Positions 1 to 64,000 of a DNA stretch of 64,000 bases are shown piece after piece. The position numbers were made by a program, and so were the translations under genes. The stretch is taken from assembly GCA_010356995.1 (NCBI GenBank), contig ML996689.1, positions 390,691 through 454,690 of the forward strand. Reading direction: 5' to 3'. Source of the stretch: Trichodelitschia bisporula (lineage: Eukaryota). Numbering within the stretch: position 1 is the first letter of the stretch; every line of letters begins with the position of its first letter. The notes under the pieces are model-generated. The model ran no database searches, had not been told where the DNA came from, and was given only the letters and a program-made list of their open reading frames with translations.

Positions 1-2944
1 AATGCGAATGGCCCTCGAGCGTATGCAGCAAAGCATCCCAGTTGTCCCTAACCTGCGGTAGTCCGGGCATCCGCAGAGGCATTTGGCTTTGAAACCACCT
101 TTTTACAAGGCTTGCTGTCGGGGAAAATACCAGCGCGCTGCAATATGTCTGCAAGGGAGCTAGTTCGATGGCTAACCGGTTGTAGAGGACAAATCGTTTC
201 ATGTCATGAACAAACTCCGATAGTCGGGGACACCTCTGCGCCTAAGCTAAGTATCAGCCAAGTATCCCCACTCTTCTTTAAGTCCAGCTTACCGATATCA
301 TGGACTCCAAAGACATGATGGCATGAACCCCTTCAGAAACCTTCTGCATCCATCCAAGCGCCTCAAGCCAATGAAGGAGATGCTCCTTCAGGAACTGATG
401 GACTTCACCGTCATCGTTGAGCTGAGATTTACCCTTATGAAGATGCTGTATCCAATAGAGGCATGCATACTGCTTCTCAGGATGGAGAGAGCCCTCAACC
501 TCATGACTGTCGACCTCGGTCTTGAGTACTCCAGGCCGACCTATTCCAAGCATGTCCTGCGTAAGGAAGTCAGACATGACCTGTATGCATTTCGTGGCAA
601 GGGCTTGATGCGCCTCCTCTTCATCACTCCAGATACCTGTTTTCCCGCTTCTTCCCGGATTGAGGAGGAAGTCACGAAATGAAGGGTGATGCAAACGTAG
701 TGCGTCACCTGGTTCCTTTGGAATGTCCAAAATGGCGTGAAGATCATCCAGTGCCCGACCCATATTCTGGCCGAGTAGCTTGCTCAAGGACCGGATGGAA
801 AGTGGGTCAAACAGGATCACGATGCTTCCAAGCAGTTCCTTCAATATGGATCGCAGCTTTTCTGCATCATCGTCTTCATAGTCGGTAAAGGATTGGCGAA
901 GAACAGTCGCGTAGATCTCGTCGAGATGCTTCTCTGGCGCTTTCACAGTACTATGGCTTTGGTCGAGGATCAAGCTTAGTCTCTCGGGAGCCAATGCTTT
1001 TCCTTGTCGAACAAAGCGGCATGCGGTTTCAGCCCAGATGAACAGGCCACTGGCATTCCGGACAAGAAAGTCGATGATTTGCTCACCTGGCCAATCTTTC
1101 CCAAAAGAGCGTCCCTGGGCTAGACCTTCGAACTCGTGCCGTAGGAAGAAGCGGATATCGTTGTCAACAGTCGACTTCTCGATGCTGTGGAGCAAAAAGT
1201 CCAAGTGCTCGCTTGTTGGCATTCCGGACAAAGGAGACCGGATTGGCACTTCAGGTCTGCTCGTTAAAAACAGCCGGAGCCGGGTTTTCTTCAGCAAATG
1301 AAAGAGATTCAGAATCTCCCCTATATCGTCCTCGCCCTCGCATTCGTCCAGGGCATCGACCACCAGGATATACGGAGTAGAGGAGGCGTCGCCTTCGAGC
1401 TTCGACATGGGACCGAGGATGAGATGATGCCACTGACTGCAGATAGGCTCTTCAGTGATGGTATCTCGCTCCTTCAGAGCCCTGTAGAGAGATCGCTTTG
1501 CCCCCGGCACATTGTCTGCAAGTTGCGCTGCGATGCTTGTCACGAGCTTGCCGGCATGCCGGACATCTGCGCCATTTCGCGAGAAGAAGAAGCTGGCTCC
1601 AAGTCTTCCTTTCTCAAAACATCCAGTGGCCACGGTTTGAGCCACGGTGGACTTGCCGGTGCCAGCTAAACCACTCAACCAGAAAATATTTGGCGAGTTG
1701 TCCCCGTAAGCCCAGGTGTAGATCTCTTTGAGAAGTTCAACACGGGTACCAATCAGGCAAGGCGAATTTCTCCGCTCGCATGGGTTGGATGGTGTGCCTG
1801 CAGCCCTAGGCAAGTTTAGGGGCATTGCCGGCGCGGATGGATATTCTGGCATCTCGACTTTGGCCGGCGGAACCAACAATAGAAGCTCTTTAGCGTACGC
1901 TGCCGCCGTCCCCGCCGCGTACGGCTGCCAGCTCTTGTTCTTATGCGAGTCAGAGTAGTCGCATATTCCCCGCACAACAAGGCACGGAAAACTGTTCATG
2001 AGCCCCGCCGCCTCCATCTCAAAGCAGAGTACGCCTCCAAGCTTCGTGCTGACTTTGTCTCGTTCCTTGGCATCGCGCATGACTTGGTTCCCGGAGGCTA
2101 TGGTTCCGTAATGGACAACAACATCCTCGCCGCGCGGCTGCCGCCGTACCACGTACTCTTTCCGGCACTTCTGGCAGTCGTCAGGTCCTCCCTCATGATT
2201 GTAGGTATCGTGGTATAAATCATCTGGCCCGGCTTTGTCCCGTGCAAATCTTGGGTACTGGGCGAGCTTCAAAAGAGAGTGTAAGAACCCGACTCTCTCT
2301 CGGAGGTTATTGGCCTTTAGGCTTGCCATCGCCTTCAGGAAGACCTGCGGGGGAGAATTGAGGGATCCAGTCCGTTCAAACTTGTCTGATGTCGTCTTGC
2401 CGAAGTCGTACTGCACTACTCCGCCGTGATCCTTGAACGGATGACTGACGACGACATCCCCAAGCCGTACATCAGCTGTACTCGGCACACCACCTCCGAT
2501 GCCCACCATCAGGCCGAGCCGGACAGAGTTGAATGTCAACTGCATCTGGGCAGCAACCGAGGCTGCCGCATTGGTTCCCATTTGGCCTACGGGTAGGCAA
2601 GCAATCACGACATTGTGTCCACCGAGGCGGCCAAGCACATAGACGTTGGAATCAGCCGCATTCTGTGGGAGACTCTGATGTTCCTCATCTAGCATCTCTT
2701 GAGCTGCCGCAAGTTCCATCGGGAGAGCGCATATCCATCCTATTGTGTATTCTTCATGACGAAGTCTGCGGGTTGGTCCACTGTTGGTGGCTCTCTGAGG
2801 GGCAAGTGGTAAAGATGATGTCTGGCCGACACTGCTAGTGGAGGCAGGCGTGGTGGTCTCGCCAGCAACAGGGGAGGAAGGTGGTGAAAGGCCGGAAGAG
2901 GCACAGAAGTGGCCCCGTGTCTGGACCCGCTTTGCAGGTGGCAT
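1..2944 (-). CDS. Fungal NLR (PNP_UDP nucleoside phosphorylase - NACHT - WD40), 3' end runs off the window
   Basis: PNP_UDP motifs YTIGWICALPMELAAA, LMVGIGGGVP, CFEMEAAGLMN and RGICDYSDSHKNK. NACHT Walker A GLAGTGKST and Walker B ILVVDALDEC. An intron at 242-292 (GTAAGC...TAG) joins in frame to ...PLQTYCSALVFSP...WDALLHTLEGHS, the typical entry into WD40 repeats. Likely ATG at 2944 (MPPAKR). Confidence 0.9.
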
Positions 2945-4552
2945 TTTGGAAATAATGATTCTAGTCAAGAAATTGCGGACTTGTGAAAATGCAGGAGTGC
3001 AACTCGAGGTTGAAGGCGAGGCTTTGGGGCTTCCAGCTGAGATCACCTGCGGGGCAGAATGCCAAGAATGAGGCTGTGAGCTGTCGGGCGCGGAGGGGAG
3101 GACGAGATTGGAGGAGACACAGCCACATGCCACAGGGCATCAAGTTCTCCTTCCAACTGATCAGTTCATAGACGAAGACTTCGCTGGAGGAGATACCCGG
3201 TTGTTCATCCATGTGCACCGCCTACGCTGCTTGCGTCGTCTATGCCCGCGTCGTAGGTGCTGTACGAGATATCGAGACTGACCAGGGCTCAAGCATAAAC
3301 GGGCTCGGGAGGATGCCGGAGTGGCGGTCATGGTTTTGGGCGGGAGTTTGGCAGCGTAGTGAGGGACAGACGGGGCATACAGTTCGCGACCCTCGTACCT
3401 CCCTACTTCCACTTCTCGTCTAGGCGCCCGCAGAACGCGCACACACACACGTCCTAACCCTGACCCACAGCACTGGCTCCCCCTCGGAAGCCAGCCTAAT
3501 CACCGACGCCACCTCCTTGCTGACCAGTACGCTGCCCTCCCCCCCGAGACGGCTCCTCCCGCGCACGCCGTACGAAATTCGCGCTCCCAATACCTGGCGC
3601 CGCGAACGTGTGCTGCTCGTGCGGCACATTACGGTCGCTAATCAACTTCAGGCCCAGCAACGAGCCCTCGTACGCCCCCGTCCTCATCCGCCAGCGCACC
3701 CGACACGCCCGCCTCAATGCCCCACGCGAGCCAAGTAGACGGTCTGTGCTCGGGCAGCGTGGCTGCTAGGGCGAGATCAGGCGAAAAGGTAGGCGAGGCA
3801 AAGGGTAAAGCGAGATGAAGAAGTGGGCAAGACGAAGAGGCGGGCGAGACGAAGGGGTAGGCGAGACGAAAAAGCGGCATGCGGGAGGACGTATTGAGGC
3901 GGCAGCGATGGAGAGACCCAAGAGGGGCACGAGGCGGAAGCTAGACAAAGTAGCGGAAGGCTGATTCTCGATGCGCGGTAAGCCGCTTTTTTGATTTTCT
4001 AATTCATATAATTCGTCCGCTGGAATTTGCTAGCCATCAACAGGCATACTGAACACTCTAAGAGCCCGACTTCTTGGAAGCCTGCATTGGGGAAATCTAA
4101 CGCTAGAAACGCCGTTACAAACCGCCGGATTTGGCGGCTATTTTCCCGGGACACAGGTATATGTCTGTGACCTATGGCCGTATGTGCTTGCTTGGGGATG
4201 ACATCGAAATAAGACTCTAAAAAATTGCAGCCTCACCTTTTCATAATCGGCCCGAATTCCAGGCTGCCATGACACCCCGCAGCCGTATGCAACAGTGCAG
4301 CAAGGCAATTGCACCTGACTGGTAGCGAGATAAAAACGAGGCCGCCCCAGGTCTGCAGGCGGCAGCGAGTTTATCCATTAGGACACTGGGAACTACCTTC
4401 CCCGCATTCGAGGCGCTGGACACGAGGCAGAACCGTATCTTGCGCGGCGCATATATACCTACTTATGCTCTCAGCAGCAGCTTATCAGTACACTCTCTGC
4501 ATCTCCACGGGCTCTTCAAATCTCTTCCTGCCCAGCCTCCCGGCTCCGCATC

Positions 4553-6315
4553 ATGGCAAGCACGTCTTGGACATGGGACGAAAGCTACGGGCAGCACAGG
4601 ATGTGGGCCCATCAGGAGCAGCGCTGGGTTTTGGCGGACGGGACGCGCCTGCCTCGGGCCCCGTTGCGCGGCAATGGTTCGCAGAGCGTGGTAGCTTCGA
4701 CGTCAAGGAAGCCGTACACGGAGGTGGCTTCGACGTCAAGAGAGCCGTACACGCAGGTGGCTTCGACGTCGAGAGTGCCGTATACGCCGGTGGACACGCA
4801 GAGGCAAGATATCTCGGATGCTGTGCTAGCCACGGATCAACCTTCGGACGACTTTGGTACAACTGCCTTTCAACCCCCGCAGCATACTTATTCGGCTTCT
4901 CCCTATGCTTCAACGTCGGAAGTGCCGTACACCCCGGCAGACACACAGGGGCAAGCTATCTCGACTGCTGCGTTAGCCTCGGATCAACCTTCATACGACT
5001 TTGGTGCAACTGCTTCTCAAACCCCACAGCATGGTTATGCGGCCTCACCCTATGCTCAAGCGGCTGTCCAAAGTTCTGGGCCTGGAACCTCGCAGCGTGT
5101 AATGACTCCGGAACAGGAAGCCGAGTGGGCAACGCGCGCATCGAGCTCCGTGAACCCGAAAGTCGCGGTCATCACCAAGGACCCGGGCGCAGAGTACATG
5201 TACGTGTAGCGCTTACCCCGCACATCTTCTCCTGGAAGGCTAATCACTCTTGTGTTCGTTTCAGGGTGTATGCCATCCACGGGCTCCAGAGCAACACCCG
5301 GACGTGGGGCGGCTATAAGAAGGGAAAGCCAAATGGCAGTCTGCGATGGCTGGATCACCTGTCGGAGTGGCTCAAGGGGCACGGCGGCGCAGCTGTGGAC
5401 GTCAGCCTTGTGGGCTGGAACACGCAGGCGCAGTCGACGGCGAACATTGCCTCGGACGTGCGCTCCGCGGTCAGATCGCTGGCCAACACCATCGTTGGCC
5501 TGCGGGGTGAAACACCTGTACGAGTGCATGTCCGGCATACATATATCCATGGGTTCATACGCTGACTTTTGTGTCTTGCGGATAGGATTCCATCGCGCTC
5601 AACGAAAGGCACGGCGTGCAGCGCCAGCCGCAAAAAGTCATCATCATCGGCCACAGCATGGGCGGCATCCTAGCGCGAGCGGTCAGTCAACCCTAACCAC
5701 ATGCTGCCCTTGTGAAGATATACTCATCAGCGTGCTCTGGCAGCTCCTCGGCTTCATGCACGCTGAAGTTCAGGCAAACCCGCACTACACGCCCTTCCTG
5801 CGCTCCGTGGCCGGCGTGATTCTGCTCGCCTCCCCGTCACAAGGCTCTGCGCTGGCCAATGTGGCAACGCCCATGGTACAGGGAGCTTCGCGTATCAGCG
5901 GCGGAATGTCCGTTTTGTTCAACCCGGCGCACCTCCAGGCGCTGAAGCCGTCGGCGCAGGAGCTGGAGAGCGTTACCGGCGAGTTTGACGCGTACTGCGC
6001 GTGGTACTCTGGCTTGCACTATGCGGCGCTCAAACTAGCCGCTCTGAGGGAAACGCGGAAGACGAGCGGGTTCCGGGTATGTGCTCGCGCGCCAGCAGTC
6101 ACTGGTTAGGCGAATATCGAAGGCAGGTACTGACGAAGTTGCAGGTCGTTGATGCGGCGTCGGGAGACATCCCAGAGACGACAAAGCTGGTGACGAATTG
6201 GCAGGTTCAGGACTTGGAAGGACTGAATCATGTCGAGGTTACCAAGTTTAGTAGCATGGATGACCCGCGCCTGCGCAAGATTTTGGACCAGTTTCTGAGG
6301 ATGCAAAGGGCTTAG
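4553..6315 (+). CDS. SesB-like alpha/beta hydrolase with a repeat-rich N-terminal extension (5 exons)
   Basis: Spliced by eye (first intron 5200-5264; others near 5518-5586, 5682-5743, 6077-6144). Gives VYAIHGLQSN, the nucleophile elbow IIIGHSMGGILARA, VAGVILLASPSQGS and C-terminal LNHVEVTKFSS, all typical of fungal SesB/DUF676-type hydrolases. Confidence 0.75.
4694..5053 (+). repeat. Coding tandem repeats in the hydrolase N-terminus: 33-bp units (ASTSRxPYTxV) and a 147-bp duplication
   Basis: gcttcgacgtc units start at 4694, 4727 and 4760. A 49-aa block repeats at 4760 and 4907. Confidence 0.85.
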
Positions 6316-6879
6316 GGGTGGGCGGGTGGAGTGCGGGCCACCCGACGGTGTTTACCGACGACAAGTCGAGCGGTCATGATATCTCCTCGAAGCCGAAGCC
6401 TGGTATGGTCAATATTCTGGTGGCTTGTGTGGTTAATATATCGCTCGTTAACTCCATCTCGGACGGGTGTATACTTTAGGGCTGACTGCATGCCGATATC
6501 CATATCGTGACCAAGATTCTGGAGCGTCCAGTCCACATACCGTTGGTGACCAACCGTGGATATTCGGACTGCACTTGCGTATTCACGCAGTGGATAACCC
6601 CGACTGGCCTGAATTGCGCAAATTGGCGAAAGTAAACGAGGCCAGCCGCTCGCAGATAGTTAGGGATGCATATCCTGGAGAAGACAGTGCCAAACTTCAG
6701 AAAATGTATGTGCTGAACTCCTAGGTATGACACGATACTAGTCATGATGAGACAGTACGTATAAGAGATTAATTGAAACAGATGACATCTATTGATCAAG
6801 AACTCCGTACTCCCTGAATTCCCTCTCTAAGCTGAGGAACAAACACCAATGATGCGCTTGAACGTTGTGGGTATCGCAA

Positions 6880-7909
6880 TCATCTCATCTCAACCGACTC
6901 CGCCGGCCCCTTCAAATCCGTAGCGGACTCGCTGTCAGCATCCACCTTGGTCCTCCCCGTCATAGCGCCCTGGAAGCACTTTCCGGGATGGAATACGTTC
7001 AGCGCAATAGCAGCAAGGGAGCACATCCTGTCTAAGATCAGTTGGGGCCCCGAGTGTCACAGAGTAAGAAAACTCACAGCGAATCCAAAATCGTAAATGC
7101 CGTCTCGTTCCGCATAATCGGATTCCCCCAGCCGCCCGACATCTCGGCCACGCGGTACACGCACCGGATGAAGATGGTGACATACGCGACAGCCACTGCG
7201 CCCAAGAAGCACCGGAAGCGCCTACTAGCCCTCAACTTTGCCGTCGCCTCGTTCAGGGTGCCCTTGTGGCCGCGCACGCGCCAGAAGTACTCGCCGGCCA
7301 GGATGCCAAAGATCAGCAGGGTAAAGACCTGGAAGGCGAGACCCGCAATCATGAGGTTGTTGCCGATGTCAAGCATCTCTTTATCGCCATCATGCGCGGT
7401 CGCGGCCACAGCACCGCCGCCGCCCTGGAGCAGGATGGAGAAGATGTCGCAGGCGATGAAGATATAGGTGTACCAGTTGGGCTTGATGCGCGAGAAAGAT
7501 GTCCCGAAGGTTATGACGATGTGCTTGAGGGTCAGGTAGATGCCTGCTGCGAGAGCGGCGGGCGACAAGGTGAGGAGCACGATTTGCAGCTTGAAGCCCG
7601 GGTCCGAAAAGGGGTTGAAGTAGAGCATGATGCGACCGCCCTCGCCTGGGAGCCGTTAGGATGAGAAAGGGCGAGAGGAATGAAATTCATACCGACAGCC
7701 TCGCCGACGGTGCCCAAGACCATGGCGATGCAGAAGGTCCATGTTCGGTACCGAATGCCTTGGATCAAATGAACAATGGCCGTTATAGCAAAAATCGCGA
7801 TGAAGGCCGAGTTGGACGCCAGGCTCGGGAGGTAATGGTAGATGGAATCATCGATGGAGCATGTTGCCTTGGTGCAATGATCGTTGTTGCCGCGCTTCAG
7901 GAGGTCCAT
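6880..7909 (-). CDS. RTA1/Rsb1-family 7-TM protein (3 exons)
   Basis: Motifs YHYLPSLASN, IACDIFSILLQGGGG, GLAFQV and IRCVYRVAEMSGGW. The last exon gives ALNVFHPG, with stop at 6880-6882. Confidence 0.9.
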
Positions 7910-9729
7910 TTCAGGAGCGATTGCGCAACGTCGGATCTATCGGACTTCAATTAAAGGAGTAAGAGATGAACGATATGACTGATTAACTTCGAATGAATTG
8001 ATAATCTTCTAGATCGAAGGGAATGCGTCAGCTTTAATCCCTCGCCAGATCTGCTGCATGAGATCTGAGCCTTCACGAATCTCAGCCATAAAACAGCCTA
8101 GCTCGCAAATTGAGCCTGAGCAGACAACAAGCGAGCACCAGCAGCCGTGAACGCGCGTATCAGAGGCTGGGTACTTCGTGTACATCCCCCTTCACAGCCC
8201 CCCCAAGCGCGCTGTCCAATTCCATTATCGACAGCTAAGCACTCGTATTGTGACCGCCAGCGCCACAAGGCAACAGCATTCTTCGCTTGGCGCCGCACAC
8301 CGTCAGATTTCTGCTGTGGGTCGGGGAGATTGTTCGAATTCATCCGACTCGTACTGTGAAGCTTTATCTAGTTTCACCTATCCCTGAATCAGCTCTGCAA
8401 CCTTTACTCGCAGTCGGAACCGCATATGGGGGTCACAATACTGATACCGAGAACATCGTGAATTCCGATCCGAACCCTCATCCCGTTCAGAGATCCGACC
8501 CGAAGCGAACGCACAAGGCTGAAGGATGCAAATCACCCTTTACCGCGAGTAGGGCCACAACCTCAAACCGAATCCCCGGCAACAAAAGTCCAAGCCCAAA
8601 AGGCGCACCCCAAACATTTCAAGACGCTTGAAAGAAGCTTCGCCTCGGTCCTTCCCCTTCCTAAGCCCCCGGTCCAAGCAGCCTTACGCGTCACGCATCT
8701 GGACAAGGGTAACCCTGCCAGCAACCGCAGCCAACCGGCGCCGCGCAAGCCCCCGGCGCCCATCAAGCCCACGACCCGATTGGCCGGGCCGCCCACGACA
8801 CCGGCACGACCGGTCAGCAAAGCTACTCCCGACGTCGCAGCTACAATCGAACTCACTCTTCAGTGGATCCGGAGCTCTCAACGCAACTGCATCATTATCA
8901 CGAAGCGCAACGTGCGCGTCCCTATCAGTTACCATGCTCAAGTTCCCGTATCTGCGCGTCTGGGGTATACGGTAAGGGAAGGAAGCTCCCCCAGCTCCAC
9001 TTCTCGACGGTAATATCAATGGCGCTCACCCAACGCGCGCGCCCCGATTCACGCTGCGCCCCCGCCGACGAATCGCGGGGCAGGTTTGGCACGTGGGAAT
9101 TCTAGGCCGCGGACTGCAGTGCTTGAATACCGTAAAAAGTATGGATGCGATGACATCATGGTCCACTAATTTGAATAACTTTATCTTGACCACCACTTGG
9201 CTTTTGCCGAACCTCTTACGTCCAAGGACTAGTCTAGAAAGTGATATCGGTCCCCTCCCTCGTCTTTTGCTGAAGGGGGACGACATCACATGTTCCACTA
9301 GCCCTTAGACAGCGTAGACACCCAGCGTGGGCAACAAGGACATAGCAAGGCGACTTTGGACGGAAACCGCCGGACAAAGACCTCCGAAAGGGCGACAAGG
9401 CTGAAGAAGGCTGGAAGGGCCACAGATAGAGCGGCCCAGTGCCCGGTAGCAGTCGCGGGTCGTGGGTCCGGTCCTTCCCGCCGACCAATGCCCGGTGCAC
9501 CGGGATGTTTGTTTGCATTTAGGTAGCCCGGCTGGATACTCGGTACCCTCTCCACCCCCCCGCTTTAACTCCTATCACACCACCACGTTTTTCTTCTCTT
9601 ACCATTGAGGGGGAGGAGTAAAGCATGAGGCCGGAGCGCGGGGGGCAGATCCCCCGCAGGTCTAGAAGCTATTTCGGGCGCAAACCCTCCTGCAGGTCTA
9701 GAAGCCATGGTATAGCTATTACGTTGTTA

Positions 9730-9902
9730 CGGTCTCAGGCCTAACACATGCTAAGGGTCCAAGGGCCCACCCGAAAAAAGTGATTGCCTGACCCCCTGCG
9801 GCTTTTGGTGAGGCATACGGCCAGTGAACCGGGGGGCGGGGCTCATCACTTTTCCAGGCCGGGTAGACTCTTTGAACCTAGCATGTGTTAGGTCTGAGAC
9901 CG
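9730..9902. mobile_element. MITE-like non-autonomous Tc1/mariner-type element
   Basis: 24-bp terminal inverted repeats with 1 mismatch (cggtctcaggcctaacacatgcta / tagcatgtgttaggtctgagaccg), flanked by TA at 9728-9729 and 9903-9904. Length 173 bp, no transposase. Confidence 0.75.
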
Positions 9903-10485
9903 TAGTATAGCGGGCTTGCGAACCTCCGAGACATCTGTCACTTCTTTGGATATGACATCGACTCCGGGACGGCTGCATCGGTGCTAAGTCCCCTGATAAT
10001 AGCACCAACAACGCTGAGTGGGCAGATTCAACTGCCGCGCATCCACGCCACATGATGCCTACATCTGGTTAGCCCATGTTACTACGTATACCGTTCAGAA
10101 AATGTTTCCGAGCAACCGCAATATGCTTCCCACTGTTTGATTCCCCCGCTTTCCGTTCAATAGGCATCGTTCCACGTTGTTCGGCGTTTTGGCGTACCGA
10201 ACTGGTGAATATTTGGCGCTGCTGACGACACCAGTCCCTTCGGACTAAGTGTAGATGAATGCCGCTGTTGTCTCGATGTGGGAGGCGAAATACTAGTTCG
10301 GTGCTGCTAGTGCTTTTATGTTTCTTCGGACCAATGAAAGAGAAGATTCTACGTGTTCTTCCCAATCATGGAGGAGATCCCGTTCACTACTATCATTAGC
10401 TGCATACGCAATCGTGCCCTGTGCCAAACTCTGGTAAGTGCACAGGTCGAAGCCATCCTCTATATATGGCCAGATTCCAGCTCCG

Positions 10486-10798
10486 AATTATCTGGTCAGG
10501 TTCGTGAGCATCTTGCGAATTGGCGAAGACTACATAAAATTATCTGGTCGAGTTCGTCAGCCTCTCGCAAATCGGGTGAAGACTACATACAATTATCTGC
10601 TCAAGTTCGTCAGCTTCTGGCGAATTGGCGAAGACTACATGAAATTATCTGTTCAAGCTCGTCAGCCTCTCGTGAATCGGTAAAGACTACGTACAATTAT
10701 CTGGGCATGTTCGTAAGCCTCTTGCGAATTGGCGAAGACAACATACAATTATCTGGTCAAGTTCGTCAGTCTCTTGCGACTCGGTGAAGATTACATAC
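10486..10798. repeat. Minisatellite, 6 copies of about 52 bp
   Basis: Approximate consensus aattatctggtcaagttcgtcagcctcttgcgaattggcgaagactacatac. The period is not a multiple of 3. Confidence 0.9.
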
Positions 10799-11368
10799 GC
10801 TTCTCCCATACGGATGACTCGAGCCCGGGATGACAGTCTCCGGCAAGCACTGCATTCATAAGGAGTGTCGCGAATGCACGGGGTCTCGTTCTTTCCGAAA
10901 GTCAACTGCAGCCGGATTTAAAGCCTTGTACGCAAGACCGCCGAACTAATGTCCCTATCAGCTCACAATCGTCGTTCGTTTTCATTAAAGCGTATTTACA
11001 AAGCCCAAGATGCCCGTGGCGCGATAAACCCGTGCTCTAACCGTCTATAGATGATTTGTAACGCAATCAAAGAGAAACGAAAAGAAAACAGCCCCATTGC
11101 AAACTCCACCTAATGCCCCGTTCCTTTCTACCGTCTAATGCGAATGAGAAGTTACACAATTCTGACTTTTGGTGATGAAAGTTTCACTCCCTCCGATTGC
11201 CGAGATATCGCCCCCACGGAAGCCTAGGTACCTAACGCCGACCGACTATTGGTAAATGCATATGAAAAAGGCAGATGGGTTTGCGGGAACAGAAATGGTT
11301 ATGATCCCAAGTACAGCACATGGTCAGAGACATTGCTGACCGTCGCTTCCAGGTCCTGTCAACTAATG

Positions 11369-11472
11369 CCGGACGTGACGTATTGGGACTCGAAGCGATC
11401 GAGACCAACTTGAAGTGATGCCGCAAGTGACGTGTTGAAACTCGAAGCGATCGGAACTAGCTTGAAGTGATG
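11369..11472. repeat. Two-copy 52-bp direct repeat downstream of the C2H2 TF
   Basis: Both copies share gtgacgt...actcgaagcgatc...cttgaagtgatg (11369-11420 and 11421-11472). Confidence 0.75.
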
Positions 11473-11817
11473 GGGAACAACACGGAAGAGTATTGCGCAA
11501 GTATGAAGCCCCGAAAAGCCAGCAAAGCGGATGTGGACAGGAGTGGGGAATGAGTCGATTTGCCTCTCGCTGGATATGTCATACCACGCTACCAGGGAAT
11601 CGCCCAGCACGGTTGTCGGATAGTCCGGTGGCAGACTGCAGGCTTTGAGGGACCAGGTGGAAGAGACCAAGGGTTATGCGAAATGGTCGTGTCACCTCCC
11701 GAAAAAGTGGCCGTTTCTCGCCAAGAGACAGAGACTATGACTATCAGGGGAGGTGACACCAGTTTTCCGCATAGCCGTTGAACCCTCGACAGGTGTGCTA
11801 ATCCAAGCTCAGGAATC

Positions 11818-14800
11818 CTATGGTTCATCTGGGTGGGTTTTGGCAAAGAGAAGCTTCATGTCCAGTGTCAGATCCTCGACTCCGTAATTTTCGTGGATGT
11901 CCACGACGCTGCCGATATCTTTGCCCTTGCTGAATGCGTCGCTGCTGACCCATGTGCGCACGGCCTTTAGGAGCTTCATGACCCAAGAAAGCCTTTTGTC
12001 GGCAGGCATAGAAGCGCTCAGCGGGCTGATTGAAGGTGAAAGGAACTGTAGCGCCATGTAGTAGTAATGAATACCGTCGCGACAGAACCCGATACGACGA
12101 TAGCTTGGCGGACCAGATGGTGTGCTCACGCCAGACTGGGGAGAAACGGAACCCGCGGTCCTGGGGTACTGCAGTTCAATGTCGATATCCCACATCCGTT
12201 TCCACTTCTCTAGTGCGAAGCGGAGCTGCCGCAGTTGCTGTTGTTGCTGTGCATGCTGAGAGGAAGGCGGCATCATAGCTTCAGCAGTGCCCATACTTGT
12301 CGTCGACTGGCCGCTCACAGAAGGCTTAACGTCGGCTGTGGCTGTGACCCACTCGTTTTGGCCCAAGGGAGTGCCCGGACCGCTTGACAGAGAGCCGTGG
12401 TTGAGATTGTTGATGGGGGAGCTGATCTGACGCTGGAACTGCCAAAGGTAAACATGCAGGGCGTGTACGAGGAGAAACTTGGAGTACACATTGGTGGTCC
12501 GAGGCTGGATCTCAACGCGCTGGTGGTAAAGGGCGCGAAGACTGGTATGGAATTCCGGCTGCTTCGAGTGGCGGCTGCCAGAAACATTGAGAGCTGCCTG
12601 GGACGCGGTGCCGTTGAGGCCAAGCGCGGTCATGCACTCAGTAGAGTCTTTGGCCTCCCAAGCGGCATCATCCGAAGGCAACGGAATCCGAATGTCCAGG
12701 GGGTCATACAAAGGAGGGTGGTTGAAGAATATAACAAGGGCGCAATCCATGAGATAGACGAGATACATGACTCGCACCCGCTTTTCTTGCTCGATCCACA
12801 CCGGCCAGTCAAATGAGGATGCGCTCAGGTCACTGTTCAGAGAGTGGAAGTTGCTGTAGCCAGGCTGACCGCACGGAATGGAGTGCAGAAGATTGCAGTG
12901 ACGGGCGATCTTAGCAAGCTTCCAGTATTCGTCCCGCGCAGAACGACGTTGACTGCTATTGCCGTGCCAAATAAACATGATCCCTAAAATCATGAGAGCG
13001 ATGATTCTGTCGACGTCTTGCGGAGAGCATGGGACCTCCGTGTGCACCGGAGCCTGGTCATCGGGAACTTGAGTGAGCGCAAAAATCCGAGAGGAGCGAT
13101 AGATGGCAGTACGAACGAGTTCCATGAGCCATCGCACCTCCAGGAGCTCGAGGCGATCCGAATAAATGGCACCGGCACTCAGCATAGCTAAGAGAAGACC
13201 CTCATCCGCCTGGTAAGCGCGGAAGGTGGGCAAGTGAATAACAGGCCAGTGGCTGTGGAAGTTGCGGAAAAGGGAGAGGAAATGTTTGATGTTCTCAGAA
13301 GTGAGGATGGCGGTTAGTTTCTCTTCGTTTCGAACGTCGTCGGGCGATGTCGAGCCTTTGCGGGGGCAGCAGAAGGCGATCAAAGCCGCGGCCTTTGCGT
13401 CATATGGGTCACCTATATCCCAAGTGTCAAAGGGCTGAATGGAAGCTGAGGTGGAGGAATTGGAATACAGGCCACTGAACTCGCCCCCGGCGGCGGTGCC
13501 GTCGGACCCGGACGAACTGTTGTCTTGCGACTGACGAGACATGCCGTTTCGAGGGGTCCCCACCCCCGTGCCTGAAGCGAACACCATGCCGTCGGATCCG
13601 TTCGTTTGGTACGTCGAGGACCAGCCTAGGTCGGGCACATGATTTTGCGTCGTTGACATGTGGTCGCGAGGGTACATGCCGTTCGGTGTGCCGTACGACC
13701 GCATCTGGGGGTTCCCGCTCATCGAGGCAGTGGGGGCTTGGGAGTAGGCATACGGATGCGAGCCCATCGGGAAGGGAGGAAGCGAAGCTGGTGCGGCATA
13801 CGCAGGGATGCTGGAGCTCGAAAAACCGTTCGTCACTGCCTGGCTTGTAAAATCCTTAAAATCCTGCTCATCATCGTAATTCTCGCGGCGTCCTTGATCG
13901 TATACCCCCTGCGTCATACTTTGCCTAGATATGCGTTCGATGCGTTCCGCCATGATGTGAGAGTTGTCCGTGTAGGTTTGCTGGTGCTGGGGCTGTTGCT
14001 GGGGTTGCTGCTGCCGGTGATCTCCTTGATGGTGCTGTTGCTGCAGATGTTGCTGGTGCTGGTGCTGGTGCTGCTGCTGTTGTTGTTGTTGTTGTTGTTG
14101 TTGTTGCTGCTGCTGCTGCTGCTGTTGTTCTGTAGGGTACCTGGGTATGTACGAAACAACGTTTGTCTGAAAGGTCGCAGTCTGCGACGGTATCGGCGCA
14201 GAGTTAAAGTCCGGTACGCTAGCGGTAGACCGGTTCCTTAAGTGGTTCCTCGCCCCTTCCAGATGGTTTGTATCGCCCGGGGTCCCACGACGTACCGAAC
14301 ACTTCTGAAAGTGGCGCTTAAGAATGTCGCTTCTTGAGAAAGTATCTTTGCAAAGCTTGCACGAATACGGTCGGTCACCGGTATCTGTCTGGGTCAGAAT
14401 CGCTCTTTCCACAAAATCGCAATAGACAACTCACGTCTCAGCATATGACGCTTCAGATGCTTCGCGTGCAAGTAGGTCTTTGTGCAGTGTGGACAAGGAA
14501 ACTTGCCGTCGGCATCCTTCACCGGAACAAGAGGCTTGCCCGAGGGAGCTGCCCGCCCAGGAGCACTTGGAAGAACTCCACGTCGCCCTTGTTGGCCGAC
14601 TACATGCACCGGGTCAGGCTCAAGCCCTCTCATCGTGGCTGGCATAAGTATAGCCTGAGTATAGTGGGGGAACGCAAAGTTTTCGCTTCCAGCGTTTGGG
14701 CGCGGGAGTATCGTCTGGTTTGGCAGGGAAGACGTCGCCGCTATCGATGAGGCTGACTGGGCAGACATGGACTGGACGGGGTTGTATGTCCCTGGGTGGA

Positions 14801-15104
14801 AAGGGTATGTGAAGGCAGGCTGGAGGATCCGGGGGGGGTTGATCCGCGCAGGTGGATAATGGTCGCCAGAAGGTGGGGTAGAGATGGATGTTGAGCCCGG
14901 GAGAGGTGGGGTTGGAGCGGGAGTGTGGGGATGACTGTTTGGATTGTACATTTGCTGATAGTGACCCGACATGCCCGCATTTGTGATGGGAGGCAATGTA
15001 TTGGACTGGCGTTGAGGAAGAGATTGCTGCTGACTCTGTTGCTGACTCTGATACTGGGACTCCGCCGATGGATTATGCGATGTTCCTTGCTGCGGGGTGT
15101 CCAT
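11818..15104 (-). CDS. C2H2 zinc-finger transcription factor with fungal TF middle-homology region (RfeC-like)
   Basis: FPCPHCTKTYLHAKHLKRHMLRH-TGDRPYSCKLCKDTFSRSDILKRHFQKC, joined across intron 14385-14434. Also FHSHWPVIHLPTF, WIEQEKRVR and LPSDDAAWEA, plus a polyQ tract. ATG at 15104 (MDTPQQG). Confidence 0.9.
14070..14129 (-). repeat. CAG/CAA trinucleotide repeat encoding about 20 Gln
   Basis: (ctg)n(ttg)n(ctg)n run on the + strand inside the TF CDS. Confidence 0.9.
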
Positions 15105-18100
15105 AGTCGGATGCTCTTCGTCGGATACCACGGCCAGTGAGGATGAAGGTAAGGAGACTTCTGGATGAGTGCCGTCGGCGCATTCGAACAGAGACTGGAA
15201 GTAGCGATTTGAATGGCTTGCGCAACGATGAATGTGATTCTGAGATGAATGCGAACCCCCTACCTGATAGGATTCAGCGGAGCAGATGGGGTTTCGGCAG
15301 GCAACCGAACTTGACGGGTCACGAAGCTGGAGCGTGGCGGAGGGCAGGAAGGCGGACCGGGAGAAGGGAGCTAGAAACCGAGAGTTTGGTTCCGGGAAAG
15401 AAGAAACTGCTAGTCCTAGCACCTTTACTAAAGAAAAGCCGTCGGTTCGGAGATGGATCCTGCTGATTGCCCGTGCTTTTACCGCGCTGGCCTGATAGGG
15501 ACTGAGCCGAAATGCCAGAACCGGCACGCCGTTGGTCGGGTGGCGGACAGGGGTCAGGCTAGGGCGGGTGGCAGTTGCCGCTGACGGTAGGAGGGGCCAA
15601 ATGTGTTTGCGCAGGACGATGACCGAAGCGATTGAGCGGTATCGATATCCAGAAGTCGTCTCTCCTTGAAGGATGCACGATGTCCTCGTGGGTCGGCTCG
15701 CGTGGCCTCCGTGGTCGATCCAGGAACGGAGAGGTGGAGAACAGAGGCGCGTTCTGCTGTACAAGGACCCACTAACAAAAATGTGGTTCCTGAGTCTTTA
15801 AGCGTGAATGTGCAAAGTGGGTCGGAAGCTTGATGACGAGAGGACCGCAGGGGGGAGGGGAAGCTTTGCCTAGCGCTAGTCGTATTTGCACTGGCAAGCT
15901 AGAGAGAAACGGCGGAATGGCAGAGGCGCAAGTCCGGAGCTGAGGAAGGAGAAAGTTTTGATGCGAACCTGGAACGATATCCTGTCCTCGGGTAGGGTGC
16001 AGAATCAATCAGATATTTTGGTGGAGATACAAAGTTCAGGATGCACATGGAGTCGAACACGTGCGTAGGCCGGGGATTTGATTCCTTCGATGGGGAATTG
16101 TTCCTCCGGTGGGGTACTGGAGATGCTATCGATTCTGATCTTGGTTGGCCGAGATGGAGAAGTGCGGGAGAGTGGATTCGAAATGGAGCTGGGGCGTGAG
16201 GGGCTATTGAAGTGCTGTACTGCAAAAAAACGTGGGTGTACTGGGGAGTCGTGGACGTGGACGTGTACGTAGTACAACAAATGAACGAAAAGAGCTGACG
16301 TTGACGTTGATGCTCCTCTTTTCGGTCGGAGCTGCTGTGGTAAAGGAACGCACGCTCAGGCGTGATAGAAAGCGCGACGCCGGAGGGTGGGAAATATCGA
16401 TACCCTTAGAAAGACAATGAGATGATAAGGCTCCAGGCCCAGGCAAGAAGGAGCGATACCCAGGGGGGTCGGATGGATTGGGTGGTAGTGGCCTTACTGC
16501 CGTACCGAAGAATCCTGTACTGAAGATCCGGACCACGGAAGCACTTGGATCCTTTTCCCCATAGGCTGCGTCAGCAGTTGGCCCTGTACCGTAGACTACA
16601 CGCCAGCTACCGAAGAGACCTCGGGGCGCAAGCTTAGGGCGCCCGGACTGTAGTCTTGAAGGGACTTCGCGTGGCCGAGATGAAACAAGCGCGCTGGTTA
16701 TAAAACTGGGGGAGGGGAGTATGATGGTCCTGCTCTTCTCTCTCTCTGGCGCAGGCGGCTCTGAGTGTGGGTTGGAGGGAGGTAGAAAAGAGAACGTGCA
16801 AGTGAGAGAAAGGGGAAGAGGAAGAGAAACGTACACACACAGCTTGAGCTATGTAGAAAAGGGAGAGGGTGAGAGGGAAGAGGGGGGGTTGAAAACGGGT
16901 GGATGGAGGCAGAGCGATGATCGAAGAGCGAGTGTGCAAAGCGTGAGATGGCCAAGGACGAACCTCTACTTCCACGTGCACCATACACCATACACCAACA
17001 CCACCCAAAGGCACGAGCAGCAAGGCAGCGCGCAGGTATGCCTGAGAGACTGAGGAACGCGGGGGGATTTGAAGGGGAGCCGCGGTGGTAAGGCAGGTAA
17101 TTATCCAAAATTACGTGTGATTATGGCGATGAAGCAGAGGAACGGCTACGACGTCTGAATCGATCCAGCTTCACGCTCATCAAAAATGACCGACGTGAAG
17201 AACGACAGAAGGAAGTCGAGGAAGAAAAGGCTGACGCCCGAGTAAAGTCCGCTCACACGCATGGTTCTGCTGAAGAAGGCAAACGCCCCCCCCCTCTCCC
17301 TTTCTCACCCCTCCGTCATCACGCACTTCTCACTTCCAATCCTCACTTCTTTCCCCTCCCCCCCCAGAGCCGTTGGCGCTGCGTGAACCTTGCAGCTGTT
17401 CTGCTGGGTACGAGGCCGAAAAAAGCCTACTCCGATGCGCCTTCTGCACTGCAACTCCAGATACGCGGAAGTGCCGCCGCCTCAAAAATCACATGGGCTC
17501 CCCAGTCATCGAAGGCTTGAAGCTTGCTCGACGCCATTTTGACCAGCCCAGGGTTCGTCATATCGAACTCCAAAACGGCTTGAGTCTTGACTTTCTCTTT
17601 CATTTTCTTTGATGCAGGCGGGAGACGGGCAATGCCGATACGGCAAGGTTTCTTTTTTTTCTGCCACTAACGGGCATGCGGATATGCAACTATTTTTGCA
17701 ATGCATCCCTAACCTGCTCATCCTAGCTTCTGCCACTGCGGATCGATTTCAACGGGCTATTGCATCGCTGGCGGCGCGCGTTAACAACCCCTCACAAACT
17801 CGAAGGGCGAGGGAACTGCAGGCGAGGGGAAGGCGAAAGAGGAGAAAATCTGCGCGGTTGGCGCTTTGCCGTCTCAACCGCGGAATTAATGCCATGCCTA
17901 TTTTCCGCTTCAGCTTGGCTCCTGTCCGAGATGACGATGAGGTTGTCTAGCCTGGACCCAGCGCATATTAGAACTAGTTTGCGGTCTACGAGCTGCGGTC
18001 TGGTATCTTGGACTTCCGCGAGATAGACTCTTTTGCTAGGCTGCTTGGGCTGGGCGACGGACTTGGTTCAGCTCTTTTGACGCGAGGCTCAGGAAAAGGC

Positions 18101-21100
18101 AGTTTTATCCTGGCCACTCCCTTTTCCGCGACATGCCGCACAGCCAATCAACAACTCGAATCGCTGACCTACCCATGGCTAGCGCCGAACGCACAGATGC
18201 TGCTTTGACGTCCGCTTGCTCACGGTGCGCAGGGAAGAGAAAAAAGGTTGAACTTGTGAAATCAGATGTGAAGAACACCGGGATAGGGATGGCCAACCTG
18301 CAAAGAGCAAGCATCGTCTACCCAGTGTCATAAACCGCTTCGATCGTCGCAAGCCCATGATACGAAATGAGCCAGTAGCAGCATCTTTCTTCCCTCATCC
18401 GAAACCTTTTGGACGTCTCTCATTGCCAAAATAATCCATCTCCAGCGTGGTATTATTATGCCTTTTCATCATCAATCGGCAAGCAAATACATCCGTAGAG
18501 CACATTCTCCTTGGGGGAATCCCTTAAACCCGACAGCTATGACTCCTCGCAATTAGTACATCCTCTTTCAGGGCCTTGCCTTGTCTGTCACAAAGTCGTA
18601 AAATGCCGTAAGATGATCCTCTGGTCAGATTTGCTTGGCTCTCATCCCTCCAAACGTGCTCTCGTCTCGGCGCCTGTTGATGATGGCTGGATAGTGTGTC
18701 TGCCTGGGCTGCTAGTTGGCCGAAGGCCTTTTCTCCGCGCTTCCCGTGAGACTGGCCGTGCGACGACCTGCGCGTGCAGCGCAGAAAACGAGCATATGGC
18801 ACTTGCAGCAAGTTGCAGGCTTGCAGTCTGCGGCTGGTGTGTGTGTGACTGTAGCCGACTATGCTGGTGAGGGTAGCAACATCGTCGCCCACATGCGCCT
18901 GGGCGTCTTGGAACTTCCTCAATGGAGTGCGCGCCAATAGCCTCGTCAAAGCAAGGCAAGCCATTGAGCAACGCATCCAAAGTCAATTGCTCGACCAAGA
19001 AGCCCTGGCGCATGCACCGCGCTGCTGGCCAGTCTGGAATATGCATATGCGCCCGTGGACCGTGCCAGAGCTTTGTGAACTGGCCGACGGGTAGTCAAGC
19101 CCGTTGTCGGACCCGGCACTGGCCTCTTTTGCGGCCTCTTTCCGATAGCCTATCCCACCAACTACCGTACAGTACATACGGGAGTTTGACAGCCGCCAGC
19201 CGCCAGTGAGAAATATTCCTAATCCTGGAAACACTAACAGCAGCGCCCTCAACGCCCGCCGCCCTGGCCGGCAGGTCCCAACACGCGGCCGCGTCGCGGC
19301 CGCGTCCCTCGCACTCTCGGGAATGACTTGCACATCGCTGACTGGGGGGTGCGCTGGAGGCGCAGGGCGCCAGCGCCAGTGGTGCAAGCCACTGCAAGCC
19401 GCAGGCGGCGCCATGACCGCCTTCTTGGCCCACAGCTTCAATTCCATGTCGACTTCGGGTTCTGGGCCTTGGGCGCAGCAATTGTCATTGGCCGATGAGT
19501 TCGTGGCGACTTGCGTTCTAATGCGTGTCCGCGGTCATTTTGCCTGTTCCGGTTGAGCAGGTTTGATTGCGCCTTTTTGGCTGAGGGATGGAGCGTTGAA
19601 TTTGCTGAAGCGGTGACTCTCGGGCCATCGGGTGGTCGTCAGCTCCGAACTCTCTCCCCGGGACTACCGCCTCCAGCGGGCTTGGCTTCTGGGCGATATG
19701 CGTTCGGCCTCCGGCTCAGCTCACCGATCGCGATGGAGGATTTTGTGTGCGGATGCACAAGGGATCGATGTTAGTTATGGAAGTCTTTGGGCCTTCAATG
19801 CTCCGAGGTCGGACGCCTACAGATTGGATCACTCTACGGTAGTTAATGCACTCCTCTGTTTCTCACGGTGGCAATCACATGATCAAGGAGAGCGGTTCCC
19901 CCCAGGCTCCGTGTTTCGAAGTGTGTTGTACAGATCCATCCGTTGCCTTCGGTCCATCGGCACGCAAAGCCTATCCAACGAAGACTCGAGGACGACGGGA
20001 AACCCTCCAATCTAAAACCACATGTGCGATGCCTGCTGTTACTGTGAGCCAACCGAACGGCGCATCTCCATTCTCCAAAGACCAACCGCAGGTGGATATG
20101 AGCTTGCCAGCTGTAACACGATTCGCGCTTCCGACGACGTCAGGATCACTGATGATTGACGAGAATCGCCTTTGAGCAGGGGAAGCTTCCCCGTCATACC
20201 TGTTCGGGGAAGCGTGCCACACATTTCCTTCGACCCCATGAACTCATCGCGATCCCGCGGTCTCAAGGACCCGCAGACAACAACCTAGACCCGGGTGGAT
20301 ATGTCACGATCGATGGAGTGCGGCGCCACACGTTTGCCCCGCGCAAGAAGCGGAGCACATGGGGATTAGGCACTCGGATCCACCGTGGATCCCCTAACCC
20401 ACGACCCGTTGCGCGGGCACGGCGGGTTCCACCTCTTCACTGTTCTCCCGCGTTTGTACTCCACAATTTTGCTGCACTTCCGTCGCTGACGTTTCTTTGG
20501 AATTTTTAGTTCACAGGTGAACTTTCATCCTATTGGAGCGGGAGCATCCTTTGGTGTTGTGGATCTTCTGCACCTCGTACTCTCACGGCACTTGCAACGG
20601 ATGCTCACGGGCCTTGCAGTTGGAGCAGGTGGGCAGGTTAGCCCTTAAATTCAGGTGTGGCGCACACGCTGCGCTCACGATAATGTGCGGTTTCCCGATA
20701 CTCTTAAACAGACAGTGCGCTGTGTTTCGCGAGTGAGATCTGCTTGGGGCTGTCTTCCTCGCCCTAAAGAGTTCCGTGGCTAAAGATGCGGGATCCGGAC
20801 TGGGGCATTTGATATTCGATTTGTCAGACACAGGATACGTACACAACAGGAAAATGCCGTTTCATCCCACTGAGAACAACGGCCGCTGACTCTCGAACGT
20901 CTCTCATCTGCTCACATGATGGAATCTGCCATACGACGTTTTTCAGCTCGCCACAATTGGACCGAGGTTGTGACCGGCGTGTCCCTTGGATTATGGATCC
21001 GTCAGAAATGACCCTGACCGACTTACGGATCTCGAACATCCGCACAGACATCGCAGATACATCTCCAGATGGAACATTGCATGATGTGAGCTTACACGTC

Positions 21101-24061
21101 TGCTCGCACAGACTCTCGGTCTTCCCGGCTTCGCAGCACTGCAGCGCCAGCTCATCAGCCCCAACCGCAGGGAGACTGATGCCTGGAATGAGCGGTCAAC
21201 GTGCGGTTGCGGTATGACATCGTCCCTGGATCCCGAACAGCAATATGGAAGTCGAATGACTCAGCATAGTGCACACAAGGGTATCGGCTAAACAAAATGA
21301 TAACATCGAGTAGGTCTTCACCGCAAGCCCGCTGATCGCCATCGAAATCCGTTTCAGCGCCGGTCAACAAAATGGTACGGTAGATGCGAATTTGCCGGGG
21401 GTTTCTCCGAGGATGTGGAAGTGGCGAGCGGGAAGCCGGGATCTTGATCGACGCCACGGCAAGGGCAAGACGACAGAGGTTGGGACCATTTATTCCTCTC
21501 CTTAAATGTACCGCTCAACTCCATCATTCTACGTTTGCCTGGAATGTGGACATAGTGACAGTAACATCTGGAAGTAGTAGGTCCGATCCGCCTCTTCAGG
21601 CTCCGTTTTGCTCCCGCCACATATCGCCCGCCAGCCGATTGAGCGGTTGCCGCACCACCTCATAGCCTCAAAGCTGGCGTTCATACCTGTACGCCTACTG
21701 TGGGCGAAAGAGTTCGATGGTCTCCACAACACCGATCGAGCTCATTCCGGGAACAATCTTTATTTCTACATTGTGCCGATTGAAGATCCGCTGCAACTCC
21801 TTCACCATATCCTCAACAAAGGAGACCAGACTTTCGGGGAGCGGAGGAATGTATTGACGTCCTCCAAGTGATGGCCGAAATTCAGGAGACTGGAATCAAG
21901 CGCGAGGCAGTTTGGAACATCACAGGCGTGCCAAGCTAGCAAGTCAGATCGATTCAGTCCTAAAGTTCTGGGCTCAGGACGACTTGTCGGCGGGAAAGGT
22001 GACATGCTAAACAAACACATCAATCGCGTCATCGATGCTCGGTCCGGATGTGAGCACATCCGAGCAACGCTTGTGCCTCCTAACTCCGGTAGGGACGTGG
22101 TCAGACAGTGCACGCTTTCCCGACCAGATATTGACAAGGCTGAAAATCTCACAGATGGACGTCTAGACGGTGACGAATTTTCGCAGAGACTCCAACACTG
22201 GCAAGCGCCATTGGGGACCTGGATCTCTTTGAGCCCGCCGACGTCGACTTTTCGGGCTGCGACCCGAAAAAAAATCCAGGCGTGGCGGTCCGGGGCGGTC
22301 CGTCATACGCCGACATACGTATTTCAACCCTGAAGAGATCCTAGTGTCATACCATCGCTAGATCAATTCAACCAATTTCCAATGGGACGACTTGAAAGCT
22401 CTCCACGCCTGGACCGCGGCGGTGTTCTAGGTCCATGTCGGTGGGGGCCTCTTAACGGACAGAACCCGGGCCACGTCTTCGCATCATCGGGATGAAAGGC
22501 TGCCGGCGAACGCAAAACCAGTGGAAGTCATTCTAGTCAGCATCGAATAGCAGCCTAGACCTCACCGTGCAGAATCCAAGTCAGGAGAGCCTCTTCGCCT
22601 TGAGACATGTGAAGCCTACACCATGGATGTCAGCCAGAATAGCTTAGATATCGGAGTAGCACATGGCCTGTAGAAAATACTTTTGTGGATCCGCATATGT
22701 TTCCTAAGAGGAACTCAGCAGCTGTTTCTTTTCTAGAATTTCTTTTTCCATTCTCACCTCATTGTCCAGCTTTGCCGCCCTTAACCGAGAGACCGATGTG
22801 TCGTCGAGGCGTTCCACGGAGTTTCGGCAGGAGCGCAGAGATACAGCGGGTTAGATCACTTCAGCAATGGCGGGAGGGAGCACAAACTGCGATGTAGTAG
22901 CCACGATGGGCATTTAAGGCGAAATCCTGAAAGCCTGGAGTTGTACTTATGTGTCTCAGCATTAGCAGCGGCACACCGCTTGCAGATGGCCACAATTCCG
23001 CTTCGTCGTTGTCCAGCTGGGAATCTCAGGACTGGTCTAGAGCTAATGGACTGGTCTGGAACTAATGGACTCCCATCTTAACTCCAGTACTCATGCTGAA
23101 TCTTGAGTGATAAGCTCACAAACCCAATGTCTTCCTTCGGGCATTTAGTCGGCACGGCACGGCAGTACCAAGAAGAATCATCAGGTTCAAGGGAGAGGGC
23201 AGCTTACACGACTCAACCAGCCGATAATCCCATTCCTAAACCGTAAAACTCTAACTACCATTTCTCCTACTGGTATTTTAGTCAGCACATATCCTCAATC
23301 CCACATAGCAAGCATCCTACCGCATGTCGGCTGTCGCGCCACAAAACCCCTGCCGTTTACTCTGAGCCTGACATGCACACCAGGTTCTCCCTACACGGCA
23401 TTAGCATACTGAACGCCAACGACCAAGTCCAGAGGTGGCATGCTATGTGTGGCAACGTCCAGTGGCGGGACGGGGTTACGGGGTTTAGCCGCGCGGACGA
23501 ACCATCGCAGGTGTCGGGACAGCACTTCGGGAATAATCCGGAGATGGAAGATCATTGCTGCCTACTGTAAGTTGTTGCATGCTTCGCGCTCAACAGATGC
23601 ACGCCGAGAGAGTTGATGTCAAGGCTAAGAGCTCTCTGCTGTGTATTTGTTTGTCCTTATGGGTTCGTTGGAAAGGGTGGGTGCCTTGCTGTTCTTAAGA
23701 TGGCAGAGATAGCGATCCTCATTCGCATAGCAACGAGGAAGTGACGGGAGTGTGCACCAAGCGAAATATGAGCAGTATTAGGCTCCCTTGCCTGATAGCA
23801 AGAACGATTTGTACATCACACTTTGGTCCCCTACACCAGTCGAGCCGTCAAACACAAAAAACGCCGGATTGCGTGGCCTACCCAAACCAGAAAACCAAGC
23901 ACGCAAACAGCGCAATAACGCAGAAGGAGAGCTAATGCTACAGTCGACCCGAGCTCTGGGCCCGCGAATAAATCTCAGGACCGAAGTGTAAGCGCATTGC
24001 AACCCCAAGCCCTCTTGCACTACCGGTACACCCTCCATACCTCTTCTTCTTCCGCGCAAGT

Positions 24062-26319
24062 TCAGTCTGTCTTGCCCCCAACCGATGGGCCCCCGAAGAT
24101 TCCTTTCTCTCCATCCAGCTGAATGAAACCTCCCGACCACCGCCGACGACGGCGCGTGAACACCACACCGCCAGCGACGATGGCGCTAAGTAGGAGGAAA
24201 GAAACTAGAGGATGGTAAGAGAGCATATTGCGGAAGCTGTAGAACAAATGTCCGATGCGCGAGGTGGTCGATTTCGGAGCGATCTTTGGCGGGTTAGCGA
24301 TGACCTTCGGCAGCGTCTCGAGGATGGACGTCCGCGATGGTACGATGGGGTTCCCAGTGATGGTTGTATCCCAGTAGCGGTGATTCTGCACTTGTTAGCC
24401 CAAGCCAGCTGAGAGAAATTCAGGATCCAAACCTCGTCATCGTTGATAATGACCCGCTCGCCGTCCTTGACATCAATACCGTATGTCGTCCGAATCCACC
24501 TCTCCCAGAACACGCCATCCACCCATGCGAACGCAACTGGCTTTTTCTGGAAATCGTCCATGTTGATGCGAATCGCCTTCGCGGCCCTCAGGGCGCGCTG
24601 GTCATTTCTGTCTTCCGCCTCTTCAATGCGCAACTGTTTCGCATCACGCAGTTCCTGGCGCTCAAGCTGCATGGCATGCGCCTGCTTGTCGATCCATTCC
24701 AGTGCCGCGTTCTTGATCTCGCGCCGTGCGATAATGAACTCGTCACTGCGCAGGCGGGACAGGACGCCCAGCACCACGATCTTACCGTTCATGATCTCGT
24801 GCGCATTGCTTGCCGTTAGCTCCGGGACAATGGGCTGCCATACAGTGCGCATCCATCCCAGGATCTTGCGGTAGTCTCGCATGTCCTTGGGTGCAAGGTA
24901 CGTGTAGTAGCTCGGCTTCCCGTCACGCGAAACCATCAAGCGCGGCCATGTCGAGATCTTGAAGCGTTTCGCGAGCTGCGGGTCCTTGGTTTTGACGAGC
25001 TTGGCGTGACCGATCAGACTGAGGGTCAAGCGATCCAGAGCTAAAAAGTCCTCGGAGGTGGTCGCATGGTCGTAAAAGTAGACGAAGATAACCTCTTCGG
25101 TTTTCTCCAGCTCCTCGAACGCGGGTGCATCAATGTCGGGCACACCGGATCCCACATCCACCGCCTTCTTCGCAAACGTAATCAGATCGCCAACGCCACG
25201 TAGGCCGTTATACTCAACTCGTTCGCCACCGCGGAAGAAGAGCGTGGTAGGATATCCATGAATCTTCGCATCTTTGCACAACCGCTTCTCCACATCGCAG
25301 TTGACCTCGCCGACATTAAGAACACCTTTCATTTCGCGCGCCATTTCAGCCCAGTTGGGGTACATGGCCTGGCAATGTGTGCACCACGGAGCATAGAACT
25401 TCACGAACCACGGGTCTAACGTCGTAGTCACAGCCTTCTGGAACGATTCCGCAGTCAGGGGAACCGACTTCCCGAATGGGTTGGGGGCATCCTTTCCTTT
25501 GAGGACGGGCTTCATTGCAGCGGCAGACTTCTTAGGCGCAGCCACATCGGAGGCCTTCGCCTTGGTCGACGCCTTCGCGGATGCTTTTGCGGTAGCCACA
25601 GCAGCGTTGTGCTTCGACGCGGCAGCCGAGCCTGCGGCGGGGTCCTTGTCCTTGGCCTCTGGATTCTCCGGCTTACCGCCGTCGACCGACTTCGCGCCGA
25701 CCTTAGGCAACTTAGGACCTTCCTTGGGTCGAGAGCCGGGACGGATAGACTCGAGAACCTCCTCAACCCACTTGCTCATCTCTTTAAGTTCCCGGGTACC
25801 GGTTACTTTCTTGACCTCTTTGCCATCTTTGAACAGGATGATCGTGGGGTAGCTCTGAGCGTTTTTGGCTGTGCATGCGGATCCGAAGGCGACGCAGTCG
25901 ACCTTACCGAAATGGAAATCGTAGTAGCGGGTGAACGAGTTGAGATCTTTGGTTGAGTCTTTCGTGCTTTGTACAGGCTGCAAGGTGTAGTAGAATTCGT
26001 ATAGGGTCTGCCATGTTGGCGCAAAGTATTGGCAGTGATGGCACCAAGGCGAGTAGAACTCCACGAGCCTGCTTGATTAGTACCAAATGATGGGAAGTCG
26101 GCTTGCCTACCAGTAACCCTTCTTGATATCCTGATCTAACGTCGTTCCACTCAGCTGCGGCAGCGGTGGGACCTCCTTGCCGTTGAAAAATGTGCTTGTC
26201 GTTTCAGGATCGGCGGTCGACTTCGCGGCAGCGACGGTCGATTTCGCAGGCGCCTGTTGCGGCGCACTCAGAGCTCTCTGAGAAAGCCCCAAGACTCCCA
26301 GCAACCACAGGAGCTTCAT
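24062..26319 (-). CDS. EPS1: Membrane-anchored multi-thioredoxin-domain protein disulfide isomerase (Eps1-like)
   Basis: Signal peptide MKLLWLLGVLGLSQRALS, active sites EFYSPWCHHC and KFYAPWCTHC, and a C-terminal TM helix followed by RRRRR and GKTD. Two introns (about 26070-26110 and 24389-24432). Confidence 0.85.
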
Positions 26320-26740
26320 GATGAGCGTCGCGCGTATATCTCGATAAGGACGGGAGGTTCGGAATGGCCGTCGGAGGCCTACGGGCTAAGTGAGGTCGCG
26401 ACAGCACGGGGTATGGTGGGCATTAGAATCCGTTCAGAAGTGTGTGCGGGCCTTATCGCAGGCAGATCGTTAGATTGGCAACAAAGTATCTACCAGAGAC
26501 AAGGAGGGTTGATGTGGCGGGGTCGTCGCAAGAGTAATAGGGAGAGTCGTGTGCACGTATCCTTTTTGGCGTAGGTTTGGGAGTTGATCCTGATTCGAGC
26601 TCTGATTCGTTGCACTCAGGAGAGCCGCATCGACGTGCCAAGCAATCCGGTAGCCACAGCTCTCCGATCTCCATCACCACCATTTGCGCCCGCATTGCCA
26701 ACTCTCTACGATCAATCGGCAACGATAGTCTACCACCACG

Positions 26741-27549
26741 ATGCGGCCCACGATGCGTTTGTTTGCCGCCGTGCGGCAAGGCCGGTTCCTTCAGCCTGGT
26801 ACTCCTACCGGTCTCACTGGGCTCCTCACACATCCAGCCCCGCGTTCAACATTGATCTACCTGTACAGCCGAACTCTCGATAAGTTGAAGGCGGTTCCCG
26901 AGTCGAGTGTCTATCGCCAAGCCACGGAAAATGTCACCAAAAAGCGCCTGGCCATAATCGAGTCATACAAGCCGGAAGGCTACGATGCCTGGATGGACCG
27001 TGTGGGCTTCCGGGTGGGAAAATTCCAGGAAGAGACGAAGTCGCCGGCCCTGGAGTTCGAGGGTCGGCAATTCGTTATGGCAGACATGGCGAGAGAGGAG
27101 AAGGACGATCGTGACGTGGAGTGGGATGGCGAGCGCTTGGTGGAACCTGCTCTGGAGGGGCCCCGGTTCGCAGAAGAGCGCGGGGTGACGGCTGGTGGAC
27201 TGCTCCCGACCGGCGATTCCGAGGCCAATACTCCAAGGCGTCCCAAGATCGAGCCGGAGCCGCTTTTGACTGCTGAACAGTATGTCTGCTAGGCTATGCC
27301 GCAATTCTTCCTGACGTTTCGCAGAGTTTCTGAGATCGAAAACAAGATCGGAGCGGGCTTGCTTGAAGAGGTCATCCAGGTTGCTGAGGGTGAACTGAAG
27401 TTGGTGGACACCATGATTGAGCACAAAGTGTAAGGCAATCTACTCTTCGCGGTTGACCTAACAATACCAGGTGGGAAGAGCTGGCGGAACAGCCTCCTGA
27501 GGGCCAGTGGGTCTACTTCGAACGGGGCTTGCACAACAAGGGCCATTGA
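26741..27549 (+). CDS. NADH:ubiquinone oxidoreductase 29.9 kDa subunit (NDUFA5 family)
   Basis: PTGLTGLLTHPAPRSTLIYLY and PESSVYRQATE, then the exon EIENKIGAGLLEEVIQVAEGELKL and the last exon WEELAEQPPEGQWVYFER. Two introns. Confidence 0.9.
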
Positions 27550-27693
27550 GCGGACATATACCCGTAATCTGTACATTTAGACGGCCTGGAAATCATGTTC
27601 CCAATCGTCTTCTACGATGCTGCTGAACCAGTCTATTACATTATAGTCATCTCATCATAACCTATCCCAACCTGCTATTCCATGCCGATCCGC

Positions 27694-29610
27694 TTATGCA
27701 ACAAATGTTTCCATGACAGAATCAAGCATGGCCTCCCAGGTACATCGCTTGAAGATCCCCTCCCTCAAAAGCGGCTGGCTCTTGACCACGAACGATTTCT
27801 CGATTCCACGGCCCTCATTCTCCCACCATTCCTTCTCCGCCCTTTCTTTCGCTCGCTTCACTACGACATCTTCGTCTTCGGCGCGATATAGGTCGCATTT
27901 CTCGCATTCGGTGCACTGCCCGCCCGCCGCCCGGAAGTGCTGGCAGAAATGACCATAGCCCTCGGTCCCGATTTCGTTCCTGCACAAGTAACACATGGTA
28001 TACCCGCAGACACAGATGAGTTTGTTGCATCCCGTGCTCTTAACAAACGACACGTTGCACTTCGGACAAGTACGCTTCACCGCCGCCGTCATGGCACCTT
28101 CAAGGGCACCTTGAAGGGAGTTGAGCTGTGAGGTGAAGCACGCGTGGGGGTCCTTCCAGACCGATTGGCAGCGCATGCAAGATAGCTTTGAGCATGAGGG
28201 CGAGCGGCAGGTGAAGCAAAGGCCGTAACGCTTGCGGATGACGCGTCCCAAGGACTGTTGGAGGGCGCTCGATGATATATGAATGTAGGGCGAAAGTACA
28301 AGGTACAATGATACAACGAGTAGAAAGTAAGGAAGAACCCCCACGAAGGCGAGAACAAAGAGGAACCAAGATATGCAAAGCGTGAGTTCCGGTATCCGCT
28401 TAAACCGCCACTTGGTAATATGTGGAACCTGGACTTCATCCGCTTCGGCGTAGGGGCAAAATGGGCACTGGACAAGCTTCACTTTGCTCTTAAGCAAAGC
28501 GTCCGAAGCAAGCCGTTCTTGGAGCATGTTGAGGATCTGCTTTCCGTTTTCCTTCTCTGCCAGCGCCAGCCGCACCATGTCAATGGGAATGCACCCATGG
28601 CACTCCCCGTCGCTGTCCATGACGGGTGCGATGCAGCGCAAGGTGCCCCGCTCCGGGTTGACGCTCCTCGCCCAGCCCTGACCGTAGATGGCTTCATTCG
28701 TAGCGTGCGATATACAGCGAAAGCAGATGTTGTGGCCACCATCGTCACATACTGACATCTCGTGCACCGTGGACGTGGCGTAGCAGCATTCGCAGTCGTA
28801 CATCTCTTCTGCCTGCTCCGCCTCTTTGGCTTGGAGCTGTTTTGCGAGCACGTAGTCAATGAGCTCTTGGGCCTCCTTGCGTCGGTTGAGCTGCGGGGAA
28901 ATCAAGGTGTCGTAAAGCTCCTTGTTCAGTTCTCTGTTCCGAGTTTTCCTCAATTTAGGCACCGCGCGCGGATGCCTTGCGTCCATGGACCAGTAAACCA
29001 GCGGGTGCTCGGCTGGATTTGGGGTCTTGCGCCTGAGAAAAAAGTTGGAGAAGGATAGCCGCCATGATTTGGCCGCCAGCGCAAGCAGCTCTGTGCGTGA
29101 CGGGGTGTACGAGTAGTTGTTCTCGGCAAGGACAGCTTCGATGGCAGATCGGCTTAGGCCTTTGAACTCTTCGCGGAGAACGCTTCTGACGGCGGACTTG
29201 TACGCCTCATTTCGAAAAGTGTCCCCCAGGTGGACTGTTGCGCTACCGCTGGTCGGAGGATCAGAAGTCGCCTTTTTGTGCTTCGCATCCTGAGTCCGCC
29301 GATAGCGGCCTCGGATCCATTTAGCATCGTTCTTGAGCAAGTGCTCGGTGACAATTTCCAGACGGCTTTGGGCAGAAACCCTTTCGAGCATCTCTCTGAA
29401 TACGTCGGGCTGAATGTCGGGGAAAATATCGGCCAGGGCCCGCAATGATGCGTTGAGGTCCCGCAGATTCGGCTCTTCCGGCTCGACGTCAGGGCTGTCG
29501 AGATCTGAGTCCTCGTCGACAGTCACCATGTCCCGGGGGAGTTCGCAGTCGCGAGATGATGGTCGCTCAGGGGTGGTCGAAGAAGAAAGAGAGAAAAGGA
29601 TGGAGGCCAT
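27694..29610 (-). CDS. RBR (RING-IBR-RING) E3 ubiquitin ligase with CUE-like N-terminus
   Basis: LADIFPDI CUE-like motif, CECCY...HNICFRC, CPFCPYAE and RTCPKCNVSFVKSTGCNKLICVCGYTMCYLCR. Confidence 0.9.
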   Translation of the reverse strand: MASILFSLSSSTTPERPSSRDCELPRDMVTVDEDSDLDSPDVEPEEPNLRDLNASLRALADIFPDIQPDVFREMLERVSAQSRLEIVTEHLLKNDAKWIRGRYRRTQDAKHKKATSDPPTSGSATVHLGDTFRNEAYKSAVRSVLREEFKGLSRSAIEAVLAENNYSYTPSRTELLALAAKSWRLSFSNFFLRRKTPNPAEHPLVYWSMDARHPRAVPKLRKTRNRELNKELYDTLISPQLNRRKEAQELIDYVLAKQLQAKEAEQAEEMYDCECCYATSTVHEMSVCDDGGHNICFRCISHATNEAIYGQGWARSVNPERGTLRCIAPVMDSDGECHGCIPIDMVRLALAEKENGKQILNMLQERLASDALLKSKVKLVQCPFCPYAEADEVQVPHITKWRFKRIPELTLCISWFLFVLAFVGVLPYFLLVVSLYLVLSPYIHISSSALQQSLGRVIRKRYGLCFTCRSPSCSKLSCMRCQSVWKDPHACFTSQLNSLQGALEGAMTAAVKRTCPKCNVSFVKSTGCNKLICVCGYTMCYLCRNEIGTEGYGHFCQHFRAAGGQCTECEKCDLYRAEDEDVVVKRAKERAEKEWWENEGRGIEKSFVVKSQPLLREGIFKRCTWEAMLDSVMETFVA

Positions 29611-30433
29611 GCTGCTACAGTAGGGCAGGGCTGATGCCTACCCCGCGCGTTGACCGGATCGGCTAGCACACGTGTGACAGTTGGATAAGTTACAAGTTGA
29701 AATGCCGATTGATGCGGTCCGCCAGAAAGGACATGACTATGGTGCTATGGAATAAGGTGATTAGAGAAGTGAAAAGAGTCTAAGGTTTACAAAGTAGGCA
29801 TTAACGACAAGCAGGAGCATCGCGGGTGACGAGAAATTGTTTCTCATGATGATGATTCTCCTGTTCCGAATGCGCCACGCCGCATGTTTATCCGGTCCGA
29901 GCCTGCACGTGGCCCGGGTGGCTTTACGGTAACTTCCCATCACGTGGCAATTGCAAATGACGGAATCCTGTGGCTTTACGCGGCCGCCGGTCAAGCACGA
30001 GGCCCGATCGTTGCTCGACAGGCAACTGGGGAAAAGTGAGTGATTGACGGGTCAATGATACTAGATGCTCAAGATACCGTCTACAGCCTTAGAGATTTAA
30101 AGTGTAGCTTGTCTCCACTTTTCCTGCTCCACTGAACAGCACTTAGCGTACGGTAAGAAGTCGCGAAGCTGAAAATGGCTAGTTCTACCGTACGGTAGAT
30201 TGGAAAGCTGGGGAAGTTGGGGGCGGGCCGGCGCGCCAAGGTGGGCCTGCAGCCGCGCCCCTGAGGGCTCAATAATGTCACAATTAGCGACTGCGACGCG
30301 CCGGGGCATCTCTCCTTCAACTACTGCAGCGAAACCAGCTTTTTACGCGTCAGCGCTCTTTGCTCAAGCATTGATTAGTGACTCTGCCCGTAAACGTTAT
30401 CTTCCACCCACCCGAAGTCACCGAGCTGCTGAT

Positions 30434-31243
30434 ATGACGGATCCAACTGAACTGAAGCGCATTCCAAGTGACTTCGAGAAGGATCGAGCCTCGGACATGG
30501 CAACCTCGCAGACAGAACTACGGACAGTCCGGGTCCTTGGTTCGGAAATGTCGGCAAAGCGCGCGGTCGACGTGATCCCCGATGAAGCTCTCACCCGGAA
30601 GCCGCGTCGATCGCCTTTCACCGCCATCTCAGACAAGTTCAACCAAGTCTTCCCCCCGTACCGGACGTACCTGGGTCGCAGCCGGAAATTCATGCTCTGC
30701 GCCGCTGTGGGAACCTTGTTCATTCTGTTCGGTCTCATCATTGGACTCGCTGTTGGGCTCACGCAAGGCTCTCACAAGTAAGGAATAGTGATGACTTGCT
30801 GTCCCTTGTCTGATTGTGTCTTAGAACCAAGAACCTTCCGCTTCCCAGCAATGCCGAAAAACACACAGGCGATCTTACCTACTATGAGCCTGGGCTGGGG
30901 GCCTGCGGAATCACTTCGTCATCCAGCGAAAACATTGTTGCGATCAGCTATTCTGTATTCGATGCCGTCCAAGTCGGCAGCAATCCTAACGCCAACCCTC
31001 TCTGCGGCAAAAAGCTTCGCGCAACCAGGTTCAACGACCAGGCCGGAAGTCAGCGCAGCGTCGATCTGACCGTTGTTGATAGATGTAGGTTTCCTGCGCG
31101 ATTTCAATGCGTATGCTTACGGTGAAGGTGTGGGATGCAAACCAACCGACATCGACACGACGACGAGTGTCTTCAAACAGCTCGCTAATATCGACCAAGG
31201 CAGGGTCCTCGTTACCTGGGCATGGCTGGACGTACAGGTCTAG
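30434..31243 (+). CDS. Type II membrane RlpA-like double-psi beta-barrel (expansin-like/barwin-like) protein
   Basis: TM helix (FILFGLIIGLAVGL), then GDLTYYEPGLGACG, NPNANPLCGKK and VVDRC/GC...DID. Two introns. Confidence 0.85.
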
Positions 31244-32280
31244 TTCCACCGTGGACGGCGGAATGCTGCGCACGATGCACGTTTCACTATGCGTCAGGTG
31301 GAGGCTCGCCATCGCGGTCTGTGGTTCTAGCACACGGTTCCATTACCCTGGCAGAACAGTGCTACAACGCGCTTTGCCGCGTATCTAACGTACTTGTATC
31401 GCACGAGACGGAGGCTACTCCGTTACTCCATGAGGATTTGTAACATGTTCCTGTGCTCCATTTGCGCCTATTCAGCAGGTAATTGCCGCTTCTGTTGAGC
31501 AAAGGATGAGCACAGTTTCTGATCATGATCCTGGCTTAGCATTTCCATGCGTTAGCTCGAAGAGCGAGGGCAACCATCTACGCGAGATGGCACAGCAGCT
31601 CGTAGCTGCGTGAATTCAAGAGTGGCGGACAATTGGATCCACCGTCAAGTCACGAGGAATTTGACGACCATCGGACCCGCCAGCTGTCGAGGACAAGAGG
31701 TCATGCCTCCGAGTGGCTAATTTCGACCGTTCCTTGACCGCTGTGCTCCCGACCTGCGTTTTGTGGAACCTCGCCTCATGCTGGACTCAACTCGGATTTC
31801 TTTTGGCAATTTTCGGAATTCGAAGAAGGATGTCGCTGTAGGCCGTCAACACGCGGAACGTTCTGCAACTAAGGCCTCTCTTTGCACAAGAGCAACTCTC
31901 GCTCTCGGCACGTCTTTGTCGCTTTGAAAGCTCGCGGGCTCAGTTCAGGGGTCGAGAAGGCATGGTTACACCACTTTAGTTCTGAAAAGCTATTCGATAG
32001 CCCGTGCAGTGCATGCTTTCCGGTGCTGGGATTCGCACATGCTGCTGCAGAGCGCCGCTGCAGGCACGTTACATACATGCGTCTATTTTTTATGGCCATG
32101 ATCTTGCTGCGGCATCGCGATAAAGCAGGCTGCCGATGATCTCGCTGGTGCAGCCTGCCAGTGCAGCAATTAGAGACCGCTATTTGGAATGCGTGCATTC
32201 TCCGCATGTATAAGTTATATCCGATATCATCTCCTTGCTCTCCCCATACTGGTGATTTTCTAAAGGCCGGTTAATTGACA

Positions 32281-33183
32281 ATGAAAGTGAACCCATTCCT
32301 CTGTTTAGGTCTTCTGCAGCTCGCGGCCTGTTTCCCACTGCAAGATGAATACCGCTCCGAGCCACATAAACGTCACTTGGAGGAAGGGCACAGCCCGGAC
32401 GCCCTGGACTTGTCGCCTGTCACGGAGTACGGCCTCCTACCATCAACTGGCATTAACCGATGGATCCCGGCAAGCAAGATCCCAAACGCCTCTCGCAGTC
32501 CTTGTCCTCTACTGAATACGTTAGCTAACCATGGATTTTTGTAAGCTGATACCGATATTCATGAGCACGACTGATATTTGCGAAGGAACCGCGATGGCCG
32601 ATCGCTGACAATGTATCATATCGATGCCGCGATCATGTCCGCAATGAATATGGACCTGAACACGACCCAGCTTTTTACTGCAAATTGTTTCACAGAACTC
32701 GGCCTCAGCACCACCGATCCGTCTGTGGCCATAGACCTTGAAGATCTCAATGCTCATGGCCTAACCGAGCATGATGCCAGTTTGACTCGGTTAGACAAGA
32801 TCCAGGGCGACACTCTTCGCCTTCAACCTCATATGCTGGACAACATGCTCAATGATGCGGGACCATCTCCTTTCCTCAACACAACCTCAATGGGACGCAC
32901 GCGGGCGCGGCGCGAGAGGGAATCTCTGGCAGCCGGAAGTCCTATACTCACCTCAAAAGCGCAGGGGAGTTGTATGATTGAGGCGGCTTTGGTGTTAGTC
33001 TTGCTTGGGGGGGGAGAGGGAGATGCGCGGGTCGCAAACAAGAGCACGGTGGCGGAATGGTTCGCATATGAAAGGCTTCCGGTTACATGGAGGAGGAGTC
33101 CGAAGGTGCTGACACTGGAATATGTAACCATACTGGAGAACAGGATAAAGTCATGGCGTGATCGGTGGTTGTCTGGCAGCTAG
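32281..33183 (+). CDS. Secreted heme-thiolate peroxidase (chloroperoxidase / short unspecific peroxygenase)
   Basis: Signal peptide, proximal-Cys motif RSPCPLLNTLANHGFL, EHDASLTRLD and ERLPVTW. Intron about 32541-32586. Confidence 0.88.
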
Positions 33184-33566
33184 CTGTTCTTCACGGCCAT
33201 GCCGGAGTTCGTATGAGAGCGAAGAACAGAAAGTTTGTATGAACTTGACCAAATATTGGAATAGGCTACAGTATTGCCTGTTCAAGCCCGATGCTGGAAG
33301 TTGGCGATGGTTTGAGGCAACGGACCAGTTACAGGCGAGGACCCTTGGGGTCCGCTTCCCCGTGATGAAGACGTCACCGGGCGCATTGAGCACTCCCTGG
33401 TCTGTTCCCTCAGCACAGGGACGCGGCCAAGGCTCAGCCACATGCTTGTGAGCAAACGGTATCACCAGCCCCCCGCCCGTCTCTCGACTTCCCTTCCCCA
33501 TATCTCCACACTCTCCCCACGAACTGCGTGGAATCCGTCTTCCTCGGTCTCGACGCATCCATCAGC

Positions 33567-34236
33567 ATGAAGCTCCTAACCCCCGTCCTCCCGCTTCTGT
33601 GCGTTACAGCCGTCGCCGCGCGCTCAGTATGGCTCGGCGGCTCCAGCAACGAGCAGGTTGCACTGGGCGACGAGCTCAAGGTTCCCGGTGTGAACCCGCT
33701 GTTCTACTGCTCTGATGCGTCCAACGACCTTCTGGTCATCGATCACGTCGACCTGTCCCCGAATCCTCCTGAAGCGTGAGTTCGCCCGTGCTTCGTCGGC
33801 TTATCAGCGACCCCCTCGCCCCCGCTTTGTGTTTCCACTAGCCCGTGCCTCATTATCCGTGGGCTAACAACTCCCAGTGGGCAGAGCCTTACTATCGCGG
33901 CCAAGGGCACGCTCCTGGAGGACATCGAAGAGGGTGCCAAAGTACACATTCAAGTCAAGTTCGGCCTCATCACCTTGATCAACCAAGACACGGATCTCTG
34001 CGACCAGGTCAAGAACGTAGACCTCGAGTGCCCGCTGGAGAAAGGCGAGACCGTGCTCACCAAGACGGTTGAGCTGCCGAGCAGAATACCTCCTGTACGT
34101 TACGCGTTGCTATATGATGCTGGGATGCTAATGCGCTGTACAGGGCCGCTACAGGGTCCTCGCCGACGTTTACACCAAGGATCGCGTCAAGATCACCTGC
34201 CTTACCGCAGAGGTTGTGTTCCATCCGCACCTATAG
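33567..34236 (+). CDS. npc2: Phosphatidylglycerol/phosphatidylinositol transfer protein (ML domain)
   Basis: Signal peptide, VPGVNPLFYC, VDLSPNPP, DLCDQVKNVDLECP and ITCLTAEV. Two introns. Confidence 0.9.
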
Positions 34237-35079
34237 ACAAATTGGTTAATGGGCCGCTGGGCATTGCGAGGGTGTACGATTAAGGATCTCGCCTGAGAGT
34301 CTCCGGACGATATCCTTCCGTTTGATGTTGCACTTAGTGTTTGGCATGGCGTACTTGGGACGATCACAAATTGACTTTCTACATATATCATAGTGTACAG
34401 GTTCATGAGCCGTATTGAACAGGTTACTGTTAGGACCACTTGCCCTGACTACGCTCCGACAAGTGATCTTCACTCGCCTCGTACACAGAATATCATGAGC
34501 CTGCAATGACTATTGAACACATACGGCCACAGATCGGAGAAAGCACCAGTACCCGTCTGCTCACTGAGGTTAAGCTCTGAATCGGTTGACTAGTAGTTGC
34601 GTGGGTGACCAGCAGCGAATCCCAACTGCTGTATGTTTTTGACTTTTTGCAGGATGAAGCTCATGTCGCCATGCCAGGCAAGGTCATTTCTTTTTCGACT
34701 TGGTATGCTATCCATTGGCGTTTAAGCTATCGAGACGACGAGGAGATGAATGACAGACGGAATATGGTACAAAGAAGCTGACAATAAAGACTCCAGGCTC
34801 CAAGAAATGAGGGCGAGCCTTGCAGTGCCGCAGTGCCGCAGTAAGCAAAACACAATGAATACCGCAACCCAGGCGCTGACGCATCTAGCGATTTCATCTT
34901 CCAATCATTAGGCTGCCAGGCTTCCCTTCCAGATATCCATCACTCCCCTCCTGATGAACCGCCTCCGGATGTCTTTCACGAGGTCCACCCCAGACATGTT
35001 AAACCTAGCCTGACGATACTCTTCAAGGAGATCCTGAACTCGACCTTCCATATAGCTCGGCTCATGTGCCCCCTCGACA

Positions 35080-36279
35080 TTATAGGCCCTTATCGCAGCT
35101 TGATAACGCGAGATCTGCTTTTTTGTCCTCAGTGAACACCTTAGACATCTCCAAGAACAAACTCACAGTATCGAGCAACGGCGCCTCCGACCTGAAATAC
35201 CCCGAATCCGAGCACACTTTCCACAGTACGGCGTCCTTGAACTCCTCCGGAAAAACCGGCGGGTCGGGCGGCGGCCGCCACCACGGCGCACGGTGAGCCT
35301 GGTGCCAGGCTTGTTCGGAAATGTACATTGGATCCTGCCCGTCCAGAGACGAGCCCTGCAGACTCTCCGGGCTGGGCGGGGGACTACGGGCTTCCCCACC
35401 GCGGAGGGGTGTCACGTCTCTGGCCCAAGGGATGAAGGGCGGTGGACTTTCAGTACGCTTTGGACGCGGGATTGGAATGGGAAATGATGTGTAGTTGTCA
35501 ACCGGGAAGGAGGAGGCCGTTCGTGGCCCCTTCGGCGTGGCGGGGGCAAAAGTCGTCTGCGCACGCCCGGGGGCAGTGTTCCAGCGCTTGAAGCAACGGC
35601 GGCGGCGTTGACGGCTATGAGTGCTGCGATTTGCTATAACAATTTGTTGGAGCGCGAGAAGGCATGCCTCCTCATGATACTGCGGCGGGGTCAAAGCTCG
35701 CATGGCCCATATCGGTCTTTCGGTCCTTCGACGACTTTTCGGCTGCGCTGAACTTTGATTGCTAGAGGCCCCACCCTCGTCAATGGCAGTGCCAGCCAAA
35801 GCTGTGTGTTTGTCTTTTGTGCCCGTGTTCAAGCCAAATTTGTTCAAGCTGTAGCCAGGAAGATCATCCAAGGTACGTCGCATCGGCTGAGGAATCCCGA
35901 CAGGGTTCTCGCCAGACACCACACTGTGGGCCCTCTCGCGGAACAGTAGAGACTCGTTGGACGCTTCCCGATGTGGATTGTCTCTAGGCCATCCATCGCG
36001 GGTATCCGAGTTGGTTGGCATATGGGAATCGTCCGCAGAGTCGCCAAATTCACCGAATTGCCAGTAGAGCTCCTTCACTGAAGCATCGGTCCAGCGCTTC
36101 CGTTGACCAACCCAATCGTGGAGCTCGCGAGGGTCTGACCGCTTCTTCTTCCCTGTACCGAAGACGTCAAGTGTGTTAGTGGGTTGAATGTCGTAACTTC
36201 CAGACTGAGTTCGACGCAGATGGCGGTGCTCCGCCTCGTCACTGGGTTGCAATTGCGTCTGATAATCTTTCGAGTCCAT
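35080..36279 (-). CDS. Hypothetical low-complexity protein
   Basis: About 400-codon open frame from MDSKDYQ with no recognisable motif. Both ends are uncertain. Confidence 0.45.
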   Translation of the reverse strand: MDSKDYQTQLQPSDEAEHRHLRRTQSGSYDIQPTNTLDVFGTGKKKRSDPRELHDWVGQRKRWTDASVKELYWQFGEFGDSADDSHMPTNSDTRDGWPRDNPHREASNESLLFRERAHSVVSGENPVGIPQPMRRTLDDLPGYSLNKFGLNTGTKDKHTALAGTAIDEGGASSNQSSAQPKSRRRTERPIWAMRALTPPQYHEEACLLALQQIVIANRSTHSRQRRRRCFKRWNTAPGRAQTTFAPATPKGPRTASSFPVDNYTSFPIPIPRPKRTESPPPFIPWARDVTPLRGGEARSPPPSPESLQGSSLDGQDPMYISEQAWHQAHRAPWWRPPPDPPVFPEEFKDAVLWKVCSDSGYFRSEAPLLDTVSLFLEMSKVFTEDKKADLALSSCDKGL

Positions 36280-36810
36280 GCTGCTCAGAGTAACAATGTA
36301 CGGTGTCTGATAAGCTGCGTGAAAGGTCGGGACAGATAGATATGAGATGAAATGGGCTCGAGGAGAAAATGTGGTTGTCAAAGGTCCTTGTGTAAGAAGA
36401 GTTACAGCTAGGGTTGCTCGTTCCTGCCCACCATAGCCCGACTTCTCGGGTTTGAATTGTGTATAGCGCCTGAGGTATGAGGACCCTGAAAGCAGGTACA
36501 TACGTATCTGAACGGCAAGATCAATCTAGTGAACGCAAGTAATGTGACCAAAGAGCCTGCCAAATGTTGGACCGGAGGCATGGAATAAAGTATATAACGC
36601 AAACTTCATCTCGTTTTCTTTGCTTCAAGGCCGCATTAAATCAGATGCTGTTGACGCTTATTCACAGACGAAGCAGATGGGGCGAAACTGGGGTGCTCAT
36701 TCCGGGGCCGCTTGAACATTGAAGAAGGCAACCTGCTAGCTTGGCGGCATGATGAATCCTCAGGTTGACGGGTATATTATGCAGCAACTTGGATATCTGA
36801 TGTGTCCCAC

Positions 36811-37318
36811 CTACTCTCCAAACAAGCGACGTACCCTCTTGAGCACACTATCCTTCTCGGGGTCATATGGGTGGTCTTTCGACGGAATCTCCAACACAGA
36901 GGGGAACGCTGCAGTGTAGGTGTCAACCCGATGTCGGATGCGGTCCGCGATCTAGTCCATCAGCGGTGTCCCTGCCGAGTTTACGTCCTTACGTGTTGGT
37001 TGATCAAGACAATGGCGATGTCTTTACGTTCGGTGGTGAAGCGGTCGAATGCGTGCTCAATGGCGGACGTCTCCGTCTTTTGGTCGACGACGAGGAAGTT
37101 CTTTTGCGAGTCGGGAGGCGAGGTAACATGCTGAGAGCTGTAAGCATATGCCGATAGGTGTAGAAGAAGCATATACGCCCACACCGGCCAGGAGCAAGCC
37201 TGTCACGGAGTCCTGGCTTGCGCATGAGCATGCGCCTTATGCGAGGAGGCTAGTCGGTTACCTCATCACCGATTACGGCGATGAATTGCCGGTCTTTAAA
37301 GGCAGCTGTGGTTGCCAT
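36811..37318 (-). CDS. VMA7: V-type ATPase subunit F
   Basis: [36 protein letters not shown] and [26 protein letters not shown]. Three short introns. Confidence 0.95.
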
Positions 37319-37655
37319 GGCAGTTCAACCCGCTTCAATGTCGCGGAATAGGCGTCGTACGCTGTGAGAGGGGCAGATGGAGCTTGAGACTAGCTATCTG
37401 GTGGCTCATCAGGAGCCTGGAGAGGCGGAGGTTCATGGGGAGATGGAAGATAGTTAATCCACCCGGCCTTTCACTCCGCGTGCGGACTGTTTGTTCTTTT
37501 GTTGACTGTGCTTGACCTCAGCTCCGTGCCAACAATGCCAGCACTTTGTTGAACACCAACCGCCAAAAAGACCGGGCTATCCCGCAGATATGGGCTGTTG
37601 GAATACCTTTCTATTTTCTCCCTGAAAGAATTGTCAAAACAGAGTCTCAGCCGCC

Positions 37656-39005
37656 ATGTCTCGCCGTCTTGTCCGCCGCGCACCGCTCTCGGAGCGCATC
37701 CAAGCCTACCTCAACCCCTTCGATTTCCTGCTCTGGCTCTCCGAAGAACTCAACTCCGATGATTGGGGAGAGTCAAAGAAGTGGATGAGCGTCCCGATCG
37801 GCTTTGGACTCAATTTTATCTTCCTGGCTGCGCGCGCCAACAGCGGCCTGTCGTCCGGTGCAGATGATGTGTTTGGGGAAAGCTACGGATCAAGCGGCTG
37901 GTTCTCCTGGTTTTGCGCCTTTGTGGTACACGCTCTGGCCATCTCCTCCATAGTCAACGCGGGATACACGTTTACGCGCAAGCGGTACTACCGCTTCTTC
38001 GAGAGCTCAGTCGAACAGATCCCCCCAACGCCTTCTGCGCGCCGTGTCCGCGTCGACTCGTCGCCTTCCTCCCCACTACACTTCATCTCCAAGTATGTCT
38101 CTTCGAGTTCGGCACAGTCCCGAGCTCATCCGGATGCTGCTCGCGACGTTATTGAGCTCGGGATCTGGGATCCGTCACATTTGTGTCTCCGCCTCTTCTG
38201 TCTCTTCAGCCCGGGTCACGTCTTCATCTACTGGCTGTTCCTACCCCTCTCACCGCTGGATCCCAGTCCAACATTGACTATCATCAAAACCATCCTCCTG
38301 ACCAGTCTTCTCTCGGTACAGAGCTATGCGTTCCAGAGCTTCTTCACTCAACAAACCCATGACAAGCTTCTGCTGAACAAAGAAGTTCTCCACGAATACG
38401 ACACCAAATTCGTGCGGCCGACGCTGAACCGGCCTGTGCGCGACGTTGGAGTCCAGACACCCAGCAGCCGCGGAACCCCGGTGAAGAAGACCTCAGAAGT
38501 TGATATTTACACCCCTCACACGATTGTCAACCGTGGCTTCACCACTCGGCCAAACCCGGCGTACGCTTCGCAGTACGATCCTGACAACCTTATGCATCGT
38601 CCGACGAACCCTCGTCCAATGACCACGCCTGTGGCCAAGCCCCGGCTGTCTGATGCATACACCTCGTCCTCGACGACAACGGGCGGAGAATTTGCTTCCC
38701 CGAACCATGTTCCGCTACAGCAGCCCAAATTCCCTACGCCGCATCCTCATGCGGGAGATGGCGGTAGTCTGGGAGTGTACACACATGCCGCATCGCCACT
38801 GCGCAAAGCCGCATCATCGAACTTTCTCCGTCAGCCTGCTGAAGATACCCCGAGGACGAGGGGAACCAGCCCTCTAAAGAGAGTTAGCACACCTGCGGGC
38901 TTTGCGGATATACAGAATGGGGTGGCTGGAAGTTCGGGAACGACGCTGAATCAGAGGCTCTTGAAACTGAGAGGTGAGGGACGACGACAGAGCGGTGGGA
39001 TATAG
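37656..39005 (+). CDS. Nuclear rim protein Nur1/Mug154 family
   Basis: MSRRLVRRAPLSERIQAYLNPFDFLLWLSEE, RYYRFFE...TPSARRV, LFCLFSPGHV and KEVLHEYDTKFVRP. Confidence 0.85.
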   Translation: MSRRLVRRAPLSERIQAYLNPFDFLLWLSEELNSDDWGESKKWMSVPIGFGLNFIFLAARANSGLSSGADDVFGESYGSSGWFSWFCAFVVHALAISSIVNAGYTFTRKRYYRFFESSVEQIPPTPSARRVRVDSSPSSPLHFISKYVSSSSAQSRAHPDAARDVIELGIWDPSHLCLRLFCLFSPGHVFIYWLFLPLSPLDPSPTLTIIKTILLTSLLSVQSYAFQSFFTQQTHDKLLLNKEVLHEYDTKFVRPTLNRPVRDVGVQTPSSRGTPVKKTSEVDIYTPHTIVNRGFTTRPNPAYASQYDPDNLMHRPTNPRPMTTPVAKPRLSDAYTSSSTTTGGEFASPNHVPLQQPKFPTPHPHAGDGGSLGVYTHAASPLRKAASSNFLRQPAEDTPRTRGTSPLKRVSTPAGFADIQNGVAGSSGTTLNQRLLKLRGEGRRQSGGI

Positions 39006-40717
39006 CCTACTCGTCTACTTAATGTAATAACATAGTTTTAAGCTTAATACCACCCGAGTTGTTCGTTGATGTCTCATTCCAGGTCAACAAGATGACCATC
39101 AAATCCGAACCCCGCCTCCCCGGACTTCAAGCCATGCTCCACGAGCGCCGCTGTCTCACTGACGATGTCATACTGACGAGGTCCTTTCTACCACCATCGT
39201 TTGTCGAAACTGGCGTGGCTGTCGGTAGGTATGGCTCGAAGTCGGTATTTGAGCTGTCCAATCAAATCGTGCACTTACATCCCTGCGACGATATTGCCTT
39301 CAACATTGAAGCGTCGGACGACCGCAGCTTTACGAATAGCTCGATCCCCACGCAATAAATGCGCTTAGAGGAGCTAGATATGCACTTACATGAGAGCCTC
39401 AACCCCTTCGCACGTGGCGGAACGCAAGCCGGAGCGGGAAGTTGCCATTCACCGAATCGATGCCCATGGCAGCACATCCCGCGCGGCGAAGCGCCTGGCG
39501 CTTAAGCAGGCGCAGTCGTCTACGGCACCAAAGGAAAGGCATTCGGAAACGACGAGATGAGCTTGAATGGGCCGCGGGTGCACTCCGCAGATATTAATCT
39601 CTCGCAGCGCTTCGCCGTGTCCTTGACATTCTGACTGTTACTACGTGCATAAGACTGGCGGCTGGTGACGCGAGGCTGGTGACTCCCAAACAACGTCACC
39701 GCGACCACATATCCTTGATATCAGTCGTAACAGGGACGGGATTCTGAAAACATCGGACGGATGTGGCTGCCGACGCTTGGTTTGAGTTGCCGGATGACGC
39801 GAAAGGACTTGAAGCCGTTTTCATTCAAGGTTGGAGCAGTAAAGCTCAAACGCGAACAAAGGCGACCCCTCTTGACTTCCTCGGAAGATGGCGGCAATTC
39901 AGGAGCTTTAAATAGCCGGAGTCGTACGTCATGGTTCCCGCGCACACCTCCAGGCGAAGTCCATGATGTTTCTCTCGGCTGTTAACACCGTGGCCAAGGA
40001 TCGCGTAATCACGGGACCTGGTGCTCCAACCTCCGTTGTTCTTGCCATTTCAACCCTTTGCTAACTTCACACACGGTCGCTTTGAGTCTCTGCTATCATC
40101 CTCATTCTATCACGGAACCTGAACTCCTCGCGAACTTTCTTGAACCTCAATCCAGGCATCTTCGGGTGCGAACTCATGGCACAGTCTACTGAAATATCCA
40201 AATGACGGGGCGCACAACCTTCAAAAGCACAGTTAGAGGAACCAAAAAAATTCCCAGGCCTTCCTTGCATGTTTCAAGTCGCGGAAAGCCAGTCAGTATC
40301 TGGCTGTTGGCCGTCAAAGGCCGGGCGCCAACAGGATGAAACTCCCCGAAGGCTATGCCGCCCCGGCGCTTAGCAGGCCGGACCTCCCTTGAGCCTCCTT
40401 CGGTTCCTGGTTGACAGCATCGATCTACAACGGCTGCTGCATCCAGCTGCGCCTCGCTGCGGTATCTTTCTTTTTCCCACTTGCGCCGCTGAATCCGGCA
40501 TTACGCGCTCTCCATGGCCCACCCATGTAGCGGCCGCTGTCGCTTGAGGCGCTCGTAAGCGCGGTTCCGACGCAAATGATATGCTCCGTACCGGCTTGCA
40601 GCGGTAATATTCATATTCACTCTGGCCCCATGGATGACCTGAGCAGGTGCTCTGAAATCCACTTTCTTTCACTGTTGTCGATTTTCATCCACAATTTCAT
40701 CGGGTCCCGGACACCCA

Positions 40718-42828
40718 ATGAACGCCCCAAAAATACATCAGGAGCCGGTCCCTCAAACTGCAAATATCGGCAACTCTCAAGACCATGATGAAAACTTCAC
40801 CAAAGAAGTGGAACCTCATAGTCACTTTCGGAATGCATTTCTGCGCAAGTACGGAACGGCCGATACCGACCTTGAGAGCAACTTCAAGAGAGCCGAGTCT
40901 GGAGCGTCAAAACTCTCCGTTGTCGGCGGACAAACTCATCGTTGGAGCGTGCTGTCAAGGTTGATAGTTGACTGGTGGCTTTGGGAGCTCTTGAGCTGGG
41001 TCATTGGCGCGCTTTCCTTTTGTGGGATCGCGCTCATTCTCGGCTATTTCGACAACCGGACTCTTTCCTCCAAAGGGCTCTTAGGCATAACGATCAATGC
41101 CTACATCTCAGTTCTTTCTGCTATTGGGAAATTCGCTCTTGCTGTACCGGTGGAGGAGGCATTGGGACAACTGAAGTGGTTATGGTTTTCGGCTGGACAA
41201 CCCCGGAAGCTCATCGACTTCGAGCGATTCGACGGCGCGAGCCGGGGTCCGTGGGGATCTTTCATGTTTCTTTTGCACATGAAAGGCCGGTAAGTTGACG
41301 GTGTGGAGCTTATGCTTGCTTTGAATAACATTTTCGAAGGTCCTTTGCCTCGCTAGGCGCGATTGTAACGTTGCTCTCACTTACCCTCGATCCCTTTTTC
41401 CAACAAGTGGTTACATTCCCGCAACGCCCGAGCATATACGGAAGGAGTATGCTGACACGGGTTGTGAGGTTCAACCCCATGGACGCCGTTACTCAGGATG
41501 CCACGGACCACAATACGACGATTATTTCTCCCGACGGTCGCTTGGACGAGGCTATTGGACCGTATTTCTTAGGTAATCCATCCGTGCCGCCGGTCAACAG
41601 CTTTTGTCCGTCAGGGACGTGTACGTGGCCCAAGTTCGATACTCTTGCATTGTGCGGAGCCTGCGAGGATATTGGAAACCTCCTTACTTTTGATTGTCTC
41701 TACGAATCCGGAGATTGGCGGTCCGATCAAAGTTCGTACCTCAACAGCTCTTATGGTGTTACGTGGGTCGACGCCAAGGGTAACCCTACCTCGAAAACAC
41801 CGGCAGGAATGTCCTGTGGCTATTTTCTTAATGCCACCAGCGACAATCCCATCATGATGACCGGGTATGCTCTTTCTTCAAACAATTCCGCCTCGAAGAC
41901 GGTCGGCCAAGGGCTGCTTATGCGTCAACTTCCACTCCGACATGGACTCTCAACGGAGACAAAATGGGGCGGGTCCATTCATTTTCCAAACACCAGTCAG
42001 CCCATAATCGATTTCATCACTGTTGCTACGGAAGACGGGACTTCAGTCTACGCCAACAAAACCCCAGTCGCCCACGAATGCATGCTGCAATGGTGCGTCA
42101 AAACTATTGCGGCCTCCTCTTCAAATGGGGAGTATAAGGAAGAAGTTGTTTCAACCTTCGTGGATGGCTCCGGGCCTCTGGATGGCTGGCATCCGTTCTT
42201 CAGAGATGGGATCGTCAGGCAACACTATTCCCTGAACGTCACCTTGACCCCGCCTGGTCAAAATGACACTTTCTGGGTCTCAAACTTGACCATGTTCCAG
42301 CAGATGGTCCTATTCAATCTTGCTCTCCCAAGCTACTTGACAGTGGATGATCCCTCCACTACTCCAATCCTTCGGTATTCCAACATCCTCCGGAACTATC
42401 CGGCCTTGAAGAAGACACCCAATGACCCGTGGCTGCCTCCCACCAACATTAGTCAACATTTTGAAAACATGGCCACGAGCATGGACCGAGCTCTGCGGTC
42501 ATATCCTAATACGACAGAGAAGGTTTTCGGCACTGGAAGTTTTGAGACGTACGTCCACATTCGATGGGCATGGCTCACCTTACCATTCATCGTCCTGCTT
42601 TTGAGCTCTTTGTTCCTTTTTGTAACTATCCTAGAGAGCTGTCGGCGGAGAGATGTGGGCATCTGGAAGACTTCTTCGTTGGCAACATTGGCATATGGGC
42701 TTTCGGATGATGCGAAGGACGAGCTTGGCTCGTCCCGGAGTATGCTGGAGCTGATAGAGAAGGCCAATGGGATGGAAGTGTCGGCCATGCCAGGGGAAAA
42801 TGCGAGGCTGACCCCAAAGTTTAAATGA
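40718..42828 (+). CDS. DUF3176-family membrane protein, paralog A
   Basis: WWLWELLS, EALGQLKWLWF, DFERFDGASRGPWGS, LDPFFQQ, CPSGTCTW and C-terminal TM with IWKTSSLATL. Phase-2 intron 41290-41339. Confidence 0.85.
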
Positions 42829-43924
42829 ATAGATCTACTTGTACCATATCTGGAGGCTTAATACTCAATATCACCATCATCATCAAGAAAGCACCTGAGA
42901 TAATGCCTACGGAGGTTCCTCTCGTGCTCTGCAAAAAAATTCAACTGGCTTTTTGTACACTCAGAGCGACGGATTTGGGACTCACAACGGACAAAAACAT
43001 GCGCAATCTACTGTACCCAAGACCAAATCCCTTTACGCAATGCAAAGATATAGAATGATTTGACTTTCGCACTGGAGAATACGATTGCAGACCCTGAAGA
43101 TCAAATCTTAATCCAACAGTTTCTCTTTGTTGGCGCGGCTCTTCTTGATTAACTTCCCACAATTGAAGATCGAGGACTCACGTGGTTGTGACTTCCACTT
43201 CAAGTACCGTATACGCGCGCATGAGCTGATCCCCACCTTCCTCCCAGCCTGCGCTGCCACGTGCTGCTTCATGAGCCGCAATGTTTCCGAACATCAACCT
43301 GAAACGCGAAACGACGGCCTGAAAAGGGCGGGACTTCCCTGTAACACGTATGACAGTTTGATGGATAGTCGTGTTGGATCGATCAGCGCTTAACGCGCAG
43401 CTGTCGGAAGGCGCCTGCTGGAAGCTGATTCGGCTTGCTGGCCAGTGCACCGCTGAGCCGCATCCGCTGCGCTTGGAACGTGATTTTCATTCGCCGAACG
43501 CGCCCAGGCTGCAGGGTAATTGTCCATAATTAGTGAGCCGACCTATTTCCTTTCCTGGCTGTTTTATGTTTCAAACGCCCACCTTCACTTGATCCGAATT
43601 CCGATGCATCATGCTCCATTGATAGAAATGCCCGGTAGGGCAGTGTGGGCCACCATGCGGTGCACTCCGTACATATGGCCCGAGCAATCGAAGGCGATTG
43701 ATGTGTAGTTGAGATTTTGGTCCTTTCCATCGGTTTTTCTTTCTCGGTTTTCATGGCATGGTGAGTACCTCGAAATCCCTCTGGCCAAGAGAGACAGTGA
43801 GTACTAACGCGAAGAACAGCCAATATTAATACTTTCTCCGCACTCTCATGATTTTTTCCTTGTCACCTGTAACCTGTTGGTCAGATTCATTAGTTCCCGC
43901 TCGTACATCCCCCTCAACCATTTC

Positions 43925-46145
43925 ATGTCGACCGGTGTGAACGACGGATCTGGGTTCCAACCTACCGTCGGCCGTTATGCAGGACATAACGGTCCCTATC
44001 TTCAGACTACTCCTCAGCTCCCCCGTCTTCCACCTCTCCCAGTCCCTCAGGAGCCAGCTCTCACGTTGAGCCGACACCATCTGTTCGGACCGACTCGGGA
44101 GAGGCTTGCCGTTCCCGCCCCCGATCATGCAACGACCCTGCCACCTCCCAGTTCCCCACATTACCGACAGCAAGGATGGCCGGCCCGGGAATTCCAGTTC
44201 TTGGGCAACACTACCAATGCTATTCCCTATTCCCAGCGTTACAATCCGGTTTCGAGCCCCCCCCCGCGATCGACTCGGTTGGTGCAGGGCATCCGACGGT
44301 TCGTCATCAAGTACATCGTGGAATGGTGGTTGTTGGAAATCCTCAGCTGGATTTTCAGTGCGCTATGCATGAGTGCCATTTTTGGCGTCTTGTTGTACTA
44401 TGCTGGGCGCAAGATTCCCAATTGGCCGCTTGGTATTACAATCAATGGCTTCATTTCCGTCTTTTCAGGTCTTGCGAAGGCCGCTTTGTTACTGCCGACA
44501 GCAGAGGCCTTGGGTCAACTGAAATGGAATTGGTTTCGTGACGGCAAGAGACCCATGATTGATTTTGAAAGAATCGACATGGCAAGCAGAGGACCGTGGG
44601 GTGCCTTCATTCTCCTGGGGCGGATGAGAGGAATGTACGTATCCGGCTCTGACACCATAGGCCCGGTTGAAGTGCTGACCTCTGATTTTGAATAGGACTC
44701 TCCCCTCGATTGGCGCCGCCATCGTGCTCCTGGCCCCTCCGCTAGACATTTTCTTCCAACAAATGGTGTCATACCCATCAGCGTTCGTTCCGGGGCCTAC
44801 CAATGGCACGATCTCTCGAGTCCTCGCGTATGATCCTCTAGATGGAGTGAACTTCAGGAACGGCGTCAAAAAAATCCTTCCGCCTCGAGACTACTCCTTC
44901 GCGGAACAACTGCTCTTCACCAACGGCAGCGCTTTGGAGCCGAATTTCAATTGCCCAACAAGCAACTGCACCTGGGAGCCATTCGAGACCCTAGGTGTTT
45001 GCAGCAAATGCGCCGACGTATCCCAGGACGTGTACTTTCGATGTCAAAATGGAACCGGGGAGTGGATGAGCAACGTTTCATCCACGGATCCGTATCCAAA
45101 TGTGGCAATGTGTGGATACTTTCTGAACCTTCCGAAAAGCCCACCAGTGTTTCTCAGTGGCTACGCTGTTGACGCCAGTGGAAAGCCGGGAGAGGCTATG
45201 TCCACACAGATCCTGTCGTTCTCCAACACATCCTCGCGGCTCCCGCTGTATGGAGGATCCATGCGCTTCAAGTATGTCCGGAGTCCAATCTGGGATCTGC
45301 TAGTGTCAGGGACGCCTGGAGGGATTGCTGGTGCGTATGGGGCCGTAAAGCCAGAAGTGAATGAATGCATATTCTACTTCTGCGCAAAAACGGTCCAATC
45401 CGGAGCGTACTGGGGACGCCTGAGTGAGAATGTCGCTAAAGAAGTTCCCTTGGATGCTTCGGAACCATATCCATGGATCGTCGTGGATCCAGTAAAGAAT
45501 CTTGTGCGATACCTGGCCGAATTTAACTTGGAACTTCCTTCGCATGGAGACCAAGCAGCGCTCCAGAACAACACGTTTTTCGTCTCCAACCTGACGGCTG
45601 TGAAAACTGCCTTGCTCATCGATGAAATTGCACCTTCTTATGTCACTGCACTGAACGCGTCAGTAGCCCCGCTTCTGAAGTACGACAATGCCTTAAGGTT
45701 TGGAGGATCTCTCATTGAGGCCAACCCACAAACCAATCCTTGGATGCCGCCGAACAACATTACCGCACATGCCGAACGCCTGGCCGCGACTTTAACATCG
45801 ACCTTTCGGAACACAAGAGAAGGAGAGGGTGATGTGGAAATGGTGTTGGGGATTGCCTGGGAAGAGAAAACGTTCATCAGCTTCAGATGGGTTTGGTTCA
45901 TCATGCCTGTTGCGCTGTTATTTTTTAGTCTCATATTCCTTGTCGCAACGGTCATTCGGAGCTCTCGGGATGAACCAGATGTCGGGATTTTGAAAACTTC
46001 GACAATAGCCGTTCTTTTCAATGGACTGGGCAAGGATGTGCAGGAAGAAGTGAGACCGAATTGTCCGATAAGTGAAGTGAAGGCTCGGGCCCGGGAATTG
46101 AAGGTGACATTGCGGGCTTCAGGAATTTCGACGCCGGGGCTCTAG
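43925..46145 (+). CDS. DUF3176-family membrane protein, paralog B
   Basis: WWLLEILS, EALGQLKWNWF, DFERIDMASRGPWGA, LDIFFQQ, CPTSNCTW and C-terminal TM with ILKTSTIAVL. Phase-2 intron 44635-44695 at the same position as in paralog A. Confidence 0.85.
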
Positions 46146-46830
46146 GCGCTTGTTGTGTGTAGAGTGCAGGGTGGCAGCCATATTTTTGACTTTAGACATT
46201 AGAGCGGAGTATCCGGGCTCTTCAGGCGAGGTACACGGTTTGGGTCATGGGCAGGCTCGACGGAGAGCTCTGGATAGTTAATAATTATGACTGATGAATG
46301 ATGAACGAGAATTGGGATCACACAAGTTAGCTTTTTCGGACAAAGTGATCATGGTAGAATGACATACCTCATGACATGGGAGTAAAACACCTTCGCAATC
46401 CACATCGTGATTGCGAATGAAGACGCAAAGCAAGGCAGCGCACGGAACTAGGTCACGCTTGGGATCAGTAGAAGCAGAACGAGGCAGCTGGAAGCTGGGA
46501 TTGCCGGCAATGTTGGTGAGCCAGGTTTCACTTCCGGAACAGAACGTGGACGTTTGGGACGAAGGCGTGATGAATTCCCAGAACCCAATCCTATCGTACA
46601 AAAGACTCCAAAAACGGCCTTGTAGTCCCGAGTGAAGAAATCTGCTACCCGATCGAGGGCGGAGAAGGTGATGGAAAAGGAATAGGAAGCCAATTAACGG
46701 GCGTGGAAGCCGGCTCAGCACACTACGAATACGCGTTCTGTCAAAGATTAGTAAGAGGTACGGCGCATCGGCAATAGGGGGTCAGGCATACCTCTCTTTC
46801 AGCCTCAATTGCACCCCATCGTTGAGCATC

Positions 46831-47776
46831 TCATTCCTGATCAAGCGCTCTTTTACCGACTAGAGGCAGGTTAGCGCACAGAATTCGAAGGGCACGGCGG
46901 CAACTGACATCCTTGACCATCCTGACCCTGAGCAAGACCACGCTTCCCGACTTGGGGTCCCGTTAGCATCGGACATTCCGAGGGGCTGGAAACTCGCTTA
47001 CAGCCTTGCCCATCTTGCCCCTGTGCAAGTGAGCGCTTTCCGACTAGGAGCGCCGTTAGCATCAGAAACTTGGAGGGGCTGGAACCTGCTTACAGCCTTG
47101 ACCATCTTGACCCTGAGCAAGACCACGCTTCCCGACTTGGATCCCGTTAGCACCAGACATGTCGAGGGGCTGGAACTTGCTTACAGCCCTGACCATCTTG
47201 ACCTTGAGCAAGACCACGCTTCCCGACTTGGGTCCCATTAGCACCAGACATGTCGAGGGGCCGGAACTTGCTTACAGCCTTGACCATCTTGACCTTGAGC
47301 AAGACCCCGCTTCCCAACTTCGGGCGCCGTTAGCATCATGGAGCCGAAGGGCTGAAACCTCGCTTACAGCCTTGACCATCTTGACCTTGATCAAGACCTC
47401 GCTTCCCGACTTTGGGTCCCATTAGCAACAGACATTTCGAAGGCTGGAAAGTCACTTACAGCCTTGTCCATCTTGCCCCTGCGTAAGAGAGCGCTTCCCA
47501 ACTGAAGCATCCCGTTAACGTTGAGCACTATAATGGCCTCGATAGCCTACAGCCTTGACCGTCCTGCCCTTGGGCTAGACCCCGCTTCTCCCCTGAGACT
47601 CTGGTCAGTGTCCTCCATTAAGAGGGATAATGGGACGGCCTACAGGATATACCATTATCGGGGTTAGAAAGGAGATCCCGCGTAACGACGGGGGCGATGG
47701 TACTTGGGACCGGAGCCGCAAAAGCGGAGGATGCAAAAAACGCGGAAAGAACGACAACAACAGCTGAGAAGCGCAT
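46831..47776 (-). CDS. Secreted Kex2-processed repeat protein (KEP; peptide precursor), 165 aa, 10 exons
   Basis: Exons: 47776-47644, 47592-47551, 47501-47460, 47409-47368, 47317-47276, 47226-47185, 47135-47094, 47043-47002, 46950-46909, 46859-46831. All nine introns are 49-51 nt GT...AG with a branch-like site. Spliced product: MRFSAVVVVLSAFFASSAFAAPVPSTIAPVVTRDLLSNPDNGISWEKR-([G/S]L[A/T/D]QGQDGQGFGKR)x8-ALDQE*. Confidence 0.88.
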
Positions 47777-49637
47777 ATTGATAGTGAGAAATGGAGCACA
47801 GTAAGTTTTTCAAAGTTCAATGAATGTGGAGGTCCGACCAGCGGCTGTATCAAGTTCTAGCTTGAGGATGAGTTGATAGGCGAGTAAATTGCTTGCTCTT
47901 GGATAGTCTAGACACAGAAGCGGTACCTTGAAAGTTTATACCTTCAATTCCATGGTGTTGGTAGCCCACACGCCGGCCCAGGAGAATCACCGCATGGAGA
48001 AAACATCGATCTGACTCCAAAAACAGCATCACCTGCTTCATCAACCGCTCGCCTGCACTCATGATGCAATCCTTCCTACCACAGCGTCTACATACACCAC
48101 TTCAGATTCGCCGGTGGACCTGTCACTGTCTCTCCACGCGCGTCCAGTCGGGTAACCACCAGCGATAGCCGCCAGAGGAGTCAACGCCGCGTCGAAGAGC
48201 CGCAAGAATCGACTCCGTACGTGGAGGCGTAGCACCATCCGCCGCACTAGACGCCGTGGAGAACACGGCACCTCTCCGGAAGACCAGAAAACGGCTCTTA
48301 GGGCTGCACTTATTCGCCGCCATGCATCGAGACTCGCCGCTCGAAACGGCCGCCGCCGGTTACGCAAGGCTCGATGCCCATTCGGGAGGGGGATCATTGG
48401 GCGAGGGGCATTGGGACGCGTCAATGTGAAATGAGAGTGATGTCTTGCTCGGGTGTACCGTACGTGCGATGTGCTCCACCCCGGTAACAGGCTAGGTTCG
48501 GGTGTTCCTTGCAGTAGGCGTCGTGAGCAACGGCGCTTATTGGCATGATTTGCATAGCGGCTGCAGAAGTGTGGCCTCAGTGGGCATGCAGCAGTCTGCG
48601 GACCCAACCCCGCATACCCCGGTCACCCGCTGAACGCTCGCGCATGAACACCAGGGCCAGGTCCGAAGGTAGGGATCTGGACGGGCAGCGTCCAAGAACT
48701 GCAGAGGACATGGAGGGGGTTGAAACTCTTAGTTGATTATGATCCTGGATTCCATGTTCGGCTGGTCGTGTGCACTGGTGTTTGGGAACCTCTCATGTGA
48801 TGGTTACAGTGGAAGTGGAAGCCATAGGTGCAAGCGCAGCCGGTGGCGGTGCGTTAGGTTCAATTTTCCCGCTGGGGCTGCACTTCGGGAAAGCCTTCAA
48901 GCCATGGCTTGCCTTGAGCATCTGGAATTCCATAGAGCCGAGCGCGACGCGCCGTGCGGGGTTATCACTTTTCGTTCGTGGGGGCAGCCGACAGTCGCAC
49001 ATACATCCAAACTTCGTAGAGCCAATACAGCCGAAAAGGACCTACTCGTCTCTAGTTAGCCGAAGGATATTGTAAGGGGAATGGCACTCAGAGAGCAGCA
49101 ATTGGACTGGGAGTGGTGAGGAGTGGTGAGAAGTTCAGTCAGTCGTGGTTTGATTAAGGGAAGGGGGGGTCTCATCCCATCCAATCACCAGGCGCGGGAC
49201 CCTTGGCTTGGCTGCAACTTCCCGCCGCCCGCAGCGCGCGGGTCTACCTCGTCAACCAACGAGATGCGCCACAAGGCTTTGGGCGAGAATGCTCCAATGG
49301 ACAAGGCCAAATCCCTCTAAGGACTGGATGGAATGCGTACCACCATCGCAAGTATACCCTCTTCGCGCATGAAGGATACACTGTAGCTCTAGTCATATGA
49401 CGCTAATCGCGAAATCCGTGAATAGATTGTGTCGGCTGTTCTGTGTGAAGCAGGCCTGATTCACCCGGCTGTTTGGCAGAGAGTGGCCCGACGCGATCCG
49501 AGTTTGAAACGAGACTCTCTTTTCAGCGAGAGCCTTGCTGCTTGCTGGGTAACACAGCAGCAGCGTCTTTTTTTCTTGCAGTGCCGCATCCTGTGCCTGC
49601 ATTGTGTGACTTCTTCACGCCTTTCGTGAGGTTGACC

Positions 49638-50162
49638 ATGTCATCCGGAGTCATCGCAACACCCGGCATCTTTGGCTTCCCCCGTTGGAAACACAAGAAA
49701 CCGGCCACCCTCAAACCCGCCACTCGACTTCCGCCAAAAGACGAGGTTGGTCTGACGCTTTGCCGCCACCCAGCGTGCTGCCAGTTATTCGACCCCGCAT
49801 CGCCCGCAAACGTCGACTTCTACGCGCACTCGACACACGGGCATCTGCCGCCGCGGCACCTGTGCCCGGCGCACGCCTTGCTCGCGCAGGACCGTGCCGC
49901 GAGCGCACACATCAGCCGGAGCAGCATCGCCAGCTCGAGCACAGAGGACAGTGTGGGAGACGAAGGCGGCGGCGAGGTCGCCTGCAACATGCCCTTCTAC
50001 TTCAGGCCAGTGGAAGCAGATGTGCGGTGGCGGACCGCGCGATCCGCAAGCTCGGTGGCCAGCGTGCGCGGCGATGCACCCAGCGCGATGCGCGAGAGTG
50101 ATGGTGGAGGCATGAGCGCGGGGCCCGTGAAGCGCACGGCCAGCCTCGCCAATCCGCCGTGA
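49638..50162 (+). CDS. Small hypothetical protein with possible Cys/His metal-binding motif
   Basis: ORF from MSSGVIATPG with coding-like GC3 bias. Contains CRHPACC...HLCPAH. Confidence 0.4.
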   Translation: MSSGVIATPGIFGFPRWKHKKPATLKPATRLPPKDEVGLTLCRHPACCQLFDPASPANVDFYAHSTHGHLPPRHLCPAHALLAQDRAASAHISRSSIASSSTEDSVGDEGGGEVACNMPFYFRPVEADVRWRTARSASSVASVRGDAPSAMRESDGGGMSAGPVKRTASLANPP

Positions 50163-51172
50163 CACCTCCCTCCGCACCATGGCGGGTACGAAGGTACCTA
50201 CGCGACGGAGGATCGCCGACGCTTGTGACCCCGCATCCTTCGGGCGTGCCCGCGATGGAGAGCAGAGCTTTCACCACCGGCGGAGAGAAAGACCGTCAAC
50301 CGCGGGGTTGCGGGGTACTTCTCCCTTTTGTGTGCATATCGGACCATCGACACCAATCGCTCTCAAGGCAGATTTCTGGTCGCCGGGGGGAGAGCTTCTG
50401 CGACAGTACCTGGTCGACAGCATTATGCTGGTGCGTAGGGCCTGGATCCGAACGCCATCGCGTCATTATCATGCCGAAGCAAGACAGCATAGTCGAGCTG
50501 CGAAGCTTTGTCCACTTCTGCTGCTTATGGTGGGGTTCTGATGGTCGGGTGGTGGTGTAGCGGTACGAGCTGAGTACGGAATTAGGCGCTGGGAAATGAA
50601 CTCGGCGGTTTCGAGACATTGAGCGTGACGCCGGAGGGGGTCGGCCGTGAGCGGGGACAGGCGGGGACGACGGGGGAACAGGCGGCTGGATAGAGCTAAC
50701 AATCAGTCGCTTGAACAATACAATAATCAAAGCATTCAGGGCTAGGACCAAGGGACAGGTTCATCTCACACTTTGATTGTTCTTCGAGCGCAAAGTACGC
50801 GCAAACCCCTCCTTCATCCCTCACTGCTGCATATTGCCCATGATGTCATGTGACTTAAGCGCTGACAACAACTGACCGAATCATTGATCGAACCATGCAA
50901 GGACCATCACCCGTCATTCTCAAGTTCGAAAGCTCTTGTTCATGAACTCTGTTGAAGTGGTCCATGAGACCGAAAGAGCAGTGCTCAAATGCATCCTGAT
51001 GGGTATCCCCTCTATATATTGACCACCAGGCCTCCAGCCCTACGGCTGCATGCACAGCCATTCCAAAAATACGATTTCTACAACGCATCGCGGTATGGAT
51101 CTCGGACAATGCCTCACCGTCTGCTGCGGCGGACATATCTGCCTAAACCATAGCCTACTCCGTTCTTGCGGT

Positions 51173-52909
51173 TCAGTTGGCCCCGCTGTTCTTCTTCGCC
51201 TTTACCAGCCATGCCAGAAGGTCGACCTTCGTAACCACGGCAACAGCCTTCAGGGCTCCACCAGCCTCCTGCTCTGTGACAACCGCTGCGCTGTTCCACT
51301 CGAAGAACCGGCTCAGCGCGCTAAGCGGAGTGTCACGCGTGATCTCGACGAACTTTCTCCGCTTCGGCCGCGCCGCATTATCCGTGAGCACCGATGAGAT
51401 TTCCTGGCCCTTGGGAGCGACAAGCCCAATGCTCGTAGGGTCCGTCACCTTTTCCGACAGCCGCGTGAAGTCAAACATAACGCTGCTGACTGGGTCGCTG
51501 GGATTGGCCCGACCCCTGCTGATGTAGCTGAGCAAGTTGCCGAGCGTAACAAGCCCGACGAGCTTTTGGGACGGCGAAGACACCGGCAGCTGGTCAAAGC
51601 CCTTGTCACGCATGGTTTCGATGGCTTCAGAGCAGGGCGAGGTCGAGGAAATGGTGGTGACGGGCTTGAGGCGGAGCGACGCAATGGTGGCGCCAGCGAA
51701 CGGATCCTTGGGCCGCAGGGTCGGCGAAGACGGCTCCGTAGGCGTGTCGGGGAGGCTTGCCGGGAGGAGGTCGTTTGCAGCCAGCCAGTCGTCGTCCACG
51801 AACTGCCTTGGTTAGCGGGCGACCGTAGACAGACAATACACTGACCTTGCTCAGGTAATTCCGGATGCTGTCAGGGCAAACGATAACCACGACATCACCC
51901 TTACCCAGTCCCAGGTCCTTCACCGCCTTCACCATCGCCGCAAAGGCGCTGCCGCTGCTTCCGCCAACAAGCAGACCCTCTTCAGAGATCAGCCTCCGGG
52001 CGTATGTAAACGACTCCCGGTCATCGGTCTTGTACCACTTGTCTACGACCTTCTGCTCAAGGACCTCCGGAATGAAATCGTAGCCAATGCCTTCGACCTT
52101 ATAGGCTTCATTTTCGTGCTCTTTGTTCAGGGATTCTGGAACTGCGAGAATGCTCCCCTGCGGATCAGCGGCTATAATCTTGATGTTCGGATTATGTTTC
52201 CGCAGTCCTTTGGCAATTCCGGTCACCGTGCCACCAGTCCCAGCTCCCGCAACGAGCACATTGACTTTGCCGCCGGTTTGCTCCCAGATTTCTTCTGCCG
52301 TACCTAGCTCGTGTGCAAGCGGATTGTTGGGATTGGCATACTGGTCCAGGATGTGGGCATTGGGAAGTTCCTTCTCGAGACGTCTCGCAACGCCAATATG
52401 TGATTCCGGAGCGTCATAAGCCGCGGCGGTGGGGGTACGGATGATCTCGGCGTTAAGAGCACGCAGGACCGCAACCTTTTCAGCAGACATCTTCTCAGGA
52501 AGTGTGATGATCATCCTGTAGCCTGAACTGTCAGCGTGAGCGGCAATACAAGGCCATGTCTAAGCTACCTTTCACGGCGGCTACAAGCGCCATGCCGATC
52601 CCTCTGCTTGACGTTAGATGTGTTCGGTGCCGGAGACTCATATGCCTACGTGTTCCCGCTCGTCGGCTCGATCAAGGTGTCGCCGGGCTTTATTCTGCCT
52701 TCCTTCTCGGCCTCTTCGATCATGCGGAGAGCAATGCGGTCTTTCACGCTGCCACCGGCATTGAACAGCTCGAGTTTGGCATAGACAGTCGCCTCAATGC
52801 CTAAGCTCTGCGGCAGCTTGTTCAGCCGAACCATGGGCGTGTTGCCGATTTGCTCGAGGATGGACTGCATGAGTACGGGAGGGATTGCGGGACGCGTTTT
52901 AGAAGCCAT
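51173..52909 (-). CDS. CYS4: Cystathionine beta-synthase
   Basis: [13 protein letters not shown]-lysine motif [26 protein letters not shown] and EGIGYDFIP, followed by a C-terminal CBS pair ([15 protein letters not shown]). Three introns. Confidence 0.95.
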
Positions 52910-53404
52910 GATGAAAGACGGCAATAATGGCAACGGGTTGTTCTCGTCCGTCTACTTGCACAATCACAAACTTGCTGGTCAAAATAGGTTGAAGAAGTCC
53001 ACGGTACGGAGGGGCGAACTGGTAGTCGTCTTTTGAAGTCGGCCGGCTGTGGCTTGACGTGATGTGAGCGGGTGGCGTACTAGCGACAGGGCACAGGGCT
53101 CAGCCGCTGAACCGTTCACCTTGTCCGAGGGTACCCGCTTCCGTTTTTGGAACTTTTTGCCTGACCCGTGACCCTAGCTCAAATGTGGAGTGATTCAGGC
53201 AAGCAGGCATCACATCCGAACTGAGCGGCCGGCATCAAGGCATACATCAGGCAGAAACCCACGTTTTCCGGCGTCGCATCTAGGGGACCGGGGGATGCGC
53301 ATTGTACGCGTCGCCGGCGTCCAAAATCGCCGCAACCCATTCCCTGCGAATATCAGCTTCTACATCCTTCAGCGCTTCGCAGCGTGTCCACTCTTTCAGT
53401 AGCA

Positions 53405-56400
53405 ATGGCGCGGCTCGGGCGCCTGGGCTTCCTCGCCATTGCCGTTGTCTTCCATCTCATCTATGTCTACTCCATCTTTGACATCTACTTTGTGAGCCCC
53501 ATCGTGAGGGGGATGCGCGAGCACAGTGTTGCGACCGCAGAGGCTCCAGCGAAACGGTTGGTGTTATATGTTGGTCAGTAGCTTAGCGCATCAAATGACA
53601 ACTCAGTCCGAATAATTGTCCTGATTGAACTGTGCAGGAGATGGCCTCCGCGCCGACAAGGCCTTCCAGTCCTTCCCTGACCCGTCACCCGCCGAGAATG
53701 ACCCCGATGCGCCCACTCCCCGACCGCTGATGCCCTTTCTGCGCTCAAAGGTGCTCCGTGAGGGGACTTTTGGCGTGTCTCATACCCGTGTACCTACCGA
53801 ATCTCGGCCGGGCCATGTCGCGCTCATTGCCGGTCTCTACGAGGACGTCTCTGCTGTCACCACCGGCTGGAAGCTGAACCCTGTCAACTTCGATAGCGTG
53901 TTCAATCGCAGCCGACATACATGGAGCTGGGGAAGCCCGGATATCCTGCCTATGTTCCAGCAGGGTGCGGTGCCGGGCCGGGTGGATGCGTACACATATG
54001 GCCACGAGGCGGAGGACTTTACCGCCGACGCAGTCGATCTTGACATCTGGGTTTTTGACCACGTAAAGGCCCTCTTCGAAAGCGCAAAGACCAACGCCAC
54101 GCTGGATGCCGCACTTCGCGAGGACAAAGTTGTGTTCTTCCTCCACCTACTGGGACTGGACACTACCGGCCATTCATATCGGCCCTACTCGAAAGAGTAC
54201 CTCCACAACATCAAAATCGTGGATAAGGGGGTTCAGGAAATAACCGAGCTCATGGAAGAGTTCTATGGCGATGGGAAAACGGCATATGTGTTCACTGCGG
54301 ACCACGGCATGAGCGACTGGGGAAGCCATGGGGACGGCCATCCAGACAACACGCGCACGCCATTGATAGCATGGGGCTCCGGAGTTGCTCCTCCAGTTAC
54401 AAAGTCCAGGGGTATCGCGGCGGGGCACGAAGATGGGTTTTCTGCTGACTGGGGCCTTGACCATGTCCAGAGGAATGACGTTGCACAAGCCGACGTTGCG
54501 GCGCTTATGGCGTATCTCGCTGGGCTTGCGTTCCCAGTCAACTCTGTCGGAGAGCTGCCACTGGCCTACCTTGCAGCTACTTCGAAAGCAAAGGCCGAGG
54601 CGCTGCTTGTCAATGCCCGTGGGATGCTTGAGATGTACCACGTGAAGGAAGAGCAGAAGAAAAGCACTGAGCTCCGGTATAGGCCGTACCCAGGCTTCGC
54701 GGATGAACAGAATTCCGTCGAGCATCGCATTGCGCAGATCGAGAAGTTGGTCAAGAAGAGCCGTTCGAAGGAGGCCATCGCGCAATGCAATGAGCTCATT
54801 CAGCTCACGCTCCAGGGGCTCCGGTACCTCCAGACATATGATTGGTTGTTCCTCCGGGCGCTGGTTACGGCGGGCTTTTTGGGATGGATAGCCTATGCCA
54901 TCACTACCGTCGCCGACCTTCACGTGCTTCATGGGACGGCCGCCCCCCAGCGGAGCCTTTTCAGCAACATCTTTTTCTCTTCAATTCTTGTGGCACTGTA
55001 CTCGCTGCTCTATGTTCAGCAATCGTCGTGGACGTACTACGCCTATGCCATCTTCCCAGTGTTCTTCTGGGAAGAGGTTTTTGTTCGCCGCGGCGCCCTG
55101 AAGCAAGGAAAAGATGTACTTTTTGGCCATGTTACTTCGGTCGGTGGCTACATTGGGATGATATTCAAGGCATTGGCGTTTCTGGGCCTGCTCGAGGCAT
55201 TGGTAAGCGATGAGCGCACTGGTTAGCATATGCTGATGTCGTCCAGGTTCAAAGCTACCATCATCGGGAAGTCTACACAGTGTGCTATCTCCTCGCGATC
55301 ATGTGGCCGGCGCTTTATGGGATGAACTTCGTCAAGGAGAACAAGCTCCTCATACTCGCATGGAGCCTCTCCTGCGCTTCTATGAGCGTGTTCACTCTCC
55401 TGCCCGCCTTAAAGGTGGAGGACTTGAACATGGTGTAAGCACGGTGCATCTTCGCATTGCTAAATACTAATATATCCAGGCTCGTTGGTGGCGGCTTGAT
55501 GTTCGCTGTTGGAGTCCTCTACCTCATCTTCGAAGAGAGCATCGTGCAACAAGCGAGGTCTGCCAGTGTGGCGGGTACTTCCACCCTCATGACTCCCTAC
55601 TCTTCCACGATTGTCGGCATTCAGGTACGTCTTTTTGCATCGCATGAATCGCGCTTACAAATTAGCTCGGCCTAATAATCCTGGCCATGATCACGACCCA
55701 CTCGAGCATCACGTCCCTCCAAGCACGACAGGGTCTCCCACTCGGCACGCAAATCGTCGGATGGGCCGTCCTCGTCTTATCCCTGGCGGTGCCCTTCCTC
55801 CACGGCCTGGACCCGAACAAACACTATCTCCACCGCCTGCTCGTCATCTTCCTCGCCTTTGCACCTATTTTCATCATCCTCACCATCTCCTACGAGGGCC
55901 TCTTCTACTTCGCCTACTGCATCACCCTCCTCACCTGGGTACGCCTCGAGCACCACATCTACACCTACACCTCCACATCGAAGCCCTCCCCCTCACCGCC
56001 AACTGCCGAGCTAAACCCGCTCAAGCCCGCCCTCGCCGCCGCAAAATCGCGTATTGAGAACATCAAAGAAAACAAGTTCCGCGCCCTCACCCTCACCGAC
56101 GCACGCATCAGTCTTTTCTCCTTCTTCCTCCTACAATCCGCCTTCTTCAGCACCGGCAACATCGCCTCCATCTCCTCCTTCTCCCTCGACGCCGTCTACC
56201 GGCTCATCCCCATTTTCGACCCTTTCGCACAGGGCGCGTTGCTAATGTTTAAGATCCTCGTCCCCTTCGCTGTGCTCAGCGCTAACCTCGGCATCCTGAA
56301 TCGGCGCCTCGGCGTCGCGCCTTCCGCGCTGTTCATGATCCTCATGGCCGTGGGCGATGTGATGACGATATCGTTTTTCTGGATGGTGCGCGATGAGGGC

Positions 56401-56601
56401 AGTTGGCTCGACATTGGGACGAGTATTAGTCACTTTTGCATTGCCAGTGGGTTGTGTGTGTTTGTTGCGGGGTTGGAGGTTGTGAGCGAGGTGTTTGTTA
56501 GTGGGGTAGAGTTTGAGGAGGCAAAAACGGAGGTTGAGGAAAAGGGTGGGCACGACAAAGTTCATAATGGGTCGGTGGACGTGGATGAGGTGAAGACCTA
56601 G
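53405..56601 (+). CDS. MCD4: GPI ethanolamine phosphate transferase 1 (PIG-N)
   Basis: SIFDIYFVSP, VGDGLRADK, RVPTESRPGHVA, LHLLGLDTTGH, FTADHGM, GLRYLQTYDW, FSTGNIASISSF and EGSWLDIGTSISHF. Four introns. Confidence 0.95.
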
Positions 56602-56665
56602 CTTGTATTCCCGCGTAGATACACTAATCTAATCACGTTGACAAGCTGACAACGCGCCGCGAGAA

Positions 56666-57120
56666 TTAGGGGTAGTAGAAGCTTGGATGGCGGACTATCT
56701 CTCCGGGGTAGATCTTGTCGTTCGTGTTGTCCACACCCTTCTTCGCAGCCTTCACGACCTCCTCGACATTCTCAGGAACAAGCTCAGTCATGGTGCGAAT
56801 CTTCCCTTCCGGGAAGTCCTCCACCCCCTCCTGCTTTATCCCAATGAAGTTCTCAGTAGCACAATCTCCCATAACAAACTTCTGCGCGTCGTCTGGCGTG
56901 ACCTCCTGTGGGATCGTGCACTTGAAGGCGCCGCTTCGACATATTAGCACAATATCCAGCTCTTGGGTACTAGGTTTGCTTACAGCGGCTGCGAGTTCGA
57001 CACCTTCGCATCGTCCTTCACTGCGACCGACTTCGGAGACTTGGTATGAACAGCGCGACAGGCGGCGAGAGCAGGCGACGTGCGAGCAGGAGCAGCGGCC
57101 GAAAGAGCGTTGCGAAACAT
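56666..57120 (-). CDS. Small hypothetical protein with mitochondrial-presequence-like N-terminus (2 exons)
   Basis: MFRNALSAAAPARTSPALAACRAVHTKS is Arg/Ala/Ser-rich and lacks acidic residues. An intron at about 56934-56983 (GTAAGC...GCTAAT...AAG) joins in frame to GAFKCTIPQEV...HPSFYYP*. Confidence 0.55.
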
Positions 57121-57395
57121 GGCGACGAAGTGTAGAAATGCTTCGGTAGGTGATTTCGTTGGAGTTGCAGAGATCAAAGGAGTGTGGTGAGAGAATCAGG
57201 GATTATGTCAATTGCTAAGTACATAGCAAACCGATTGTCGACTTCGCGCGCAGTAGGCCGTGTCTTGCTCCGCACGGCGGCGGACTCAAAGAGGCAGGGA
57301 CGCTACATATAAAGGCGCCGGGCGAGGAAGGAGCGAGAGCGGCGTCGTCACTTCCTCAGCTTTGCCAAGTGTTCCCCTTTCAGCCTTGCCCAGCC

Positions 57396-58388
57396 CTACC
57401 GCCGCCCAAAAACCCACATCACCACCGCCCAAACCGCAAACACCGGCTCAAGCGCCTTAACCACCGCATCCCGGATCGCAGCTAAAATCGTCCACGCACA
57501 TGCCGCCAGGTACAGCACCAGCAGACCCTTAGCGAGCCACGCGAGCCGCGCGCGCGCATCGGCAACACTCTTGATCATGAACAAATTCTCAACATCAAGA
57601 AGGTTGGACAGCTTCACAGCCTCATGCGCAGGCTCCTCCTTCGCGCGCTGTCCCTTCTCCTCCCGCACGCTCCTTTCCCGCCCACCCTTCTCCCCCAAAC
57701 TCACAGGCGTGCCGCCCCTCCGCGACACAGGCGACACCGCCGCACTGCGCGGCGGCACATCTATGGGCACAAACTTCCGCTCCAGCGGCCAGATGAGCAG
57801 GGAGTCAGAGTTGGAGCGCACAGGGGGCGGACCGCGCGGGCCGGCTGGTTGGCGGACGAGGCGCGGGGACGGAACCCGCGACGACGGCAGATGGGGCGAT
57901 GGGAGGCGGGACGGGACCCGCGATGGCGGCAGATGGGGTGATTGAAGGCGGGACGACGCGCGTGAAGTGGGGCGCGAGACATGCCGCGATACCGGCCGTG
58001 AGGAGCCGGGTGTTTTCGGCTCCGAGCGCGCGAAATGTACGGCCGGTTGTGGATGTGGGGGGTTGCTGGGCGCGGAGTGCAGCTCGAGGGGTGAAGGAAC
58101 AGGTGCGCGGTTGTAATGCAGGGCGTAGGCGGAGGGGATTGAGGCGGCGTTGGCTGCGAAGGCGAGTCTATTTGCTTGGTGAGGGGTGGGTGGGGGCGTA
58201 GGATTGTGCGAGTCTGAGATCCGGGCGGCGTCGTCGAGATCGAGCCACCAGCCGTGGGCGTCGCGGCGCCAGTGCAGGGAGGGACGGTGTGGGTTGGGGT
58301 ATTTGAGGGTCGTGAAGCGGGCGAGGGCTTCGCCGGGTGAGGCTGGGGTGCGGAGGGGAGGGAAGGGGGCGGTTTGGGGAGGTTCCAT
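57396..58388 (-). CDS. Pro/Ser/Arg-rich hypothetical protein with C-terminal hydrophobic helices
   Basis: 330-aa ORF with a duplicated SPHLPxSRVPS segment and a C-terminal LLVLYLAACAWTILAAI...VFAVWAVVMWVFG. Confidence 0.55.
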   Translation of the reverse strand: MEPPQTAPFPPLRTPASPGEALARFTTLKYPNPHRPSLHWRRDAHGWWLDLDDAARISDSHNPTPPPTPHQANRLAFAANAASIPSAYALHYNRAPVPSPLELHSAPSNPPHPQPAVHFARSEPKTPGSSRPVSRHVSRPTSRASSRLQSPHLPPSRVPSRLPSPHLPSSRVPSPRLVRQPAGPRGPPPVRSNSDSLLIWPLERKFVPIDVPPRSAAVSPVSRRGGTPVSLGEKGGRERSVREEKGQRAKEEPAHEAVKLSNLLDVENLFMIKSVADARARLAWLAKGLLVLYLAACAWTILAAIRDAVVKALEPVFAVWAVVMWVFGRR

Positions 58389-58747
58389 GGTGGAGATGGT
58401 GAGCTTGATTGATGAGGAGGGTTATTTGCTGTCGAATATGAGGTGGGAGGGATGTTGCTGTCGCTCGCATATGTAAGCTGGTGTTGGAGGATGGTGGCTT
58501 GCATTCCGGTAAGGCTGGGGTCCGGGCAACCGCCCACGGTGGAATGTTCGGTGTGGCCGGTGATGTGACTTGTAAATCCTTCGGTCTCACCTAGTAAACC
58601 GGAATTCACTACATCCTCAAAAAATTCAGATACTTGATGTCCGTTTACACGCCTCTGGAGTGTGACTACGGTCCCGAGACCCGCAAACATGCCAACTCAC
58701 CACAATGTAGAGGGAAGGCAAGTGATCCAGAACCGAGCGCGCCAATT

Positions 58748-60188
58748 CTAGTACCCGTGTGGATTTAACAAGTCGCGGATCTTCCGAGCGGCCTGAGTGT
58801 GCACACCCTCTCTGACCCTAAGGTCATCGCGAAGCAATAGCCACGGTACCACATTTCGAACCGCCCCACTCTGATCCGGGTTGCTGAACAAGTCTGATTG
58901 CAAAAGCCTTAGAAGACGATCCCTTGGAAATCTTTTGACGTCATCGACTACGTTCTGCATATTCGGTACCATAACTTTGTTGCTTAAGCAGCCTGTATAG
59001 ACAAAGTCTAGGACCAGTGCGGCAATGGCAGCAGCGATAGGTGTTGATACCGAAGTTCCCCGGCATCGCCGCTGCATAGTTCCTCGGGTCTCGTCCACGG
59101 GCCACATGGATAGAACTTCTTCTCCTAACGCCGATATCTGGTTTGGTAGGTGGGTGTTGGGACAGAAGCTGGAAGTTGTGCCATCTCCATTCGCGGATTT
59201 GACACATATGACGGACGGAATAGAAGCGGGGAATGTGATTGAGCGTCCGTTCGTCCCGTGGTTCGCCGCAGCGGCAAAAACTACCGTCTTCGGGTGCTCG
59301 TTGAGCGCAACTTCGAGGGCGACGTCGGGGCAATCGAAGCCGAGCGACATGCTGATGATGTCCGCTTTCCAAGCTCTAGTGGCATAATGTATTGCCTGCA
59401 CTCTCGTAAGCCAAGTAGGGATAAGGCAAATATTCACGTACGCAGGCCACAACGTCCGGATCCGCTTCACGAGTATTTGGGGGGGTAACTTTGGCGATGA
59501 AGACGTCGGCTTCAGGAGCGATCTGAAACACCAAGCCAGCACAATAGGTCCCGTGGCCGTCGATATCTCTATAGCCCGAACATTCATCAAAGTTGCCATT
59601 GCAGTCAGTCCATGGTGGTTCCTCATGCAAATTGCCCTCTTCGTCAAAAGACATCGCTCCTTTGAGCCGCTGCCCCCAGTTCTTCCCATAGGGCTCTGGG
59701 CGAAGGAACGGATGGCGTCCGTCAATTCCCGTGTCGAGGATGACGACTCTTATGTTTCGTATATTTGAGCGGGGAAGGCCCTTCATGAAGCGATGCGTGC
59801 TGGGCAGTTTCCAGAAGGCGTGGAACCAGTCATCGCTTGAAGCGGCGACCCTGTCATACTGTGGGCATAATGGAGGATCGGGGATCGAGGATACACATAC
59901 GGGTCCTGTACATTCGACCCTGCACTGTCGGCACTTCCAACATGACCTCCTCGTAGCATGAGTGGCAAAGGTTGGGCGTAGGGGAGGTGAAACAACAGAT
60001 GTGATAGAACGATATTGGCCTTCAGAGGCTTGAGGCAATGCGCCGCGGGGAGGGGGGCGTCAGGTTGAGGTGGGACAGATGTCTACCGTTCGAGTGCGGG
60101 GTCTGATGAGGACGGATAAAGCGCTTCGTCGATGAGGAAGCTCCGCGTCGAAGCTGCAGCGATGATCCAACTTGGCTGCAGTAGTCAT
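58748..60188 (-). CDS. Intracellular subtilisin-like serine protease (peptidase S8), HET-Q2-like; 5' exons uncertain
   Basis: Catalytic Asp (VVILDTGID), His (DIDGHGTYCAG), oxyanion Asn (FAAAANHG) and Ser (GTSVSTPIAA). Intron 59396-59441 joins two ORFs in frame. No signal peptide seen. A candidate ATG at 60188 needs two further introns. Confidence 0.85.
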
Positions 60189-60701
60189 ACCTATGACAGA
60201 CAATCTAATTAGTCCACGTCGACGCCGACACGGTTAGCCCGAGCTCTACTTACCTTCCTTTTCAGTCGGATATCACCGTATTCCTTTGGCACACCTGCGG
60301 TAAGGCTGAATGGTGAGGCCGAACCAATCATCCAAGGCTTACCCTTAGAGGACCTTGGCCACCCGCCCATTGCTTTTTCTGTGTGGCAGGCACATGACAT
60401 GAGTGGAAGGGAGTGCGACTTTCCGTTGGTGCTTGGCCTAACCTTCCAAGGTGGACGCGAGAAATGTTGGCTAAGGTGGGATCAAGCGGCGACTGGAAGC
60501 GTCCTAAACTCCCAAGATATTGAGGCGAAGTGCATGCGTTTAGGCTGCACTATGAGTAATAGAAGTCTGTAACTGGTTTGACAGTTGCAGAGAGGCTGCG
60601 CCTGGACGTCGGGGCAGATATGGGAGGTATTGTTCAATTTGAGTAGAGCGGAACAGCCTACGAAAGAGCCGCGCTACCTTAAATCAGTTGTAGCAGGGAA
60701 G

Positions 60702-60709
60702 TATAAATA
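60702..60709 (+). promoter_or_regulatory. Putative TATA box of the gasdermin gene
   Basis: TATAAATA lies 50 nt upstream of the ATG at 60752. Confidence 0.45.
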
Positions 60710-60751
60710 CACATCATTGAGAGAACAGCTTCCGTTGCATCCCTAACAATC

Positions 60752-61630
60752 ATGAAGAATCCCGTCAAGACTTACTATCTCGCTCCAAAGCTGGACTGGG
60801 CAGCAGTCGGCGGCCCGGTTCGACTTGGAAGCATCATTACGGGGCCTGCAAGGCCAGACCTGGCGGTGGACAAGAAGCCATTTGAGCTGCCCCAGCCGGT
60901 GAATTACTCAAAACTGGAAGCCTGGACGTACGAAGACTCAGGGAAGCGTAAGCTCCTCGCTGGACTCTTTTGCAGGTTTCTCGAGGCTACCATCGGCGTC
61001 GACTTCCACGCAAAATTGGAGCGAACACAAACTAAGCGATACCAATTCGACAGACTTGTGACCATGTCCATCACCCCGGATGTTGAATACGTCAAATCGA
61101 GGCTCGAGGACGATGGAGTCCGGGAACTTCTCGAAGCCAACAACAACAAGGCATACATCATCACAGGCCTCAAAATTGCCTGCAATCCCAGCGGTGCCAC
61201 GTCCACCTCCAGAATGACGGACACGAGATTGCGAGTCGGCGCCAACTTGGCTGCCGCGGGAGTGCCGTTAACCGTTGGCCCCGAACTCGAGGCATCCCAC
61301 TCAACGGAGCAGTCAACATCTTTCGTCGGCGGTACGGATATCATATTCGCATTCGAGATCCAAAAGATTCGGGTGAAGTGGTACAAGAACGGGAGGGCTG
61401 TTACGGTAACTCCACGTAACAAAGGGGCGTTTATGAGCCATCCGAACGGCGAAGATGACGGCAAGACTGGCGGCTCCGAGGATGAATTGACGCTAGAAGT
61501 CGCGGAGATCACATCTCCCAAGGTCGATGGAGGGGAGGAAGTGTTAGATGCAGTGGAAGGGGAATGTCAGGCGGTGAACTTGAGATCAATGGAGCCGTGG
61601 TGCTACATGAACTACCCGGCCGACTTGTGA
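60752..61630 (+). CDS. Fungal gasdermin (RCD-1/HET-Q1-like pore-forming cell-death protein)
   Basis: 292 aa. N-terminal YYLAP...GPVRLGSIITGPARP, YQFDRLVTMSITP, AYIITGLKIA, beta-rich Gly/Ser/Thr hairpin segments, DIIFAFEIQKI, KGAFM and an acidic C-terminal tail. Adjacent to an S8 protease. Confidence 0.85.
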   Translation: MKNPVKTYYLAPKLDWAAVGGPVRLGSIITGPARPDLAVDKKPFELPQPVNYSKLEAWTYEDSGKRKLLAGLFCRFLEATIGVDFHAKLERTQTKRYQFDRLVTMSITPDVEYVKSRLEDDGVRELLEANNNKAYIITGLKIACNPSGATSTSRMTDTRLRVGANLAAAGVPLTVGPELEASHSTEQSTSFVGGTDIIFAFEIQKIRVKWYKNGRAVTVTPRNKGAFMSHPNGEDDGKTGGSEDELTLEVAEITSPKVDGGEEVLDAVEGECQAVNLRSMEPWCYMNYPADL

Positions 61631-61677
61631 GCGGCTCGGTCGGCACTGTCATGCTCGACCCAGCAAGTTAGAGTCAT

Positions 61678-62004
61678 CTAGATGGCCGTGCTGTTTGTGC
61701 GGAAGGAGGCCTGGAAGAGCCTCCCAGTCTGGCTCATAGGATGCCGCTTTTCGGATTCGGTCCTCAATGGTAGTCGTAATAGCGCGTCTGGAATGATATG
61801 CTGTTTCCTAGGCTTGTACCGCACGTCCAAATTGAGTTGATGGGCCGGAATCTCTGGAGCAATCGACATCCAGATTCGCTTCTGTACACAGCGGCGAGAG
61901 ATCCTGGCAAAACACGATGGTCCTTTTGTTGGCGAGCGTTCGTCGTCAGAAGGTTCTCCGTCTCCACGAGGGTCCACTGTCCCGTGGTTGCACGGACGTC
62001 TCAA
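61678..62004 (-). mobile_element. Degenerate Ty3/gypsy pol (RNase H end) remnant
   Basis: LNLDVRYKPRKQHIIPDALLRLP resembles the gypsy RNase H C-terminal motif (I.Y.PGK.N..ADALSRL). No intact pol. Confidence 0.55.
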
Positions 62005-62830
62005 TGTTTAATGTGCATGACACGTCCCAAAAGTGCCAATCTCTTCACAACTCAGTCTGCAGGCAAAGAACGCCTCCATCATATCTCACTTCACGGCGCT
62101 GTCCAATGTCGACTCAGTCAAGACGAACTGCTCCCAGCTTCCCAAACGGCCCCCAAATCCCAAGATCATGGGCCGCCATCAACCCCTTAGACCTAGCGCC
62201 CGTCATCCGGCAACCACGGATCCTTGACCGGAAGGGCGAAGCCGTGATGTCCCAAAGCACCTTGAGCGAGGCGCCGGATTCCGAAGCAATGCGATTAATA
62301 AACTGAATATTGATCATCGAAGTATCTCGCATGCAGGAGCGAGGATGGCCCCTTTTTCAATGTGCTGTTCCTGCAGCGCGCGCGATACAGCACCACTCGC
62401 AGTCCTCGGACGTAGAGGTCCATTTCAATATTCATCGGCGGCGCGTTGCCCGTCAGCACTTGTGAGCAAAACAGGAGGCGTGAAACCAAGGACCCGGGAG
62501 ATGATGAACCCCAAGCTGGTTCGGCTTGGCTGCCGACGGGCCGCTGTTCAGGCCCCTCGCTCTCTGGACCCTCGGTCAAGGGGGCCCCTTCCTGCACGTT
62601 TTGCGGACTGGGGTAGCCATGACATTTTAGTATGCCCTTGGATTTTCTCCTGAACTTGAACGATTTCCAGTTGCGGCCTCTCTTCTGCATCGCTTTGGTT
62701 GCACGAGCCGACGTTACATGTGGCGGACCTTGACAGCCACCAGAGTAACCTCCAAGCGCCGAACATGGGCAAATTAGGGGCCTTTCTTTCACGATGCATC
62801 GCCTGTGATAGTGATGAGGGCGGAAACAGT

Positions 62831-63488
62831 GATGAGAACACTCTGCTGTATATATTCTGACTCAGACTCAGTATATATACAGTATATGGATCACGTGCGT
62901 CACGAGCTCGCCCCTTAGGATCCGGGCTATGTAGCGATGGGTGTTGCATTCTGCAGCCTTCTGGGATATCCGGGGCACGCAACGATTGTCGACATGCTGC
63001 AGTGCGCGGTTCGGCGAGTCCATCGTTTGCTCAAGATGATGCGGAGCGTGGGGTTACTCAAGATGCTGCGGAGCCCGCGGTTCGGCCAGTGCGTCGATTG
63101 CTCAAAATACCTCCGTACTGCGGAGCGTAGGGTTGCTCAATATGCTGCTAAGCGCGCGGGGGTTACATTCGCTGCCTGCGGGTGCGCAACGGTTTTGTAC
63201 TCTACTTCTATTCTTGTCCCTCCATCCTCAAGCAAACATCTCGAATCAATCTCAAATCTTGCACTGGGAGGAGCCCTTGTGACAGATGAACCCCAATGGT
63301 CAGTTGAGTTGGTATACGCGTAGGGGTCTGGCTTCAGATCGGGTGGGAGGTTGGTGGGCAAGCTCAAAGAAGGTCGATAATGGCGATAGCCCGGCTCGTA
63401 ACCTGATGAGAACTCTAGAACTACTGTATATATTCTGACTCAGACTCAGTATATGCACAGTGTGTGGATTACGTGCGTTACGTCCTCG
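62831..63488. repeat. Dispersed ~80-bp direct repeat (62831-62910 and 63405-63488)
   Basis: Identical core ctgtatatattctgactcagactcagtatat with similar flanks (gatgagaac...; ...ggat[c/t]acgtgcgt[c/t]acg). Confidence 0.75.
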
Positions 63489-64000
63489 GCTAATACGCCA
63501 GTAAGCTAATGTGTGCGGACTCTCTATCTGAACCCCGAGACCATCTCTCAACAGATAGCGATCTGTCGGGTCAAAAGCTTGATGTCTGGTGCGAAGCTTG
63601 GTGTTATATAGTCCAGCGACTCCGCCTGAACTCCTTCATGCTCCGGGAACAGGCTCACGTAAACTAAATAGGTCGAGAGCTCCTAATCGTCTACGGATGT
63701 TGAGCTTGCATCCCGACTTCCCAAGAGCCGCTTACGTTCCACGCGGAGTATGAATAACGCCCCCACCAACTGCTTCGCACCAATCACACCCGGACCTCAG
63801 TGTCTCACGGCAAGGCTGAGCCACATCAGGCTGCGCGCAGGAAGCAAAGCTAACCCTGCGATCCAAGCGGCTTCCGACCTCGCAAATCACACGCGCGCCT
63901 CTCAGCCTCAAATCCCGTTTTCAATGGCACGGTGGCGCTAAGGCCGCCAACAGCGTCGAAAAATACCACCGGGAATATCACCGGCACCACGGAGACCATG

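Follow-up and report, generated by a model that had tools for sequence, protein, structure and literature searches.

A convergent repeat-peptide gene recurs beside DUF3176 membrane-protein genes in diverged fungal lineages

We analysed a window of 64,000 nucleotides from Trichodelitschia bisporula (contig ML996689.1), in which two DUF3176 genes, A and B, lie in tandem on the plus strand and are followed by a convergent KEP (repeat-peptide precursor) gene on the minus strand (Table 1). The preliminary description of this locus had proposed two diverged DUF3176 paralogues with a phase-2 intron in each, and this was borne out by the RNA joints and by the identity between A and B (31% for exon 2, 53% for the membrane core). 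It had also placed the KEP gene about 690 bp, stop to stop, from B, in agreement with the 686 bp given by the coordinates. The spliced B model is identical, letter for letter, to an annotated T. bisporula protein (P0003). Members of the family were taken to be proteins whose TM2 to TM3 region scores above the curated gathering cut-off of Pfam PF11374 (DUF3176), 27 bits, and both paralogues exceed it: the exon 1 product of A matched with E = 1.5e-25 (89.9 bits), that of B with E = 1.2e-26 (93.5 bits) and the whole of B with E = 8.5e-32 (110 bits). The exon 2 products of A and B (around 490 aa) had no Pfam match. PF11374 was also matched in 54 of 64 aligned relatives.

Table 1. Features of the DUF3176–KEP locus, in positions of the window.
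Feature	Position	Strand	Details
DUF3176 paralogue A	40718..42828	+	CDS 40718-41289 + 41340-42828, 686 aa; sequence reading
A intron	41290-41339	+	50 nt, phase 2, GT..AG; joint present in RNA contigs
B 5' UTR intron	43760..43818	+	59 nt, joint 43759>43819, GT..AG (cut +1), both RNA runs
DUF3176 paralogue B	43925..46145	+	CDS 43925-44634 + 44696-46145, 719 aa
B intron	44635-44695	+	61 nt, phase 2; joint present in RNA contigs
Convergent spacer	46146..46830	.	B stop to KEP stop, 685/686 bp
KEP gene	46831..47776	-	ATG 47776, stop 46833-46831; 10 exons (133, 8 x 42, 29 nt), 165-aa precursor
Repeat array	46909..47592	-	91-nt unit = 42-nt exon + 49-51-nt phase-1 intron; TRF period 91 x 6.5

The KEP precursor consists of a signal peptide (judged by eye from the hydrophobic N-terminus), a pro-region ending in WEKR, eight 12-residue cores with KR after every one, and finally a short tail. 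Its core consensus is [GS]L[ATD]QGQDGQGFG, from which Tyr, Trp and Cys are all absent. We recognized KEPs by an N-terminal signal peptide, small size and at least three near-identical cores flanked by KR or RR; the window precursor has these sequence features, with Kex2 cleavage itself predicted. The introns of the array split the codon that precedes G-K-R, and splicing in silico yields an open frame of 165 codons. Eight of the nine KEP introns are supported by RNA contigs (minus-strand joints of 49-51 nt), and the ninth (46860-46908) is predicted only, as the contigs show neither joint nor cover there and at 46532-46815. An alternative exon 1 donor, GTATAT, was ruled out by RNA contigs that use a GTAGGC donor 15 nt downstream. 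Because each repeat has its own intron, proteome-based mining for KEPs can miss genes of this design. A, B and the KEP gene are all transcribed in the one sample represented; the contigs come from two runs, treated as RNA because they are spliced, and cannot rank or correlate gene expression. A spliced minus-strand transcript between A and B was considered as a second KEP and rejected, as it holds no signal-peptide or KR-repeat frame.

The preliminary description had seen no DUF3328/UstYa, tyrosinase or pheromone-receptor gene nearby, and this holds for the 26 open reading frames of at least 110 aa that we scanned at window positions 22000-37600 and 47900-56000, none of which encodes a DUF3328 protein, a tyrosinase or a 7TM receptor. 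DUF3328 was likewise not found among 20 open reading frames flanking five related loci (L001-L004 and L009), in a scan that could miss shorter or heavily split genes. In the window, a gene for a thioredoxin-domain (PDI-like) protein is located 13 kb upstream of A; in L004 and L001 it is found beyond the KEP gene.

Hydrophobic segments and an AlphaFold model of full-length B (pLDDT 82.1) both describe a four-helix membrane bundle with a beta-rich loop of around 373 aa (residues 262-634 of B) ahead of the last TM helix. The loop contains 8 Cys and 9-11 N-x-S/T sequons, which upholds the earlier reading of a Cys- and sequon-rich loop between N-terminal hydrophobic segments and a final TM helix. 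The structural check proposed at the outset succeeded in part: the ectodomain gave a confident model (pLDDT 93.7, pTM 0.92), but Foldseek returned no match at E <= 0.001. When the ectodomain alone was compared with 48,161 chains, the best VIA Z was 3.2; TM values stayed at <= 0.12 and no enzyme fold was found, so far as these models go pointing to a fold without a solved relative. Matches of the full-length model to generic four-helix bundles (Z up to 11.4) were rejected as meaningless, as were its Foldseek matches to herpesvirus gB and similar proteins (TM around 0.07). In the ESM Atlas, a DUF3433 cluster is a structural neighbour of whole B (TM 0.48/0.53 over 468 residues); PF11915 (DUF3433) had no match at E <= 1 in 64 family members, and DUF3433 was absent from the Atlas results for the isolated ectodomain. 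A further Atlas lead, CLZ1_N, occurs on 10-29% of cluster members, and a literature search on it gave nothing useful. Pfam detected neither a recognizable signalling domain in the 64 members nor a 7TM match in these or in B, for which model and hydropathy both give four membrane helices.

Conservation is unevenly distributed along the protein. Mean identity to B is 30% for the ectodomain versus 54% for the TM2-TM3 core: sequence change is quicker in the ectodomain than in the membrane and cytosolic core. The most conserved parts face the membrane and the cytosol, not the lumen. LGQLKW..DFE.FD.ASRGPWG and the VGIWKTS tail are conserved motifs. The ectodomain itself has a near-invariant Glu-Cys pair and an Arg.

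The window alone cannot show that the KEP gene adjoins DUF3176 more often than by chance, because the family comprises 7225 representative clusters. We compared 80 metagenomic fungal loci, retrieved with a DUF3176 ectodomain alignment and read by eye, as a protein-space KEP detector missed several arrays and low-threshold TRF output was mostly noise. A KEP-like gene with a signal peptide and KR or RR repeats lies convergently after the last DUF3176 gene in L001, L002/L003, L004, L007/L046, L010, L021 and L029, and L009 has a degenerate convergent repeat-peptide gene after its last DUF3176 copy. The arrangement thus occurs in eight further lineages, one of them degenerate, or 9 of 14 with the window included, where independence was judged by sequence divergence only. 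Stop-to-stop spacers measured 95-479 bp in L001, L002, L003, L021, L029 and L046, and by our own reading are around 420 bp in L004 and 380-395 bp in L010. The full order of A, B and convergent KEP is found in two further loci, L004 and L009, and A groups with their upstream copies in the tree (support 98); the KEP of L004 also has the same repeat unit design, intron phase and intron position as that of the window. KEP-adjacent copies fall in the B clade and in a large clade sister to the A clade, and pairing is kept among copies only 31-38% identical to B. None of the distant DUF3176 clades has a KEP neighbour.

Strong tandem arrays gave a quantitative view of this association. Seven of 13 occupy the 1 kb that follows DUF3176 3' ends, a zone that makes up 36,666 of 495,918 bp (7.4%; binomial P = 1.4e-5). 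The six arrays beyond the zone are not KEPs, and no KEP array was found elsewhere in the 496 kb of fetched fungal DNA. KEP–DUF3176 adjacency therefore exceeds chance once compared across loci. In 5 of the 14 lineages, DUF3176 is intact without an adjoining KEP, so either the two genes need not be paired or the KEP has relocated; beside DUF3176 we found nothing recognizable in L005/L006, an unrelated gene in L012/L013, an RTA1 gene (Pfam) in L014 and, by eye, RTA1-like genes in L008 and L017/L018. A further case comes from Verruconis gallopava, whose KEP KIW05856.1 (Table S2 of PMC7329392) directly precedes the DUF3176 protein KIW05857.1 in accession number, adjacency here meaning consecutive GenBank accession numbers and not coordinates. 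The same table (PMC7329392) lists no accession-adjacent KEP for a second Verruconis gene or a Pyrenochaeta gene.

The KEPs of these lineages have in common an N-terminal signal peptide with an AAPVP-like motif at its end. Their core peptides are wholly different between lineages, with no residue common to all loci, Tyr, Trp and Cys included; they are acidic or neutral, rich in Gly, Gln and Asn, and free of Cys. A homology search with the KEP of L001 gave no match at E <= 0.01 among 4456 candidates. One lineage has the core GLQRGGGGGS.

As the arrangement recurs in distantly related fungi, a joint function of the genes is probable, perhaps with the peptide as a signal and the membrane proteins as its sensor. 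In such a mechanism, the KEP precursor would enter the secretory pathway, where a Kex2-type protease would cut after each KR and trimming would follow, releasing eight copies of a linear, unmodified, Gly/Gln-rich 12-mer. The DUF3176 proteins would be four-helix membrane glycoproteins whose disulfide-bonded, beta-rich ectodomain faces the compartment of the peptide, and in the reading that we favour they serve as cell-surface sensors or receptors for it, with A and B possibly forming a heteromer. Binding of the lineage-specific peptide would fall to the fast-evolving ectodomain, and onward signalling to the conserved membrane core and the cytosolic motifs. We put at roughly 40% the probability that A, B and the KEP gene are a conserved Dothideomycete module of a peptide and its surface sensor or receptor. 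The earlier interpretation is partly supported: its central proposal, that KEP and DUF3176 genes are one functional unit, is backed by the synteny test set beforehand, which found the pair in those nine lineages despite rearranged surroundings. The convergent genes have no common promoter, an observation that we counted against the sensor reading, together with the five lineages without an adjoining KEP and the lack of a recognizable signalling domain. The great size of the family and the missing KEP neighbours of its more distant clades also weigh against this reading, and a more general role of the fold must be assumed. None of the evidence favours a peptide-gated channel specifically.

The adjacency might also be kept without molecular contact, through a common developmental programme or chromatin domain, or simply because a short spacer is a small target for rearrangement. 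With spacers of 95-686 bp, the 3' ends probably overlap and breakpoints may be harmful; moreover, the lineages that lost the pairing kept DUF3176, and the family is far larger than its members with KEP neighbours. Such passive linkage nevertheless seems a somewhat doubtful explanation, as the pair has outlasted deep divergence from B, whereas a gene at a distance of 3-13 kb switched side, and KEP arrays are confined to this position in the fetched DNA. Fungi have a mean of around 5.3 KEPs per strain, according to a published survey (PMC7329392).

Conserved adjacency fits equally well with DUF3176 acting on the peptide within the secretory pathway, as a maturation, modification, sorting or export factor that plays a DUF3328-like part. 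The precursor would travel through the lumen that the ectodomain is expected to face, the near-invariant Glu-Cys pair and the Arg could be catalytic, and the presence of two paralogues is reminiscent of known clusters, which have 2-5 DUF3328 genes (PMC7329392). An enzymatic role of the DUF3328 kind is less favoured on sequence grounds, because the core peptides of different lineages offer no common residue for an enzyme to modify. It is the membrane and cytosolic core, not the lumenal domain, that is most strongly conserved, VIA and Foldseek found no enzyme fold, and the scanned neighbourhood has no DUF3328 or tyrosinase gene, and we consider a secretory-pathway factor unlikely. A toxin–immunity pair, in which antimicrobial or self-harming peptides are countered by DUF3176 in the producer, would suit the typical linkage of producer and immunity genes and the fast evolution of the cores, as in arms races. 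It is nonetheless highly improbable: the cores do not resemble known cationic or amphipathic antimicrobial peptides, and DUF3176 stays intact in KEP-less lineages.

For DUF3176, a large ascomycete family without known function, a conserved genomic partner is a first testable lead; the literature searched, of which Figure 6 of PMC7329392 (Pfam profiles near KEPs) was not part, held only an unrelated mention of the family. Orphan KEPs can, moreover, form a family recognizable by synteny and N-terminus, though their cores have diverged beyond detection. If the linked ligand–sensor pair is real, non-mating peptide signalling in filamentous fungi becomes directly testable. A bolder and rather unlikely extension is that this subfamily constitutes a novel kind of peptide receptor in fungi, built from a four-helix membrane core and an ectodomain whose fold is absent from the PDB. 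Its members would assemble as A/B heteromers and co-diversify with the linked, fast-evolving multi-copy peptide, providing filamentous ascomycetes with a lineage-specific signal of self or kind, distinct from pheromone GPCRs.

Among known systems, the ustiloxin, asperipin-2a and phomopsin clusters (KEP with DUF3328/UstYa) resemble the window in combining a signal-peptide precursor of KR-separated tandem cores with paralogous, lumen-facing, membrane-anchored proteins. Fungal RiPP clusters of this ustiloxin/dikaritin type are marked by a DUF3328/UstYa gene no more than about 10 kb from the precursor gene and by a conserved Tyr or other cross-linkable core residue, and neither was found among the frames scanned and the cores compared here. 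The window differs from them in its partner, DUF3176, which has four TM helices and whose 373-aa ectodomain is without a solved relative; in the lack of a conserved core Tyr and of a tyrosinase gene; in strictly convergent genes; and in the separate intron in every KEP repeat. In the published survey, 22% of 7878 KEPs had DUF3328 neighbours, 74% had neither such a neighbour nor a pheromone annotation and 2560 were 'stand-alone'; the Verruconis KEP is classed as 'type 0, stand-alone', and the pheromone-annotated KEPs differ from it in type (PMC7329392).

Precursors of the alpha-factor type and their receptor Ste2 share with the proposed module a multi-copy linear peptide that Kex2 releases and that a membrane receptor detects, but the window partner has four TM helices instead of being a 7TM GPCR, and the window cores have neither a pheromone signature nor Ste13 dipeptides. 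At basidiomycete pheromone/receptor loci, the genes for ligand and receptor adjoin and co-diversify. A last parallel is the cwr-1/cwr-2 pair of Neurospora crassa, in which, as in the window, the gene for a secreted protein adjoins that for a multi-pass protein of a fungal DUF family. CWR-1 is a chitin monooxygenase and not a repeat peptide, and CWR-2 has eight TM helices and two DUF3433 domains; in this allorecognition system, the large variable extracellular domains of the membrane protein set specificity (bioRxiv 10.1101/2025.01.17.633681).

A Kex2-type repeat-peptide precursor (KEP) gene lying tail-to-tail with a DUF3176 membrane-protein gene recurs across fungal loci. We aligned exon 2 of gene B, the second of the two tandem DUF3176 paralogues (A and B), with 28 relatives and used the alignment to scan JGI metagenome contigs. 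This gave 367 stretches fitting the pattern, 111 of which code for a relative; the best 80 of the 111 (L001–L080; 495,918 bp) contain 13 strong tandem arrays (Tandem Repeats Finder (TRF); period at least 24, at least 2.5 copies, score at least 150). Seven of the 13 start within 1 kb 3′ of the DUF3176 end, a zone of 36,666 bp or 7.4% of the sequence (binomial P = 1.4 × 10⁻⁵). All seven run on the strand opposite DUF3176 and translate to a signal peptide and KR/RR-bounded repeats; none of the six arrays outside the zone is a KEP. Taking a genome size of 30–40 Mb, we roughly estimate a chance expectation of ~0.07 KEP genes per 496 kb. The rate used is the mean of about 5.3 KEPs per fungal strain (PMC7329392).

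The repeat units are QEFFDNDVG-KR with spacers (L001), GLQRGGGGGS-KR (L002), GLSRGGGGGS-KR (L003), [SA][AP]QDNEDEVWGVG-RR (L004), EAIPLRYGNGH-KR (L021), 22 residues ending in GGY-KR (L029) and QGGVELVGDFGPVNK-KR (L046, which overlaps L007 with identical downstream sequence). An eighth array, with IIRGNQN cores (L010), is too diverged for TRF and was found by reading, and L009 has a signal-peptide gene at the KEP position with two decayed units, one carrying an in-frame TGA. Stop codons of DUF3176 and KEP are 95–479 bp apart in six of the loci with a KEP (by eye, about 420 in L004 and about 380–395 in L010). The stops are only 95–96 bp apart in L002 (2760/2856) and L003 (1883/1978), so the convergent transcripts there must overlap at their 3′ ends.

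Lineages were counted among loci with readable DNA 3′ of the last DUF3176 copy, merging those with near-identical DUF3176 copies in the tree or identical flanks (L002/L003, L005/L006, L012/L013, L017/L018 and L007/L046). Of 14 lineages, 9 keep the synteny that the preliminary description had named as a check of the functional link: the window, L001, L007/L046, L004, L009 (degenerate), L002/L003, L010, L021 and L029. In the other five, the KEP position holds nothing recognizable (L005/L006), an unrelated convergent gene (L012/L013), an RTA1-family gene (L014; Pfam E = 1.4 × 10⁻²⁸) or, by eye, an RTA1-like gene (L008 and L017/L018). Left out of the count were truncated loci (L011, L020, L023 and L028), those in which a further copy, after the matched one, runs off the contig end (L015/L016, L019 and L022), and distant clades or partial matches (L024–L080 except L029 and L046). 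Distant clades with enough flank have no KEP (L024–L027, L030, L032/L034 and L035); an F-box-like gene takes its place in L024–L027.

Among species with named genomes, Verruconis gallopava has a B-clade protein, PV09_03060 (accession KIW05857.1); KIW05856.1 is one of six KEPs of this species in Table S2 of PMC7329392, where it is placed in ‘type 0’ (stand-alone) and has no DUF3328 neighbour. The consecutive accession numbers suggest that the two are neighbouring genes. In that table, no KEP has an accession adjacent to Verruconis KIW04791.1 or Pyrenochaeta OAL53943.1, and Microthyrium and four further genera checked are absent from the PMC7329392 data consulted. Venturia inaequalis EG328_011876 and EG328_011877 have consecutive locus tags and share one 90% cluster (among family proteins P0019, P0202 and P0203); in another strain, a model of 1282 aa appears to be an annotation fusion of the two tandem genes. 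In Microthyrium microscopicum, the accessions of two subfamily genes differ by two.

Within the window, gene models, Pfam and RNA joints agree with the earlier picture of two diverged paralogues sharing a phase-2 intron, and the convergent KEP lies at essentially the ~690 bp first described (see table). The introns of A and B (50 and 61 nt, respectively) occupy the same place and are both confirmed by RNA contigs (two public runs, one sample); spliced B is identical over 719 residues to the annotated Trichodelitschia bisporula protein. PF11374 (DUF3176) matches only the last ~85 residues of exon 1 (E = 1.5 × 10⁻²⁵ for A, 1.2 × 10⁻²⁶ for B), and the exon 2 products (~490 residues each) have no Pfam match. 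A and B are 53% identical in the membrane core and 31% in exon 2. A spliced minus-strand transcript between them lacks any convincing open frame, KR repeat or signal peptide, and may represent either non-coding RNA or a gene in decay.

Features of the module and its surroundings (window coordinates, except the last row)
Feature	Position	Strand	Detail
Gene A (DUF3176)	CDS 40718–41289 + 41340–42828	+	686 aa
Gene B (DUF3176)	CDS 43925–44634 + 44696–46145	+	719 aa
Intron in 5′ UTR of B			59 nt; spliced RNA contigs
KEP gene	46831–47776 (ATG 47776, stop 46833–46831)	−	686 bp stop-to-stop from B
Ninth KEP intron (predicted)	46860–46908
A–B intergenic transcript	about 42830–43900	−	spliced
Its intron	43107–43181	−	75 nt, GT..AG, one run
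Its intron	43509–43582	−	74 nt, GT..AG
Multi-thioredoxin PDI-like protein	24208–26076	−	Pfam
Family-2 (heme-thiolate) peroxidase	32575–33180	+	Pfam
PIG-N GPI-anchor enzyme	53625–56598	+	Pfam
Further tandem array	10486–10798		52 nt × 6.0
Further tandem array	4690–4793		33 nt × 3.2
L004 KEP (L004 coordinates)	11854–12701	−	open 161-residue precursor; seven predicted phase-1 introns (50–55 nt)

The window KEP is itself a tandem array (TRF; 91-nt unit, 6.5 copies), each unit being a 42-nt exon followed by a 49–51-nt intron with a GTAAGC/GTAAGT donor, GCTAAY branch site and AG acceptor. Spliced contigs (two runs, one sample) contain eight minus-strand joints of 49–51 nt bounding 41–42-nt exons, and the exon 1 donor was set from RNA contigs. 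The product is a 165-residue precursor comprising a signal peptide, a pro-region to WEKR, eight [GS]L[ATD]QGQDGQGFG cores, each with KR after it, and a tail of five residues. A contig from run X2 connects 46950 directly with 47185 and omits 234 nt, through either repeat-exon skipping or repeat collapse in assembly. The predicted L004 gene, with 45-nt repeat exons, confirms this design: in both genes, each phase-1 intron splits the codon immediately 5′ of G-[KR]-R. Because every repeat is its own mini-exon followed by a phase-1 intron (49–55 nt), the unit that duplicates comprises both exon and intron. Such intron-per-repeat genes are easily mis-annotated, and the word ‘intron’ is absent from both published KEP surveys. 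A signal peptide with an AAPVP-like motif at its end is common to KEP N-termini across loci, indicating one family whose cores have changed beyond recognition; searching for homologues of the L001 KEP gave no match.

The order A, B, convergent KEP recurs in L004 and L009, and DUF3176 is also tandem in L008, L014, L016, L018, L019 and L022. A quick maximum-likelihood tree places the three copies that lie upstream (window A, L004a and L009a) in one clade (support 98). Window B falls in a B clade with L004b, L009b, L001, L007, L012, two Verruconis proteins and Venturia. Copies with a KEP beside them also occur in a large clade sister to A (L002/L003, L010 and L021); the link thus either arose before A and B diverged or was retained in both lines. 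The A and B clades retain the phase-2 intron (50–73 nt); members of the A-sister clade lack it (L002, L005, L006, L008b, L010 and L017), and the L002 gene (22–2760) is a single 912-codon frame. The unit also stays together when its surroundings are rearranged. A PDI-like gene with thioredoxin domains (window 24.2–27.5 kb; best segment 78% identical to its L004 counterpart) lies 13 kb 5′ of A in the window, 3–6 kb past the KEP in L004 and past the KEP in L001; the peroxidase and PIG-N neighbours do not recur beside the module at other loci.

A phmmer search of 1.84 billion representatives returned 7225 matches at E ≤ 0.001, 671 of them at E ≤ 1 × 10⁻³⁰. The AlphaFold2 model of B (64 sequences; mean pLDDT 82.1) has a disordered segment (1–111), a four-helix membrane bundle, a beta-rich ectodomain (262–634) and a last helix (635–661). 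As had been described, the large loop before that helix is rich in cysteines (8) and sequons (10); with the basic residues flanking the cytosolic side of TM1, this fits an extracytosolic loop. Modelled alone, the ectodomain is confident (pLDDT 93.7, pTM 0.92) and has no solved relative: against 48,161 chains (VIA) the best Z was 3.2, with none at Z ≥ 5, and Foldseek gave nothing at E ≤ 0.001 (TM ≤ 0.12). ESM Atlas returned only unnamed ascomycete clusters for it. One family protein, P0166 (1175 aa), has Zn(2)-Cys(6) and Fungal_trans domains N-terminal to DUF3176; either gene models were merged, or it is a transcription factor tethered to the membrane, as proposed for Fusarium proteins in a preprint.

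Adjacency in convergent orientation that persists despite rearrangement and deep divergence, within a single subfamily, argues for a functional module of KEP and DUF3176. We favour DUF3176 as a putative receptor or sensor of KEP peptides (probability about 0.4). Averaged across the family, identity to B reaches 54% in the TM2–TM3 core and 50% in TM4, against 30% in the ectodomain; such fast ectodomain evolution beside conserved membrane and cytosolic motifs, together with cores that share no modifiable residue, would suit binding or sensing better than catalysis. The same two observations count against an enzyme acting as a secretory-pathway handling factor for the precursor, and we consider a handling role of any kind unlikely. 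Linkage of the two genes without molecular contact is somewhat unlikely, and DUF3176 as an immunity partner of the peptide would be very improbable.

We compared these results with portions of PMC7329392, PMC6339444, 10.1101/2025.01.17.633681 and 10.64898/2025.12.20.695554. Neither the text nor three supplement files of PMC7329392, the main survey of KEPs, mention DUF3176, and in the literature retrieved it is named in a single work, a preprint on another subject, transcription regulators bound to membranes. No Pfam signal for DUF3433 was found in 64 DUF3176 family members. With whole B, ESM Atlas returned a DUF3433 cluster (TM 0.48/0.53), a likeness between models that we treat as a lead only; CWR-2 of Neurospora, in which the extracellular domains determine allorecognition specificity, belongs to DUF3433 (10.1101/2025.01.17.633681).

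Follow-up and report, generated by a model that had tools for sequence, protein, structure and literature searches.

The window, that is, the whole 64-kb stretch of DNA analysed here, carries on its minus strand a split gene for a 165-aa precursor. The coding region occupies 46831..47776, from the ATG at 47776 to the stop codon at 46831, and consists of 10 exons and nine introns of 49-51 nt. Once the introns are spliced out, a single frame is obtained which encodes, in order, a hydrophobic leader, a pro-region with WEKR at its end, a series of eight KR-terminated 12-mers, and a tail of 5 residues. On the upstream side, a script scan of 47777-48000 located a TATAAA box at 47935..47940 (minus strand), 159-164 nt upstream of the ATG, and detected no ATG between the box and the start codon.

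Exon 1 (133 nt, 47644..47776) encodes the 20-residue hydrophobic leader (47717-47776) and most of the pro-region. It is followed by eight repeat exons, R1 to R8, each exactly 42 nt long, which are placed on the minus strand at 47551..47592 (R1), 47460..47501 (R2), 47368..47409 (R3), 47276..47317 (R4), 47185..47226 (R5), 47094..47135 (R6), 47002..47043 (R7), and 46909..46950 (R8). R1 contains the end of the pro-region (W-E-K-R) and peptide 1 as far as G-Q-G. The F codon of the last peptide is split by intron 9: its first base is the end of R8, and its last two bases open the last exon (46831..46859), which further contains G-K-R, the 5-residue tail, and the stop codon. The introns, also on the minus strand, lie at 47593..47643 (intron 1, 51 nt), 47502..47550 (intron 2, 49 nt), 47410..47459 (intron 3, 50 nt), 47318..47367 (intron 4, 50 nt), 47227..47275 (intron 5, 49 nt), 47136..47184 (intron 6, 49 nt), 47044..47093 (intron 7, 50 nt), 46951..47001 (intron 8, 51 nt), and 46860..46908 (intron 9, 49 nt). 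All nine begin with a canonical donor site, which is GTAAGC or GTAAGT in six, GTAGGC in two, and GTCAGT in one. As branch motif they contain CTAAC, CTAAT, CTGAC, or TTAAC, the A of which precedes the 3' AG by 11-13 nt; intron 1, for example, reads GTAGGC..CTGAC..CAG and intron 9 reads GTCAGT..CTAAC..TAG.

The repeat unit is made up of one 42-nt exon and one 49-51-nt intron and measures 91-93 nt, a length that is not divisible by three. All eight repeat exons are of phase 1-1. No reading frame can therefore be maintained unless the introns are removed, and the unspliced minus strand holds open fragments of at most 72 aa. Tandem Repeats Finder describes the array at 46907-47503 with a period of 91 and 6.5 copies. 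The window contains eight occurrences of the back-translated core motif, where 0.07 would be expected, and this count was reached in none of 100 shuffles.

Transcript evidence comes from contigs of two runs (X3 and X4) which belong to one sample of one study and whose RNA status is presumed from a software guess. In these contigs, introns 1-8 are skipped at exactly the predicted borders, which appear as CT..AC on the plus strand. Six of the eight skips are exact in both X3 and X4 and have a shorter side of 41-42 letters, namely introns 1 and 2 (41 letters each) and introns 3, 4, 5, and 7 (42 letters each). The other two have 26 letters on the far side: intron 8 is skipped in both runs and intron 6 in X4, the placement in X3 being ambiguous. 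Here the 26 letters of X3 beyond intron 6 were placed on R8, giving a 234-nt skip; because R6 and R8 have identical first 28 nt, this is a placement ambiguity and not evidence of exon skipping. The DNA runs X1 and X2 gave 0 joints, are colinear with the window, and keep the introns. The nine-intron splicing on the minus strand to a 165-aa product, put forward in a preliminary description of the locus together with a call for an RNA check of its junctions, was reproduced, with eight of nine junctions seen as skips in the presumed-RNA contigs and intron 9 lying in a stretch that the contigs do not cover.

Intron 9 is a prediction. Contig cover by X3 and X4 is absent over 46400-46912, a stretch that includes intron 9, the last exon, and the 3' UTR; the gap itself proves nothing, as assembly may have removed a short tip at the 3' end. 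When the predicted intron 9 is spliced, F-G-K-R is restored in frame; when it is retained, 13 more codons are read before a stop (ORF 46871-47089). Contig depth is 727.6 in X3 and 279.8 in X4 from exon 1 to R5, and 44.8 and 22.3, respectively, over R6-R7, depths that are not usable to rank parts of the gene. It was also observed that the spliced X3/X4 contig continues beyond the promoter for some 3.4 kb in the upstream direction, an extent that would be strange in a small gene's mRNA.

Across the repeats, twelve amino-acid columns are invariant, and yet at least 17 synonymous variants are found among their codons. When all variants are considered, a hand count from the codon table gives about 20 synonymous against 5 replacement changes (binomial P = 1.2e-8 with a neutral expectation of 0.25). 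The replacements are confined to peptide positions 1 and 3 and to the first W-E-K-R site, and nine contiguous residues (QGQDGQGFG) are strictly kept in every copy. Codons vary and residues do not, and this pattern, in agreement with what had earlier been suggested for the locus, argues that purifying selection acts on the peptide. Introns 1, 2, and 9 are 0.48-0.64 identical to every other intron, about the level of unrelated sequence, and nonetheless retain their length and splice signals, whereas the repeat exons are 0.69-0.95 identical to one another. Drifted introns with kept signals, taken together with kept exons, indicate that the array is old and that each copy has been held separately. 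The gene would have grown as a module of 91-93 nt, composed of one 42-nt exon and an intron of about 50 nt, was duplicated in tandem.

Relatives of the gene were sought with several queries. Exon 1 against longer proteins gave 71 candidates, none at E <= 0.01, and its read-through against proteins of similar length gave 13 candidates, none at E <= 0.1. The 72-aa unspliced ORF, which spans two repeats, yielded 487 candidates among longer proteins, with none at E <= 0.1. Against 1.84 billion representatives, the same ORF had two matches at E <= 0.001, which were discarded as unrelated repeat proteins devoid of the motif. A DNA pattern combining the core motif with an intron donor hit two metagenome loci, which were attributed to chance, each having one match only, in ordinary DNA that is nonrepetitive and apparently bacterial. 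Neither the core motif nor any precursor of this kind with an intron per repeat was found in the literature searched. The absence of a homologue, and hence of visible cross-species conservation, is a weak conclusion, the queries being exon or unspliced pieces and the targets including no fungal genome collection. The expectation that annotation misses the gene was borne out, as the protein collections searched yielded no match to it.

The lack of a homologue would also fit the view that there is no gene at all, but a noncoding 91-nt tandem repeat whose “spliced” contigs are DNA of a strain with deletions. The guessed RNA status of X3 and X4 and the colinearity of their contig with the genome far upstream speak in the same direction. 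Such a strain, however, would need eight deletions, each of them GT..AG and each at borders predicted from the sequence, with no other differing letter in X3 and X4. A noncoding repeat is moreover not expected to show a 20:5 excess of synonymous change, to hold intron length and signals in diverged introns, or to present a start codon, a leader, a TATA box, and an in-frame stop together, and this explanation is therefore highly improbable.

The precursor begins with M-R, after which come 18 uncharged, mostly hydrophobic residues with small residues at positions -3 and -1 of the putative cleavage site (A-F-A|A-P). Kyte-Doolittle means over 9 residues are 2.0-3.0 in the first eight windows, and it is on this hydropathy and these small residues that a putative signal peptide is proposed. 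No hydrophobic run follows the leader in the 28-residue pro-piece, the eight Gly/Gln-rich 14-mers, or the 5-residue tail (ALDQE). Of the 145 residues of the mature part, G accounts for 39, Q for 25, and D for 12. Five of the 12-mers are GLAQGQDGQGFG and the remaining three start with SLT, GLD, and SLA, one each, so that the general form is [G/S]-L-[A/T/D]-QGQDGQGFG, exactly the WEKR-ended pro-region and KR-separated set of five identical and three variant peptides listed before. The core of the 12-mers contains no Trp, Cys, Pro, Tyr, or His, and Phe occurs once per unit. G-K-R follows the peptide in 8 of 8 copies.

Because of this architecture, the precursor is assigned to the fungal Kex2-processed repeat proteins (KEPs), and the signal-plus-KR-repeat layout of that class, which the preliminary description had pointed out, is indeed present, the signal peptide being a putative one. 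KEPs are recognized, in the available part of one survey, by a SignalP-positive N terminus, the absence of a membrane segment, and a minimum of four pieces, bearing a repeated motif, when the protein is cut in silico at KR or RR (PMC6339444); here there is no membrane segment, and in-silico cutting at the nine KR sites gives ten fragments, of which eight are near-identical units. The short pro-region, the lack of a membrane segment, and the near-identical K-R-ended units are features in common with the KEPs described in the accessible sections of PMC6339444 and PMC7329392, to whose signal peptide the hydrophobic leader would correspond, with the difference that the core is Gly/Gln-rich and has a single Phe.

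The best explanation, which we consider probable, is that the locus is a real, spliced, unannotated ascomycete gene for a 165-aa KEP from which linear 12-mers are released. The N-terminal leader would direct the precursor into the secretory pathway, where the Kex2 protease in the Golgi would cleave behind every K-R pair, nine in all. The trailing K-R would then be trimmed by a Kex1-type carboxypeptidase, and eight linear, unmodified 12-mers would be set free outside the cell, where their most likely role would be that of a diffusible signal or of another kind of extracellular peptide. What we infer in this scheme is secretion, cutting by Kex2 and Kex1, the lack of modification, and a biological role of the peptides; among the possible fates of the precursor, Kex2 cutting and Kex1 trimming to linear secreted peptides is the most likely. 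The Kex2 pathway is a well-known processing route, and the proposed processing opens no new mechanism. A precursor with a signal and KR repeats is likewise of a kind already known; what is unusual is the one-peptide-per-exon build of the gene.

In animals, G-K-R is the classical context for amidation, and its presence behind every copy of the peptide could suggest an animal-style precursor in which the Gly before K-R would become a C-terminal amide (...GQGF-NH2). In animal multicopy neuropeptide precursors, a signal peptide is likewise combined with short peptides that are repeated, a Gly and a dibasic site standing behind each copy. However, PAM is the only enzyme known to form C-terminal amides from Gly, and it is described in the available part of PMC6529398 as “missing throughout the fungi”. 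Amidation is for this reason unlikely, and the likeness to neuropeptide precursors probably concerns the convertase site only. F-G before K-R can equally be P4/P3 of the Kex2 site; in the first such site (W-E-K-R), P4 is aromatic as well. The neuropeptide-like reading advanced earlier does not hold up well in this light, and the chance that the gene encodes amidated peptides is very slight. In the KEP reading preferred here, F-G would not signal amidation but would belong both to the peptide and, with its aromatic P4, to the Kex2 site.

A relation to mating pheromones also has to be weighed, since the layout equals that of S. cerevisiae MFalpha1 and of the Pezizomycotina alpha-pheromone precursors, with which the presumed Kex2-then-Kex1 route is shared, as far as the accessible sections of PMC6339444 describe it. 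In the present precursor, conversely, the units begin with G-L or S-L after K-R and lack the X-A/X-P dipeptides that are the Ste13 signature, Trp and Cys are absent, and neither a PYGXPXG nor a PCW-type core of the ascomycete alpha pheromones treated in those sections is present. The number of introns is also unusual for such genes. It is thus very doubtful that the gene encodes an alpha-factor-type pheromone precursor of the fungus.

The genes that flank the locus are housekeeping genes (cystathionine beta-synthase, PigN) or genes of DUF3176 membrane proteins. The nearest Atlas clusters of a neighbouring gene belong to Ascomycota. For the DUF3176 neighbours, no link to KEPs was met in the available text of PMC7329392, where the term is absent. 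An S8 subtilase encoded 11 kb upstream has its best matches among bacterial-type subtilisins and not kexin; because housekeeping genes lie between, it is not counted in the system. Stop-to-stop ORFs were scanned for enzymes of peptide modification. No DUF3328/UstYa, tyrosinase, or methyltransferase match was obtained among 104 ORFs of at least 130 aa across the 64-kb window, which reaches 16 kb upstream of the gene. There was likewise no match to DUF3328, tyrosinase, or methyltransferase among 63 ORFs of 70-129 aa at 39000-53500, nor in 150 of the 161 ORFs of 80-129 aa elsewhere in the window, the 11 left out lying at 60212-63938.

These data bear on the possibility, raised earlier, of a RiPP precursor. 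Its cores, dikaritin-like or belonging to a novel class, would be cyclised or otherwise modified by tailoring enzymes whose genes lie in another part of the genome. All known dikaritin precursors, according to the available part of PMC7329392, have an equal signal-plus-KR-repeat layout, and UstA, AprA, and PhomA of the ustiloxin/dikaritin group resemble the present precursor in their KEP-type layout with an invariant repeated core, which is what would be expected of an enzyme substrate. In the same sections, the survey considered DUF3328 genes within 15 genes of a KEP gene and reported a mean distance of 3.09 genes. Against this background, the 64-kb window differs from the loci of UstA, AprA, and PhomA in that no DUF3328 cyclisation-factor or tyrosinase gene, and no methyltransferase match, was found among the ORFs scanned, the neighbours being those named above. 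The core contains no Tyr, Trp, Cys, or His. In ustiloxin, asperipin-2a, and phomopsin, Tyr is the cross-linkable aromatic residue of the core, although Tyr is found in 65.6% of the repeated sequences of DUF3328-linked KEPs and is not universal (PMC7329392, available part). A modified product is consequently quite improbable. The gene stands alone in sequence type and had no DUF3328 gene among the neighbouring ORFs scanned, in which it resembles many surveyed KEPs: the accessible text of PMC7329392 gives 2560 of 7878 KEPs as having no homologue and 78% as having no DUF3328 gene nearby.

The peptides released by Kex2 could also be structural material rather than signals. The repellents derived from Rep1 of Ustilago maydis are a model for peptides that are retained on the wall or self-assemble at the surface, and the Gly/Gln-rich peptides might cover the hyphal wall in a similar manner. 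The abundance of G, Q, and D in the mature part is in favour of this view, as is the amyloid-like behaviour to which G/Q- and G/N-rich repeats have been tied in the available part of PMC8786786. The functions of KEPs are, moreover, described as largely unknown in the sections at hand of PMC9769878. Conversely, the 12-mer is short and negatively charged overall, with just one aromatic residue, and the strict conservation of nine contiguous residues per copy fits recognition by a partner better than a bulk role. A structural function is thus unlikely.

The catalogues of Le Marquer et al. 2019 (PMC6339444) and Umemura 2020 (PMC7329392) were built on predicted proteomes, as stated in their available parts. 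The words “intron” and “exon” are absent from the text of both that was available, whereas the gene described here needs nine splices and, unlike the catalogued KEPs, had no counterpart among the predicted proteins that were searched. Since repeat-peptide surveys start from predicted proteins, genes of this build would be under-counted. A possible though doubtful extension of the KEP reading is that a hidden class of fungal precursors exists, in which each peptide has its own symmetric phase 1-1 exon of 42 nt, and that the invariant QGQDGQGFG peptide is a new extracellular signal with a dedicated receptor. If such a class were real, unequal crossing-over or exon skipping would alter the number of peptides and never break the frame, and gene predictors as well as KEP catalogues based on predicted proteomes would miss it systematically.

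An equal one-peptide-per-exon design is known from the caerulein and magainin genes of Xenopus laevis, with which there is no evolutionary relation. The frog genes have long introns and quasi-zero divergence of their duplicated exons, whereas many synonymous changes separate the exons here; amidation is open to animals and reportedly not to fungi. The fungal module has a parallel in the peptide exons that lie in tandem in frog skin-peptide genes, and it provides a case of intron number rising by internal tandem duplication in a fungus.

The locus is also a clean case of a real coding gene missed by ORF-based and probably by model-based annotation, the features of the missed gene being ten exons, eight of them of 42 nt, and a repeat period not divisible by three. 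With a 12-mer present in eight copies, peptidomics gains a concrete and strongly conserved target.

The peptide gene at 46831-47776 (minus strand) was rebuilt from its coordinates. Once nine introns are removed, the ATG at 47776 opens a 165-codon frame that ends at 46831 (-). Its translation starts with a hydrophobic leader of 20 residues and a pro-piece of 28 residues ending in W-E-K-R, followed by eight 12-mers, each with K-R after it, and a C-terminal tail of 5 residues. The 12-mers begin with GLA in five cases and with SLT, GLD, and SLA in one case each. The rebuilt model agrees throughout with the preliminary description (spliced frame, leader, WEKR pro-region, and eight KR-flanked 12-mers) and confirms it as a whole. 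The working definition for Kex2-processed repeat proteins (KEPs) set out by Le Marquer et al. asks for a signal peptide and no membrane segment, with KR/RR cutting yielding four or more fragments that carry a repeated motif (PMC6339444). The predicted 165-aa product, whose leader is a putative signal peptide, fits this definition, as the signal-plus-KR-repeat layout had suggested.

The repeat unit measures 42 nt of exon plus 49 to 51 nt of intron, which is no multiple of three, so that stop-to-stop ORFs within the array on the strand of the gene are at most 72 aa; the earlier point that annotation could miss the gene is therefore well founded. Tandem Repeats Finder gives a period of 91 nt with 6.5 copies at 46907-47503. 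The back-translated core motif (QGQDGQGFG) occurs 8 times in the window, where 0.07 would be expected; none of 100 shuffles yields as many. Antisense (+) open frames of 125 aa (46864-47241) and 102 aa (47117-47425) lie over the array and match no family; the simplest reading is that they arise from a repeat lacking stop codons.

All nine introns are 49-51 nt long. Their donors are GTAAGC or GTAAGT (six), GTAGGC (two), and GTCAGT (one). As branch motif they carry CTAAC, CTAAT, CTGAC, or TTAAC, whose A stands 11-13 nt away from the acceptor. Four public runs cover the locus, and their contigs were aligned to 46400-48100. Two runs (X1 and X2) are DNA, probably the source of the assembly, and their contigs are colinear with the window, with zero joints. 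The other two (X3 and X4), from one other sample and study, are guessed to be RNA. Their contigs skip, at exact borders, introns 1 (47643-47593), 2 (47550-47502), 3 (47459-47410), 4 (47367-47318), 5 (47275-47227), and 7 (47093-47044), all on the minus strand, the shorter side being 41-42 letters long. Introns 6 (47184-47136) and 8 (47001-46951), also on the minus strand, are skipped with just 26 letters on the far side, and these are identical in both exons, as repeat exons R6 and R8 share their first 28 nt. The same identical start accounts for a 234-nt apparent skip in X3 and for the places where contigs break. Every X3/X4 skip reads CT..AC on the plus strand, that is, GT..AG on the minus strand.

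One independent sample, guessed to be RNA, thus shows eight of the nine predicted junctions. None of the runs is on record as RNA, and the X3/X4 contigs could also be read as an intron-free DNA allele; for this, eight introns would have to be lost exactly without any further listed difference from the window, the aligned contigs having no differing letters besides the skips, and it is far less likely than RNA. Intron 9 (46908-46860, minus strand), which lies outside the X3/X4 contig coverage together with the 3′ end, is predicted from sequence. If spliced, it recreates F-G-K-R in frame; if retained, it adds 13 unrelated codons and then a stop, which is a good argument that it would be removed. 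The proposed nine-intron splicing is accordingly seen in contigs at eight junctions and predicted at the ninth.

The spliced X3/X4 contig (4098 nt) extends past the gene by about 3.4 kb on the upstream side and, if colinear, would end near 51505; overlapping neighbouring transcripts are the sole explanation offered for this. The X1/X2 DNA contig (4479 nt) ends at about 51589, 84 nt further on; the X3/X4 contig may lack a further intron of 84 nt or may just end sooner. The stretch 48100-51150, about 3 kb upstream and apparently inside the X3/X4 contig, carries numerous overlapping frames on either strand, none with a Pfam match, and may hold one or more unrecognised genes.

The eight units and the last F-G-K-R were aligned codon by codon. 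Twelve amino-acid columns are invariant, with at least 17 synonymous codon variants, and replacements are confined to peptide positions 1 (G/S) and 3 (A/T/D) and to the first site (W-E for F-G). A hand count from the codon table gives 20 synonymous versus 5 replacement variants (binomial P = 1.2e-8, assuming that about a quarter of random changes are synonymous), which upholds the purifying selection on the peptide claimed earlier. Pairwise identity averages 0.69 among introns versus 0.82 among exons. Introns 1, 2, and 9 show identities of 0.48-0.64 to every other intron, with length and splice signals kept, and the youngest pair is units 5 and 6 (intron identity 0.94, exon 0.95). Since the introns have drifted beyond the exons with their signals kept, and given the synonymous excess, these comparisons point to an old array that grew by duplication of an exon-plus-intron module, the peptide being held constant in each copy.

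The most likely mechanism for the product is the alpha-factor route, outlined in the background of PMC6339444 as secretory entry, Kex2, Kex1, and exocytosis. The precursor would enter the secretory pathway, Kex2 would cut after K-R, Kex1 would take off K-R, and the peptides would leave the cell by exocytosis. Trimming by Ste13 is not expected, since the K-R sites are not followed by X-A or X-P dipeptides. Kex2 prefers a hydrophobic P4 residue, and P4 is aromatic at both the F-G-K-R and the W-E-K-R sites, which gives the conserved Phe a role without need of amidation. This, together with the description of PAM, reported missing throughout fungi, as the sole enzyme for the C-terminal amidation reaction (PMC6529398), argues against the neuropeptide-like amidation proposed earlier.

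A RiPP had also been proposed. In the Umemura survey, 22% of 7878 KEP genes are given as having a DUF3328 gene no more than 15 genes away, the distance averaging 3.09 genes, and Tyr is found in 65.6% of the repeated sequences of DUF3328-linked KEPs (PMC7329392). Stop-to-stop ORFs were compared with Pfam in three sets: 104 of at least 130 aa in the whole window, 63 of 70-129 aa in 39000-53500, and 150 of 161 of 80-129 aa elsewhere, the 11 omitted ORFs being in 60212-63938. DUF3328/UstYa, tyrosinase, and methyltransferase are absent among these ORFs (104 + 63 + 150), the repeats contain no Tyr, and the RiPP idea is not sustained. On present evidence the precursor is no neuropeptide-like or RiPP novelty.

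Downstream and convergent with the peptide gene, the Pfam scan finds two adjoining DUF3176 membrane-protein paralogues on the plus strand (40643-42825 and 43808-46142). No link of DUF3176 to peptide precursors was found in the literature searched, including PMC7329392. The Atlas clusters nearest a DUF3176 neighbour are Ascomycota hypothetical proteins, an assignment that fits 49-51-nt introns with CTAAC-type branch sites. Upstream lie a cystathionine beta-synthase-like gene with PALP and CBS domains (51176-52951) and, from the Pfam scan, a PigN/Mcd4-like gene (53625-56598). A subtilisin-like S8 protease gene (58751-60059, minus strand) consists of two overlapping ORF pieces and so probably has an intron. 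Bacterial-type subtilisins are its closest solved relatives, and it showed no kexin P domain. Housekeeping genes separate it from the peptide gene, 11 kb away.

Elsewhere in the window, six tandem 52-nt units occupy 10486-10798, with an RTA1-like gene on one side and a gene for a fungal transcription factor on the other. Each unit (-) looks like a complete 46-nt intron, GTATGT ... CTGAC ... CAG, followed by ATAATT, and all 5 matches of the unit within the window fall inside the array, which may be introner-like or else a second example of tandem duplication of a unit that contains an intron. A 953-aa ORF at 281-3139 (-), with PNP_UDP phosphorylase-like and NPHP3_N/NACHT NTPase domains, looks like a fungal NLR-type protein.

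Relatives were sought with exon 1 and the unspliced ORF in protein collections made up of gene-caller predictions, and with a DNA pattern in metagenome contigs. Exon 1 found no relative among longer or similar-length proteins, nor did the 72-aa unspliced ORF with two repeats among longer proteins; against 1.84 billion representatives the same ORF gave two matches, both unrelated repeat proteins. The DNA pattern, core motif plus intron donor, gave two matches, both chance. This absence is weak evidence, and KEPs without relatives are common, since 2560 of the 7878 in the Umemura survey are listed as stand-alone with no homologue (PMC7329392). The core motif string does not occur in the literature searched, where the searched supplements of the two KEP catalogues carry no peptide sequences. 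The words "intron" and "exon" are absent from the text of both KEP catalogues (PMC6339444, PMC7329392), and a third KEP paper names introns just in a cloning step. The literature searched describes no fungal precursor whose repeats each contain an intron; the closest described match to the one-peptide-per-exon design is an animal system.

The peptide gene is very probably real, and at the protein level its precursor is a new KEP-class member that so far has no relatives. A bolder, less likely reading would be a hidden modular precursor class carrying a new signal peptide. What sets the gene apart is its structure, in which each of eight symmetric 42-nt exons holds one peptide and has its own intron. 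This renders the gene invisible to annotation, and genes of such a structure may be under-counted.
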